Positions 1 to 64,000 of a DNA stretch of 64,000 nt are shown piece after piece. Each line of letters opens with the position of its first letter. Position 1 is the first letter of the stretch. Source of the stretch: Macrostomum lignano (Eukaryota); NCBI GenBank assembly GCA_002269645.1, contig NIVC01002768.1, positions 78,180 through 142,179 of the forward strand, in the 5' to 3' direction. The notes beneath the pieces were generated by a model. The model saw only the letters and a program-made list of their open reading frames with translations. It was not told the DNA's origin and did not search any database. Position numbers and translations under genes: made by a program.

Positions 1-215
1 AAAAGAGAGACTGCGAGGTCGACATCAACAATAATAAGACGAGACGAAGTGGGAAGCGAGGAGAGGATCTGGAACAAAGCTTCCACACTTTATCAGCCCG
101 CCCCCCCCCCCTGTTCATCACAGAAACTCTTTTATGTTAGAGAATTTCAAGCCCCATCTTTAGTTTTCATATCTTTGCTCTGACAGGATATCGCAGGAAT
201 CTTCCTCCCAATTCT

Positions 216-1375
216 TTCACTCTAGCACCTGCCATCCTCATACTGTCACTCTAGCACCTGCCATCCTCATACTGTCACTCTAGCACCTGCCATCCTCATA
301 CTGTCACTCTAGCACCTGCCATCCTCACACTGTCACTCTAGCACCTGCCATCCTCACACTGTCACTCTAGCACCTGCCATCCTCATACTGTCACTCTAGC
401 ACCTGCCATCCTCATACTGTCACTCTAGCACCTGCCATCCTCATACTGTCACTCTAGCACCTGCCATCCTCATACTGTCACTCTAGCACCTGCCATCCTC
501 ATACTGTCACTCTAGCACCTGCCATCCTCATACTGTCACTCTAGCACCTGCCATCCTCATACTGTCACTCTAGCACCTGCCATCCTCATACTGTCACTCT
601 AGCACCTGCCATCCTCATACTGTCACTCTAGCACCTGCCATCCTCATACTGTCACTCTAGCACCTGCCATCCTCACACTGTCATTTTCACACTGTCACTC
701 ACACTGTCACTCTAGCACCTGCCATCCTCACACTGTCATTTTCACACTGTCACTCACACTGTCACTCTAGCACCTGCCATCCTCACACTGTCATTTTCAC
801 ACTGTCACTCACACTGTCACTCTAGCACGTGCCATCCTCACACTGTCATTTTCACACTTTCACTCACACTGTCACTCTAGCACCTGCCATCCTCATACTG
901 TCAATTTCACACTGTCACTCACACTGTCATTTTCACACTGTCACTCTCACACTGTCATCCTCACACTGTCACTCTCACACTGTCATCCTCACACTGTCAT
1001 CCTCACACTGTCACTCTCACACTGTCATCCTCACACTGACACTCTCACACTGTCATCCTCACACTGTCACTCTCACATTGTCATCCTCACACTGTCATTT
1101 TCACACTTTCACTCACACTGTCACTCTAGCACCTGCCATCCTCATACTGTCAATTTCACACTGTCACTCACACTGTCATTTTCACACTGTCACTCTCACA
1201 CTGTCATCCTCACACTGTCACTCTCACACTGTCATCCTCACACTGTCATCCTCACACTGTCACTCTCACACTGTCATCCTCACACTGTCATCCTCACACT
1301 GACACTCTCACACTGTCATCCTCACACTGTCACTCTCACACTGTCATTTTCACACTGACACTCTCACACTGACAC
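216..1375. repeat. 29-bp minisatellite decaying into shorter CACACTGTCA-type variants
   Basis: Unit TACTGTCACTCTAGCACCTGCCATCCTCA is repeated near-perfectly to about 680, then degenerates. Explains the His/Ser/Thr ORF 829..1302. Confidence 0.95.
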
Positions 1376-1599
1376 CCCAGCACTGCTATCCTCGCATTGC
1401 CACTCTCCTAATCTCTCTCTTACTTAAACAACAATCTTAACGAGGCACTGAAACATAAAGTTCAAGGATCCACAATCAAAACATTTAATTCAGCGGCTGT
1501 CAAAATTAAAATTTTATAAACTTCACCGAGGGTTAAAACGGAAATGATTGACAGTAAATTTGGAACTAAAGGCTGTGGGAGACATGGGGACTGAGGACT

Positions 1600-1775
1600 A
1601 ACATCCTCTGACTGTCACGCCCAGAAGCCCCTGGTTCGATTCCGCGCATCAACTTGAGGCTCTGTGCACAAAAATTTGGCCCGGAGGCCCGGATTCAAGC
1701 CAACGATGGCCAGATTCCCAAGGCACAGAGAGCGCTCATGCCTGAGGATGTACACCTAGTGTGGGTGCTCAGGGG
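1600..1775 (+). mobile_element. tRNA-derived SINE copy (degenerate)
   Basis: B-box GGTTCGATTCC at 1633-1643, then CCCAAGGCACAGAGAG...CATGCCTGA shared with the copies at 27.3 kb and 49.9 kb. Confidence 0.6.
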
Positions 1776-2041
1776 TCCCTCTCTGATTCTGACTGTCCTG
1801 ACTGCGCCAGGATTTCCCAAAGCCCCCAAATCCGAGAACTCATAAACTGGCCTTATCTTTGGAGCAGAAGCATTCCGACTGTAAAAAGACTAAAGTTGCG
1901 ATGAGAGGCCTTTATGCAGCTTTCCCTGATAAGAGAATCTGGAGTGAGGGGGGGGGGCACTCCAGCATGAAATGGAGAGAGAGAATAATAAAGAATGGCA
2001 ATAATGGAAGTACGCTAGCGGGAGAAAAGAGAGCAAGGATG

Positions 2042-2076
<35 letters not shown>

Positions 2077-2984
2077 ATAAACTGCAGACCGCGGGTCCTC
2101 TTTATCCCAAATCTCATCCTACTTAGCGGAGAAAAGGGGAAACGGGTGAATCTGGCAGTACCAACTCTTCATGCACACAGTGCAGCCTGACTGTGTCTGC
2201 GCTAGCCGTTCGCTCAAGCACGCTGACTTGTTGGCGTTTGAGTCCAAGTGGATGGGGGGGGGAGAAAGCCGGTGGAGGAGAAGGGATCAGCGACTGTGAT
2301 AACGAATTGAAACTGGGGCAGCGGGGAGCCAGATTTGTGCCAGTGCCAGCAGAACTGATGGGGCGGCGGCTTGGCTGCCTGCCAGCCCGGGGGGGGGGGT
2401 TGGCGGGGCGAGGTTTTTTCACTAATAACACAGAAGGACCCTGGGAACAGAGCTCGGCTTAGGAGCTGTGAGTCATCAACTAGCCCGCGCTTAGTTTTAG
2501 AGGGATTTAGGAGCGGGTGCTGGGGTGCAGAAGCGGTAGGGAATTTGGATAGGTAGAAAGCAGTCTTGTCTGGAGAGAGCGGGGGGCGAGAGAGAGAGAG
2601 AGCGAGAGTGTAAGTTGCGGTTTTGGCCTGACCAGCAAGTATTCCTTTCGGCACTGCTAGGAATGCCATACTTTTTCAAGAGCCGCGGCCACGTCCGTGA
2701 AGGCACGCATTGACCAGGGCTTGAATGTGGAGTTGGAGGATTTTACTTTCCATTCAAGCAAGCAATTGCGCGTCTTTTAATTCTGTACTGTTTTCAGAAT
2801 TTCGGTTAAGCAATAATTTGTTTGCCTGTGCAAACAGTGCATCTGTATGTAGGCTGTGCACTTTTGTCTTGATTGTGCAGCCGCTTGCACCTAAGGTAGC
2901 TGTGTGTAGAGCACGAATACCTCCGAAAAATTCAATTCGCGAAACCAGCAAATGGACTTTGAAAAACAAAACCACTTTGACAGA

Positions 2985-3885
2985 GTGTTACAGAGACACC
3001 TGAAAGATTTGAGAGTGACTGCGAAGACACCTGAGGGTGCTGAAAGTGACTGCAGACACCTGGAGGTGCGGAGAGTGACTGCAGAGACACCTGAAGTATA
3101 GAAGAGTGACTAAAGAGATACTTGAAGGTGCGGAGAGTAACTAGAGACACCTGAAAGTAGGTATAGTTACTTCAGAGACACCTGAAGAAGTGGAGAGTAA
3201 CTAAGGAGACACCTGAACGTGCGGAATAGTGACTACAGAGACATCTGAAGGATCAGAGAGTAACTACAGAGACACCTGAAGGATCAGAGAGTGACTACAG
3301 AGACACCTGAAGGATCAGAGAGAGATTACAGAGACACCTGAAGGATCAGAGAGTGACTACAGAGACACCTGAATGATCAGAGAGTGACTACAGAGACACC
3401 TGAAGGATCAGAGAGTGAGTGACTACAGAGACACCTGAAGGATCAGAGAGTGACTACAGAGACACCTGAAGGATCAGAGAGTGAGTGACTACAGAGACAC
3501 CTGAAGGATCAGAGAGTGATTACAGAGACACCTGAGGTGCAGAGAGTAACTACAGAGACACCTGAAGGATCAGAGAGTGATTACAGAGACACCTGAAGGA
3601 TCAGAGAGTGACTACAGACACCTGAAGGATCAGAGAGTGACTACAGAGACACCTGAAGGATCAGAGAGTGACTACAGAGACACCTGAAGGATCAGAGAGT
3701 GACTACAGAGACACCTGAGGTGCAGAGAGTAACTACAGAGACACCTGAAGGATCAGAGAGTGATTACAGAGACACCTGAAGGATCAGAGAGTGATTACAG
3801 AGACACCTGAAGGATCAGAGAGTGACTACAGAGACACCTGAAGGATCAGAGAGTGACTACAGAGACACCTGAGGTGCAGAGATTG
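2985..3885. repeat. 31-bp minisatellite
   Basis: Unit GAGACACCTGAAGGATCAGAGAGTGACTACA, with degenerate copies at the 5' end. Confidence 0.95.
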
Positions 3886-6800
3886 ACTGCATGCAAAAAG
3901 CGCAAAATGATTTGACAATGCCCTTACCGGATGAGGATGCAGCTGTGAAGGCAGTTAGCGCTAGTGCACCATTCACTGCCGGGCTATACGGATGAAAGGA
4001 AGCCGATTCGCAGCTTGGATGATTGAAGCCTCGAATGTCTGACATAATGATCCTTTCCGGACTGTCCCGGTTGTCAGGTTAGTTGGGCAAGTTATGACAA
4101 TGATTTCAAATCTCGGAGTGCTTCTGCAGTTCAAACAGCTTATTTCAGAACATCTGGAATGTGCAGCAAAGTATTGTATATAGTAATTAATAATAGTCAA
4201 CGTCATATGCATGGATAATGTGCATTCTAAAAGTACTCACTGACTCGATGAATGGAAACTATCGATAACCACCCTTTTTATCAACTATATTAGGCATTCA
4301 AATATCGGATAAATCTATTATTTATCAGAAGCGCTGACTGCGCACACAAATGCAAGAGAAAACTTGGACCGACTGCTTGGCAACTGGCTGGGTCGCGAAA
4401 AGAGAGACAGGAGCCGTCCAGCGGCGTGGGTCTCCCCTGCCCATTATCAGTCGCTGATTGGAGGAGGCCCATTCAGCCAAACGACTTGCTTGCTTTTTTA
4501 CTGACACTGTGAGCCCTCCTTCGACTCGATCTGCTAAGCGTTTTACTTCGAGTGTTGTGAGAATTCCTTGCAAGCTGAAGAATTGCTGAAATTATATTCT
4601 ACTAACTTGCGAGGAATTAATACTCCGGGAGCATCCGGGAGGATTTGTGAGGATTTTGAGGGATTATTTTGAGCATGAGCACGAGTCCGCATGCCTTGAT
4701 ATGAGTTACCATAAGCGTGACTGAGCTAAAATTTGCATACTTGACTGCTTTTTCTTCTGGTCTTCAAAACTGAACTCAAGACGGAAAGTTGAGTAATAAA
4801 GTCTTACCTTTCTCCAAGCAGAGAGGTGTCGTCAGCTCTTCTGACTCAATTATTGTCGTTTGGAAAACTCTTATACTTTTCGAAAGCAGCTGTGTAGCCT
4901 GCAATATATATTGTAGCTGTTTAATCGCAAAGGAACAAAGAAACCCTGCCTTCTTGTCCAGTTCCTAGCAAAATTCGTTACTAGTTAGGAGTGATGCGGA
5001 GAGCAAGGAGGGGTGCTATAAAAGCTTTGCAAAACGAACCCTTGGGGTGGTTGGGGCTGGCCTGGTATTGGATAGAGAGACAGGGCAAGAGACCAGAAGG
5101 CCAGAAGCTAACACGCACTAAACAAAGACTTGAATTAGTGTGTCAAAGCTTTCCTTTCTTCTTTATATTCGCATCACCATCTTCTTGGCGCACAACAAAT
5201 TTGGAGAATCGGGTCTGGGGGTGCATGGAACACTAGCCAATGAGAGCGCATCTGGCAGCGTTTCCGGCCCTGGATGTGGGGACTCGGAGGCAATTGATGG
5301 CGCGGTAGGATTTAGCGAGCGCTGGAGGGGGGCAGTGATATAGCGATGACGAATCCCCTGGGGGTTGGCCATGGGGTGTCACAGGATTTTGTTTTATCGG
5401 AAGTAGGAAGTGGAAATGTCTTGCTTTTTTTAAAGCATCCCACAGAATTTCGAAAATGTGATTTTGAAATCCTGCCACGAAAGAGCGTTGTCGTATTGAC
5501 GACCTTGTATTGCACCTGAATTGACTCATGGATTCGGCAACCAGAGCGATTTAATTTTCCTATTTGGAATTCTATGGATTACAGCACTTGGCAAACAGGA
5601 AAAATATGGATGATCTATCTTTCATCACCGCATGGCATGGATTTTGGACAATAGGAAACCCACTAAGGGCTTGTTTATGGGTCAATGCGCGGGCCCGGAG
5701 GTCAGAATTATTTCTTCCTGTTTTACGAGCAGTGTGAGAAATGGCACAATTGCATGTACTTTTATGCTTTACAAATATCACATCTGATTTTAGTATAAAA
5801 CTACTGTAACAGATAGTTGTAGTTGTACGTCTACATGTATTTTGTATCTAGATACCGCGTTTAGGTCTTAGGTGTATTCGTTACATAGAACATGCGTGTA
5901 GTACGTATCAACGTTGAACTTTAGCTTAATGTATTTTCATGATAGCCAAATTAAAATAAGACGTAGGCAACTGATTACAAGCTACCATAAATTTATCTTG
6001 AAAGATGTAAAAGTTCAACGAACTACCATAGGTTCATTATTTTGCTTTCATCAGACTATACTGGCGCAGAATTTCTTCAAGGAAGTGGGCAACTCATAAG
6101 CATACGTGTACAAAAAAACGTGTATGTAACCCAAAATGTGCCACAAATTCAAGATGCACAGTATAGCTTGGCGCCCACACTTTAATTATTTTTCTTTTCC
6201 AGAAGAAAATCGGACTTTGAAATCGATACAAAATCGATTTACAGCTGCATGGCAATGGCAACCAGAAATTATCACAAAGGCAGCAGGGGCGCATCCGGGG
6301 GGGGGGGCAAGGGGCCTGCATGGTCCCTCAGCTTGCCTCGGCCAAAAAAATTGGGCCATACTTTTTTATTGCAAACTTATGCGAGGTCTATTTTCAATAT
6401 TGGGGTGTAGTGCTTGGTATAGCTTGCATCCTCTAAAATTTTCTGGATCCGAGCCTGAAAGCCATTCTGATTCATTTAACTAGTGAATTATTGTATTACA
6501 TGTATATATATTGCACCGATACAGTGAATTTGTGAACTAGTTCAACAGTGGACCACGGAAATATTACTTTTTTAAACAAAGAAACAATTCTAAAACATAT
6601 AATATCTTTGAGAATTATAGTATTTTTTTTTCATATAGAGTTTTCTTAGTTTCTTTTTTTTAAAAATTATTTCTCGAGCATATAGTGATTTTTATTTAAA
6701 TTTCTATTACACTGATTGATTAAAGTTCTTCTAGACTGTAATTAATTAACGCTTGATGAACACTCGAAAGCCTAGGTTATCGCATTGCAGGTTTCTCTTC

Positions 6801-8444
6801 GTTTGCTGGTCTGATTGTATTAGTCATACTCGTAGGTTAGCTTTTAGCTTGCTATTTTTTTTACTTTGTCAAGAAACATAGCAAGCTGACACCTGAGCAG
6901 CCCAATCTAAATAATCTTTGATAAATAGGAAGGCAAAAATCAACATTAAATTAATTTAATTGAACGACGCGTTTTGCACGATACTATTGCTATTAAAATA
7001 ACCTTGTCTATATTTTATTATCAAGTAGTTTACTAGTTAGCTTGTATATTTGAAATTGTACATGTGTAACCCTCCCCATAGTCTTCATCATGCTGGGTGG
7101 GTGCATGCCCAAACAAAAATTAAATTGTTGCAAATGCATGCAAAAAAATTTAAGTGCATACCCATACTCTCAAATCTAGGTTAATATTGCAACAATAAAA
7201 TGACCTTTTTGTGTTGCAATTGCAACAGTAAATGACCTTTCTTGCATTGTATAAAGGACCCTTTTTGGCTGATAATTTAGTTGATTATTTTTCTTTCCTA
7301 TTTTTATTATTTTAGAAAAAACTATTTTATTAGACCTATTATGCATGCCAACTGTGCATGTCCCACATTCTGGATCATGTAGTATATGCCCAAAAATATG
7401 GGCCTGTATTGGCCTTGTATACCAAAAGTTAGGTGTTCAAAGTTGGTATACTGTGTATGACTCCTAAGAAAATAGTATGCATATACACCTAGTGTTTATT
7501 TTTCAACCTACTTTGGCAAAAGAATTTTTGGCAAAAGTCAATAATGGCAAAAAATACTCTTGCAATGACCATTTCATCTAAAGCTGACCATTTTGGTGAA
7601 AAATTTATTCCAAGCTTTGCTGAAAAGCTTTTTTATTTTAAAAGAAAGTTAAAAAGTAAAACAACAAACTTTATAAAGATTAATTTTATCATGGCATGTT
7701 TTTGTTTTGTCGCAGTTTAATTTAGTTGTTTTATTAGATGCCCTTCCATTACAGCAGAATTTCAAAGTACAATTTTAAAAGCCTGGATAATCTAAAAAAC
7801 CTCATCATCATCATCACTAGCTAATCTATTGACTGCATATCAATAGATCCCATGTACATAAAATAGCTACAAGCTAAGTCATGAGTCTTTTAATTTTCTA
7901 ACTGTAAATAATTTGCAGCAATGGACCATTTATTAAAAGCTTCAATCACCAAAGTGGTATATTTGCAATATATATGTAGCCCATGTTTTTGCCAAACTGG
8001 TCACTTTCTTTCGCTGAAATGTACATCTATTGAAACTTAAAATTCAATTTCGCCAAAGCGTCTTTCGCCGAAAGTTCCTTTGCCAAAATGGGCTGCACCC
8101 ATTTATTTCATAGAAAAATCATAAGTAGAAAAGTTAATTATTAAGTAGAAAAATTAAAAAGTTATTTTTAAGCATAAATTTCAAGTATTCTATTTAAGCT
8201 TATTTAATGATGCATTGAAACCATGTTTATATGTATCAATTCTTTTACTATAAATAGTATAGACAGAAAAGATAAATAACTAACCAAATTATCAACCAAA
8301 AAGGTTCTTTACACAATGCAAAAAGTAATTTATTATTGCAATCTGGCCTATATTTGAAAGTGTAAATATGCACTTATTTTTTAGTATGTATTTGTATCTG
8401 TATTTGTAAAGTATATATAAGAAATATTGTATATAGATAGGGAG

Positions 8445-8735
8445 CACCCCAACTGCCAGCCAGAAAATTGCCAGCCAACAATTGCCAGCCGACAACTGCC
8501 AGCCAACAATTGCCAGCCGACAACTGCCAGTCGACAACTGCCAGCCGACAATTGCCAGCCGACAATTGCCAGCCAAGAAAACTTCCAGCCGGAAAACTGC
8601 TAGCCAACAACTGCCAGTTGACAATTGCCAGTCAACAATTGCCAGCCGAGAAAACTGCCAGCTGGAAAACTGCCAGCTGACAACTGCCAGCCAAGAAATC
8701 TGCCAGCTGACAACTGCCAGCCGACAAGTTCTAGC
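8445..8735. repeat. ~15-bp minisatellite
   Basis: GCCAGCCGACAACT/ATT units. Explains the four overlapping ORFs at 8292-8742. Confidence 0.9.
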
Positions 8736-10474
8736 TAATTGAATCTACTGTAGCCTACTTATTAGCTAAGTAAAAAGCACGAAACTGTTTGGCTAGCAAA
8801 AGGCTTGTGGGGTAGCCTTAAATGTTGCCCTTCCCTTCCCTAATTTTTTCAGATTTCCATTAGAAAAATTAAAAAATTAGAAAAATTGAATAATTACAAA
8901 TGTACATCAAAAAATGTAGTGCACTCCCATTTTTAAAAATATGCTAGTGTTGCGACAATAAAAGACCTTTTTACGTTGTGACAAATAAAATACCTTTTTT
9001 AAAATTATGTAATAGACCCTTATTACCAGATAATTTGGTTGCTTTTTATGCTTTTTTGGTGATACTATTTATAGCAAAAAATTTATACATGCAAAGATTT
9101 GTTTAAATGCTCTTTCACAAGCTTAAAAAAACTGGAAAGCTTGAAATTTGCACTTAAAATGAACTTTTTTTCATCTTTTTTCAACTTTAAAATATTTCTT
9201 ATGCATGATTTTATAAAGTGCATACCAGGTGTGCACGCATACTATTTTCTCAGGAGTGATGCACGCCAACTGTGTATGCCTAATTTTGGTGTGCGAGGCC
9301 AATGCATGCCAGAATTTTTGGGCATATATTACATGATCCGGAGTGTGATATTATTAGCCTAATACAAAATGCCTTCTGACTTAATTAGTACCAAGTTGCA
9401 TATTTTAAATAAGCATTTTTGCAATTTACTTAGCTTGGCTAGGTTTTTTTCCTATGTTTAAAAAACTAATTTCAAGTTTATATTTACTTTTAGTACTAAG
9501 GTAATAGTACTAATAAGGTATATCTTGGAAAAAGGAAAATTTTAGCATAAACTAGCTTTATAGCTAGTATTAGTATATATTTTATCACAATCACTTTGTT
9601 ATACATATAATGTTACTATATTAGTATATACTAGTACATTAGGCCTCCCATAGGGGGCATTTAAATAAAAAATTTAAATATTGAAAGCATTAAAAACAAT
9701 GTTTTTTTCAAATATTGTATATATCAATCTGCCAAATAAATCTGAACTAGTTGGGCCCATTAGCTACTAAACCCATTTGCAACTAAACTACCCTTTATAT
9801 GTTGTAAAATAATAAACAAGATCAAATCCATACATGCGCAACCCCCCTGATTTACACTGGCCGTGCTACTTATTTTTTGACCAAAAATGTGACTTACCTG
9901 TGAAAAAAACTAAAAAAATTAACACAGTTTTTGGTAAACGGCAGGAGTAACCTTGACTGTCTTATTAGGTCGAAATGCCTCAGCATCTAATTAGTATTAC
10001 GTCCGTATTCTTTGTGGTGGCATTTTTGCGACTTACCCTGCTCCACCACAATTTATGGTGACCAGATCGGCCAGGTCGGCCAGCAGTTGCGCATGTATGA
10101 CAAATCAGTTTAAGGGGTTGACACATCAGGCCAGTTTTATAATCTCCTACTCTCTTTTATCAATCATCTATCAGACTGGTTGTAAACAATTAAATTCAGT
10201 CAATGCCACAATTAAATTTGAATTGAATTTTCTGCTGTAATGTACACCTTCCTGAGTGCAGGAAGTCCTTAGGCAAACTAAAAGCCTTGTTGGGTAAAAA
10301 ACGATCTTTTTTGGCAAAGGCTATATTATTTAACTCTTGAAGCTATGGTGTATACCATGTGCCCCACGCTGTTGTTTAGTATTTTTATCACTAATTAAAA
10401 TTTGATTGAATTCAATTGAAGATAAAATGGTAAGTTGGTAACCATTATTCCATAACTTCAGATCTAGAACTTTC

Positions 10475-12697
10475 ATGGAATGTCAGTCTGGCGACCAATT
10501 CTCAATGGTTCAGAGACTTTTGCTGGATAAGCCAGCCATGATTCAGAGTCTGCTGCTGCGTTATCAACAAGTGATGGGAAATTTTTTTACTAGAGATTTG
10601 CGGAGCATCTTAAATGAGTGTATAGTTTCTGAGCGATTAGATTTGCTATACCAGGTGGATGTTGACGACGAAAGTAATCGACTTCTACTGCTGCAGCCAA
10701 GGATTGGCTTGAACGCGTTTGTTAAAGACTTTCATAACCGCGTTCTTAAATACTTTGACCAGGCAATGCCTTTGTGCTGTTCTAGCATTGGGGATATTGG
10801 AGATCGCCTTAATCTAGCAATGGAGGATAGAAAGTTGTGCTTTGAGCTTGAGTTCAAGCGATTTCTTTCCGACCAAGGCTATTCCTTTCTACTTGCCGTC
10901 AGAGAACTTCTAGACTACGAGGCTTCGCTTCTAAAATATGCTGCCTCTTCAGGCACAACTTCCACTTCAAGACAAATCACACTGTTAAAGAGGAAATTAT
11001 CGTGTGACTCTGTATCCGAGAAGAGCATTGTTCTGACTAAATTCGCTAAGCAAGTTGGGCACGCTCCGAATCGAATGAAAGATATTGAAGCTGCCTTGAA
11101 AACTTTTAAAGACAGCGAATTCTTGCGTCCTGAATCGATTAGTCCTGCACTGGAGGCAATGACGGAATTAGCTTCCTGCTTCTCTAGTTCGTTTAAGAGA
11201 GATCTCATCAATGATGAAATAAAGAATTCTGAATTAAATTCCTTAGCAGTGACAATCAATGGGTTCGAAAAGCTCCAAAGAGCCAGTCATGTTCTACAAA
11301 ACGAAAATGCTTTTAAAGAAAAGGCAAGACAGCTTTTTTATAGATCCTTTTTCGTGTCGACCCAATCGTGCCAAGTAATTCGCGAAAAGAAGCACGTTAA
11401 GTTCGAAGTGCAGCTCCTTCTTGGTGATTTCTTTAGTCAATACTTTCAATTCGAGAACCTAGGCATCGACGCGGTGCTTTTAAATGAAGAAGCAGTAAAA
11501 AACTTGGAGAATAGGCCTGTTAGTGACAACTGGGATCAGCTAAGCGACGCCAATAAAATAATCTTCCATGAGAAGAATAGTCTGCAGTTGACACGCGGCA
11601 ACAAATTCTCGATCAAACTATCATTGCAAGTTGCTAAGCTACCTACGCGAAAAAATCCCGTTTGGGCTCAAAAATTTGTTTTCTGCTTTCGAGCTCAAAG
11701 CAGCGATTCGTTTTCCACGTTTTGCCAGTCTCGCCCTGTGACATTCATCACGAACGACAACCAGAGAATGGAATCTTCGGCGTGCATTGCTTACGAGAAC
11801 ATGTTTCCTCTGCCCGTTCGTCTCGGCTTTGATGTGTATGACTCAATAACTGCCGAGCAATGCGTTGAATTGATTGACTGTTACTTTTTCGACGAGATAA
11901 AGTCGAATGGATTTGAGGGGCACAATCGGTCATACTTTCTAAAGAAGTGTAGCGAGCTGATGCAGAAGACAGGCAAGGCTAATAGAATTACGTTCGAAGA
12001 TCTTATCAAGGTGCAATTCATTGGAGAGGTCAAGCCCAAGTCGCTATGGGATTTTGTGTACACGTGCGTCAAGTTCATTAAGGATCATGGCCATAGCATG
12101 TGGATGAAAGGTCTAATTTTTGGATTTATCACCAAGTCGGAAGCTATCAATACTATCAAGCGTTACATTAAAAGCGAGTCAAATAAAACAGATTTCGCTC
12201 TGTTAAGGTTCTCTGAGACAACAGCAACCGTAACAGTTTGCTATTCAGCTTCAACTACAGACGGGTGCACCCCAGGCAATTCTACTTGCAGAATCGAGAA
12301 TCGGTGCCCCAAGAATGAAAGCTATTTTAGCTCAACGGCGCTCGCCAAATTCTGTGACGATCCGCTGTCTACACAGACTTTAATTGTTACTCGCTCAGGC
12401 TCCCTTGAGAACTCTAGTATGTTGCGCGACATGATTCCGATCGAAGACAATGTTCCAGGTTATGTACCTCTGCGTAGACGGGGCACTTCCGGATCGCCTG
12501 AAAATCTGAGCGAACTGGCTAGCTCTATTGCTAGTGTGTCCGTCTGCAGTCCAATTGGCTCTGATCTCTCACTCATGTCTCCGTCTGTGACGAGCGAGTG
12601 CTCGCAGCAGCAGCAGCAGCATTCTAACCCAATTACCGACTCTAACAATCCGATTCCGCATGATGTAATGGAGTTAGTTTTTGATTATCAAAAGTAG
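10475..12697 (+). CDS. STAT: STAT family transcription factor (STAT5-like), 740 aa, intronless CDS
   Basis: N-domain-like GNFFTRDLRSILNECI; DNA-binding-domain start SFFVSTQSCQVIREKKHVKFEVQLLLG; SRPVTFITNDNQ...IAYENMF; linker/SH2 SLWDFV...WMKGLIFGFITKSEA...FALLRFSE with the phosphotyrosine-binding Arg; C-terminal PGYVP tyrosine motif; Ser/Gln-rich tail. Confidence 0.92.
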   Translation: MECQSGDQFSMVQRLLLDKPAMIQSLLLRYQQVMGNFFTRDLRSILNECIVSERLDLLYQVDVDDESNRLLLLQPRIGLNAFVKDFHNRVLKYFDQAMPLCCSSIGDIGDRLNLAMEDRKLCFELEFKRFLSDQGYSFLLAVRELLDYEASLLKYAASSGTTSTSRQITLLKRKLSCDSVSEKSIVLTKFAKQVGHAPNRMKDIEAALKTFKDSEFLRPESISPALEAMTELASCFSSSFKRDLINDEIKNSELNSLAVTINGFEKLQRASHVLQNENAFKEKARQLFYRSFFVSTQSCQVIREKKHVKFEVQLLLGDFFSQYFQFENLGIDAVLLNEEAVKNLENRPVSDNWDQLSDANKIIFHEKNSLQLTRGNKFSIKLSLQVAKLPTRKNPVWAQKFVFCFRAQSSDSFSTFCQSRPVTFITNDNQRMESSACIAYENMFPLPVRLGFDVYDSITAEQCVELIDCYFFDEIKSNGFEGHNRSYFLKKCSELMQKTGKANRITFEDLIKVQFIGEVKPKSLWDFVYTCVKFIKDHGHSMWMKGLIFGFITKSEAINTIKRYIKSESNKTDFALLRFSETTATVTVCYSASTTDGCTPGNSTCRIENRCPKNESYFSSTALAKFCDDPLSTQTLIVTRSGSLENSSMLRDMIPIEDNVPGYVPLRRRGTSGSPENLSELASSIASVSVCSPIGSDLSLMSPSVTSECSQQQQQHSNPITDSNNPIPHDVMELVFDYQK

Positions 12698-13847
12698 AAG
12701 TAGTTTCTTCGAGGTTTAGCCCGTTATTTTTTCCGTTGCCTTTTTTGCCGAAGCTGGACCGTGCTTTTGAAGATTTGAAGGCTTGATTGCCGAAATCGCT
12801 TCCGGGGCCCTTATTTGTGTTGCTATGTTGCTACACTGAAATAATACGACTAGTAACAAACTTAATGCGCCAGTTTGTGTTAATAGCACAGATAATACAC
12901 AACTAGAATGGTCATTCTTCACTATTCACTGTGTCCATGCGTGTGACTACTTCTACTTTTAGAACGGTAGTAGAATCTGCATCTGAAAAGATAAATTTGG
13001 CAGTAAAAATCGTGTCCGCAAATGCATTGAATTGGAGTTTATGCATGTCGGTCTGCTAAAATAGATTGCCCTAGCCGAAAGTTTCAATAAACGCAGGCCA
13101 CTTCTTTTAAGGTAATTGTTATTTAGGATTTAAATCATAGCTTAGCCGTTTTAAAATTTATTAACGTTAAGTAGTGTGATAGCTTTTAATGCCTCTGCAC
13201 TAATATTGATTTCTTTATGTTACTTTATAACGGTTGACAAAAGCAAAATGCTTGGTTAGCTACTTGAAGTAAAAGTAGTGCACGAGTCAATTAGTCAAAT
13301 GACCAATCTAGTTATATATTATCTGTGTTTTTTAGTCGTGTTATAATGCATTGGTTATTGTTTAATATGTTATTTGCTTGTACGTTTCCCGACTAAAATC
13401 AGTTTGTCTTTTGTGATCATTCATTATTGTAAATCTTGCTATTATGATTCTTAGTCTAAAACAATTTTGTGCCTGTGAAAATTTGCTCAAAGCGATTTGT
13501 TTGCTACGTTTAATGCCAAATACGATGCTTGTATAACTCAGTTACTAAGCAATAAAACCATTACAATATCTTAAATGTGTATTTGTTTTCTTTGATTATT
13601 TTGTGTTGCGTTCTCATCTAACTAGTACTTACAGTAGTAATAGTACAGTATTGTTGAAGACTTCCGTTTTCTTACAGTTTTTGTATTGTGTAGAGCTTCC
13701 ATTTGGTGCAGGCTATCTGGATAACTTCCGAATTCGAAGCAGTGTTTAGACATTTTTCTTAGAAACAAGATCTTTAGGTAAAAACGCTGGAAATATGGTG
13801 TTTAAACGCACCGTTAATTCATTAATTGCAGCTGACAAACCGGCGCA

Positions 13848-14189
13848 ATGTCTGCCGAGAACCTGAGCGAAATGGCCTGCACCTATGCGGCCCTCATTCT
13901 GGCTGACGACGATGTTGAAGTGACCGGCGACAAGATCTCCGCCATTCTGAAGGCCGCCGGCGTCACTGTCGAGCCGTTTTGGCCCAACATGTTCGCCCGG
14001 GCGCTCAGCGGCGTGAAGGTCAAGGACCTGCTGTCCAACGTTGGCTCCTCTGTTGGCTCCGCCCCCGCCGCTGGAGCCGCCGCTCCGGCCGCCGCTGCAG
14101 CCGCCGTAGAGCCGGCAGCGAGCAAAGCCAAGGAGCCGGAGCCGGAGTCCGAGTCCGACGATGACATGGGCTTCGATCTGTTCGGCTAA
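13848..14189 (+). CDS. RPLP1: 60S acidic ribosomal protein P1
   Basis: [37 protein letters not shown], Ala-rich hinge, acidic [10 protein letters not shown] end, AATAAA at 14285-14290. Possible 5' UTR intron at about 13778-13831. Confidence 0.97.
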
Positions 14190-15269
14190 TAACTGTTAAC
14201 TGATTCAAGTTTCTATCGATTCCCGTCTAACTGTCAAAAAATATGATAGCAAAAACGTGTCTTGAAATGTTGATCTGACGGTTTAATAAACCAAGTTTAG
14301 CCGCGCGCAAGGTTTGGTCTTTGTGGCGAACAAATTGTTGGCTGGAATGAAAATGCTACCATTGTTTTCTTTTGAGTATTTGTCAAATTTATTTATTTTC
14401 TGTGATCGATACTGAAGTATCGGTTGATGACGTCATAGATGATGCACTGACCATTGTCTAGTTCTCTGTCATGGGTATCAACAATGATCTTGGATATTTT
14501 CGTCTCTTTTGCAAGCTCACTTTCACCATTAGCCGTACGTTCTCAATCAGCTGTTTTACCATTTTCAAGCCCTCAATAAATAGCGTAGTGTAGCCTCAGG
14601 GTACATGTATGAAAGTTAATAGGGAGCTGCAAAGAAATGGCTTGAGAAAAAACTTTTAGAGTACGGCAATTTCTTCATATAAACCAAAGTCTGATGGTTA
14701 AACGATAACCCAAACCTACCTACGCTAGCCATAAACTTTATGCTTTTTATTATTGTATTTCGATCTTTCATTTCTCAGTGCACACTGCCGGGTGAGTATG
14801 TTGTTTCCTGCAACGTGGCAAATAAAATCAATTTTACACGCAGTGATCGAACATTTCACCTCCGTCCGTCAGTCAATTCTATTAAACTACATTGTATACA
14901 AAGCAAAAAAAAGCAGCATTCTCGCAGTTTTTACAAACTTCCTATTCGAAATCCCCCGATTGACAACCGGAAAATTTTCAATCGTGCCAAGTAAGACAGA
15001 AGACATTCTTCATTTCTATTCTGTATCGTTTATACTGTTTTTATTACTAGAAGTAGTATATCGAGGATATTTGGGCTCCGTTCTTTATATGAAACAAATT
15101 GAATTAATGTAGACAGGGTCGGATTTTCCGAGTAAAACCGCTGCTGCTATGAATGTACAATTGTACATTGCTCAAGGACTTCTAGAAAAGTCTTATGGAC
15201 TAGTGGCTACAAACTAAAGAAACGCACCCCATTGCAGTTTCCTGATCGCAGTCACTGAACACAAGATAT

Positions 15270-15462
15270 TAGCGCCGAATTAGCGCCACAGTCCACGTTT
15301 GAGTGCCACAGCCTAGGTTTTAGCGCCACAGCCTAGATTTTAGCCCCACAGTTTTGCTTTTAGCGTCACCGTTTAAATTTGTGTCACAGCCTGGATTTTT
15401 GCGCCACAGTCTAGATTTTAGCGCCACAGTCTAGATTTTAGCGCCACAGTCTAGATTTTAGG
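15270..15462. repeat. 20-bp minisatellite, short version
   Basis: TTTAGCGCCACAGTCTAGAT-type units, about 9 mostly degenerate copies. Confidence 0.85.
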
Positions 15463-16033
15463 TTTTTAATCGTGCTTATAATAGTTTCTTATTCATTCCT
15501 GGGGGGGCGTCTTCGATCCCTTTGACCTTCTTATACACAAGTCAACAACAGTTGAGCATTATTTGAGATGGGTCAGTGCCCCATTCAGCTGCCCCCTTTC
15601 TCCCCTGTTCCGCGACCCCTGGAAACAAAATATTGCATCCATGCAGTTTTAGTTAATTTGCAATAACAGTGCGGTAGACTTTCGTAATCCCTGTCCTGTT
15701 TAGCCCTTGGTCTTAGTTTCCATTCCAGTTGCTTGTTAGGGAATCCATGGTCGCCGTCTAGAACCAAACCTCGTGATGTTTCTAAAATTAGGTGCAGTTT
15801 ATTATTTTTCACTACTTAAATAATACGTGAGTCATGTGAACGGACTTCTCTCTCCTCCCTGTCAACCTGTTTGCGAAGAAAGATGTAGAACATTCTAGAA
15901 TTTTCCATAGCCAATCCCAGTCGAACAGCAGTACCGTATAAAATACTGATGTCCATGACGCCGGAGCCCAGCAGTTTTGCTTCATTAAATTCTCGGCATA
16001 CCGCAGCCGTCGAAACCCACAGCAATTGGCGTC

Positions 16034-16835
16034 ATGCCAAACCCCATTCCAAATCGACTGCGGCCTCCGCCAAGAACAGTTGGCCTCAACGAGGCTGACC
16101 GCTCGCGCCTTCCCAGCTGTTCGGACTGCCATCTGCCAGCCTTTGGGGCCTTTAAGACGCCGCATGGCTGTCGCTTGTGCGGATTCTGCTGGGGTCGATT
16201 GGCCTGTTTGGAGAGGCTGCCCTGTCCAGGTAAATCTTAATTGGATAAATTATTTATAATCATATTTTAAGTAAACGAGTTGATTTTGGAGATATAAAAA
16301 GACGTCAATTTACAAAGAAAGTTACAATCACATAAATAGCTGGATAGATAGAGACAAAATATTTTAGTATAGTGGACTGGCCATCTAGTGCCCCCTTCGG
16401 GATAATTCAATTGTGTCAAGTGTAATGCTCTCGTTAGAGAAATGCCGGGCCAGATGTACATGTAAATAAAAATACAGACAATAAACGTTTATGGTCATTT
16501 TTCAACTTCCAGGGGCCAGGAAGCATCACGCCTGTCGAGGCGCTGTCAAATTCCACCAGGACGAGTGCAGCCCCGACCAGGAAGCGAGGCTGCAGCTGAG
16601 CGGCGTGTTTATTGAGTGCTGGAACTCATCGTCCGGCTGCCTCTACATCATGCCCTACATGAAACTGAGCACTCACGAGGCTCAAGAGTGCCAATTCAAG
16701 CTGGTGTCCTGCACCGGCTGTCATCGCAACCTGCTGCGCCGAGATCTTGGCGATCATCAGCGCAGTGACGAGTGCCGGCAAATTTTGATAGCCAATTTAG
16801 GCAACTATGGCGTGCCTAATGATGGCGACAAGTGA
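16034..16835 (+). CDS. TRAF-like RING/zinc-finger protein lacking the MATH domain, copy 1 (172 aa)
   Basis: Exons 16034-16229 and 16513-16835 (CCAG|GTAAAT...TTCCAG|GG, phase 1). CSDC-x11-HGCRLCGFC-x11-CP, then PDQEARLQLSGVFIECWNSSSGC...H...C...CTGC...H...C, matching the TRAF6-type N-terminal region. Confidence 0.85.
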
Positions 16836-17321
16836 ACCGAGAGAACAGTTCCTCCTTTTCTGTCTGTCTCTCCGTGGTCTCCTTGGTGGAAAAAAAACAA
16901 AATGACGCAAAATGGCGACATTTTTCGTTTAAAAAACCGACTTACGTATAACATGCGCTTTTTCGTTACTTAACAATTATTTAGTAGTATTTCACGATTA
17001 TTTCTCCTGATAAAAAATCCTATACAGTCACGTGTAGTGTAACTCTGTCGCATCAAATTCTTTTCTTCATTAACTCCTACTCTACATTTGTAGAACTTTA
17101 TCATGCACCTATATTATTTGCGAGGAAATAAATACGAGCTAAAATTTCAAATACGATCTCTTGAAAACTCTCATTTCACTTAAGAGCATATAGCGTCCAT
17201 TTACATTTTCATTAGACTTTATTTTTAATTAAAAATCTTCGTTAAAACTGTCTCATTAAGTTGTAAGTAATGTGCTCATTGCTCTACTAATAGCTCAATA
17301 GCATAAGCGTGTTAGTATAGC

Positions 17322-17480
17322 CCAGGGGTCGGCAAACTCCGGCCCGCGATCCGCATACAGCCCGCGAAGCCTCTATCCGGTCCTCGGGTCCTTTGAAACT
17401 TCTCTCCTTTCCTCTCACCCCTCTTCTCTCCTCTTCTATCTCCTCTCCTCTCCCCTCTCCTCGCATCTCTCCTCTTCTCT
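17322..17480. mobile_element. hAT/Charlie-like MITE, one end plus CT-rich core
   Basis: CAGGGGTCGGCAAAC...CGGCCCGCG terminus followed by a CT-rich tract. Related to the elements at 25.4, 58.9 and 62.6 kb. Confidence 0.6.
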
Positions 17481-17945
17481 CTCCTCTATTCTGTGTGAGT
17501 GTGAGGCTGTGCGTATGACTGCGTACAGTATCCGCGCGCTTGTGTGCCTGCTCAGGGGAGTCGGCGGAATTGGCAGTAATGCCTCTCGCCGGTTGTGTGA
17601 CCGATATACCGATGGACAATAACACGAAAATATGTTGACAATCACACGCATCTCAAAGTGCAGTTAATGGGCAACGAAACGCAGCTTGTCAATGTCGCTT
17701 GAAGTGCACCATGGTGTACTCAGCCCCCTGCCTCTAATAATAAAAACCTAAATCTGGGTTTAAATCACAGCCGTTGGTTTCATAACTTCATCACACCATG
17801 GCAGATGATGATGTTAAAACTCGTTAAGCTTATTAAAAATTTAAGAAAGATTCAGAGAAACAAACCATGCAAAAATGCAGTCAGCTTTGGCGCAGATCGA
17901 ATTCGCGCCACACTTAGCTAACAGATTTATAGAAAGTTGCAGATC
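17480..17945 (+). other. Duplicated remnant of the SelW copy-1 intron, with no exon
   Basis: TGCGTATGACTGCGTAC...CTCAGGGGAGTCGGCGGAAT...TGTCGCTTGAAGTGC...GAATTCGCGCCACA aligns to 27470-27790. Confidence 0.85.
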
Positions 17946-18105
17946 AAACTAGATTTTAGGCTTTTTATCACAGAATAGTTCTTTAATTAACTACCGGGGT
18001 CTTTGACCACTCCTCTCCTCTTGACCTCTCCACCTCTTCTAGATAGATACCCCAGCTGACAGCAGTTGAGTATTATTTGAGAGAGGTCAATGACCCTATC
18101 TCAAT

Positions 18106-18770
18106 TATGGGTCACGATTCCGGGATTTAGGGCTTTTTCCGGGATCCCGGGATTCACAGGGTCGGGATTCAATCCCGGAACGTTAATGCTATGTTTTTAT
18201 AATGTCTGATATAATAGCAAGTATTTTATCATAAAATGGCAGTCAGTTCAAATATGGAACATACATGCATACATGTCCATTCTCCGTTGCCCACTTTGTA
18301 AGGTCTTTAATGTTGTTTGAGTTGAGTCTTGTTTAAATCATTTAACGTTGAGATTTGATTTTAAAGTTTAAACTCGTAGTCGTGAGTCCAGACTCCAGAC
18401 TGACAAGTGACAACGTGAATGCCCAGGCGGTAGTAGGTTGTGACTTGTGTTGTGACTGTGAGTCCTTGTGACTCCTTGTGAGTGTGCCTCATGCCACGGG
18501 CCAATCCACGAGTCATGTGCATTTGTTTTGCAATGTGCATCCTGCTAGTGCTACTACATAGTATGTAATACATGTAATACATTCATATTGCTTTGCATAG
18601 TAATGTTCTCACGTTAGTCACGTGATAAAAAAAAGTAATTCACAGCGTTATTATAACAATGTTACGACAAGGATGGTACTGGAAAAATATCAATCCCGGG
18701 ATCCCGGGATTCGACATTTCCTAATCCCGGGATCCCGGGATGGACAGAATCCGGGATTTTGTGACCCCTA
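18106..18770. mobile_element. Non-autonomous hAT-type element (MITE)
   Basis: Imperfect TIRs TATGGGTCACGATTCCGGG / CCGGGATTTTGTGACCCCTA, subterminal CCCGGGATCCCGGGA repeats, and an 8-bp TSD ATCTCAAT (18098-18105, 18771-18778). The paralogous site near 22415 is empty. Confidence 0.88.
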
Positions 18771-19208
18771 ATCTCAATGCCAGGACTCAGCTGCCCCTTT
18801 TGCCCTCTTCACTACTTTTCCGTGGCCACTGGAAACAAATTATATCCATTTACAGTGTATAGTTAAATGCAATAGCAGTGCAGTAGACTTTCGTAATCCT
18901 CGTCCTAGTTTAGCTCTGTCTTGGTCTCCATTCCAGTTGCTGGTTTGGGAATCCATGGTCGTCGTCTGGGCCAAACCTCGTGATGTTTCTAAAATTAGTA
19001 TTTTTTCAGTCCTAAAGTACTTCGTGAGTCGCGTAAACGGACCCCTCCCCACCCTGCAAGGCTGTTTACAAAGTTTTCGAACATTCTAGAATTTTCTATA
19101 GCCAATCCCAGTCGAACAGCAGTACCGTATAAAATACTGATGTCTATAAATACGAGCGTGATTAGGCTATGCCGCCGAAGCCCACAGTTTGCTGTTTTAA
19201 TTCTCAGC

Positions 19209-20045
19209 ATGCGAATACGACCTCCACCAAGAACAGTTGGCCTCAACGAGGCTGACCGCTCGCGCCTTCCCAGCTGTTCGGACTGCCATCTGCCAGCCTT
19301 TGGAGCCTTTAAGACGCCGCATGGCTGTCGCTTGTGCGGATTCTGCTGGGGTCGATTGGCCTGTTTGGAGAGGCTGCCCTGTCCAGGTAAATCTTAATTG
19401 GATAAATTATTGATAATCATATTTTAAGTAAACGAGTTGCTTTTGGAGATATTAAATTTACAAAGAAAGTTACAATCACATAAATAGCTAGATAGATAGA
19501 GACAAAATATTTTAGTATAGTGGACTGGCCATCTAGTGCCCCCCTTCGGGGCGGCCAATAAGCAAGGAGCAAAATAAATTTATGCAAATCCATTAAAAGA
19601 TTATTCAAGAGATTATTCAATTATGTCAAATGTAATGCTCTCAGTAGAGAAAGGCCATATCAGATATAAATGTAAATAAAAATACAGACAATAAACGTTT
19701 ATGGTCATTTTTCAACTTCCAGGTGCCAGGAAGCATCACGCCTGTCAAAACGCTGTCAAATTCCACCAGGACGAGTGCAGCCCCGACCAGGAAGCGAGGC
19801 TGCAGCTGAGCTGCGTGTTTGTCGAGTGCTGGAACTCATCTCGCGGCTGCCTCTACATCATGCCCTACATGAAACTGAGCACTCACGAGGCTCAAGAGTG
19901 CCAATTCAAGCTGGTGTCCTGCACCGGCTGTCATCGCAACCTGCTGCGCCGAGATCTTGGCGATCATCAGCACAGTGACGAGTGCCGGCAATTTTTGATA
20001 GCCAATTTAGGCAACTATGGCGTGCCTAATGATGGCGACAACTGA
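19209..20045 (+). CDS. TRAF-like RING/zinc-finger protein, copy 2 (~166 aa)
   Basis: Exons 19209-19386 and 19723-20045. N-terminus shortened to MRIRPPP; same Cys/His pattern; start codon inferred. Confidence 0.82.
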
Positions 20046-21054
20046 TGCGAGAGAACAGCTTCTGTCTGTCCCTTCGAGGTCTCCTCTGTGGAAAAAAAAC
20101 AAAATGACGCAAAATGGCGACATTTTTCGTTTAAAAAACCGACCTACGTATAACATGCGCTTTTTTTCACTACTGAATAGTTTAGTAGTATTTCACGATA
20201 AATATGTAACAAACAAAAACAAAAACCTGTGCTATTGCTTGTAGTGCAGGCTGTTTTGATAATTTTTTGCGAGTAAATAAATACAAGCTATAAAGTTTCA
20301 TATACGATCACTGAAACTCACATGTCTCCTACGATTCTAGCGTTCATTCGGCTTTGTACCGGTACTGAACTTTCATTTTAAACGGTGGATCTTCGTTATC
20401 GTTAAGTTTGTCTCATTAAGTTGTAAGTAAATGTGTCCATTGATTTGGCAATAGCCAAGGACAACTGAATCAATTCGTAATATCAACGTAATATCAATCC
20501 CCAATGAAGAATCTCCCTACCCTGAAACCCCCCAGTCCCCATGCCCCGGTGTTTGGCTTTAAGCTTATATAGTTGGGTTGAAGCAACCTAAAAAAGCTCA
20601 AATTCGAAATAAGCACTATCTAAAACCCTAAGGAGACGAAATTATGATTCTATCAAAAATAAAACTATTTTATCTACCTAAAGTTCAAGAAGGCACCACC
20701 TGGATGCCGGTTCTGGCCGGGCCCCTGTTCCCCACTGGCACATCCGGGCATGCGTTGTCCTGGTGTAGAACCCACCTTACAGACACTTGCTTCGGCTGCA
20801 GATCATGGACATGGACCAGTATCTAAAAAATGGTCTTGGATATTTTCGTCTTCCGCAAGCTCTCATCATGAGCCGTACGTTCTCAATCAGCTGTTTCAGC
20901 ATTTTCAAGCCCTCATAAATAGCGTCGGGGTCATGAGAGGTTTCATGCCTCTCCGGGGTACATGTATGAAAGTTAATAGGGAGCTGCAAAGAAATGGCTT
21001 GAGAAAAAACTTTTAGAGTAAAGCAATTTCTTCATCAAAGCATCAATCCTATAG

Positions 21055-21378
21055 TAAAAAATCTGGCAGTCAAAGTCTCAGTCAAAAGTCTGGCAGCCAA
21101 AAGTCTGTCGGTCAAATGTCTGGTAGTCAAAAGTCTGGCAATCAAAAGTCTGGTAGTCAAAAGTCTGGCAGTCAAAAGTCTGGTAGTCAAAAGTCTGGCA
21201 ATCAAAAGTCTGGCAGTCAAAAGTCCGGCAGTCAAAAGTCTGGCAATCAAAAGTCTGGCAATCAAAAGTCTGGTAGTCAAAAGTCTGGCAGTCAAAAGTC
21301 TGGTAGTCAAAAGTCTGGCAGTCAAAAGTCTGGTAGTCAAAAGTCTGGCAATCAAAAGTCTGGCAATCAAAAGTCTGG
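21055..21378. repeat. 15-bp minisatellite
   Basis: CAAAAGTCTGG(C/T)A(G/A)T units. Explains the SGSQK, FDCQT and ARLL ORFs. Confidence 0.95.
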
Positions 21379-21629
21379 TTATTATTATTAGTAGATTTTA
21401 TTATTACTAGAAGTAGTATATAGAGGATATTTGGGCTCTGTTCTTTATATGGAACAAATTGAATTAATGCAGACAGGTCGGATTTTCCTAGTAAAATAGC
21501 TGCTGCTATGAATGTACAATTGTGCATTGCTCAAGGACTTCTAGAAAAGTCTTATGGACTAGTATAGCTGCAAACTAAAGAAACGCACCCCATTGCAGTT
21601 TCCTGACCGCAGTCACTGAACACAAGATA

Positions 21630-22290
21630 TTAGCGCTGAATTAGCGCCATCGGTTAAATTTTAGCGCCAAAGTCGAGATTTAGCGCTAGAGACTGCATTT
21701 TAACGCTACAGTCTACATTTTAGCGCCACAATCTAAATTTTAACGCCGCAGTCTGGATTTTAGCGCCACAGTCTAGATTTTAGCGCCACAGTCTAGATTT
21801 TAGCGCCACAGTCTAGATTTTAGCGCCACAGCCTGGATTTTAGCGCCGCAGTCTAGATTTTAGCGCCACAGCCTGGAATTTAGCGCCACAGCCTGGAATT
21901 TAGCGCCACAGCCTGGATTTTAGCGCCACAGCCTGGATTTTAGCGCCGCAGTCTAGATTTTAGCGCCACAGTCTAGAATTTAGCGCCACAGCCTGGAATT
22001 TAGCGCCACAGCCTGGATTTTAGCGCCACAGCCTGGATTTTAGCGCCACAGCCTGGATTTTAGCACCGCAGTCTAGATTTTAGCGCCACAGTCTAGAATT
22101 TAGCGCCGCAGTCTAGATTTTAGCGCCACAGTCTAGAATTTAGCGCCACAGCCTGGATTTTAGCGCCGCAGTCTAGATTTTAGCGCCACAGTCTAGATTT
22201 TAGCGCCACAGTCTAGATTTTAGCGCCACAGCCTGGATTTTAGCGCCGCAGTCTAGATTTTAACGCCACAGCCTAGAATTTAACGTCGCA
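21630..22290. repeat. 20-bp minisatellite, expanded version
   Basis: TTTAGCGCCACAG(T/C)CT(A/G)GAT, about 32 copies, at the position paralogous to 15270-15462. Confidence 0.95.
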
Positions 22291-23070
22291 ATTTATATTT
22301 GTGGTTTTTTTAAATAAAAAAACTTTTTTATTCATTCTCAGAGGTCTCACCCCTTGACCTTCTAAATGGATGTACCAGTCAACAGGAGTTGAGTATTATT
22401 TGAGAGGGGTCAATGCCCCATTCTCAACGCCAGACGCCAGCTGCCCCCCCCCCCTGTTCCGCGAGCCCTGGAAACATCCAGTTTTAGTTAAATGCTAAAT
22501 GCAATAACAGTGCAGTTGACTTTCTCAATTCCTGTCTTAGTTTAACCCTGTCTTAGCCCTCCATTCCAGTTGCTGGTTTGGGAATCCATGGGCGCCCGCG
22601 CCGTCTGGGCCGAACGTGGTGTTTCTAAAATTAGGCTTTTATTTACTACTTACATTTAAGTACTTCGTGCGTCACGTGAACGGACTTGTCTCAGGGGTGG
22701 GTAAGGGGGCAGTAGACAATGCTGAAGCCAACGATGTGCTTGCTCTTGTGCAAGAATAATGACCTTGAAATTGGCGTTACAAATTTCAATCAGTAATAGT
22801 AAATTTATCCCTATTATTCTTTACAATTAATTTTAAAGCAAACTAAAAAGATTTTGAGTCTACTTTTGTAAAAAAATAAGGGCGTGATTGTGTGTAACAA
22901 TAGTGGATCTACTTCATATTACTTCAGTAAATCCAGCAATACCATACGAATACAATAGTCTATAAATAGCCAAATAGGAGCGAAATCTCGCTATGCCGCC
23001 GGAGCCTAAAGTTTTGCTTTATTAAATTCTCAGCATACCGCATCCGTGTAAACTGGCAAAAATTGACACC

Positions 23071-24224
23071 ATGCCAAATCCAATTCAAAATCGACTGCGG
23101 CCTCCGCCAAGAACAGTTGGCCTCAACGAGGCTGACCGCTCGCGCCTTCCCAGCTGTTCGGACTGCCATCTGCCAGCCTTTGGGGCCTTTAAGACGCCGC
23201 ATGGCTGTCGCTTGTGCGGATTCTGCTGGGGTCGATTGGCCTGTTTGGAGAGGCTGCCCTGTCCAGGTAAATCTTAATTCATAAATTATTCATGATCATA
23301 CTTTAAGTAAATGAGTTAATTTGGAGATATTAAATAACCGCAATTTACTATGAAATTTAAAATCGCATAGATAGCTAGATAGACGGGATTATTGGGATAT
23401 CCCGGCCAATGATAATGTAGTTATTATATCAATGTAAAGATATAATTGCTAGAGAAAGCAGAGAGGAAGGAATTGGAGTAGGAGAGGAAAGATGAGAGAG
23501 GAGAGGAGAGAAGAGAGGAGAGAAGAGAGGAGAAAGGAGAAGGAGTAGAGAACACAAACACCTGTTTCTTCGCTGCTTTCTTCTGCAGTACCCTCTAACA
23601 ACTTCGCCTGTTCGTTCCGATGACCGTCTCTTTGACGCTTTCATTAGGCATCGTGAAACTAAAGTGAATATAAGGATCGTGCTCTAGTAAGCTACCAGTA
23701 GGATTTTTGCAATTGGCTATGTCTGTTTTAATTTTTACTATTCTCCATTGGGTATCGGATAACACGAAACTGACGCAAGTAATCAATCGGGCTGTGGGTA
23801 TCGTATGGCGTAAGACTGTCGAGAAAGTCCGTGCCAGATATACATGTAAATAAATACACAGACAATCCAATCAACGTTTATGATAATTTTTAACCTTCCA
23901 GGTGCCAGGAAGCACCACGCCTGTCAAGGCGCTGTCAAACTCTACCAGGACGAGTGCAGCCCCGACCAGGAAGCGAGGCTGCAGCTGAGCTGCGTGTTTG
24001 TCGAGTGCTGGAACTCATCTCGCGGCTGCCTCTACATCATGCCCTACATGAAACTGAGCACTCACGAGGCTCAAGAGTGCCAATTCAAGCTGGTGTCCTG
24101 TACCGGCTGTCATCGCAACCTGCTGCGCCGAGATCTTGGCGATCATCAGCGCAGTGACGAGTGCCGGCAATTTTTGATAGCCAATTTAGGCAACTATGGC
24201 GTGGCTAATGATGGCGACAACTGA
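23071..24224 (+). CDS. TRAF-like RING/zinc-finger protein, copy 3 (172 aa)
   Basis: Exons 23071-23266 and 23902-24224. The intron carries an extra insertion at about 23390-23830. Confidence 0.85.
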
Positions 24225-24426
24225 TGCGAGAGAACAGCTTCTGTCTGTCCCTTCGAGGTCTCCTCTGTGGAAAGAACAAAATGACGCAATATGGCGACAT
24301 TTTTCGTTTTAAAAATTGACTTGCGTATAACATGCGCTTTTTTCACTACTGAATAGTTTAGTAGTATTTCGCGATAAATATATAGCAAACAAAAACAAAA
24401 ACCTGTGCTATTGCTTGTAGTGCAGG

Positions 24427-25180
24427 TTTTGTTTGACTAATTATTTATTTTTTGTTAAAACTTGTGCCGTAAAAAACCGGCCCGGATCAGTTCCGAAGAA
24501 CCTGCCGCAGTTTTATTTTGTTGGCTGCCTGAGTTTAGCTACCTGAGACTAGTATAGGACTCAGTGGTCACACCAGCCATGCCCGGCACTTCCTGGAGTG
24601 CATCATGCACAATGTCCTCAACCATTTTACTGGTTGATTCGACAGTGAGGACCTCACCAGGCGGTCGGGACAGGGCCTGCACAACCACTTGAGTCAGAGA
24701 GCGGGTGATCAGGGGCAGCAACATGCTCACCACCGACACAAAGTCACTAAGCTGCAGCTGCAACGCTTGGCCGGCATCAGCTGACGCGGCAGTCGCATTG
24801 GCATCGGCGCTGGCAGCTGCTGCTGGCTGACTCGGTCTCGGCCGCAGGAGCGCTCTTGGCATCTTCGGTCACGATGACAAGCGGCCGGATCGCGGCAGGT
24901 GCCGGCACTGTGCGTCGGCCTTGGCGGATCAGCCAGCCGCTGTCGGAGTCGTCGGCGGCGGAGTCGTCGTCGGGCTCACTTGACGCAGGCAGCGCATGGG
25001 CGGCACTGGCCTCTGCAGCCGCTCTGGTCGCCTTGTCGTGCTCCGCCTAAGCGACGGTGCAGGCTCGACTGGGTGGTGCGGTGCGAGCCGCCGCAGTTGA
25101 CGCAGACCGCCGCCGGGCCCTCGTGCTGGCACTTCAATTCCAGGAATGCTGGCCGCCGCATAAATATAATCTACTAATAC
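24427..25180 (-). mobile_element. Decayed non-LTR retrotransposon ORF1 fragment
   Basis: C..E...VCVNCGGSHRT zinc-knuckle-like motif typical of LINE ORF1 C-termini, followed by a frameshift and a stop. Absent at the paralogous positions of units 1 and 2. Confidence 0.6.
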
Positions 25181-25352
25181 TAAAACTGACGTATTTATAT
25201 AAATACGAGCTACACAAGATCATATACGATCACTGAAACTCACATTTCACTACGAGTCTAGCGTTAATTTGCCTTTCATTTGGTATTAGACTTTCCATTT
25301 TAAACTGATCATCTTCGTTAAGTTTGTCTTATGAAGTTGTAAATAATTCCTT

Positions 25353-26437
25353 TAGATCAGGCAAACTTTTTTACTTCAAAAACCAGATACCAAAAACCAG
25401 ATACCAGATTACTTCAAAAACCTGCAGCCATAACCTTAGCTTATGGCTGCGGGCCAGATTAGAGCAGAAAGGAAAGGAAATAGAGAGGGAGAGAAGTGCA
25501 AAGAGATGAGATGAGAGAGACGAGGAGAGGAGATGATAAGAGTAGAGTGGAGAGAAGAGAAAGGAGTGGAGATGGGAGAAAAGAGAGAAGAGGGAAGAGA
25601 AGAGAAAAGAGAGAAGAGGGAAGAGAGGAGAGAAGAGAAAAGAGAGAAGGGGGGAGAGAGGAGAGGAGAGAAAAGAGAGAAGAGGGGAGAGAAGAGAAAA
25701 GAGAGAAGAGGGGAGAGAGGAGAGAAGAGAAAAGAGAGAAGAGGGAAGAGAGGAGAGAAGAGAGAAGAGGGGAGAGAGGAGAGGAGAGAAAAAGAGAGAA
25801 GAGGGGAGAGAAGAGAAAAGAGAGAAGAGGGGAGAGAGGAGAGGAGAGAAAAGAGAGAAGAGGGAAGAGAGGAGAGAAGAGAAAAGAGAGAAGAGGTAAG
25901 AGAAGAGAGAAGAGAAAAAGAGAGAAGAGGGGAGAGAAGAGAAAAGAGAGAAGAGGGAAGAGAGGAGAGAAGAGAAAAGAGAGAAGAGGGGAGAGAGGAG
26001 AGGAGAGAAAAAGAGAGAAGAGGGGAGAGAAGAGAAAAGAGAGAAGAGGGGAGAGAGGAGAGGAGAGAAAAAGAGAGAAGAGGGGAGAGAAGAGAAAAGA
26101 GAGAAGAGGGGAGAGAGGAGAGGAGAGAAAAGAGAGAAGAGGGAAGAGAGGAGAGAAGAGAAAAGAGAGACGAGGGAAGAGAGGTGAGAAGAGAAAAGAG
26201 AGACGAGGGAAGCTGAGAAGAGAGAAGAGAAAAAGAGAGAAGAGGGGAGAGAAGAGAAAAGAGCGGAGAGGGGAGAAAGGAGAGAAGAGAAAAGAGAGAA
26301 GAGGGGAAAGAGGAGAGAAGAGGTGAGAGAGGAGAGACGAGAGCTTGAGCGGGCCGGTTGGCTGTTTTGAAGTTTCAAAAAACCCGAGGGGCGTATAGAG
26401 ACGCTTTGCGGGCCAGATTTTGCCGACTCTGCCCAGA
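25353..26437. mobile_element. hAT/Charlie-like MITE with expanded GA-rich core
   Basis: Ends CAGGCAAACTTTTTTAC... and ...GCGGGCCAGATTTTGCCGACTCTG, with a purine low-complexity tract at about 25480-26340. Confidence 0.7.
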
Positions 26438-27183
26438 TGGTTCGCTCAACTATATTTACGAGTACTTAGCAAAACTAACCTCTGTTTGGTAGTATGCCCC
26501 TGGTGCCATGATTATTTTTACCTGTCATCTACTTTATTTTTCCTATGCACAGCTAGAATAACTTAGCACTCTAAAACCAATAATCTATTGTCCAAAAACT
26601 GTTTTGAGCGTACACCACATACGCCTTGGGAGTGTGGCGCAGGTCTATGCAGGAAGTTTCTATAGCAACGCCCGCCCCCCCTCCCGACAGACAGTTCCAC
26701 GGCTCTCATTGGCACGCCTTTGTTGCTTAGACCTCTCAGCTGGATTTGATTGAGACTGTATGGAATGCTCTGTACAGAGGGAGACGTGTGACAGTCTAAG
26801 TACAATGGGTTAGAACTATGACGGTGCCTTACTGCTTTCGAGATTAAACCAGGTTGTCAGATTAACAAAAGAATAGTTGAAACTCACGCTGCTCTCTCAA
26901 CTGTGACAGTGAGTGCACAACCATGATGAAGCATTCCGGTTTGGACCGGTTTTGTCTGTCATTCAAATCGGATGAGCTGTACAGCAATAAACACTGAGAG
27001 TACAGTGTATGCCATGTCCACACTGTACACTCAGCCTATGTACATGCGTACTCTTTCATCAACAAGATAAAACAGCTTCGCGAGCGCATAAAAGAACAAG
27101 ACCACAAAACTGACATCTTCCAGCTTAATTAAACTCGTACAGCTCTGAGCTAAAAAGTGGGAGAAAACCCTTTGAATACTGAT

Positions 27184-28092
27184 ATGGGAAAAGTGAAAGT
27201 GCACGTTGTTTACTGGTAAGCTCTGGCAAGAGTTCACTGTTTCTTTGTAACTGAATCTAGGGGGGGGGGGCGTAGCCCAGTGGTCTGGCGCGGCGCTCTG
27301 ATGTGCCAGCGGCCCAGGCTCGATTCCAAGTGCAGTCACATTAATTTGGGGCTGAATTGGAATCTCGGCTTGGCTCTGCTCGTGCAGTTAACGGCCTCGA
27401 GGGCCAACCCCCAAGGCACAGTGAAGTGTACATGCCTAACGATACATAAAGTTAGGGCCGCTGTACACTCCTGTGTGAGTGTGTGCCTGTGCGTATGACT
27501 GCGTACGTATCCGCGCGCTTGTGTGCCTGCTCAGGGGAGTCGGCGGAATGGGCAGCAATGCCTCTCGCCGGTTGTGCGACAATGTCGCTTGAAGTGCGCC
27601 AAGGTTTAAATCACCATAGTGCTTTCATAAATCCACACCACGCAGATGGTGCTGTTAAAACGCGTTAAACTTATAGAAGCTTTCAGAAATATTCTTAGAA
27701 ATGAACCATATTAATTTAATCAACTTTTGGCCAGATTGAATTCGCGCCACATTTGCTGGCAAATTCATAGAAAATAGCTAGCAGTTTGATCATCGAAGAT
27801 TCCAAGAAACCAACTTCATCTCAACCCCAAATTGAATTCGCGCCACTGCAGCGGCGCCTGAGGCTACGGCGGCCGGTTCAGGCGGTTCCAGCAGGACCTG
27901 CTGGGCCGTCTGGGCGCCGAGGCCGCCAGCCAGCTCGAGGTGTCCGGCGAGGCCACGAAGACGCAGACGGGCAAATTCGAGGTGACAATCGATGGAGTCG
28001 AAGCGTTTTCAAAGCTGCGCCAGGGCCGCTTCCCGGAGATCAATGACGTCTGGCCGGCGGTTGAGGCCGCCCTGAAGAAGCAGCAGAAATAG
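27184..28092 (+). CDS. SELENOW: Selenoprotein W-like (Rdx family, CxxU), copy 1, 90 aa
   Basis: Exons 27184-27215 (MGKVKVHVVY-C, TG|GTAAG) and 27852-28092 (CTGCAG|C GGC GCC TGA GGC TAC). Protein MGKVKVHVVYCGAUGYGGRF...TGKFEV...FSKLRQGRFPE...; Sec UGA at 27859-27861; SECIS downstream. Confidence 0.93.
27263..27520 (+). mobile_element. tRNA-derived SINE in the SelW1 intron
   Basis: A-box TAGCCCAGTGG at 27273-27283 and B-box GGCTCGATTCC at 27317-27327. Body GGGCCAACCCCCAAGG...GTGTACATGCCT is shared with 49.8-49.98 kb. Confidence 0.75.
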
Positions 28093-28221
28093 GAGTAGAA
28101 CAATTAAATCGCCTGGCTGCGGCTGAAGTCGCTTCTCTTCTTGAACTGCTTGGCTTAACGAACTTTTTCTATACCTAGTATATATATCTGCACTTTTGCG
28201 GGCCCCTCTTCCAAAGTCCCA

Positions 28222-28296
28222 TTAGACGGTAACCATGACGACCAGGGCAGTAAAAGCCACTCAGGTGGCTGAGCCCACGGTCCGAAATCGGCGGCT
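28222..28296 (+). promoter_or_regulatory. SECIS element (form II) of SelW1
   Basis: ATGA at 28235-28238, helix GACC/GGTC and GGGC/GCCC, unpaired AAAA at 28252-28255, apical mini-helix GCCAC-TCAG-GTGGC, CGAA at 28283-28286. Confidence 0.9.
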
Positions 28297-28619
28297 CTAA
28301 ACGGACCGCCACCTCGAGTGGGAAGTTGGGGAGAGCCCCGAAGGGTCACCTGGAAAACAAGACAACAAAACGTTTTGCCGCTTTTTTAGACTATTTGTAA
28401 TGGAAAATCTAAAAAACTACTTTGAAAAAATTAAATCATAAATTGGTCTGGATATCTGCTTTTTATGAAGCACTTGGTCACGTGCAACTATACTATTATT
28501 ATATACTCGGTGTTGAACCCCACTTTTGAGCAATGAGTACTTTAGACCGATATAGTGAAACCAATGCTTTGTTTCGGGGGCGATTATTTCTGCTACTTTT
28601 TTGTCTCTAAATGCAGTTT

Positions 28620-29482
28620 ATGTTCAATACAGTTTGTCGGAGATACAGACTACAATTCCCAAAGAGGAAGAGTGCATCAATTCGAGGATCAGCTCGATTT
28701 GCAGATTCTTTTCGTCATAAAACTGACACAGCCGGGAGCACGGGAGCACTGGAGCACTGGACAAGCTTGTTGCTGTTGCGGCGAGTGTCGGCCTGGTGGT
28801 CAACACGCAGAAGACCGTCGTGCTCTGCGTGCCGGACGACATCGAGGCTGCGATTTTGTGCCGAGGCGCTGATGGGCAGGCTTCCGCTTTGTCAGCAGTT
28901 CGTCTACCTCGGCGGTCTGGTTCCCGGCGTCCGCGAGGATCTGCGGCGTCGCCGCGGGCTTGCCTGGGCTCCCTTTCGTTCTGTTAGGGCAGTCCTGCAG
29001 TCCGAGGCCTTACCTGACCGCCAGAGGGCGGCGTTGTTTCAGGAGGTGATCGAGACCGGTCCTGCTGTACAACGCCGAGACCTGGACGCTGACGGAGTCG
29101 CTCGAGCAACATGTTGACGCGACGCCCGCTGGCCTGCTGCGCGCGGCCTTCAAGATCGGCTTCGAGCGAGCGACCAACGCGCCTTTGTATCGCCGCGCCG
29201 GCCTGGTCCGTCCAAGCGACCTGTTGCGGCGTCGGCGACTCCAGCTGGCAGGCCACATCATCCGCGCCGAGTCGTACTGCCCAGAGCCGGTGCAGGAGGT
29301 GCTGCTGCTAACGCTGCAGGCACCCTACCGGCGGGGGCAGGCCCGCACTCGGCATTTCGTCGATTGCCTACTGGCTGACGCCGGCGCCCCGGACTCGGCC
29401 GGCGGCGGGGCGTTCATTCGCGACCTGGCCTTAGGGCGCGCCCTATGACGCTAACTGCGTATTCTGTTGTTGTTTTTGTTAG
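28620..29482 (+). mobile_element. 5'-truncated, frameshifted RTE-like non-LTR retrotransposon (RT C-terminus)
   Basis: Degenerate FADD (RFADS), GLVVNTQKT, FVYLG, LLYNAETWTL, RRRRLQLAGHIIR spread over several frames, with a short TTG-rich tail. Confidence 0.88.
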
Positions 29483-29560
29483 GAGGACGAGAAATCACGC
29501 GCTGGATGAGTGATTGGAAAATTCCAGCACTGGACAGCTGGTTGCGCTCGCGGTGAGGAC

Positions 29561-29600
29561 CACAGATACTAAATACTAAATACAGTATTTAGTATCTGTG
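29561..29600. mobile_element. 40-bp TIR-only element
   Basis: Perfect 17-bp inverted repeats CACAGATACTAAATACT / AGTATTTAGTATCTGTG, 6-bp spacer, exact 8-bp direct repeat GTGAGGAC on both sides. Confidence 0.8.
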
Positions 29601-29721
29601 GTGAGGACTATAACAATGCGAGCCTTCACTGCAACAAGAGACAGTTGTCGGGCTTCCTACCGCGTTTTTGACGAAGATTTGAGTTCTTGCGAGCTCTGGA
29701 TAGAGTTAAGACTTGAGATAG

Positions 29722-29755
<34 letters not shown>

Positions 29756-29935
29756 CTGCACTGTTAGGCATGTACACAGCTATGAGTGTACAGTTTATTG
29801 TCCAGCTTCTGCTGCTCTTACTCTGGTAAAAAAGCCAATGGGTTGATGAGAAAAGTTTGTCTGCTTAGCAAATTGTTATAATTGTAGAAGACAGCAACAA
29901 GTTCATCAACTCAGCAGCAATAACGAATTATAGCA

Positions 29936-31122
29936 ATGGGAAAGGTCAGAATTCACGTAGTCTATTGGTGAGTTCTTGTGCACTATACGGTAGTACCAGA
30001 AACTGACTCACCGAATGAGTCAATCTGTTCATTCTTTCTCATGTCGAATTAGTGCCAGTTTCTTAGAAGCTGACCAATCGGGTCATTACAAATCAAATCC
30101 CTATCGGGTCGGTTTCTTAGAAACTGACCGATAGTCTCAATTTAGCTCAAGTAGCAATTGGTGCCGGTTTCTTAGAAACTGACTGATTGTCTCAATTTAG
30201 CTCAAGTAGCAATTGGTGCCGGTTTCTTAGAAACTGACTGATTGTCTCAATTTAGCTCAAGTAGCAATTGGTGCCGGTTTCTTAGAAACTGACTGATTGT
30301 CTCAATTTAGCTCAAGTAGCAATTGGTACCGGTTTCTTAGAAACTGACTGATTGTCTCAATTTAGCTCCAGTAGCAATTGGTGCCGGTTTCTTAGAAACT
30401 GACTGATTGTCTCAATTTAGCTCAAGTAGCAATTGGTGCCGGTTTCTTAGAAACTGACTGATTGTCTCAATTTAGCTCAAGTTGCAATTGGTTCCGGTTT
30501 CTTAGAAACTGACTGATTGTCTCAATTTAGCTCAAGTAGCAATTGGTTCCGGTTTCTTAGAAACTGACTGATTGTCTCAATTTAGCTCAAGTAGCAATTG
30601 GTGCCAGTTTCTTAGAAACCTATACTACTGTTCAGCTGATTGTTCAATCAAGCTTAAATGTAACAATATCTGTTTGTGTTTTTATTAGTCAGCCAATCGG
30701 GGTCATTCTCGAATGGTTCAAATCCGCGCCAGTTTCTTAGAAACCAAGAAATCGGCCCATACTCGCTTTAAGTAGCAATCAGTGTTAGTTCCTTAGAAAC
30801 TGCATGTAAAACGTTTATTCTTAACGTCTTACTCTTCCCAATCAACACAATCTGCACCACCTGCAGCGGCGCCTGAGGCTACGGCGGCCGGTACAGGCGG
30901 CTAAAGCAGGACCTGTTTGGCCGCTTTGGCACCGGCGCCGCCAGACATCTTGAGGTGACGGGCGAGGCAACAAAGATGCAGACAGACAAATTCGAGGTGA
31001 CTGTTGAAAGAGTTGAGACATTTTCCAAGCTGCGCGAGGGCCGCTTTCCGGAGATTGATGACATCTGGCCCACGGTGGAGGCGGCTTTGCAGAAGCAGCA
31101 ACAGCAGCAGCAGCCGACTTAG
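29936..31122 (+). CDS. SELENOW: Selenoprotein W-like, copy 2, 95 aa, poly-Q tail
   Basis: Exons 29936-29967 (MGKVRIHVVY-C, TG|GTGAGT) and 30867-31122. CGAUGYGGRY with UGA at 30874-30876; DKFEV, FSKLREGRFPE; SECIS downstream. Confidence 0.92.
30055..30800. repeat. 55-bp minisatellite in the SelW2 intron
   Basis: Unit CCGGTTTCTTAGAAACTGACTGATTGTCTCAATTTAGCTCAAGTAGCAATTGGTG, 10 copies in exact register plus degenerate flanking copies. Confidence 0.95.
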
Positions 31123-31204
31123 AAATATTGACCATCGGGACTCACTTTTTAACAACTCCCCCCCCCCTAATCTCATTCGGTCTCTCGTCCGAAGTCCCGA
31201 CCGC

Positions 31205-31285
31205 CAGACGGTAACCATGACGACCGGAGCATTTAAAAGTCGCTCCGGCGGCTGCGCTCACGCGGTCTGAAACCGAACGGGGAAT
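31205..31285 (+). promoter_or_regulatory. SECIS element (form II) of SelW2
   Basis: ATGA at 31217-31220, GACCG/CGGTC and GAGC/GCTC pairing, AAAA at 31235-31238, mini-helix GTCGC-TCCG-GCGGC, TGAA at 31268-31271. Confidence 0.9.
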
Positions 31286-31909
31286 TCGGCAAGGAGGCTG
31301 AGATGAGAGAGGTATGATTTTTTTCTATTGTAAAATACACTTATAATTCTCTGCTGATACAGGGATAGACAAAAATTGCTCGTTTAGGAAGTCGCTTTTT
31401 CACTGAAAAAAATAAGTCAATGCTAGCATGTCTGTATTCTCGTAGTTAGTTCGTTTTTGCAGAGAAACTTTAGGGACTGTGCCGCAAATCAAGAGAGCGA
31501 CATTCGACCCGCACGCAAGCCTGTGAGGAGTCAAGCAGTCATGCTCAAAGCACAATGGATGTTATCTACACGCGGGTTTGGCCTCCAAAGTTTCTGGGCC
31601 AAGTTTTCGTACAGAAATCTCAAATTAATGGGGCCGCGCTACGGATTGAATGTAGGTACGAGCTAGTTTGACGAGAGAGTCCTGACAGGCCATTCTGCCC
31701 CATGCTAGACACAAAAAACCAATGTGATAATTCAACAAAAAATAGGCGAACTCTTTAAAAAAATATTTTCAAACGTTTCGGCCTGAATGGACGATTAGCC
31801 ATATGTATTCAATATGACGCTTAAGTACAAAGGTGCAGAGACGGATACAGTGGAGGGTAAGAGTGCAATGCTGATGCAATCGCGCAGAAAATATTGGGGG
31901 GGGGGCTGG

Positions 31910-32530
31910 GGCAGACTGGAAGGGTGAAGTCTGAGAAAATGGGGTGTGGGCTGCACTGGGCAGAGAAAATTGGGGTGTCTGGTGCAGACTGGAAGGGGGA
32001 AGTGTGAGGAAATGGGGTGTGGGCGGCACTGGGCAGAGAAAATTGGGGTGTCTGGTGCAGACTGGAAGGAGGGAGTGTGAGAAAATGGGGTTGTGGGTGA
32101 CACTGGGGAGAGAAAATTGGGGGTCGGGGGGCAGACTGGAAGGGAGGGAATGTAAGGAAATGGGGTGTGAGCTGCACTGGGCAGAGAAAATTGGGGTGTC
32201 TGGTGCAGACTGGAAGGGGGAAGTGTGAGGAAATGGGGTGTGGGCGGCACTGGGCAGAGAAAATTGGGGTGTATGGGATAGACTGGAAGGGGGAAGTGTG
32301 AGGAAATGGGGTGTGGGCGGCACTGGGCAGAGAAAATTGGGGTGTCTGGGATAGACTGGAAGGAGGGAGTGTGAGAAAATGGGGTTGTGGGTGACACTGG
32401 GGAGAGAAAATTGGGGGTCGGGGGGCAGACTGGAAGGGAGGGAGTGTAAGGAAATGGGGTGTGAGCTGCACTGGGCAGAAAAAATTGGGGTGTCTGGTGC
32501 AGACTGGAAGGGGGAAGTGTGAGAAAGTGA
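31910..32530. repeat. ~73-bp G-rich minisatellite
   Basis: GGGCAGAGAAAATTGGGGTGTCTGGTGCAGACTGGAAGGGGGAAGTGTGAGGAAATGGGGTGTG-type units, about 8 copies. Confidence 0.9.
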
Positions 32531-32554
32531 AGTGTGGGATACACTTTGCGAAGC

Positions 32555-34854
32555 CTAGTCGTCCTCGACATCGTCTGTTTCCGGCACTCGGCCGGTGATT
32601 GGTGCCGGCTGCTTGATGCCGGTGGACGAGTAGGTGGTGAGCGCGTACACCAGGCTGTACGGCTCGGCATGCGGGACCGCCAGCCGGCTGAAGTGCACCC
32701 TGTAGCAGCTGGCAGGCACCACTACGGCCTGGCCGGCTGACAGCACCACACTCCTGTTGCCATGGTTACCGGGACAGCAGGCCGACTTGTGCGACAAAGT
32801 GACTCTCAGGACTCCATGCAGGCCCATCAGCACCACCTGCCCGTTGAACTCGCTCAGTTCGCCGATGTACTTGTCCTCAGCTGACCCCGGTTCGCCGGCC
32901 AACAAGTAGAATCCCCTGGCCAGGCCGATCTCCGAGTCCGGCACGATGAAGGGCGGGCGTGGCACCAGCTTGCGCACCGCTCTGATGGCTGACATGTGGC
33001 CGAAGATCCAGGACACCAGCTCGACATTGGCGGGCGGCACCTCCGACTGCAGCAGCTCCGACAGAGTCGACGGGCCGCCGGCAGGCACCGAGGCAACGCG
33101 GTTGGAGCCGGCGCTTACCTCGGACCAGGCTTCCAGCACCTGGGATTGGCGTGACGCCAGCTTTTTCTTATTGGCAGCCTAGATTAGCAATCCACTCTAC
33201 TCCTTCATTGGTGTAGGCTAGATTAGCAATCCATTCTTCATTAATGCAGGCTAGATTAGCAATCCATTCTATTTTTCAGTGATGTAGGCTAGATTAGCAA
33301 TCCATTCTATCCCTCATTGATGCAGGCTAGATTTGCAATCCATTCTATTCCTTTATTGATTTAGGCTAGATTTGCAATCCATTCTATTCCTTCATTGATT
33401 TAGGCTAGATTAGCAATCCATTCTATTTTTCAGTGATGTAGGCTAGATTAGCAACCCATTCTACTCTTCCATTGATATAGGCTAGATTAGCAATCCATTC
33501 TATTCCTTCATTGATGCAGGCTAGATTTGCAATCCATTCTATTCCTTTATTGATTTAGGCTAGATTTGCAATCCATTCTATTCCTTCATTAATTTAGGCT
33601 AGATTAGCAATCCATTCTATTCCTTCATTGATGCAGGCTAGATTAGCGATCCATTCTATTCCTTTATTGATTTAGGTTAGATTAGCAATCCATTCTATTC
33701 CTTCATTGATGCAGGCTAGATTAGCAATCCATTCTATTCCTTTATTGATTTAGGCTAGATTAGCAATCCATTCTATTCCTTTATTGATTTAGGCTAGATT
33801 AGCAATCCATTCTATTTTTCAGTGATGTAGGCTAGATTAGCAATCCATTCTATCCCTCATTGATGCAGGCTAGATTTGCAATCCATTCTATTCCTTTATT
33901 GATTTAGGCTAGATTTGCAATCCATTCTATTCCTTCATTGAATTAGGCTAGATTAGCAATCCATTCTATTTTTCAGTGATGTAGGCTAGATTAGCAACCC
34001 ATTCTACTCTTCCATTGATATAGGCTAGATTAGCAATCCATTCTATTCCTTTATTGATTTAGGCTAGATTAGCAATCCATTCTATTCCTTTATTGATTTA
34101 GGTTAGATTAGCAATCCATTCTATTCCTTTATTGATTTAGGTTAGATTAGCAATCCATTCTATTCCTTCATTGATGCAGGCTAGATTAGCGATCCATTCT
34201 ATTCCTTTATTGATGCAGGCTAGATTAGCAATCCATTCTATTCCTTTATTGATTTAGGCTAGATTAGCAATCCATTCTACCATACACCGAACCCACCGTT
34301 CTGCGCAGCTCCGCAAAGCTGACGGGCCGGTGGCCGCTGTCGATGACATGAAACGGCACAATGTGCCGATCGATGGAGCGCCGGTAAGCGGCCCGGCCCG
34401 CTTCATTGTTCAAAGCTACTCTGGGAATTTTTTTCAGCTTCTGACAGCCGCAGCAGAGCTCTGGCTCTCTGTAGAACGGATTTGGCACCAGGCAGGCCTC
34501 CCGGTCGCGGCTGTGCAGAAACTCGGACTTGTACGCACCCAGCTGCACCGACAGCCATCGGTAAGACTTCAGGTAGACCAAATTCAGGTAGGACAGAGCC
34601 CGGCCGGTGCGGACAGAATTCGACACGGTGGGGAAGCTGTTTTCCAAGCAGCGCAGGCTCACAGAGGCGAAGGCCCACAGAATCAGTAGGCGGCACACAA
34701 GCCAAGCGAGTCGGCCCAGAGTCCCGCTGTCTGCACCTCTGCTGCTCTGCTGTCGCTTGTGCAACTGCCGAAGCAGCTCCTGGCACTGCTCAGCGGGCAC
34801 CGGGTCTGCCAGGTGCTGGCTCACGAGCTCAACTGCCCGTCGATCGCGCTGCAT
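32555..34854 (-). CDS. C6orf89/BRAP-like type II membrane protein, paralog B (~393 aa)
   Basis: Proposed exons 34854-34297 (ACG|GTGGGT) and 33178-32555 (CTAATCTAG|GCT). N-terminal TM segment, CLVPNPF..LCCGC, WIFGHMSAIRAVRKLVPRP, cupin-like C-terminus. Family assigned from remembered motifs; the junction is less certain. Confidence 0.65.
33179..34280. repeat. 39-bp minisatellite filling the paralog-B intron
   Basis: Unit GGCTAGATTAGCAATCCATTCTATTCCTTTATTGATTTA and variants, about 28 copies. Confidence 0.95.
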
Positions 34855-35289
34855 TGTTGCTATGCTGCTTGAGCTTTGCTTGCCTGTGGCTAGGGTGGCT
34901 CTGCCGAGCTCGTGGCTGGCAATTAGAATACTCTCGTTGGCTGCTTTTATGATGAGGCTTTTGTCTATTGTGCTGCCTCCCCTCGGGGCGGGGGGAGCGT
35001 GGCACGTGTTACAGCTCGCGATGGCTGTGGCTCATGGATTCTCCTAGCATGGCATGGCGAGTTATGAAAATGGTGCCTCAACGCTGTGTCTGTCACTAAA
35101 ATGAATTCGTTCTCTTTCCCAGGTGTCTCTCATTTTACGCTCGTACCTGGACAGATCTTGAGCAGAATAAGCGCATGAGTAATCATCTGAATTCTTATGT
35201 TTCATAACAGTTTATTATTTTTGCAGATTTAGTGTGCGCAGCAAGATTTTGTTGTTTTTCTTCAAAATATTAGCTAGCAAACATTTAAA

Positions 35290-35590
35290 AGCAAAGGGAA
35301 ATCCCTTGGAGTTGGTATCGGTGAGCGCAGTCTCAGCTTTAAAAATACCTGGTTTTGGGTAAGAGGAATCCCTGCTTAAATCTCCTGTTTGTAATATCGC
35401 CGAAAAGAGGGATTCCAGAGGGGAATTCCAACCTTGATGACCTCTAGTTGGCGGTAGAGGGAATCTCAACCTTGTTGATTTCTATTTTGGGGGAAAAGGA
35501 AATCCCAACCTTGATGACTTCTAGTTTGGGGGAAAGGGAAATCCCAACCTTGATGACCTCTAGTTTGGGGAAAATGGAAATCCCAGACTC
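35290..35590. repeat. Degenerate ~40-bp repeat rich in GGGAAATCCC motifs
   Basis: GGAAATCCCAACCTTGATGACCTCTAGTTTGGGG-type units, 4-5 copies. Confidence 0.75.
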
Positions 35591-35604
35591 AAAATAGCCT
35601 AAGC

Positions 35605-37829
35605 CTAAGTCCTGGGCTGCTTTCTCTTGGCAGGATGCGCCCCATTGTAGATGAAGCCGATCTGCACCAGCGCTGCCCGGTCGTCAAGGCCGGCAGGGCC
35701 GTCGGCAGCCGGTGGCCTCCCAACCAGCAGCTCGTAGCAGTCGGTAGGGAAAATCAGCGCCCCACCAGGCGCCAAGTCGATCGGCGCCGACTGGGGCGGT
35801 TTGTCGCCGTCGCAGCAGGCGGCCTTCGGAGCCAGTCGGGCCGTCAGGCGGCCGCTGAGCGGCAGGGCGAAGGCAAGCTGGCGCCTCTCGGCGAAGTCGC
35901 CAGCCGAGAACAGGCGGCCAGGTGGCAAGGCGCGGCCGGCCAGCAGCAGCGAGACGGCGCCCATTCGCTCTGTGCGCTGGCCGAAGTAGCGCGGCCGGGG
36001 CACCAGCCGGCGGAGGGCTCGAATGGCCGACAGGTGATGAAAAGACCACAGCAGCACCTGAACGGCGGGTTAAATAATTATGTCATTAGAATGGGGTCAC
36101 TGAAGGCGAAGGATGGTCACTGAAGGCGAACGATGGTCACTGAAGGCGAAGGATGGTCACTGAAGGCGAAGGATGGTCACTGAAGGCGAAGGATGGTCAC
36201 TGAAGGCGAAGGATGGTCACTGAAGGCGAAGGATGGTCACTGAAGGCGAAGGATGGTCACTGAAGGCGAAGGATGGTCACTGAAGGCGAAGGATGGTCAC
36301 TGAAGGCGAAGGATGGTCACTGAAGGCGAAGGATGGTCACTGAAGGAGAAGGGAGGTCACTGAAAGAGAAGGGAAGTCACTGAAGGAGAAGGGAGGTCAC
36401 TGAAAGAGAAGGGAAGTCACTGAAAGAGAAGGGAAGTCACTGAAAGAGAAGGGAAGTCACTGAAGGAGAAGGGAAGTCACTGAAAGAGAAGGGAAGTCAC
36501 TGAAGGAGAAGGGAAGTCACTGAAAGAGAAGGGAGGTCACTGAAGGAGAAGGGAGGTCACTGAAAGAGAAGGGAGATCACTGAAAGAGAAGGGAGGTCAC
36601 TGAAAGAGAAGGGAGATCACTGAAAGAGAAGGGAGGTCACTGAAAGAGAAGGGAGGTCACTGAAGGAGAAGGGAGATCACTGAAAGAGAAGAGAGGTCAC
36701 TGAAAGAGAAGGGAGATCACTGAAGGAGAAGGGAGATCACTGAAAGAGAAGGGAGATCACTGAAGGAGAAGGGAGATCACTGAAGGAGAAGGGAGATCAC
36801 TGAAAGAGAAGAGAGGTCACTGAAAGAGAAGGGAGATCACTGAAGGAGAAGGGAGATCACTGAAAGAGAAGGGAGATCACTGAAAGAGAAGGGAGATCAC
36901 TGAAGGAGAAGGGAGATCACTGAAAGAGAAGGGAGATCACTGAAAGAGAAGGGAAGTCACTTAAAGAGAAGGGAGGTCACTGAAAGAGAAGGGAGATCAC
37001 TGAAGGAGAGAAATGCACAGCAGAACTGGGCAGAGAATCATAAATGCAGCTGACTCACCTGTCCGGGCGGCGGCAGCTCAGCCCGTGCAGGCCCCGATTC
37101 CCGAGCCGGGAACAGGTCCTTGAAGCATCGCACAGTCGACTGGCCCAAATCAACGGAACGCCCTTCCTGGTACATCGGCAGCGTCTCGAGCTGGTTGCCG
37201 CCTCGCTCGAAATCCGGCCGATTCTCGGCCACAAAGCTGGCCAGCGCGGCGAAATCAACCTCCGCCTCGTCCGACGGCCACCGCGGCATCGCCGGAGTGC
37301 CAGCCACCTGGAAGGGCTTCACCACCCGGCTGTACAGCGAGTCGATGAGCTGGGCGACTGCCGTCAGGTTGGCCTGATCGACGCGCACCCGGGTGACGGC
37401 CGGCTGGCCACAGCCGCAGCAGAGCGGCTGCGGTCGCCTGTTGAATGGGTTCGCCAGCAGGCAGCCGCCCAGATTGCGCCCGGCCTCGGTGTCGTAGAGC
37501 CGCAGCGAATGCGACACCCGCCGGAACAGCTTCTGCACGTACAGGTCGGAGGCGGCCAGCCAAGCGGTGCTCTGCGTGGCGTAGCCGCCGGCCACGAGCT
37601 CGAGGCTCAGCGTGAGCAGCAGGGCCGCTGCGGCCGTCAGGCACAGGAGCAGCCGGCCGGTCCACCGCATGCAGGTCCAGCGCTTCTGGCCATCGCCAGT
37701 GTTGAACCTTCTGGCCAGGCTGCGCAACTGCGCGCTGCTCAGCCGGTCCAGGCTGGCTCGGTGGCGGTCGAGCAGCTGATCGATTTGCTGCTCCAAATGC
37801 CGCTTGTCAGTGGCTTCCGTGTTGCTCAT
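35605..37829 (-). CDS. C6orf89/BRAP-like type II membrane protein, paralog A (407 aa)
   Basis: Exons 37829-37059 (CAG|GTGAGT) and 36057-35605 (TTCAG|GTG), phase 0. TM segment, CLLANPF..LCCGC, WSFHHLSAIRALRRLVPRP, ACC and P..CY motifs shared with paralog B. Confidence 0.72.
36095..37008. repeat. 20-bp minisatellite filling the paralog-A intron
   Basis: GTCACTGAAGGCGAAGGATG grading into (G/A)TCACTGAAAGAGAAGGGAG, about 45 copies. Confidence 0.95.
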
Positions 37830-38169
37830 TGCTGCCGCATGCAGGTGTGTCTTCTTGGCTTAGCTGACTTAATTAGCTGTTCGTATTCTCCTGCACAGCA
37901 TGGGCTTTTATATGCGCACGCATAGGCTTGTCTCTGTCTCTCTCCACTATTGTCTGTATTGTACAGGCAATACAAGACATTGCTGGCCAGCCTGGCCTCA
38001 CGTGTCGAGCATCGCATGCAGGGTGTACAATGGAATAAAAAGCACGATGCAATGCGCTTTACGAGCTGTATATTTGATAAAGTCTCTATCTTTTTTTCGT
38101 ACTCGTACATTCCATACACAGAACTGTGAATTATTGAATAATTGTAGGATTAGTATTCCCAGACACAAA

Positions 38170-41100
38170 GATCATTCTGTCCCAGATTGCACACGGAGCG
38201 GAACCAGATGGAAGACAATCTCTGTCACAGTTTGCACACGGAGTGGATCCAGATGGAAGACAATCTCTGTCCCATATTGCACACGGAGCAGAACCAGATG
38301 GAAGACAATCTCTGTCCCATATTGCACACGGAGCAGATCCAGATGGAAGACAATCTCTGTCCCGGTTTGCACACGGAGCGGATCCAGATGGAAGACAATC
38401 TCTGTCCCAGATTGCACACGGAGTGGATCCAGATGGAAGACAATCTCTGTCCCAGATTGCACACGGAGCAGAACCAGATGGAAGACAATCTCTGTCCCAG
38501 TTTGCACACGGAGCAGAACCAGATGGAAGACAATCTCTGTCCCATATTGCACACGGAGCAGAACCAGATGGAAGACAATCTCTGTCCCATATTGCACACG
38601 GAGCAGAACCAGATGGAAGACATTCTCTGTCCCAGTTTGCACACGGAGTGGATCCAGATGGAAGACAATCTCTGTCCCAGATTGCACACGGAGCGGAACC
38701 AGATGGAAGACATTCTCTGTCCCAGTTTGCACACGGAGCAGAACCAGATGGAAGACATTCTCTGTCCCAGTTTGCACACGGAGCAGAACCAGATGGAAGA
38801 CAATCTCTGTCCCGGTTTGCACACGGAGTGGATCCAGATGGAAGACAATCTCTGTCCCAGTTTGCACACGGAGTGGATCCAGATGGAAGACAATCTCTGT
38901 CCCATATTGCACACGGAGCAGAACCAGATGGAAGACATTCTCTGTCCCAGTTTGCACACGGAGTGGATCCAGATGGAAGACAATCTCTGTCCCAGATTGC
39001 ACACGGAGCGGAACCAGATGGAAGACATTCTCTGTCCCAGTTTGCACACGGAGCAGAACCAGATGGAAGACATTCTCTGTCCCAGTTTGCACACGGAGCA
39101 GAACCAGATGGAAGACAATCTCTGTCCCATATTGCACACGGAGTGGATCCAGATGGAAGACAATCTCTGTCCCGGTTTGCACACGGAGTGGATCCAGATG
39201 GAAGACAATCTCTGTCCCAGATTGCACACGGAGTGGATCCAGATGGAAGACAATCTCTGTCCCAGATTGCACACGGAGTGGATCCAGATGGAAGACAATC
39301 TCTGTCACAGTTTGCACACGGAGCAGAACCAGATGGAAGACAATCTCTGTCCCATATTGCACACGGAGTGGATCCAGATGGAAGACAATCTCTGTCCCGG
39401 TTTGCACACGGAGTGGATCCAGATGGAAGACAATCTCTGTCCCAGATTGCACACGGAGCAGAACCAGATGGAAGACAATCTCTGTCTCAGATTGCACACG
39501 GAGCGGAACCAGATGGAAGACAATCTCTGTCCCAGATTGCACACGGAGCAGAACCAGATGGAAGACAATCTCTGTCTCAGATTGCACACGGAGCGGAACC
39601 AGATGGAAGACAATCTCTGTCCCAGATTGCACACGGAGCAGAACCAGATGGAAGACAATCTCTGTCCCAGATTGCACACGGAGCAGAACCAGATGGAAGA
39701 CAATCTCTGTCTCAGATTGCACACGGAGCAGAACCAGATGGAAGACAATCTCTGTCACAGTTTGCACACGGAGCAGAACCAGATGGAAGACAATCTCTGT
39801 CACAGTTTGCACACGGAGCGGAACCAGATGGAAGACAATCTCTGTCACAGTTTGCACACGGAGCAGAACCAGATGGAAGACAATCTCTGTCCCAGATTGC
39901 ACACGGAGTGGATCCAGATGGAAGACAATCTCTGTCCCAGATTGCACACGGAGCAGAACCAGATGGAAGACAATCTCTGTCTCAGATTGCACACGGAGCG
40001 GAACCAGATGGAAGACAATCTCTGTCCCAGATTGCACACGGAGCAGAACCAGATGGAAGACAATCTCTGTCTCAGATTGCACACGGAGCGGAACCAGATG
40101 GAAGACAATCTCTGTCCCAGATTGCACACGGAGCAGAACCAGATGGAAGACAATCTCTGTCACAGTTTGCACACGGAGCAGAACCAGATGGAAGACAATC
40201 TCTGTCACAGTTTGCACACGGAGCGGAACCAGATGGAAGACAATCTCTGTCACAGTTTGCACACGGAGCAGAACCAGATGGAAGACAATCTCTGTCTCAG
40301 ATTGCACACGGAGCGGAACCAGATGGAAGACAATCTCTGTCCCAGATTGCACACGGAGCAGAACCAGATGGAAGACAATCTCTGTCTCAGATTGCACACG
40401 GAGCGGAACCAGATGGAAGACAATCTCTGTCCCAGATTGCACACGGAGCAGAACCAGATGGAAGACAATCTCTGTCACAGTTTGCACACGGAGCAGAACC
40501 AGATGGAAGACAATCTCTGTCTCAGATTGCACACGGAGCGGAACCAGATGGAAGACAATCTCTGTCCCAGATTGTACACGGAGCAGAACCAGATGGAAGA
40601 CAATCTCTGTCACAGTTTGCACACGGAGCAGAACCAGATGGAAGACAATCTCTGTCCCAGATTGCACACGGGAGCAGAACCAGATGGAAGACAATCTCTG
40701 TCTCAGATTGCACACGGAGCAGAACCAGATGGAAGACAATCTCTGTCACAGTTTGCACATGGAGCAGAACCAGATGGAAGACAATCTCTGTCCCAGATTG
40801 CACACGGGAGCAGAACCAGATGGAAGACAATCTCTGTCTCAGATTGCACACGGAGCAGAACCAGATGGAAGACAATCTCTGTCCCATATTGCACACGGAG
40901 TGGATCCAGATGGAAGACAATCTCTGTCCCAGTTTGCACACGGAGTGGATCCAGATGGAAGACAATCTCTGTCCCATATTGCACACGGAGCGGATCCAGA
41001 TGGAAGACAATCTCTGTCCCGGTTTGCACACGGAGTGGATCCAGATGGAAGACAATCTCTGTCCCAGATTGCACACGGAGTGGATCCAGATGGAAGACAA

Positions 41101-41800
41101 TCTCTGTCCCGGTTTGCACACGGAGTGGATCCAGATGGAAGACAATCTCTGTCTCAGTTTGCACACGGAGCGGATCCAGATGGAAGACATTCTCTGTCCC
41201 AGTTTGCACACGGAGCGGATCCAGATGGAAGACATTCTCTGTCCCAGTTTGCACACGGAGCGGATCCAGATGGAAGACAATCTCTGTCTCAGTTTGCACA
41301 CGGAGTGGATCCAGATGGAAGACAATCTCTGTCTCAGTTTGCACACGGAGCGGATCCAGATGGAAGACATTCTCTGTCCCAGTTTGCACACGGAGCGGAT
41401 CCAGATGGAAGACATTCTCTGTCTCAGTTTGCACACGGAGCGGATCCAGATGGAAGACATTCTCTGTCCCAGTTTGCACACGGAGCGGATCCAGATGGAA
41501 GACAATCTCTGTCTCAGTTTGCACACGGAGCGGATCCAGATGGAAGACATTCTCTGTCCCAGTTTGCACACGGAGCGGATCCAGATGGAAGACATTCTCT
41601 GTCTCAGTTTGCACACGGAGCGGATCCAGATGGAAGACATTCTCTGTCTCAGTTTGCACACGGAGCGGATCCAGATGGAAGACAATCTCTGTCCCAGATT
41701 GCACACGGAGCGGATCCAGATGGAAGACAATCTCTGTCCCGGATTGCACACGGAGCGGATCCAGATGGAAGACATTCTCTGTCCCAGTTTGCACACGGAG
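38170..41800. repeat. 45-bp satellite, about 80 copies
   Basis: Unit CAGATGGAAGACAATCTCTGTCCCAGATTGCACACGGAGCAGAAC with regional variants. Source of the 1200-1300 aa artefact ORFs. Confidence 0.97.
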
Positions 41801-42123
41801 CGTGGAACTATTGATAAGTTCGCACGGATCAGAAAAAATCTTAAATACTCGAACGTTTTTTATTATGAGTGCATTTATATACCACTAAATATTCAGTTAT
41901 AATTAGTAAAGACTGCACAGACGACTATCTCTTCCCAATAGCCTCATGCTATCCGTATTTGAGTTGAGTACATTATTAAGCAATGCAAAATTAGATGACT
42001 AAGCCGTAGATCTTTCTACTTAAGCAATGAGATGACTTATTTGACAACAATGTTCTCCAAAAAAGTTTTGTTGATACTCAATCAGTAGACAAGAACAGTT
42101 CACCATACCCCCAAGTCAAGGAA

Positions 42124-42477
42124 TTAATGAGCCACCACGTGCATCGCCTGCCGACCGTGGCACCTGTGCAGCTCGTACTGCCGATGCTGGTGATGGTGCA
42201 GCGGCGGCAGCAGATGCCGCAGGGCCTGCCCGACGCCGACAAGACTCCAGCCCTTCTTGGCGTTGATAGCGGCCGCCCCATCAACTTCTTCGACGGGAGC
42301 TCCGGGCGGCGGCGCATCAGCCTTGGCGCCTTCCACATCCTCAACTCCGGGATGGCTGCCTCTGGACTCCTCCGCCTGCTCCTCTTCCTCCTCCTCGTCC
42401 TCCGTTGTTTCCAGTTGGACGATCGCAAACGTTCGCACTGTCACAACATCGGAGAAGTGCACATGTATATTCTTCAT
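42124..42477 (-). CDS. Small acidic protein with an N-terminal RVxF-like motif (117 aa), unknown family
   Basis: MKNIHVHFSDVVTVRTF followed by poly-Glu; GC-rich like the exons here; TATAAAAA at 42592-42585; AATAAA at 41864-41859. Confidence 0.5.
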   Translation of the reverse strand: MKNIHVHFSDVVTVRTFAIVQLETTEDEEEEEEQAEESRGSHPGVEDVEGAKADAPPPGAPVEEVDGAAAINAKKGWSLVGVGQALRHLLPPLHHHQHRQYELHRCHGRQAMHVVAH

Positions 42478-43004
42478 CACCTGCTTCTCCTCCTAGGTCG
42501 AATTCGCCCCGTGGTCAGCGGCAGCTTGACTTTTTCACTGAATTGAATGAGCTGTCTGGCTCCTAGTCAAGCAAGAAAATGTCTTTTTTATACAGGCGGC
42601 CAAACTAGTTTGAAGCGCTGATGCGGAAAATGAAAGTCTGTTGAGCATGATTGATAAGGGAGGGCTAACGCCGGCTACCAAAGTCAGGTGGACCCCCGCT
42701 TCTAATCAGAGCGAAATTATGCATACGGGCACAGATTGACAAAATGCAAACATTCCAGGTTAGAAACTCAATACCGGTGCCTGCGGCCCTGTGACAATTC
42801 TAGGTCAATTTATCTGGCTGGAAGGTTGCAGCTGTTGGGTACGTGAAAGGGCAAATACATATAGCAGATAAGTGTAGTTCCTAATGACCTCAGCAAGCTG
42901 CATGTACACTTTGCGCACAACTCAAAATTCAGTGAAATAGAAAGATTTAATTCCATGATTTCGTTACTTCAATAGAATACCCAGAGTGGTGACACAATGT
43001 ATTC

Positions 43005-43685
43005 ACTGCAATATCCAAGTGAGTCAGTGACTCAGTTCATTCACTGCAATATCCAAGTGAGTGACTCAGTTCATTCACTGCAATATCCAAGTGAGTGACT
43101 CAGTGCATTCACTGCAATATCCAAGTGAGTGACTCAGTGCATTCACTGCAATATCCAAGTGAGTGACTCAGTTCATTCACTGCAATATCCAAGTGAGTGA
43201 CTCAGTTCATTCACTGCAATATCCAAGTGAGTGACTCAGTTCATTCACTGCAATATCCAAGTGAGTCAGTGACTCAGTTCATTCACTGCAATATCCCAGT
43301 GAGTGACTCAGTTCATTCACTGCAATATCCAAGTGAGTGACTCAGTTCATTCACTGCAATATCCAAGTGAGTGACTCAGTGCATTCACTGCAATATCCAA
43401 GTGAGTGACTCAGTTCATTCACTGCAATATCCAAGTGAGTGACTCAGTTCATTCACTGCAGTATCCTAGTGAGTGACTCAGTTCATTCACTGCAATATCC
43501 AAGTGAGTGACTCAGTGCATTCACTGCAATATCCAAGTGAGTGACTCAGTTCATTCACTGCAATATCCAAGTGAGTGACTCAGTTCATTCACTGCAGTAT
43601 CCAAGTGAGTGACTCAGTTCATTCACTGCAGTATCCAAGTGAGTGACTCAGTTCATTCACTGCAATATCCAAGTGAGTGACTCAC
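43005..43685. repeat. 34-bp minisatellite
   Basis: TTCATTCACTGCAATATCCAAGTGAGTGACTCAG, about 20 copies. Confidence 0.95.
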
Positions 43686-44094
43686 TGATAACAACTATAC
43701 AAGTACGGAACGAAAAAATGATAAAGATCGTAGCTCCGAGTCAGCAATTAAAAATCAATACACCGGATCCGGGTAGTGAATAATAATAAAGGAAAAATTT
43801 CGAAACTGGTTTTTATTGAGCAAAAGCGCATCATTTTTCATTAATTGACGAGAAAAACTGTTTTATAGACTACTTGTTAGCGTAAGTGCGATAATACGAA
43901 TTTTAATTAAAAATCAATTGTCCAATTTAAAAAATTATTGAGAGGCGCTTGATTTTCGTTTTGAAAATTTCCTAATTGAAAACTAATTTTTTTTCAGAAT
44001 GTTACGTCACACAACTCTACTGTTAGTAGGCGAGTAAAGTGTTTTTTATGCCCGACGAAAACAGCATCAGCAATCTTAGACTGATATAAATATT

Positions 44095-51579
<7,485 letters not shown>

Positions 51580-54500
51580 GATTGGCTGATAAAATTAGCA
51601 CAATTTGGTATAGATTAATTCACTTTAGTAGACTTGAAAAAATTGAGAAATTAGCATTGGAAAAGAAATGGTAAGACAGTTAAATCATAGGTCTAGTTAT
51701 TATTATTAGCACCATCATTGTTAGGAAGATTAAACTTCATAGCATAGGCCTAGTGGGCTTCAAACTTCAAGGGTATAGTTTTAATTTTCTCTCTTTGATT
51801 ACAAAATTATTCAATTTTAACTTTTTGTAATTCAAAAGCACTTTTGTAATTAAATATTATTATACATTTTTTTATCAAATGCTATATAACATTATTTTAT
51901 ATTCATTTAGCTTAGGCCTACCTTTGAAACTTATTAGTCATAAAATTAAAAAATATATGAAATGATATTTTGTTGACTGTTTAAAAATAATCATGTACTT
52001 ATAATAATAATAAACATTTTAAACTAAAAAATAAATCAAAAGATTTTCAATACTTTTGTCCATTGACTTACTTATATTAAATATAATTCTTTTATGAGTA
52101 TTTTAAATCTAAAATATTGCATAAGATACTATATTTAAACATAATAACTATGCATAGCATATATGTATTTAATAATCAATTAATTATATATCAATTTATA
52201 TTACTTGAATACATATAACTAAAAAAGGACTGAATAGTTGTTACCAATATACCTATATAAAACTTCATTCTTATAGCTATTGGTACAAAAATAGTCATTT
52301 TAGAAGAATGTATCTATAGACTATACTGTGGTTTTGCCTATGTCATGACTATATTAGTAAAAAGTATAAAGATAATATCTATTAATAAAAAATACTATAT
52401 TAATCATGGCAGAATACTATACTAATGCTAATACTAATTTCTTACCACTATAATTATAGCTTATACTATACAAAAAATACTTTTATACAATAATTCAGGA
52501 TTTTTATACACTAGTTGTGAAGTCATAGTGGTAGGCTTAAGGGGTGCTACAAATTGATGTATCTATATGCAATGCATAGCTATAAGTTTTTAAGCTAGAT
52601 ACTATAACTAAGATACAATTTAACAAGGATTGTCACTTTTCAAGCATATTATGATATATGCTATTTTGCATTGCTCCATTTATTTTATTTGCTAAGTATC
52701 CTTTGATACAGCTCTTTTACTTCATCTTCATTATTAAGTACCAATATTCCCTAGAAAAGAGAAAAGTTCCTGATAAAGGCTTTCCACTGACCACTCCAAA
52801 TTGGTATTTCTGGACTACCTTTTCGGAATAGATAATTTAGTGTATACTATAAACTTAAGATGAAAACAAAAAAAACAAAAGTGAAAAGTGCTGGTGAAAA
52901 TTAACATACAAAGGATACATTAATGAGAAATCAAACCCTCCTGGCCTCAGTCAGGAGGGTTTCAACAACTAAAAAACAACTAATCTGACCGTTGATTTCG
53001 CAGAAAATTTTACAATCAAAGCAATTTATTTTAACTTTAATTACAAAGAAAAACAAATTTTATTTGATGCGAGGATACAAGTATGGAGCGGTTAATATCT
53101 ACGTAAGACACCCTTTTAAGCAAAAAAACTTTTTTGTCTGTTTATAGATATTTATAACTGTTTTTGCTCTGTAATTGTAAATTAATGAGTAGTTGTATTA
53201 TAATACGGATGTTGACATGAAGCAGACAAAATCGAACCGAGGACCACTGTCTACTATATACAGCAGTATATACTACATGTAAACTACATATATACTGTAC
53301 ATAGTATGTTACTATTTATGTAACTACTACTGTATGCAGTGGTGGCCTTATGTTTAGATTTTGTCTTGCTTCTTGAACATATGTTATTGACTCGAAGACA
53401 ATACTGTATATTTGCCATCTAACTTTGTTGATTTACCCACAGAAACGGACCTGTAGTGTGGGTGAATTGATTAATTCATGGAAAACGAAGCTTACTTTCT
53501 GAAAGTAGTTGTACATACGAATTTCAAATGATCGACATTTCGAAAAGGCGCATATTTATGCATCTTATTACTTGTATGCATGTACATGTACGTATATGTA
53601 TGTAAAACAGAAGCTTTAAAATCGTGATCATGTCCTGACTCCGCCCGCCTAGTTGGGCCTACTTGGAACTGTGTTAATGAATTGCTAAGATGCCACTTTG
53701 AGTTAGCTACACGTACATGTACATCGACATGTACATGCATAAATTTACCATGCGCGCAGTTCTTGTACTTCAATTACATGTAAAAATTTTCGTACATGTA
53801 CATTTCGATGCAAGACCAACGATTGCCCATAGTAACACTTAGAAGCACTCAAATAAACACTGGAAGGGTTCTCTGTAAAGAGAAAGTCATTTGCCTTCAA
53901 TTACATGTATGGTCGCACAGTTTATGTCAGGCAGTAAGCCAAAAGCGCCACCAGATTCGAGTCATGCATCTGATGGTACATTCGATCAATTGTCAAACAA
54001 AAGACATGACTAAACTGTTGAAAATCGATTTGGCCTACTTTAGTTAGTAGCAAGAAGAGATCATTTTTAATCGTTACATGTACATTTAAGCATTACATGT
54101 ACATGTACATGTAGTAAAACCATTAACTTTTTGTTTCCTAATTTTAGTGTAATAACCGTAAATTTCAGGTCAAAACCGCTTTCCATTAAGCTAAAGTTAC
54201 TGTTTTATGAAATACATGATCAGCAGCTGATCTGCATGCATGTGTTATACAGTGTCCGGCCCCCTCCACTGACGTATCTCCAAGCCATCGCTGGCACACG
54301 TCAGATGCGGTGAAAATTGGCTTATGTCAATTTTAGCGAGCTAAGTTTGAAACGGAAGGCTAACACTGTGATGGTAGAGAGATGCGTCAGCAAAACATAT
54401 ATTTGTAAAATGCAATTCAGCATTAAAATTTTCAAGCACGCGCTAAAACTAAATAAATTTGTTATTATTCAATTTCTGAATTTCTGCTTTTGAATTTGTT

Positions 54501-55438
54501 TTGCTCGCGGGACTTTGAATAGTTTTGGCACTGAGCACGCGATAGTTTTGGCAATAGGAAACACCCTGAAGGTTCAGCTCGGGTCAGTGCTTGAGTTGCA
54601 ACTTTTCGCGCGACTGTTATTTTCTGCCACGCTTATCGCAAATTTACCAAAATAGCCTATGAAAGCTTTTGAGAGCGCTTCTATATCACGTGTCGAACTT
54701 GCAGGGTTGAACTTAGCATCCAACGTATATGGTAGGCCGTGTTCCCTGAAATATTCACATTTATAACTTTAAACTCTTCCTTCTACTCTCAGTAGACTGG
54801 TTGAATGCATCTATCCAAACTTATCTTCCAAAAGTTTAGCAAGGCAAGGAGGGGAAGAGGCGGGGTTGGGAAGGCCTGGAGGCGACCGATAATTGGTCGA
54901 TATGCTCTGAGCAATGGCACAGGAGCTGGGGCGGACAGAGAGGCGGCCGCGAGGGGCTGCTAAAGGGTAAGAAACACAAGGCGCTCCTACCCGACTCTCT
55001 CACTTGTTCTGCTCCGGCATCTCAGTTCAGCTCAAGGCCTCTCTCTCTCTCTCCTTGCTACTCTCTTACTTCTGTCCCGCTTCCCTGCCTCTCCAACTCG
55101 CAGGCCTCTGAACCAGCAGAGAATTAGGAAACTCACACTTCAGTAGACTCTCCCCTCTGTTTCTGTCGCTCTCGTCCACTTCGCTCCCTCCGCCCTGACC
55201 ACTCGTGCCGCCTTCAGTCGGCCGGCCTAAAAGTTTCGCTCGTTTCTCCCACGTCCCAACGTCTCTCGACGTGCACAGTTTGCTCTCTCTGTCTCCCTCC
55301 CCTTCAATTCTCCTTTAGTTTCCAGCTCTTCCCCGCACTCCTCCAAGAAATAAGATAGGAGCAACAACAGACTGGAAAAGTGCATCGACAAAAGTCCTCT
55401 TCCCGAAGGAAACACGTACTATTGAACATTGACGAAAG

Positions 55439-58400
55439 ATGGCGTGGCTGCAATCGAGAGCTACCTACCTTAATCTAATGGCAATCGCCTGCCTCTGCTA
55501 CTGCGCCGACTGCGAAACCGTCGCACATGTATTTAGCATTGGACCCGTCAACTGCAACCTGACATCGTCTGGTCTTCCCTTTGACCGTGAAGTGAAAGTG
55601 TTATGTTCGCCCGACAAAGGACTCCACGTGACTCTGGAGGAGGGCAACATTGAACGCATCCTGCAACGTAGCAAAGAATATTGGAATGAAGCTCCTAGGT
55701 ATTTCGAACTGCACTTTATAAACGTTCACCTGCAGTTCCCGAAGCCGCGAGACGTCGCGCCTGAGCAACTCCTGACCAAATTGCAGCTGCGGCAGTGCGA
55801 CATAGCCGAAATGAGGAGTGAATTCTTTAAAAAGTGGCTACACAATACCGGTAGTGTGTCATTTCAGGAGTGCAAGTTTAAAGGCTTCGCTTGCTCAGAC
55901 CTGGGTCGAGCATTCAGCACCAGCCAGATTAACGAGCTGCAGTTCATCGACTGCAAGTGGTGCCAGCAGACAACCATTGGAAACATTACCGCTAGTCAGA
56001 TGACTATCAGCCAATCGGTTGCTCAGAAGGACGTTATGCTAAACGTCAACGAAATCACGTTGAAAAAGAACATGAGCATTACCGTCAAATCTGGTTGGCA
56101 GCAGGCCAGATTAGGCCGGATCCGCCCCGCCCATCTGGTCCTATCCGGCTTGGAGCTGTCTGATTCTCTTGGCCGAGACTTTCTGCGCGACGCCAAGCCC
56201 TACAGTGTGCAGCTGCGGCGGTGCAAGCTGCCGCCGGGCGCCTCCAGCAGCCTGCTGCAGAATATCCTGCGCGTGAACGATCTGAGCCTGCGGGACACCG
56301 ACATTGAAGATTTGCCTCTGGTGCCAATCTCAGGCGTGGAGCTGACCACGTTGGAGGTGCGAAATTGTCGACTGGACAAAGTGAATTTCTCTCGGCTAAT
56401 CTACGCGTCTGGAAAGTTGGTCTCGCTCAATCTGGTCAATGCGTCCATCAAGCAGCTGCCGGGTTCCTGGTCTCGCGTTGCCAATGGAAGCATCTTAAGC
56501 CGTCTGAACCTGGTAGACTTGAGCAACAACCTCATACGTTTCGTACCATTTGTTCCGAACGGCCGTGCGTACTTCGATTCGGATCACTTTGAGGTCAAAC
56601 TTGGCGGCAATCCACTGCACTGCGGCTGCGAACTCAAATGGCTCGCCTCGGAAGACACTCAAGTTCAGGCGGTTTACAGAAACGACGATCCAAAGTGAGT
56701 GTTTGCACTTCTGCAGATGTATTTCTGATAGGTTTTTTATATATTAGAACACCTTGGCTGCATGCATTGAGGGATTTGATACTGAAAAATCGTGTTAAGG
56801 AGAGTGGCTGGCTGGAAAGGAAAGGCTGGAGGCCGATAAGGAACGCGTACTTGTCGTTTCGACATTTCGACATTTTTACATTCGTTGTCGTTGTCGTATC
56901 GACCGAATTTGTCTATGGCTCCGGCCTCCAGCTCGTTTCAAAGAAAAGCGAGTTTGGTGTCCTTCTACTTCAGTTGTCCATGTCAGCTGAATAAAATCTA
57001 TCTATGAAATATGCATTCAAGGCTTTACTTAGTCACATTGTTACACCGATTAAGGGGCTCGAAGATCTGCGAGTCTCAAAAAACAGCTTGGCTAAACCTC
57101 GCAATAGCTGACTATTGGCTCCTCTAGTGCCAAAAATCCTTCTTATTAGCAAGGAAACTTCTAGTTTTTATGCTCTTCTCTCAAAGCCTCTTTTTGCCGC
57201 TTACGAAGTAAGTAACGTAATCAAATCCAAGTAACAAAGTAAAATATAGGGGCCTGTTTTAATAGCTCGATTACCAGCAGAAACGATGCATTTGCAGAAA
57301 ATGTGCAATTAGCGCCAGTTCTGCTTGAAAGCGCAAGTGGCTTCATTTTAGCCAAAGAATCCAAAATAGTGCGGATGAACTGTTTATTCACTGCCAGCCT
57401 GAAATGGCTGGGCTGGGCGAGGCTGAAATTCAAGTATCTCTCGGCAGAAATTATTCATGCGGTATTAAACGGCTAAGGCTGCTGAGGGCGCCTTGGCAAC
57501 ACGCTTGGGAGGAGGGCTGTAGAGCTGGTTGAGTATCGCTGGCTAAGCACCGGCAAGGGACTGTGTGGATTGGGGAGAAAAGAAGTTTTATTAAAACCAC
57601 ACCCCAACTTCTATGAGCGAGAGGTCATGACCCGACCAGTTTTGTTCAGCATTTATGCTTTATTATGCGATTCAGTTAGATAAACTCTTAGCACAATCTA
57701 TCAAATGGATTTCTCCTGTAAGATTTGTGCGCCAAGTTGACTCAAGTGAGTAGCAACACGAAATTACACTTTGAGTGTCCCTGTGAGCACAGTTGAAGCT
57801 AGATGTGGGCTCATATAGACAGCCTCATTAGCCACTGAACGCGAAGAAGTGGATTAAGTCAGGCCAGCTGGAAAATTATAGCTTCCCAACGAGTTCGGAG
57901 TTTGCTAATCCTCCCATTGGGGATTCGGTAACTCAATCTGCGCCAATGCATCGTATTACTTCGCCTTGTCCGTGCACTTTACCTCCTCGGGTCCAGTCTC
58001 AGCGAAGTCTCGCCATCAACTATTTGGATAATAGCAAGATTCTCAAAAATAGTGCATATATTTTAATGTAGCTCGTACCACAATAATAAAAAAATACGAT
58101 TTCCGCAAGGACCGACAAATGAGTCCAAAAATGAAAGCAGCAAATTGTTCTAATCAATCTGCTTCACAGATGCGTCACTCCGAAGCACCTGGCGGGCCTG
58201 CGCGTTGTTGAAGCCTTTCGCAAATACAACCCCTGCGACACGGACGGCGGCATTGAACCACCGGAGGGCGGCGAAAAGGGCAGCGGCGGCCAAAAACCGG
58301 ACAGTCCACCCGGTGAGGCGGGCGCCTCCCTCCTGGCCATCATCGTTGCCATCGTGGTGACGCTGATCGTGGCCGTCCTGCTGCTGGTGCTCTGCTGCCA

Positions 58401-60205
58401 GCTGAAGAAGCGAGCCGGCCGGCAGAATGATCGAGACAAAGTCAAGTACACGTGAGTGACTGGCTGCTTGGAATGTCTATGGTTAGGGCTCTGTAGAATT
58501 GTTCATAGACAGTTGAGTCTAATGGAAGCTTGGAATGTCTGTGGCTAGGGCTCTGTAGACAGCTGAGGTAAATGGAAGCTTGGAATGTCTGTGGCTAGGG
58601 CTCTGTAGACAGCTGAGGTAAATGGAAGCTTGGAATGTCTGTGGCTAGGGCTCTGTAGACAGCTGAGGTAAATGGAAGCTTGAAATGTCTATGGTTAGGG
58701 CTCTCTAGAATTGACCATAGATAATTGACTATAGACCATAGAGGAGGGGAGAGAGAAGATGGAATAGAGAAGAGTAGAGGAGAGGGGGAGAAGGAGAAGA
58801 GGAGAGAGGAGAGAGGAGAGAAATGAGAGGAGAGAAGGGAGAGGAGAGAAAGGAGAGGAAAGAAGGGAGAGGAGAGAAGGGAGTGGATAGAAGGGAGAGG
58901 AGAGCTGACAGAGACAAACCCTCAGCAGGCAGGATTGCTATTGTGAAGTTTCAGAGGACCTGGGGGTCGGATAAAGAGGGCACGTGACCCGCAGGCCGGG
59001 GTTTGCCGACCTCTAATGCCAGATGCCAGCCTCAGATGAGGTTGGCACAATTGGCAGCGAGAGTCCTTCAGCTTTAGAAAAGCGGGAACCGAATTCAGAA
59101 GATATTTCAGCAACCATTCAGCACTCAAGTGATGGTGTAAAAATGTTTCCATGGGTACAAAAGTTTGTTTCAGAATGTCCCTATCGGCAAAATGCAAATT
59201 TGATTTTCTATTTAGAGAAGACAGCCAAATGATGTCAATAAATGCGCAGTTTCTCCATAGATAGATATCTAGTAGATGATCTCACCACATGCTTACAAGG
59301 ATTAAGATATTTTTTAAAGCACTTTGCCCTTAGTAATACATCATAGTGACAGAAATGCGACCAAAACCTGGTGTTCCCTGATTAAAAAAAGGAATCGCTA
59401 ATATGAAAAAAGCCGAAAATTGAAATTGGTTTTTGCGCAGTTGGTCCGACGGCAGGTCCTCCTAGCACGTTGTAAAGCTTCAAGTTCGCAAATTTAAGAA
59501 TGGTTTCTTTCACGTGGTAACCGACTAAAGTAAAAACTCTTGACTTGTTTGCTTGGTGGTGAAAGGGCGTGAGAACTCATGGCTGATGAAGTTCCCGCTG
59601 GCGAATCGAAGCTGAGACAACAGACTCCTGCTGTCCTCAATGTAAGACAAGAATGTGAAGTTTGCGTACAGTTCCAGTGATTGATTGTAAGGAAGATTTT
59701 CTCTGTCTTTGCTTTTACTGATATAAGAGGCTTTGTTTTTTAAGCTTCCAAGCTTCCCATACGAGTATTAGTGAATCTGTCATGCTTGGTCGTATGAAGG
59801 ACTACTCAAGTACAAGGACGGGAAACTACGTTTCTTAGAAAATTTTGGAATTCTTAGAAACAGTGTACATTACGGAGATGGGAAGTTTTTTTCAGCACGA
59901 AAATTGTGCAAGACACATCGAAAGATGAACATTGGGTCTGCCTCCACATTTTTGTGCTGAAAAAGAAAACCTACAATCTCTCTAGTGTATTTTTTCGGTA
60001 AAGCCTGCCCTAAAATTTTCCAAGAAACGTAGTTCCCCTCTATATTTGAGCATTCTTTGGTTCCGCATCTGGAGAGCAGAACACCAACGGTGACGCAACT
60101 GAGCACAATTTATCGACTTCATTTTTATTCTGTAGGCTATCGCCGTGGGAAGACAATCCCGTAATGCAAATGAACGGCTACTCAGTGCTGAGGTATAACG
60201 CCTGA
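55439..60205 (+). CDS. Type I single-pass LRR membrane protein (~535 aa), no TIR domain
   Basis: Exons 55439-56694, 58170-58451 and probably 60136-60205 (phase 2 junctions). Signal peptide; LRRs (LNLVDLSNNLI); LRRCT NPLHCGCELKWL...K|CVTPKHLAG...C; TM LLAIIVAIVVTLIVAVLLLVLCC; short basic/Tyr tail. The last exon is least certain. Confidence 0.85.
58465..58725. repeat. 50-bp tandem repeat at the start of LRR-gene intron 2
   Basis: GAAGCTTGGAATGTCTGTGGCTAGGGCTCTGTAGACAGCTGAGGTAAATG, about 5 copies. Confidence 0.9.
58730..59015. mobile_element. hAT/Charlie-like MITE, GA core plus right end
   Basis: GA tract, then ...GCAGGCCGGGGTTTGCCGACCTCTA. Confidence 0.6.
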
Positions 60206-60939
60206 CGCATCAGTTTTCATTTCTAAAGCTGTTAGTTTTAGCATTTGCACTTTTGTGTCCGTGCAAGTACACTGTGGGTGTTGCTATGAACGAGACCTGT
60301 TGCATTTTTGACCTCTGCTCTTGTGTTAACTAAGTCTCTTGTCTCTGTAGTTAGCTCTTATTGTCGTGGTTTCTTCCTCATTTTGCACAGTTTTAAACCA
60401 GTCACTGGTTGCGTGGTGTGGTGTTTAACTATATACTAATGCCAGCATCATCAAAGCACCTAGACAACTACTGGGTACTTGGTAGTACCAGTTTATTTCG
60501 TTTTTCTTGTGCATTATCCAGCAAATTTGGTGCAGCTAAAGAATGCGTCTCTAATGAAAAATTGCACGCCTGCGAATGCGTCGTTTTTTTAAATCTCGTA
60601 TCAGATTTGTTTCGTTTCTGCGACTTCTGCGCAGTTGGATCGGTGCCCCGCTTTGCTCTCCTTCCTCTCTAGTTGGTGACAGGAAGTTCAGCTTACAGGC
60701 ATATAGTTTGCCAGCACTGCATCTTGCTGTGCTCACCACACCACGCTGGGTCCTCTGGATGAAGTCAAGATTAATAGCATAGAATGAATTACAGTATAAA
60801 CCAGCAGCAGACTCCACTGTACCCTATACTCTCTCAGACAATTAATTAGTGATAGTTTAATTATCACTTTGGGGTGGACTCTGCCTTATTTTTTAGGATT
60901 CTCAAACTATAGCGTCCTTCGGCTCTCGTTGTCCGTGAA

Positions 60940-61815
60940 AACCCTCCAACAGTCATTTTTCCTAGCATCCGTGAATACCCTCCAACAGTTATTCCTAGCA
61001 TCCGTGAATACCCTCCAATAGTCACTGTTCCTAGCATCCGTGAATACCCTCCAACAGTCATTGTTCCTAGCATCCGTGAATACCCTCCAACAGTTATTCC
61101 TAGCATCCGTGAATACCCTCCAACAGTTATTCCTAGCATCCGTGAATACCCTCCAATAGTCACTGTTCCTAGCATCCGTGAATACCCTCCAACAGTTATT
61201 CCTAGCATCCGTGAATACCCTCCAATAGTCACTGTTCCTAGCATCCGTGAATACCCTCCAACAGTTATTCCTAGCATCCGTGAATACCCTCCAATAGTCA
61301 CTGTTCCTAGCATCCGTGAATACCCTCCAACAGTGACTGTTCCTAGCATCCGTGAATACCCGCCAACAGTTATTCCTAGCATCCGTGAATACCCTCCAAC
61401 AGTTATTCCTAGCATCCGTGAATACCCTCCAACAGTTATTCCTAGCATCCGTGAATACCTCCAACAGTTATTCCTAGCATCCGTGAATACCCTCCAACAG
61501 TCACTGTTCCTAGCATCCGTGAATACCCTCCAATAGTCACTGTTCCTAGCATCCGTGAATACCCTCCAACAGTCACTGTTCCTAAGCATTCATTAATTAC
61601 CTCCAACAGTCACTGTTCCTAAGCATTCATTAATTACCTCCAACAGTCACTGTTCCTAAGCATTCATTAATTACCTCCAACAGTCACTGTTCCTAAGCAT
61701 TCATTAATTACCTCCAACAGTCACTGTTCCTAAGCATTCATTAATTACCTCCAACAGTCACTGTTCCTAAGCATTCATTAATTACCTCCAACAGTCACTG
61801 TTCCTAAGCATCCAT
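60940..61815. repeat. 33/36-bp minisatellite grading into a 37-bp variant
   Basis: CCTAGCATCCGTGAATACCCTCCAACAGTTATT, then CCTCCAACAGTCACTGTTCCTAAGCATTCATTAATTA. Confidence 0.95.
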
Positions 61816-62584
61816 GAATACATCACTATTCATGGAGAACGCTTTGTAATATTATTAAATTCTTTTTTCAATCCTCTTTAGCTTCACTTTTGAGTTATAT
61901 ATATTCTCAAGCTTAAAAAGCTGCTTTATCTGACTAAACTCTGAAAATTCTGCATTACCAGGCGGAGATGCAATGAATGCAATGCAATAAACAAGCTGCG
62001 TTTTTGGAAGCGTTTTGAGCAACTACACCCGGCCTCCCAATTCTATTAGTTAGAAGGATCGGAACTCGCGATAAGATAACAGGGGCCGAGCTCACGGGCT
62101 AGCCAGAGAGAGACAGAAGGGGAAGGCGGTGAGCAAACACAATCCCGAATGTTGGATTTGCCATTCGAGCTGTTTAGACTGCCAGAATTTGGTCACATCC
62201 GATTGCCCCCTGTGCGGTGGGCGCGTGCACTCGATGATTTATGACATTAGGCTAATATGATATAATTTAACAGAACCAATTGAAGTTGAGGTTTGAAAGA
62301 GTTTTATTGCGATTTTTTGTTTCGAGTTTTTGAAAAAGTCACTAAATGTATAGCGAAATTAAGGATTGCCCCGGAGATACGAATAAAGCATTTTGATGGG
62401 CGTGGCAGTCTTTGAAGATAAGACTGCCTGACTGTGTGGCAAGCCGTGCTCAATCTAGGAAAGGGAGCCACAATTCTGCTACAAAACTGTTGCAAATTTT
62501 CTTACTTCCAACTGGCAGTTAACCGTTAAAGTCAAATTTTATAAAACTTCAAAATTTCAAGATTATTCACTGGTTTTTCCAGTA

Positions 62585-63460
62585 CAGGGCCGGCAACTTT
62601 TTTACCTCAAAGGCCAGATAGAGAACCTAGTGCATGACTGTGAGGAGGGAGAGAGAGAGGGAATAGAGAAGAGAGAAGAGAGATAGGAGAAAGGAGAGGA
62701 GGACTGGTGACCGCTACACTCAGAAACTTCAATTTCTGCGAAGTTGATGTCTACGTGGGTAAGTAGTATATTAAAGAATCGAATTTAAAATAGGGAAGAA
62801 ACGAAATAGGAGACGAGAGAAGAGAGAAAAGAGAGAGGAGAGAAAGGAGACAGGAGAGTAGAGAAAGGAGAGAGGAAAGAAAGGAGAAGAGAGAGAGAGA
62901 TGAGAAAAGGAGAAGAGAGAGGAGAGAGGAGGAGAGAGAGAGAGGAGAAAGGAGAAGAGAGAGGAGAGAGGAAGAGGAGAGAGAGAAAGGAGAGAGGAGA
63001 GGAGAGAGGAGAGAAAGGAGAAGAGAGAGGAGAACAGGAGAGGAAGAGGAGAGAAAGGAGAGGAGAGAGGAGAGGAGAGAGAGAGAAAGGAGAGGAGAGA
63101 GGAGAGGAAGAGGAGAGAAAGGAGAGGAGAGAGAGGAGAGAGGAGAGAAAGAGAAGAGAGAGAAGAGGAGAGAGAGGAGAGAAAGGAGAGAGAGAGAGAG
63201 GAAGAAAGGAGAGGAGAGAGAGAGGGAGAGGAGAGAAAGGAGAAGAAGAGGAGAGAGGAGAGGAGAGAGGAGAAAGGAGAGGAGAGGAGAGGAGAGAGAG
63301 AGAGGAAGAAGAGGAGAGAGGAGAGACTCGGAAGAGAGAGAAAGGAGAAGAGAGGAGATCAGACAGAACGGAGCTGAGAAGAGACACAAATCTTGAGCGG
63401 GCCAGATCGCTATTGTGAAGTTCCAAAGGCCCGAGAGCCAGATAGAGGGTTACGCTAAGT
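62585..63460. mobile_element. hAT/Charlie-like MITE with GA-rich core
   Basis: CAGGGCCGGCAACTTTTTTACCTCAAA... left end, GA tract, and CTTGAGCGGGCCAGAT...GTGAAGTT shared with 26345-26375 and 58930-58950. Confidence 0.65.
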
Positions 63461-63832
63461 TAAAGAAAAGTTGCTTAATATTCAATAAGGGCCGTATTGA
63501 ACATTCCCAAACACCGATTCAATAAATATTGACAGAAAATCGCAGACTCAATTGTTATTTAAAAATGTGCGCTTCGATGAGGTACCTATTGTGCAAGAGC
63601 TCGTAACTCCGAATGAACCCTGTAGGTAATTTTCCTCTGCATTTTTCTTCCCTTCGCTTTCGGTATTAAAGCATAATAGATTTACTAATACAAAATCTAC
63701 TGATATTTTTCGCTCCGTTTTACTTTCCATTTGACCTGCTGCTAGGACCTATCAATCAGTCGTTTATCGTTTCCTCCGCACTGCAGCCCGGCAAGCAAAG
63801 AGGATCCCAGAAGCAACAGCGACCGAACCACG

Positions 63833-64000
63833 ATGTTGCGAAAACGACGAGTCTCACGCCCGCAAGTCGGTCAGCGTCTATTCCTAGAGAGTGCGAAGTA
63901 CCGACTGAATGCGAGCTTGGCTTTCCTATTAGCTGTTGTTGCTGCTGCTACATTGCTGCTTCCTGCTACATCTGCGCGCTTTTTACAGTCTCAATGCTAG
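63833..64000 (+). CDS. Possible 55-aa ORF with a signal-peptide-like segment
   Basis: MLRKRR...LAFLLAVVAAATLLLPATSARFLQSQC*, preceded by a CTGCAG acceptor at 63786. No homology recognised; lies at the window edge. Confidence 0.2.
   Translation: MLRKRRVSRPQVGQRLFLESAKYRLNASLAFLLAVVAAATLLLPATSARFLQSQC

Follow-up and report, generated by a model that had tools for sequence, protein, structure and literature searches.

Tandem Macrostomum lignano genes encoding MATH-less RING-zinc finger relatives of TRAF proteins with a re-wired RING

The closest described counterpart of the genes considered here is the N-terminal region of TRAF6 (RING-ZF1-ZF3; 3HCS and 5VO0), in which a RING, a linker helix, and TRAF zinc fingers follow one another as they do here. 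Two arginines of TRAF6, one in the linker and one in ZF1, prime ubiquitin, and an I72D/L74R mutant of TRAF6 does not bind Ubc13 (PMC5702613). E2 surfaces vary among TRAFs, and the E2 used may differ from one TRAF to the next (Middleton et al., PMC5702613). In TRAF2, TRAF3, and TRAF5, a canonical C3HC4/C3HC3D RING with little or no Ubc13 activity is combined with a coiled coil and a MATH domain (TRAF5-TRAF6 heterodimer, 7L3L; TRAF2 RING-ZF1, 3KNV). TRAF5, which has little activity of its own, still makes active heterodimers with TRAF6, and it has been proposed that TRAFs that do not bind an E2 could regulate ubiquitin transfer via RING heterodimers (PMC5702613). A truncated family member, TRAF1, mixes into complexes of full-length TRAFs (PMC5702613).

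Unusual zinc ligands are known from RINGs outside the family. The RINGs of CNOT4 (C4C4) and MDM2 (C2H2C4) depart from the C3HC4 ligand set and still adopt the cross-brace fold. The name RING-C2HC5 has been given once, to one Ostreococcus tauri domain, a RING-HC said to deviate in how metal ligands 3 and 4 are arranged; this single algal domain from a survey is unrelated to TRAFs, and its E3 activity is unproven.

Here, we analyze a 64-kb stretch (the window) that matches Macrostomum lignano Mlig_3_7 scaffold NIVC01002768.1 at 100% identity and in which a sequence-only reading had singled out three short TRAF-like proteins, here called mini-TRAFs.

Three tandem two-exon genes

The three copies (c1, c2, and c3) all lie on the plus strand, and their products are 94 to 97% identical to one another; that they form a tandem array of recently duplicated, intact two-exon genes is well supported. 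Exon 1 of c1 (positions 16034 to 16229 of the window) encodes the N terminus and RING ligands 1 to 7 (C29, C32, H44, C46, C49, C52, and C64). It is followed by a 283-nt intron (16230 to 16512) and by exon 2 (16513 to 16835, with the stop codon), which encodes the segment ARKHHAC with the candidate ligand Cys73, the linker helix, ZF1, ZF2, and the tail. The corresponding coordinates are 19140 to 19386, 19387 to 19722 (336 nt), and 19723 to 20045 for c2 and 23071 to 23266, 23267 to 23901 (635 nt), and 23902 to 24224 for c3, whose intron carries an extra low-complexity stretch (approximately 23424 to 23644) not present in c1 or c2. Each is a phase-1 intron bounded by GT..AG that interrupts the RING just after C-P-G: exon 1 of c1 ends one base into the Gly66 codon, which is cut as G/GG or G/GT in these genes. 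Since this codon is divided, the RING motif needs splicing; the unspliced frame terminates as CPGKS, and joining the c1 exons regains the alignment with paralogs. The array lies among satellites in the window.

The spliced products are 172 amino acids (aa) long for c1 and c3 and 189 aa (or 166 aa) for c2. The longer c2 product is exactly UniProt A0A1I8GJZ2, yet translation more likely begins at the in-frame ATG at 19209 (MRIRPPP, 166 aa). A promoter-like block with CCAAT and then TATAAAA occupies positions 19102 to 19137 on the plus strand and stops 3 nt short of the ATG at 19140, so that this ATG may precede the transcript start. The same 36 nt, without a difference, are found approximately 90 nt upstream of the c1 ATG (15911 to 15946, plus strand), and from their sequence both blocks are putative promoters. 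Upstream of c3 there is a different TATA-like element, TCTATAAATAGCC (22959 to 22971, plus strand, approximately 110 nt before the ATG), with a presumptive role only. Downstream, AATAAA polyadenylation signals lie on the plus strand 292 nt past the c1 stop (17127 to 17132), in a block conserved with c2, and 231 nt past the c2 stop (20276 to 20281). Neither AATAAA nor ATTAAA was found in the 700 nt downstream of c3, where homology to c1 and c2 breaks off just before the position of their signals.

As had been read from the sequence, one motif recurs in all three copies, C-x2-C-x11-H-G-C-x2-C-x2-C-x11-C-P-G/A, where the slash marks the phase-1 intron; with residues numbered, it reads C29-SD-C32-x11-H44-G-C46-RL-C49-GF-C52-x11-C64-P-G-A67-RKHHA-C73. 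It is followed by ZF1 (C101-x6-C108-x11-H120-x4-C125), ZF2 (C132-x2-C135-x11-H147-x5-C153), and a 19-residue tail that ends at a homologous stop codon in all three. Thus, there is good support for a protein of approximately 172 aa that is limited to a RING, a linker helix, and a pair of TRAF-type zinc fingers. This layout is that of the N-terminal "RZ2" part of a TRAF, and both a coiled coil and a MATH/TRAF-C domain are absent. The absence of MATH, also proposed earlier, was borne out in several ways. A Pfam search of the product gave no MATH match, and tblastn queries made from the C termini of seven homologues (five M. lignano paralogs sharing the H-G-C motif and two more distant MATH-region matches) detected no MATH, coiled-coil, or extra zinc finger exons in the window, while control queries with N-terminal parts recovered all six mini-TRAF exons at approximately 1e-8. 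Moreover, the GenBank gene models, which come from a genome-guided transcriptome, finish at the same stop on this scaffold and on a sister scaffold. The spliced c3 product is exactly PAA55344.1/PAA60093.1. GenBank annotates only c3 on NIVC01002768.1, leaving c1 and c2 unannotated, and the sister scaffold has transcript-based models for all three copies.

A TRAF subfamily with a re-wired RING

A profile of the mini-TRAF family (A1) matched TRAF6 (E value of 5e-21), TRAF5 (5e-18), and TRAF2 (1e-12) in the PDB; against Pfam zf-TRAF, a single mini-TRAF sequence scores 16 bits, under the 27-bit cutoff. The AlphaFold2 model has a pLDDT of 86.7, falling to approximately 78 at residues 61 to 80, and a pTM of 0.75. 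Its top Foldseek matches are 3HCS (TRAF6, E value of 7e-9), 7L3L (TRAF5/6), and 3KNV (TRAF2), with LNX1/LNX2 and other RING domains also among the matches, so TRAF6 is the best match by both profile and fold. In a single-sequence search of the PDB, the top match of the RING was CNOT4 (1E4U), at a marginal E value of 0.024; neither the CNOT4 nor the MDM2 RING has a specific relationship to the mini-TRAFs.

Among non-self sequences, the nearest are TRAF paralogs from M. lignano (E value of 5e-15, 39% identity). The nearest of all, P0005 (551 aa), combines an HGC RING of the same kind with zf-TRAF and MATH domains, and its MATH domain is closest to those of TRAF5, TRAF3, and TRAF2 (1e-34 to 1e-28; 7.6e-34 for TRAF5). 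Profile and fold comparisons together indicate that the mini-TRAF RING-ZF region is homologous to the N-terminal region of TRAF2/3/5/6 and that its closest relatives are bona fide TRAFs. The likeness is not due to chance: c1, c2, and c3 are duplicates (dS of approximately 0.04 to 0.05), paralogs only 24 to 39% identical keep the motif, and the profile matches the RING-ZF region of TRAF6. Nonetheless, the mini-TRAFs lack the C-terminal coiled coil and MATH/TRAF-C domain that are the family's criterion. Unlike TRAF6, they have only two zinc fingers, and unlike TRAF2/3/5, they do not carry a canonical RING. Their truncation is opposite to that of TRAF1, which has a coiled coil and MATH domain but no RING.

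Mini-TRAFs and TRAF6 share the motif QTP-x-G-x-R-[FL]-C and the linker motif PD..R and differ in their zinc ligands. Alignments to the PDB chains of TRAF6 and TRAF5 confirmed the TRAF6 reading QTPCGHRFC ... CPVD; relative to both proteins, ligands 3 and 4 are exchanged in the profile alignment, with H-x-C (H44 and C46) in place of C-x-H. The eighth ligand of TRAF6, Asp108, corresponds to Ala (A67) in every copy and is followed by an insertion of approximately 6 to 9 residues containing Cys73. The seven preceding ligands are at canonical spacing, and the eighth is assigned from conservation. The suggestion that HHAC supplies replacement ligands survives in part: Cys73 is a good candidate, since the alignment places it at a conserved "AC" found in the paralogs (CPG-x3-AC), while the paralogs conserve neither His70 nor His71, which leaves Cys73 as the only credible ligand of the four residues. 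The Cys73 equivalent is missing in precisely those paralogs (P0026 and P0035, reading QGF) that lack His44 and Cys46 as well. Cys73 is therefore the likely eighth ligand on sequence grounds, with Cys84, also conserved in the family, as an alternative candidate.

With His and Cys exchanged at ligands 3 and 4 and Ala at the place of the canonical eighth ligand, the mini-TRAF does not fit the canonical RING-HC pattern (C-x2-C-x9-39-C-x1-3-H-x2-3-C-x2-C-x4-48-C-x2-C). Pfam RING models matched neither the mini-TRAFs (E value of ≤1) nor any HGC paralog (E value of ≤0.01). H44 and C46 plus six cysteines would agree with the RING-C2HC5 name, a comparison made by description only, and the C7-x8-C8 spacing is unusual.

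The swap had been put forward as marking a variant RING class. It is not confined to the mini-proteins: at least eight other protein clusters (seven from M. lignano and one further protein) have it, including full-length, MATH-bearing TRAFs. The M. lignano set includes Mlig002242/030561, A0A1I8HJH6, Mlig029665, Mlig001616/003153/022970, and Mlig021475/023403. These paralogs share with the mini-TRAFs the swapped RING, the CPG-x3-AC insertion, a Cys before P-D, ZF1, and ZF2. They are longer (326 to 551 aa), having additional zinc fingers plus a coiled coil, and MATH occurs in two clusters; unlike the mini-TRAFs, they retain the linker arginine in "RRE", and the RING intron is absent in all three checked for gene structure (P0005, P0052, and P0016). 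Within the genus Macrostomum, the objection raised beforehand, that the HGC variant is already common in known TRAF-like proteins, is in part borne out. It is well supported that the mini-TRAFs belong to a TRAF subfamily, so far seen only in Macrostomum, whose second RING zinc site is re-wired: ligands 3 and 4 read QTP-H-G-C-R, and the probable eighth ligand has shifted from C-x2-[C/D] to a Cys 6 to 8 residues past ligand 7 (CPG-x3-5-AC). The swap is common to the worm's other TRAF relatives, so the mini-TRAFs depart from a known family only modestly and in a lineage-specific way.

Constraint and possible function

The duplicates are recent (dS of approximately 0.04 to 0.08). Across six copies from the two scaffolds, the minimum numbers of events were 12 synonymous and 19 nonsynonymous (binomial P = 0.03), and an omega of approximately 0.45 shows only mild constraint. 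None of the 19 nonsynonymous events falls in RING codons 29 to 73, an outcome with a chance of approximately 0.002 by our own calculation. Open frames, both splice sites, and all zinc ligands are preserved throughout the six copies, with the sole exception of C108S in ZF1 of one copy of c2 (L004).

In the profile alignment, Ile72 and Leu74 of TRAF6 correspond to Asp31 and His33, and the TRAF6 linker and ZF1 arginines correspond to Leu92 and Met115. Judged by these positions, the mini-TRAF is devoid of the features of an active, Ubc13-dependent E3 of the TRAF6 type. A polar residue occupies the Ile72 position in every HGC paralog as well; polar residues on the E2 face may be compared with TRAF5, whose weakly active RING works via heterodimers (PMC5702613). 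Conservation with the full-length paralogs is highest at T42, G45, R47, P86, D87, and R91, which map to the TRAF RING dimer-interface stretch and the linker helix.

The unchanged RING core, together with Asp and His at the Ile72 and Leu74 positions, favors a noncatalytic partner or decoy. In such a model, the module would still fold as a two-zinc cross-brace RING with a polar E2-binding ridge (Asp31 and His33). Lacking the trimerizing and receptor-binding parts, it would use its RING to pair with full-length TRAF paralogs, capping or modulating their RING-dimer networks, and would act as a regulator or decoy rather than as an autonomous Ubc13-type E3. On balance, we lean toward reading these genes as a tandem set of MATH-less RING-ZF TRAFs with a re-wired RING whose products regulate or decoy full-length TRAFs. 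Two features bear on the form this could take. TRAF6 Phe118 and Phe122, which we take to be dimer-interface residues, are replaced by Ser85 and Glu89; if that assignment is correct, dimerization of the mini-TRAF may be weakened. In addition, TRAF5 retains the ubiquitin-priming arginines, and a mini-TRAF without them could not supply the priming surface as TRAF5 does; their loss would favor a decoy over an E3 partner, or it could mean an unrelated role. More tentatively, the re-wired form, with His-x-Cys at ligands 3/4 and an eighth ligand shifted onto a 6- to 8-residue insertion, may have taken the place of the canonical TRAF RING in Macrostomum flatworms, out of reach of standard RING profiles. 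The tandem genes would then encode a natural "RING-ZF only" TRAF bearing an I72D equivalent, evolved specifically to cap or inhibit networks of TRAF RING dimers.

Alternatively, the mini-TRAF could be an autonomous E3 whose RING binds a non-Ubc13 E2 via another surface and whose zinc fingers recruit substrates with no TRAF partner. Constraint is strongest in the RING core, a RING with a flanking zinc finger is the active layout in TRAF6 and in LNX1/LNX2, the latter among the fold matches, and the variety of TRAF E2 surfaces noted above would leave room for a different E2. We regard this as unlikely, since the substitutions fall at hydrophobic E2-contact positions, whose mutation in TRAF6 abolishes Ubc13 binding, and the polar replacement at Ile72 extends to all HGC-motif paralogs.

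Less probable still is that the copies are neutral or decaying remnants, derived from a TRAF gene whose truncated 5' piece was amplified without function along with local satellite-rich DNA. Such an origin would accord with recent duplicates among satellites, the mild omega, the sister copy that has C108S plus seven private amino acid changes, the missing AATAAA of c3, and the two unannotated genes on this scaffold. However, the truncated form must be old, as the nearest paralog is just 39% identical; frame, splice sites, and zinc ligands persist in six of six copies apart from C108S, the RING is free of amino acid changes, and transcript-based models exist for c3 here and for all three sister-scaffold copies.

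Finally, it is highly improbable that exon 2 joins distant coiled-coil/MATH exons or that c1 and c2 are read through as a double module: a GT does overlap the c1 stop codon (AA/GTGA), one automatic model (UniProt A0A1I8GJ82, 338 aa) uses it to join c1 to c2, and M. lignano has polycistronic precursors resolved by trans-splicing, but there is no MATH, coiled-coil, or further zinc finger coding sequence in the 40 kb downstream or the rest of the window and no GT at the c2 and c3 stops, c1 and c2 each have their own CCAAT/TATA-like block and AATAAA (c3 has its separate TATA-like element, but no such signal within 700 nt), and c1, c2, and c3 are distinct genes in the transcript-derived models. The mini-TRAF proteins are already deposited under the names "hypothetical" or "TRAF-type domain-containing."

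Structure and deposition of the three genes

ORF listing, direct reading and splicing all reveal three collinear plus-strand units ending at a homologous codon, which bears out the sequence-only reading of triplicated mini-TRAF genes with a common stop. Once spliced, c1 (16034-16229 and 16513-16835) and c3 (23071-23266 and 23902-24224) each encode 172 aa, while c2 (19140-19386 and 19723-20045) encodes 189 aa, or 166 aa from an ATG at 19209. Each RING is split by a plus-strand phase-1 intron located directly after C-P-G (16230-16512, 19387-19722 and 23267-23901; 283, 336 and 635 nt). In each gene, exon 1 ends ...CTG CCC TGT CCA G before the donor GTAAAT, and the acceptor ...TTCCAG precedes G[G/T] GCC AGG AAG CAT CAC GCC TGT; without splicing, the frame closes after CPGKS. 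All three products share the RING pattern C29-x2-C32-x11-H44-G-C46-x2-C49-x2-C52-x11-C64-P-G-A (numbered on the 172-aa protein), followed by two fingers, C-x6-C-x11-H-x4-C and C-x2-C-x11-H-x5-C. In c1 and c2, an identical CCAAT...TATAAAA block precedes the conserved coding start by ~90 nt, and a conserved AATAAA follows the stop at a distance of 230-290 nt. The TATA-like element of c3 is unlike theirs, and neither AATAAA nor ATTAAA was found in the 700 nt after its stop.

The intron position coincides exactly with the start of a family-specific insertion in the RING. Gene structure was checked for three paralogs, and none showed a RING intron: P0005 and P0052 lack introns altogether, and that of P0016 falls at residue 294. 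A segmental-duplication origin argued from a shared intron was rejected on these structures. The idea that the tail is a former intron read through obtained no support.

Window positions 13071-34224 match scaffold NIVC01002768.1 of the M. lignano assembly Mlig_3_7 with 100% identity. In GenBank, PAA55344.1/PAA60093.1 (hypothetical protein BOX15_Mlig034207g1/g2) are identical to the c3 product, as is UniProt A0A1I8GJZ2 (“TRAF-type domain-containing protein”) to that of c2. The same array, 95-98% identical, lies on the sister scaffold NIVC01002193.1, where three separate genes are annotated. Expression and the two-exon structure gain indirect support from the origin of the GenBank models, which come from a genome-guided RNA-seq transcriptome (PMC5730564). 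A 338-aa UniProt entry, A0A1I8GJ82, represents a c1-c2 fusion (16830-16838 and 19200-19211) that joins a GT overlapping the c1 stop (GAC AA before GTGA) to an acceptor just before the second c2 ATG; unlike it, the transcript-based GenBank models of the sister scaffold treat c1 and c2 as separate genes. No paper that we found mentions Mlig034207, Mlig009505, Mlig033907 or the sequencing run SRR24204725, from which one relative comes, and for Macrostomum and TRAF we found no more than a general account of expanded TRAFs in planarians. The mini-TRAFs are already deposited but uncharacterised, and they represent a variant, specific to this lineage, within a known family.

TRAF ancestry and the rearranged RING

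Pfam searches of the three products did not match a RING and returned zf-TRAF, Sina_ZnF and TRAFD1 at E ~0.02 only, under their cut-offs. Since these single-sequence calls are subthreshold, membership was decided by profile and fold comparisons. A single-sequence PDB search likewise gave marginal matches only (CNOT4 RING, 0.024; chimaerin C1, 0.027), and the C1-domain reading was dropped because profile and fold both point to TRAF. Run exhaustively against 1.84 billion cluster representatives, phmmer yielded 38 relatives, led by M. lignano proteins 269-551 aa long (E 5e-15 to 2e-10, 38-39% identity). When the family alignment was used in a word-indexed protein search, six M. lignano entries only came back; a consensus RING peptide gave no match, since three 5-mers in common with a consensus occur in no real protein. 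One relative, P0005 (PAA62526, 551 aa), combines zf-TRAF with a MATH domain; the MATH domain matches TRAF5, TRAF3 and TRAF2 (E 1e-34 to 1e-28), and the N-terminus of P0005 matches TRAF6 (3e-16). A1, a profile of the mini-proteins and their nearest relatives, matched PDB chains of TRAF6 RING-ZF at 5e-21, TRAF5 at 5e-18 and TRAF2 at 1e-12. An AlphaFold2 model of c3 from the 38-sequence alignment (mean pLDDT 86.7, pTM 0.75) found as its top Foldseek matches in the PDB 3HCS (TRAF6 RING-ZF1-3, E 7e-9), 7L3L (TRAF5/TRAF6) and 3KNV (TRAF2 RING-ZF1), followed by the RING-ZF units of LNX, RAG1 and SIAH. Relatives, profile and fold thus identify the mini-protein as a homologue of the RING-ZF1-ZF2 part of TRAFs, in line with the TRAF-type RING and zinc fingers originally proposed.

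The absence of a MATH domain, also proposed at the outset, was borne out within the window. We used as tblastn queries the post-ZF2 parts (coiled coil, further zinc fingers and MATH) of seven homologues, namely five M. lignano paralogs with His-Gly-Cys at RING ligands 3/4 (HGC paralogs) and two more distant MATH-region matches. No significant match to coiled-coil, zinc-finger or MATH exons appeared across the 64 kb, while the full-length control recovered six of six exons at ~1e-8. By the strict definition, which relies on the TRAF domain, the mini-proteins are not TRAFs but TRAF-derived RING-ZF proteins.

In the A1 alignment, “QTPhGcRlC” stands opposite “QTPCGHRFC” of TRAF6, and the His/Cys exchange at ligands 3 and 4 is real in c1-c3. 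It is not peculiar to the mini-proteins, however: the motif QT[PW]HGCR[IL]C recurs in further clusters at 90% identity, at least eight of them: seven are from M. lignano, and the eighth comprises a protein from sequencing run SRR24204725. The remaining relatives (ticks, rotifer, soft coral, euglenid) have C-G-H or no match to the RING pattern used, and a scan of JGI metagenome contigs for [QK]T[PW][HQ]G[CF]RLC gave 75 pattern matches, none of them a relative. In a cross-brace RING, ligands 3 and 4 share one zinc site, so the swapped site still has one His.

The HHAC stretch, suggested earlier to supply replacement ligands, fared unevenly. It falls within a family-conserved insertion past ligand 7, CPG-x3-AC, which reads CPG-ARKHH-AC in the mini-protein. 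His70 and His71 were rejected as zinc ligands, as they are not conserved in paralogs. The Mlig031668 paralogs (P0026/P0035, outside the window) read QTPQGFRLC and have lost His44, Cys46 and the “AC” Cys together, and this joint loss points to Cys73 as the eighth ligand. A further Cys, Cys84, is conserved in the context C-x-P-D. P0026/P0035 thereby lack three of the four residues that ligate the second RING zinc, with site 1 and the zinc fingers kept.

Pfam RING models detected no family member, mini-protein or HGC paralog, at E ≤ 0.01. In the literature, a type named “RING-C2HC5”, whose arrangement at ligands 3/4 is described as revised, is listed once, as a putative E3 domain of Ostreococcus tauri. 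An environmental TRAF-like protein, P0013 (ENA metagenome contig, L003 948-1565), reads QTTEGDRLC, with Glu/Asp at the places of ligands 3/4 and a canonical C-x2-C at ligands 7/8.

Constraint and possible role

Pairwise comparison of c1-c3 gives dS of 0.04-0.05 and dN of 0.016-0.027. Counted over c1-c3 and the three sister-scaffold copies, no fewer than 12 synonymous and 19 nonsynonymous events occurred, against a neutral expectation of 78% nonsynonymous (one-sided p = 0.03). None of the 19 nonsynonymous events falls in RING codons 29-73, for which a uniform spread has a probability of (117/162)^19, ~0.002, and open frames are kept in all six copies. Identity is 90-100% across the exons and ~200 nt at the start of the 3' UTR, and falls to 30-70% in intron interiors and distal flanks. 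PAA60094, the sister c2 copy (L004 5185-6026), carries C108S at a ZF1 ligand and seven private amino acid changes, which could reflect relaxed constraint or sequencing error. Function seems best argued from the comparison with paralogs, to which identity is only 24-39% with every ligand kept.

TRAF6 contacts Ubc13 through Ile72 and Leu74, and I72D/L74R abolishes binding; ubiquitin priming uses an Arg of the linker helix and an Arg of ZF1 in the partner protomer (PMC5702613). In the A1 alignment, the mini-protein has Asp31/His33 at the Ile72/Leu74 positions, and Leu92 and Met115 at those of the two priming Arg residues. The family-invariant T42, G45, R47, P86, D87 and R91 lie within the stretch described as the conserved RING-dimer/linker-helix surface of TRAFs. 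Lacking coiled coil and MATH, the mini-protein would neither trimerise nor dock on receptors. These features (a polar E2 face, lost priming Arg residues, invariant dimer and linker residues, no coiled coil or MATH) favour a role as a non-catalytic RING-dimer partner, which would cap or modulate full-length HGC-TRAFs. One caveat for this model is that Ser85 and Glu89 stand at Phe118 and Phe122 of TRAF6, which we take to be dimer contacts. TRAF5, itself weakly active, makes active heterodimers with TRAF6, and TRAFs that bind no E2 were proposed to regulate ubiquitin transfer via RING heterodimers (PMC5702613).

That the family represents a re-wired TRAF RING class together with a natural RING-ZF-only regulator is a tentative proposal that we consider rather unlikely. 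Should the re-wired RING prove functional and bind two zinc ions, then ligands 3/4 are exchangeable and the eighth displaceable family-wide, and domain profiles overlook such RINGs; the proteins in question are annotated only as “TRAF-type” or “hypothetical”. A natural TRAF that consists of RING and ZFs alone and has a polar E2 face would offer a test of whether TRAF signalling is tuned by RING heterodimers bridging or capping trimers, an idea testable in M. lignano since RNAi and transgenesis exist there. If the mini-protein is an ordinary lineage-specific paralog, it is one more case of the expansion and diversification already known for the TRAFs of free-living flatworms.

Genomic surroundings

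A single 740-aa plus-strand ORF at 10475-12697, 3.3 kb upstream of the array, encodes a very divergent STAT, whose DNA-binding, linker and SH2 region matches STAT5A in the PDB (E 4.8e-9) and which matches no Pfam family at E ≤ 0.01. Between it and the array, a called 113-aa gene (~13848-14189, plus strand; L005 778-1119) matches Pfam Ribosomal_60s (acidic ribosomal protein P1/P2). On the minus strand, an ORF at 49994-50521 matches the Peptidase_M17 (leucyl aminopeptidase) catalytic domain (E 1.5e-16); it probably represents a single exon and belongs to a larger gene. By eye, the minus-strand ORF at 32555-33139 resembles 35605-36057, and 34264-34854 resembles 37038-37829, which suggests a tandemly duplicated two-gene unit; none of the four matches Pfam. 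Also by eye, a 419-aa plus-strand ORF (55439-56698) looks leucine-rich-repeat-like, with a C-terminal Cys cap (…GNPLHCGCELKWL…) and no Pfam match at E ≤ 0.01.

Tandem-repeat arrays occupy 15260-15498, 21019-21438, 21558-22417, 25474-26347, 37900-41900, 44000-45700, 46770-48776, 60864-61589 and 62751-63426. Window repeats comprise 20-nt and 15-nt satellites around genes, the 20-nt one beside both c1 and c3, as well as GA-rich arrays and multi-kb arrays that produce long spurious ORFs in several frames. On NIVC01000339.1, the HGC paralog P0052 is followed after ~700 nt by a further zf-TRAF gene (L007 2712-3026); thus, TRAF-like genes occur in tandem elsewhere in the M. lignano genome as well.
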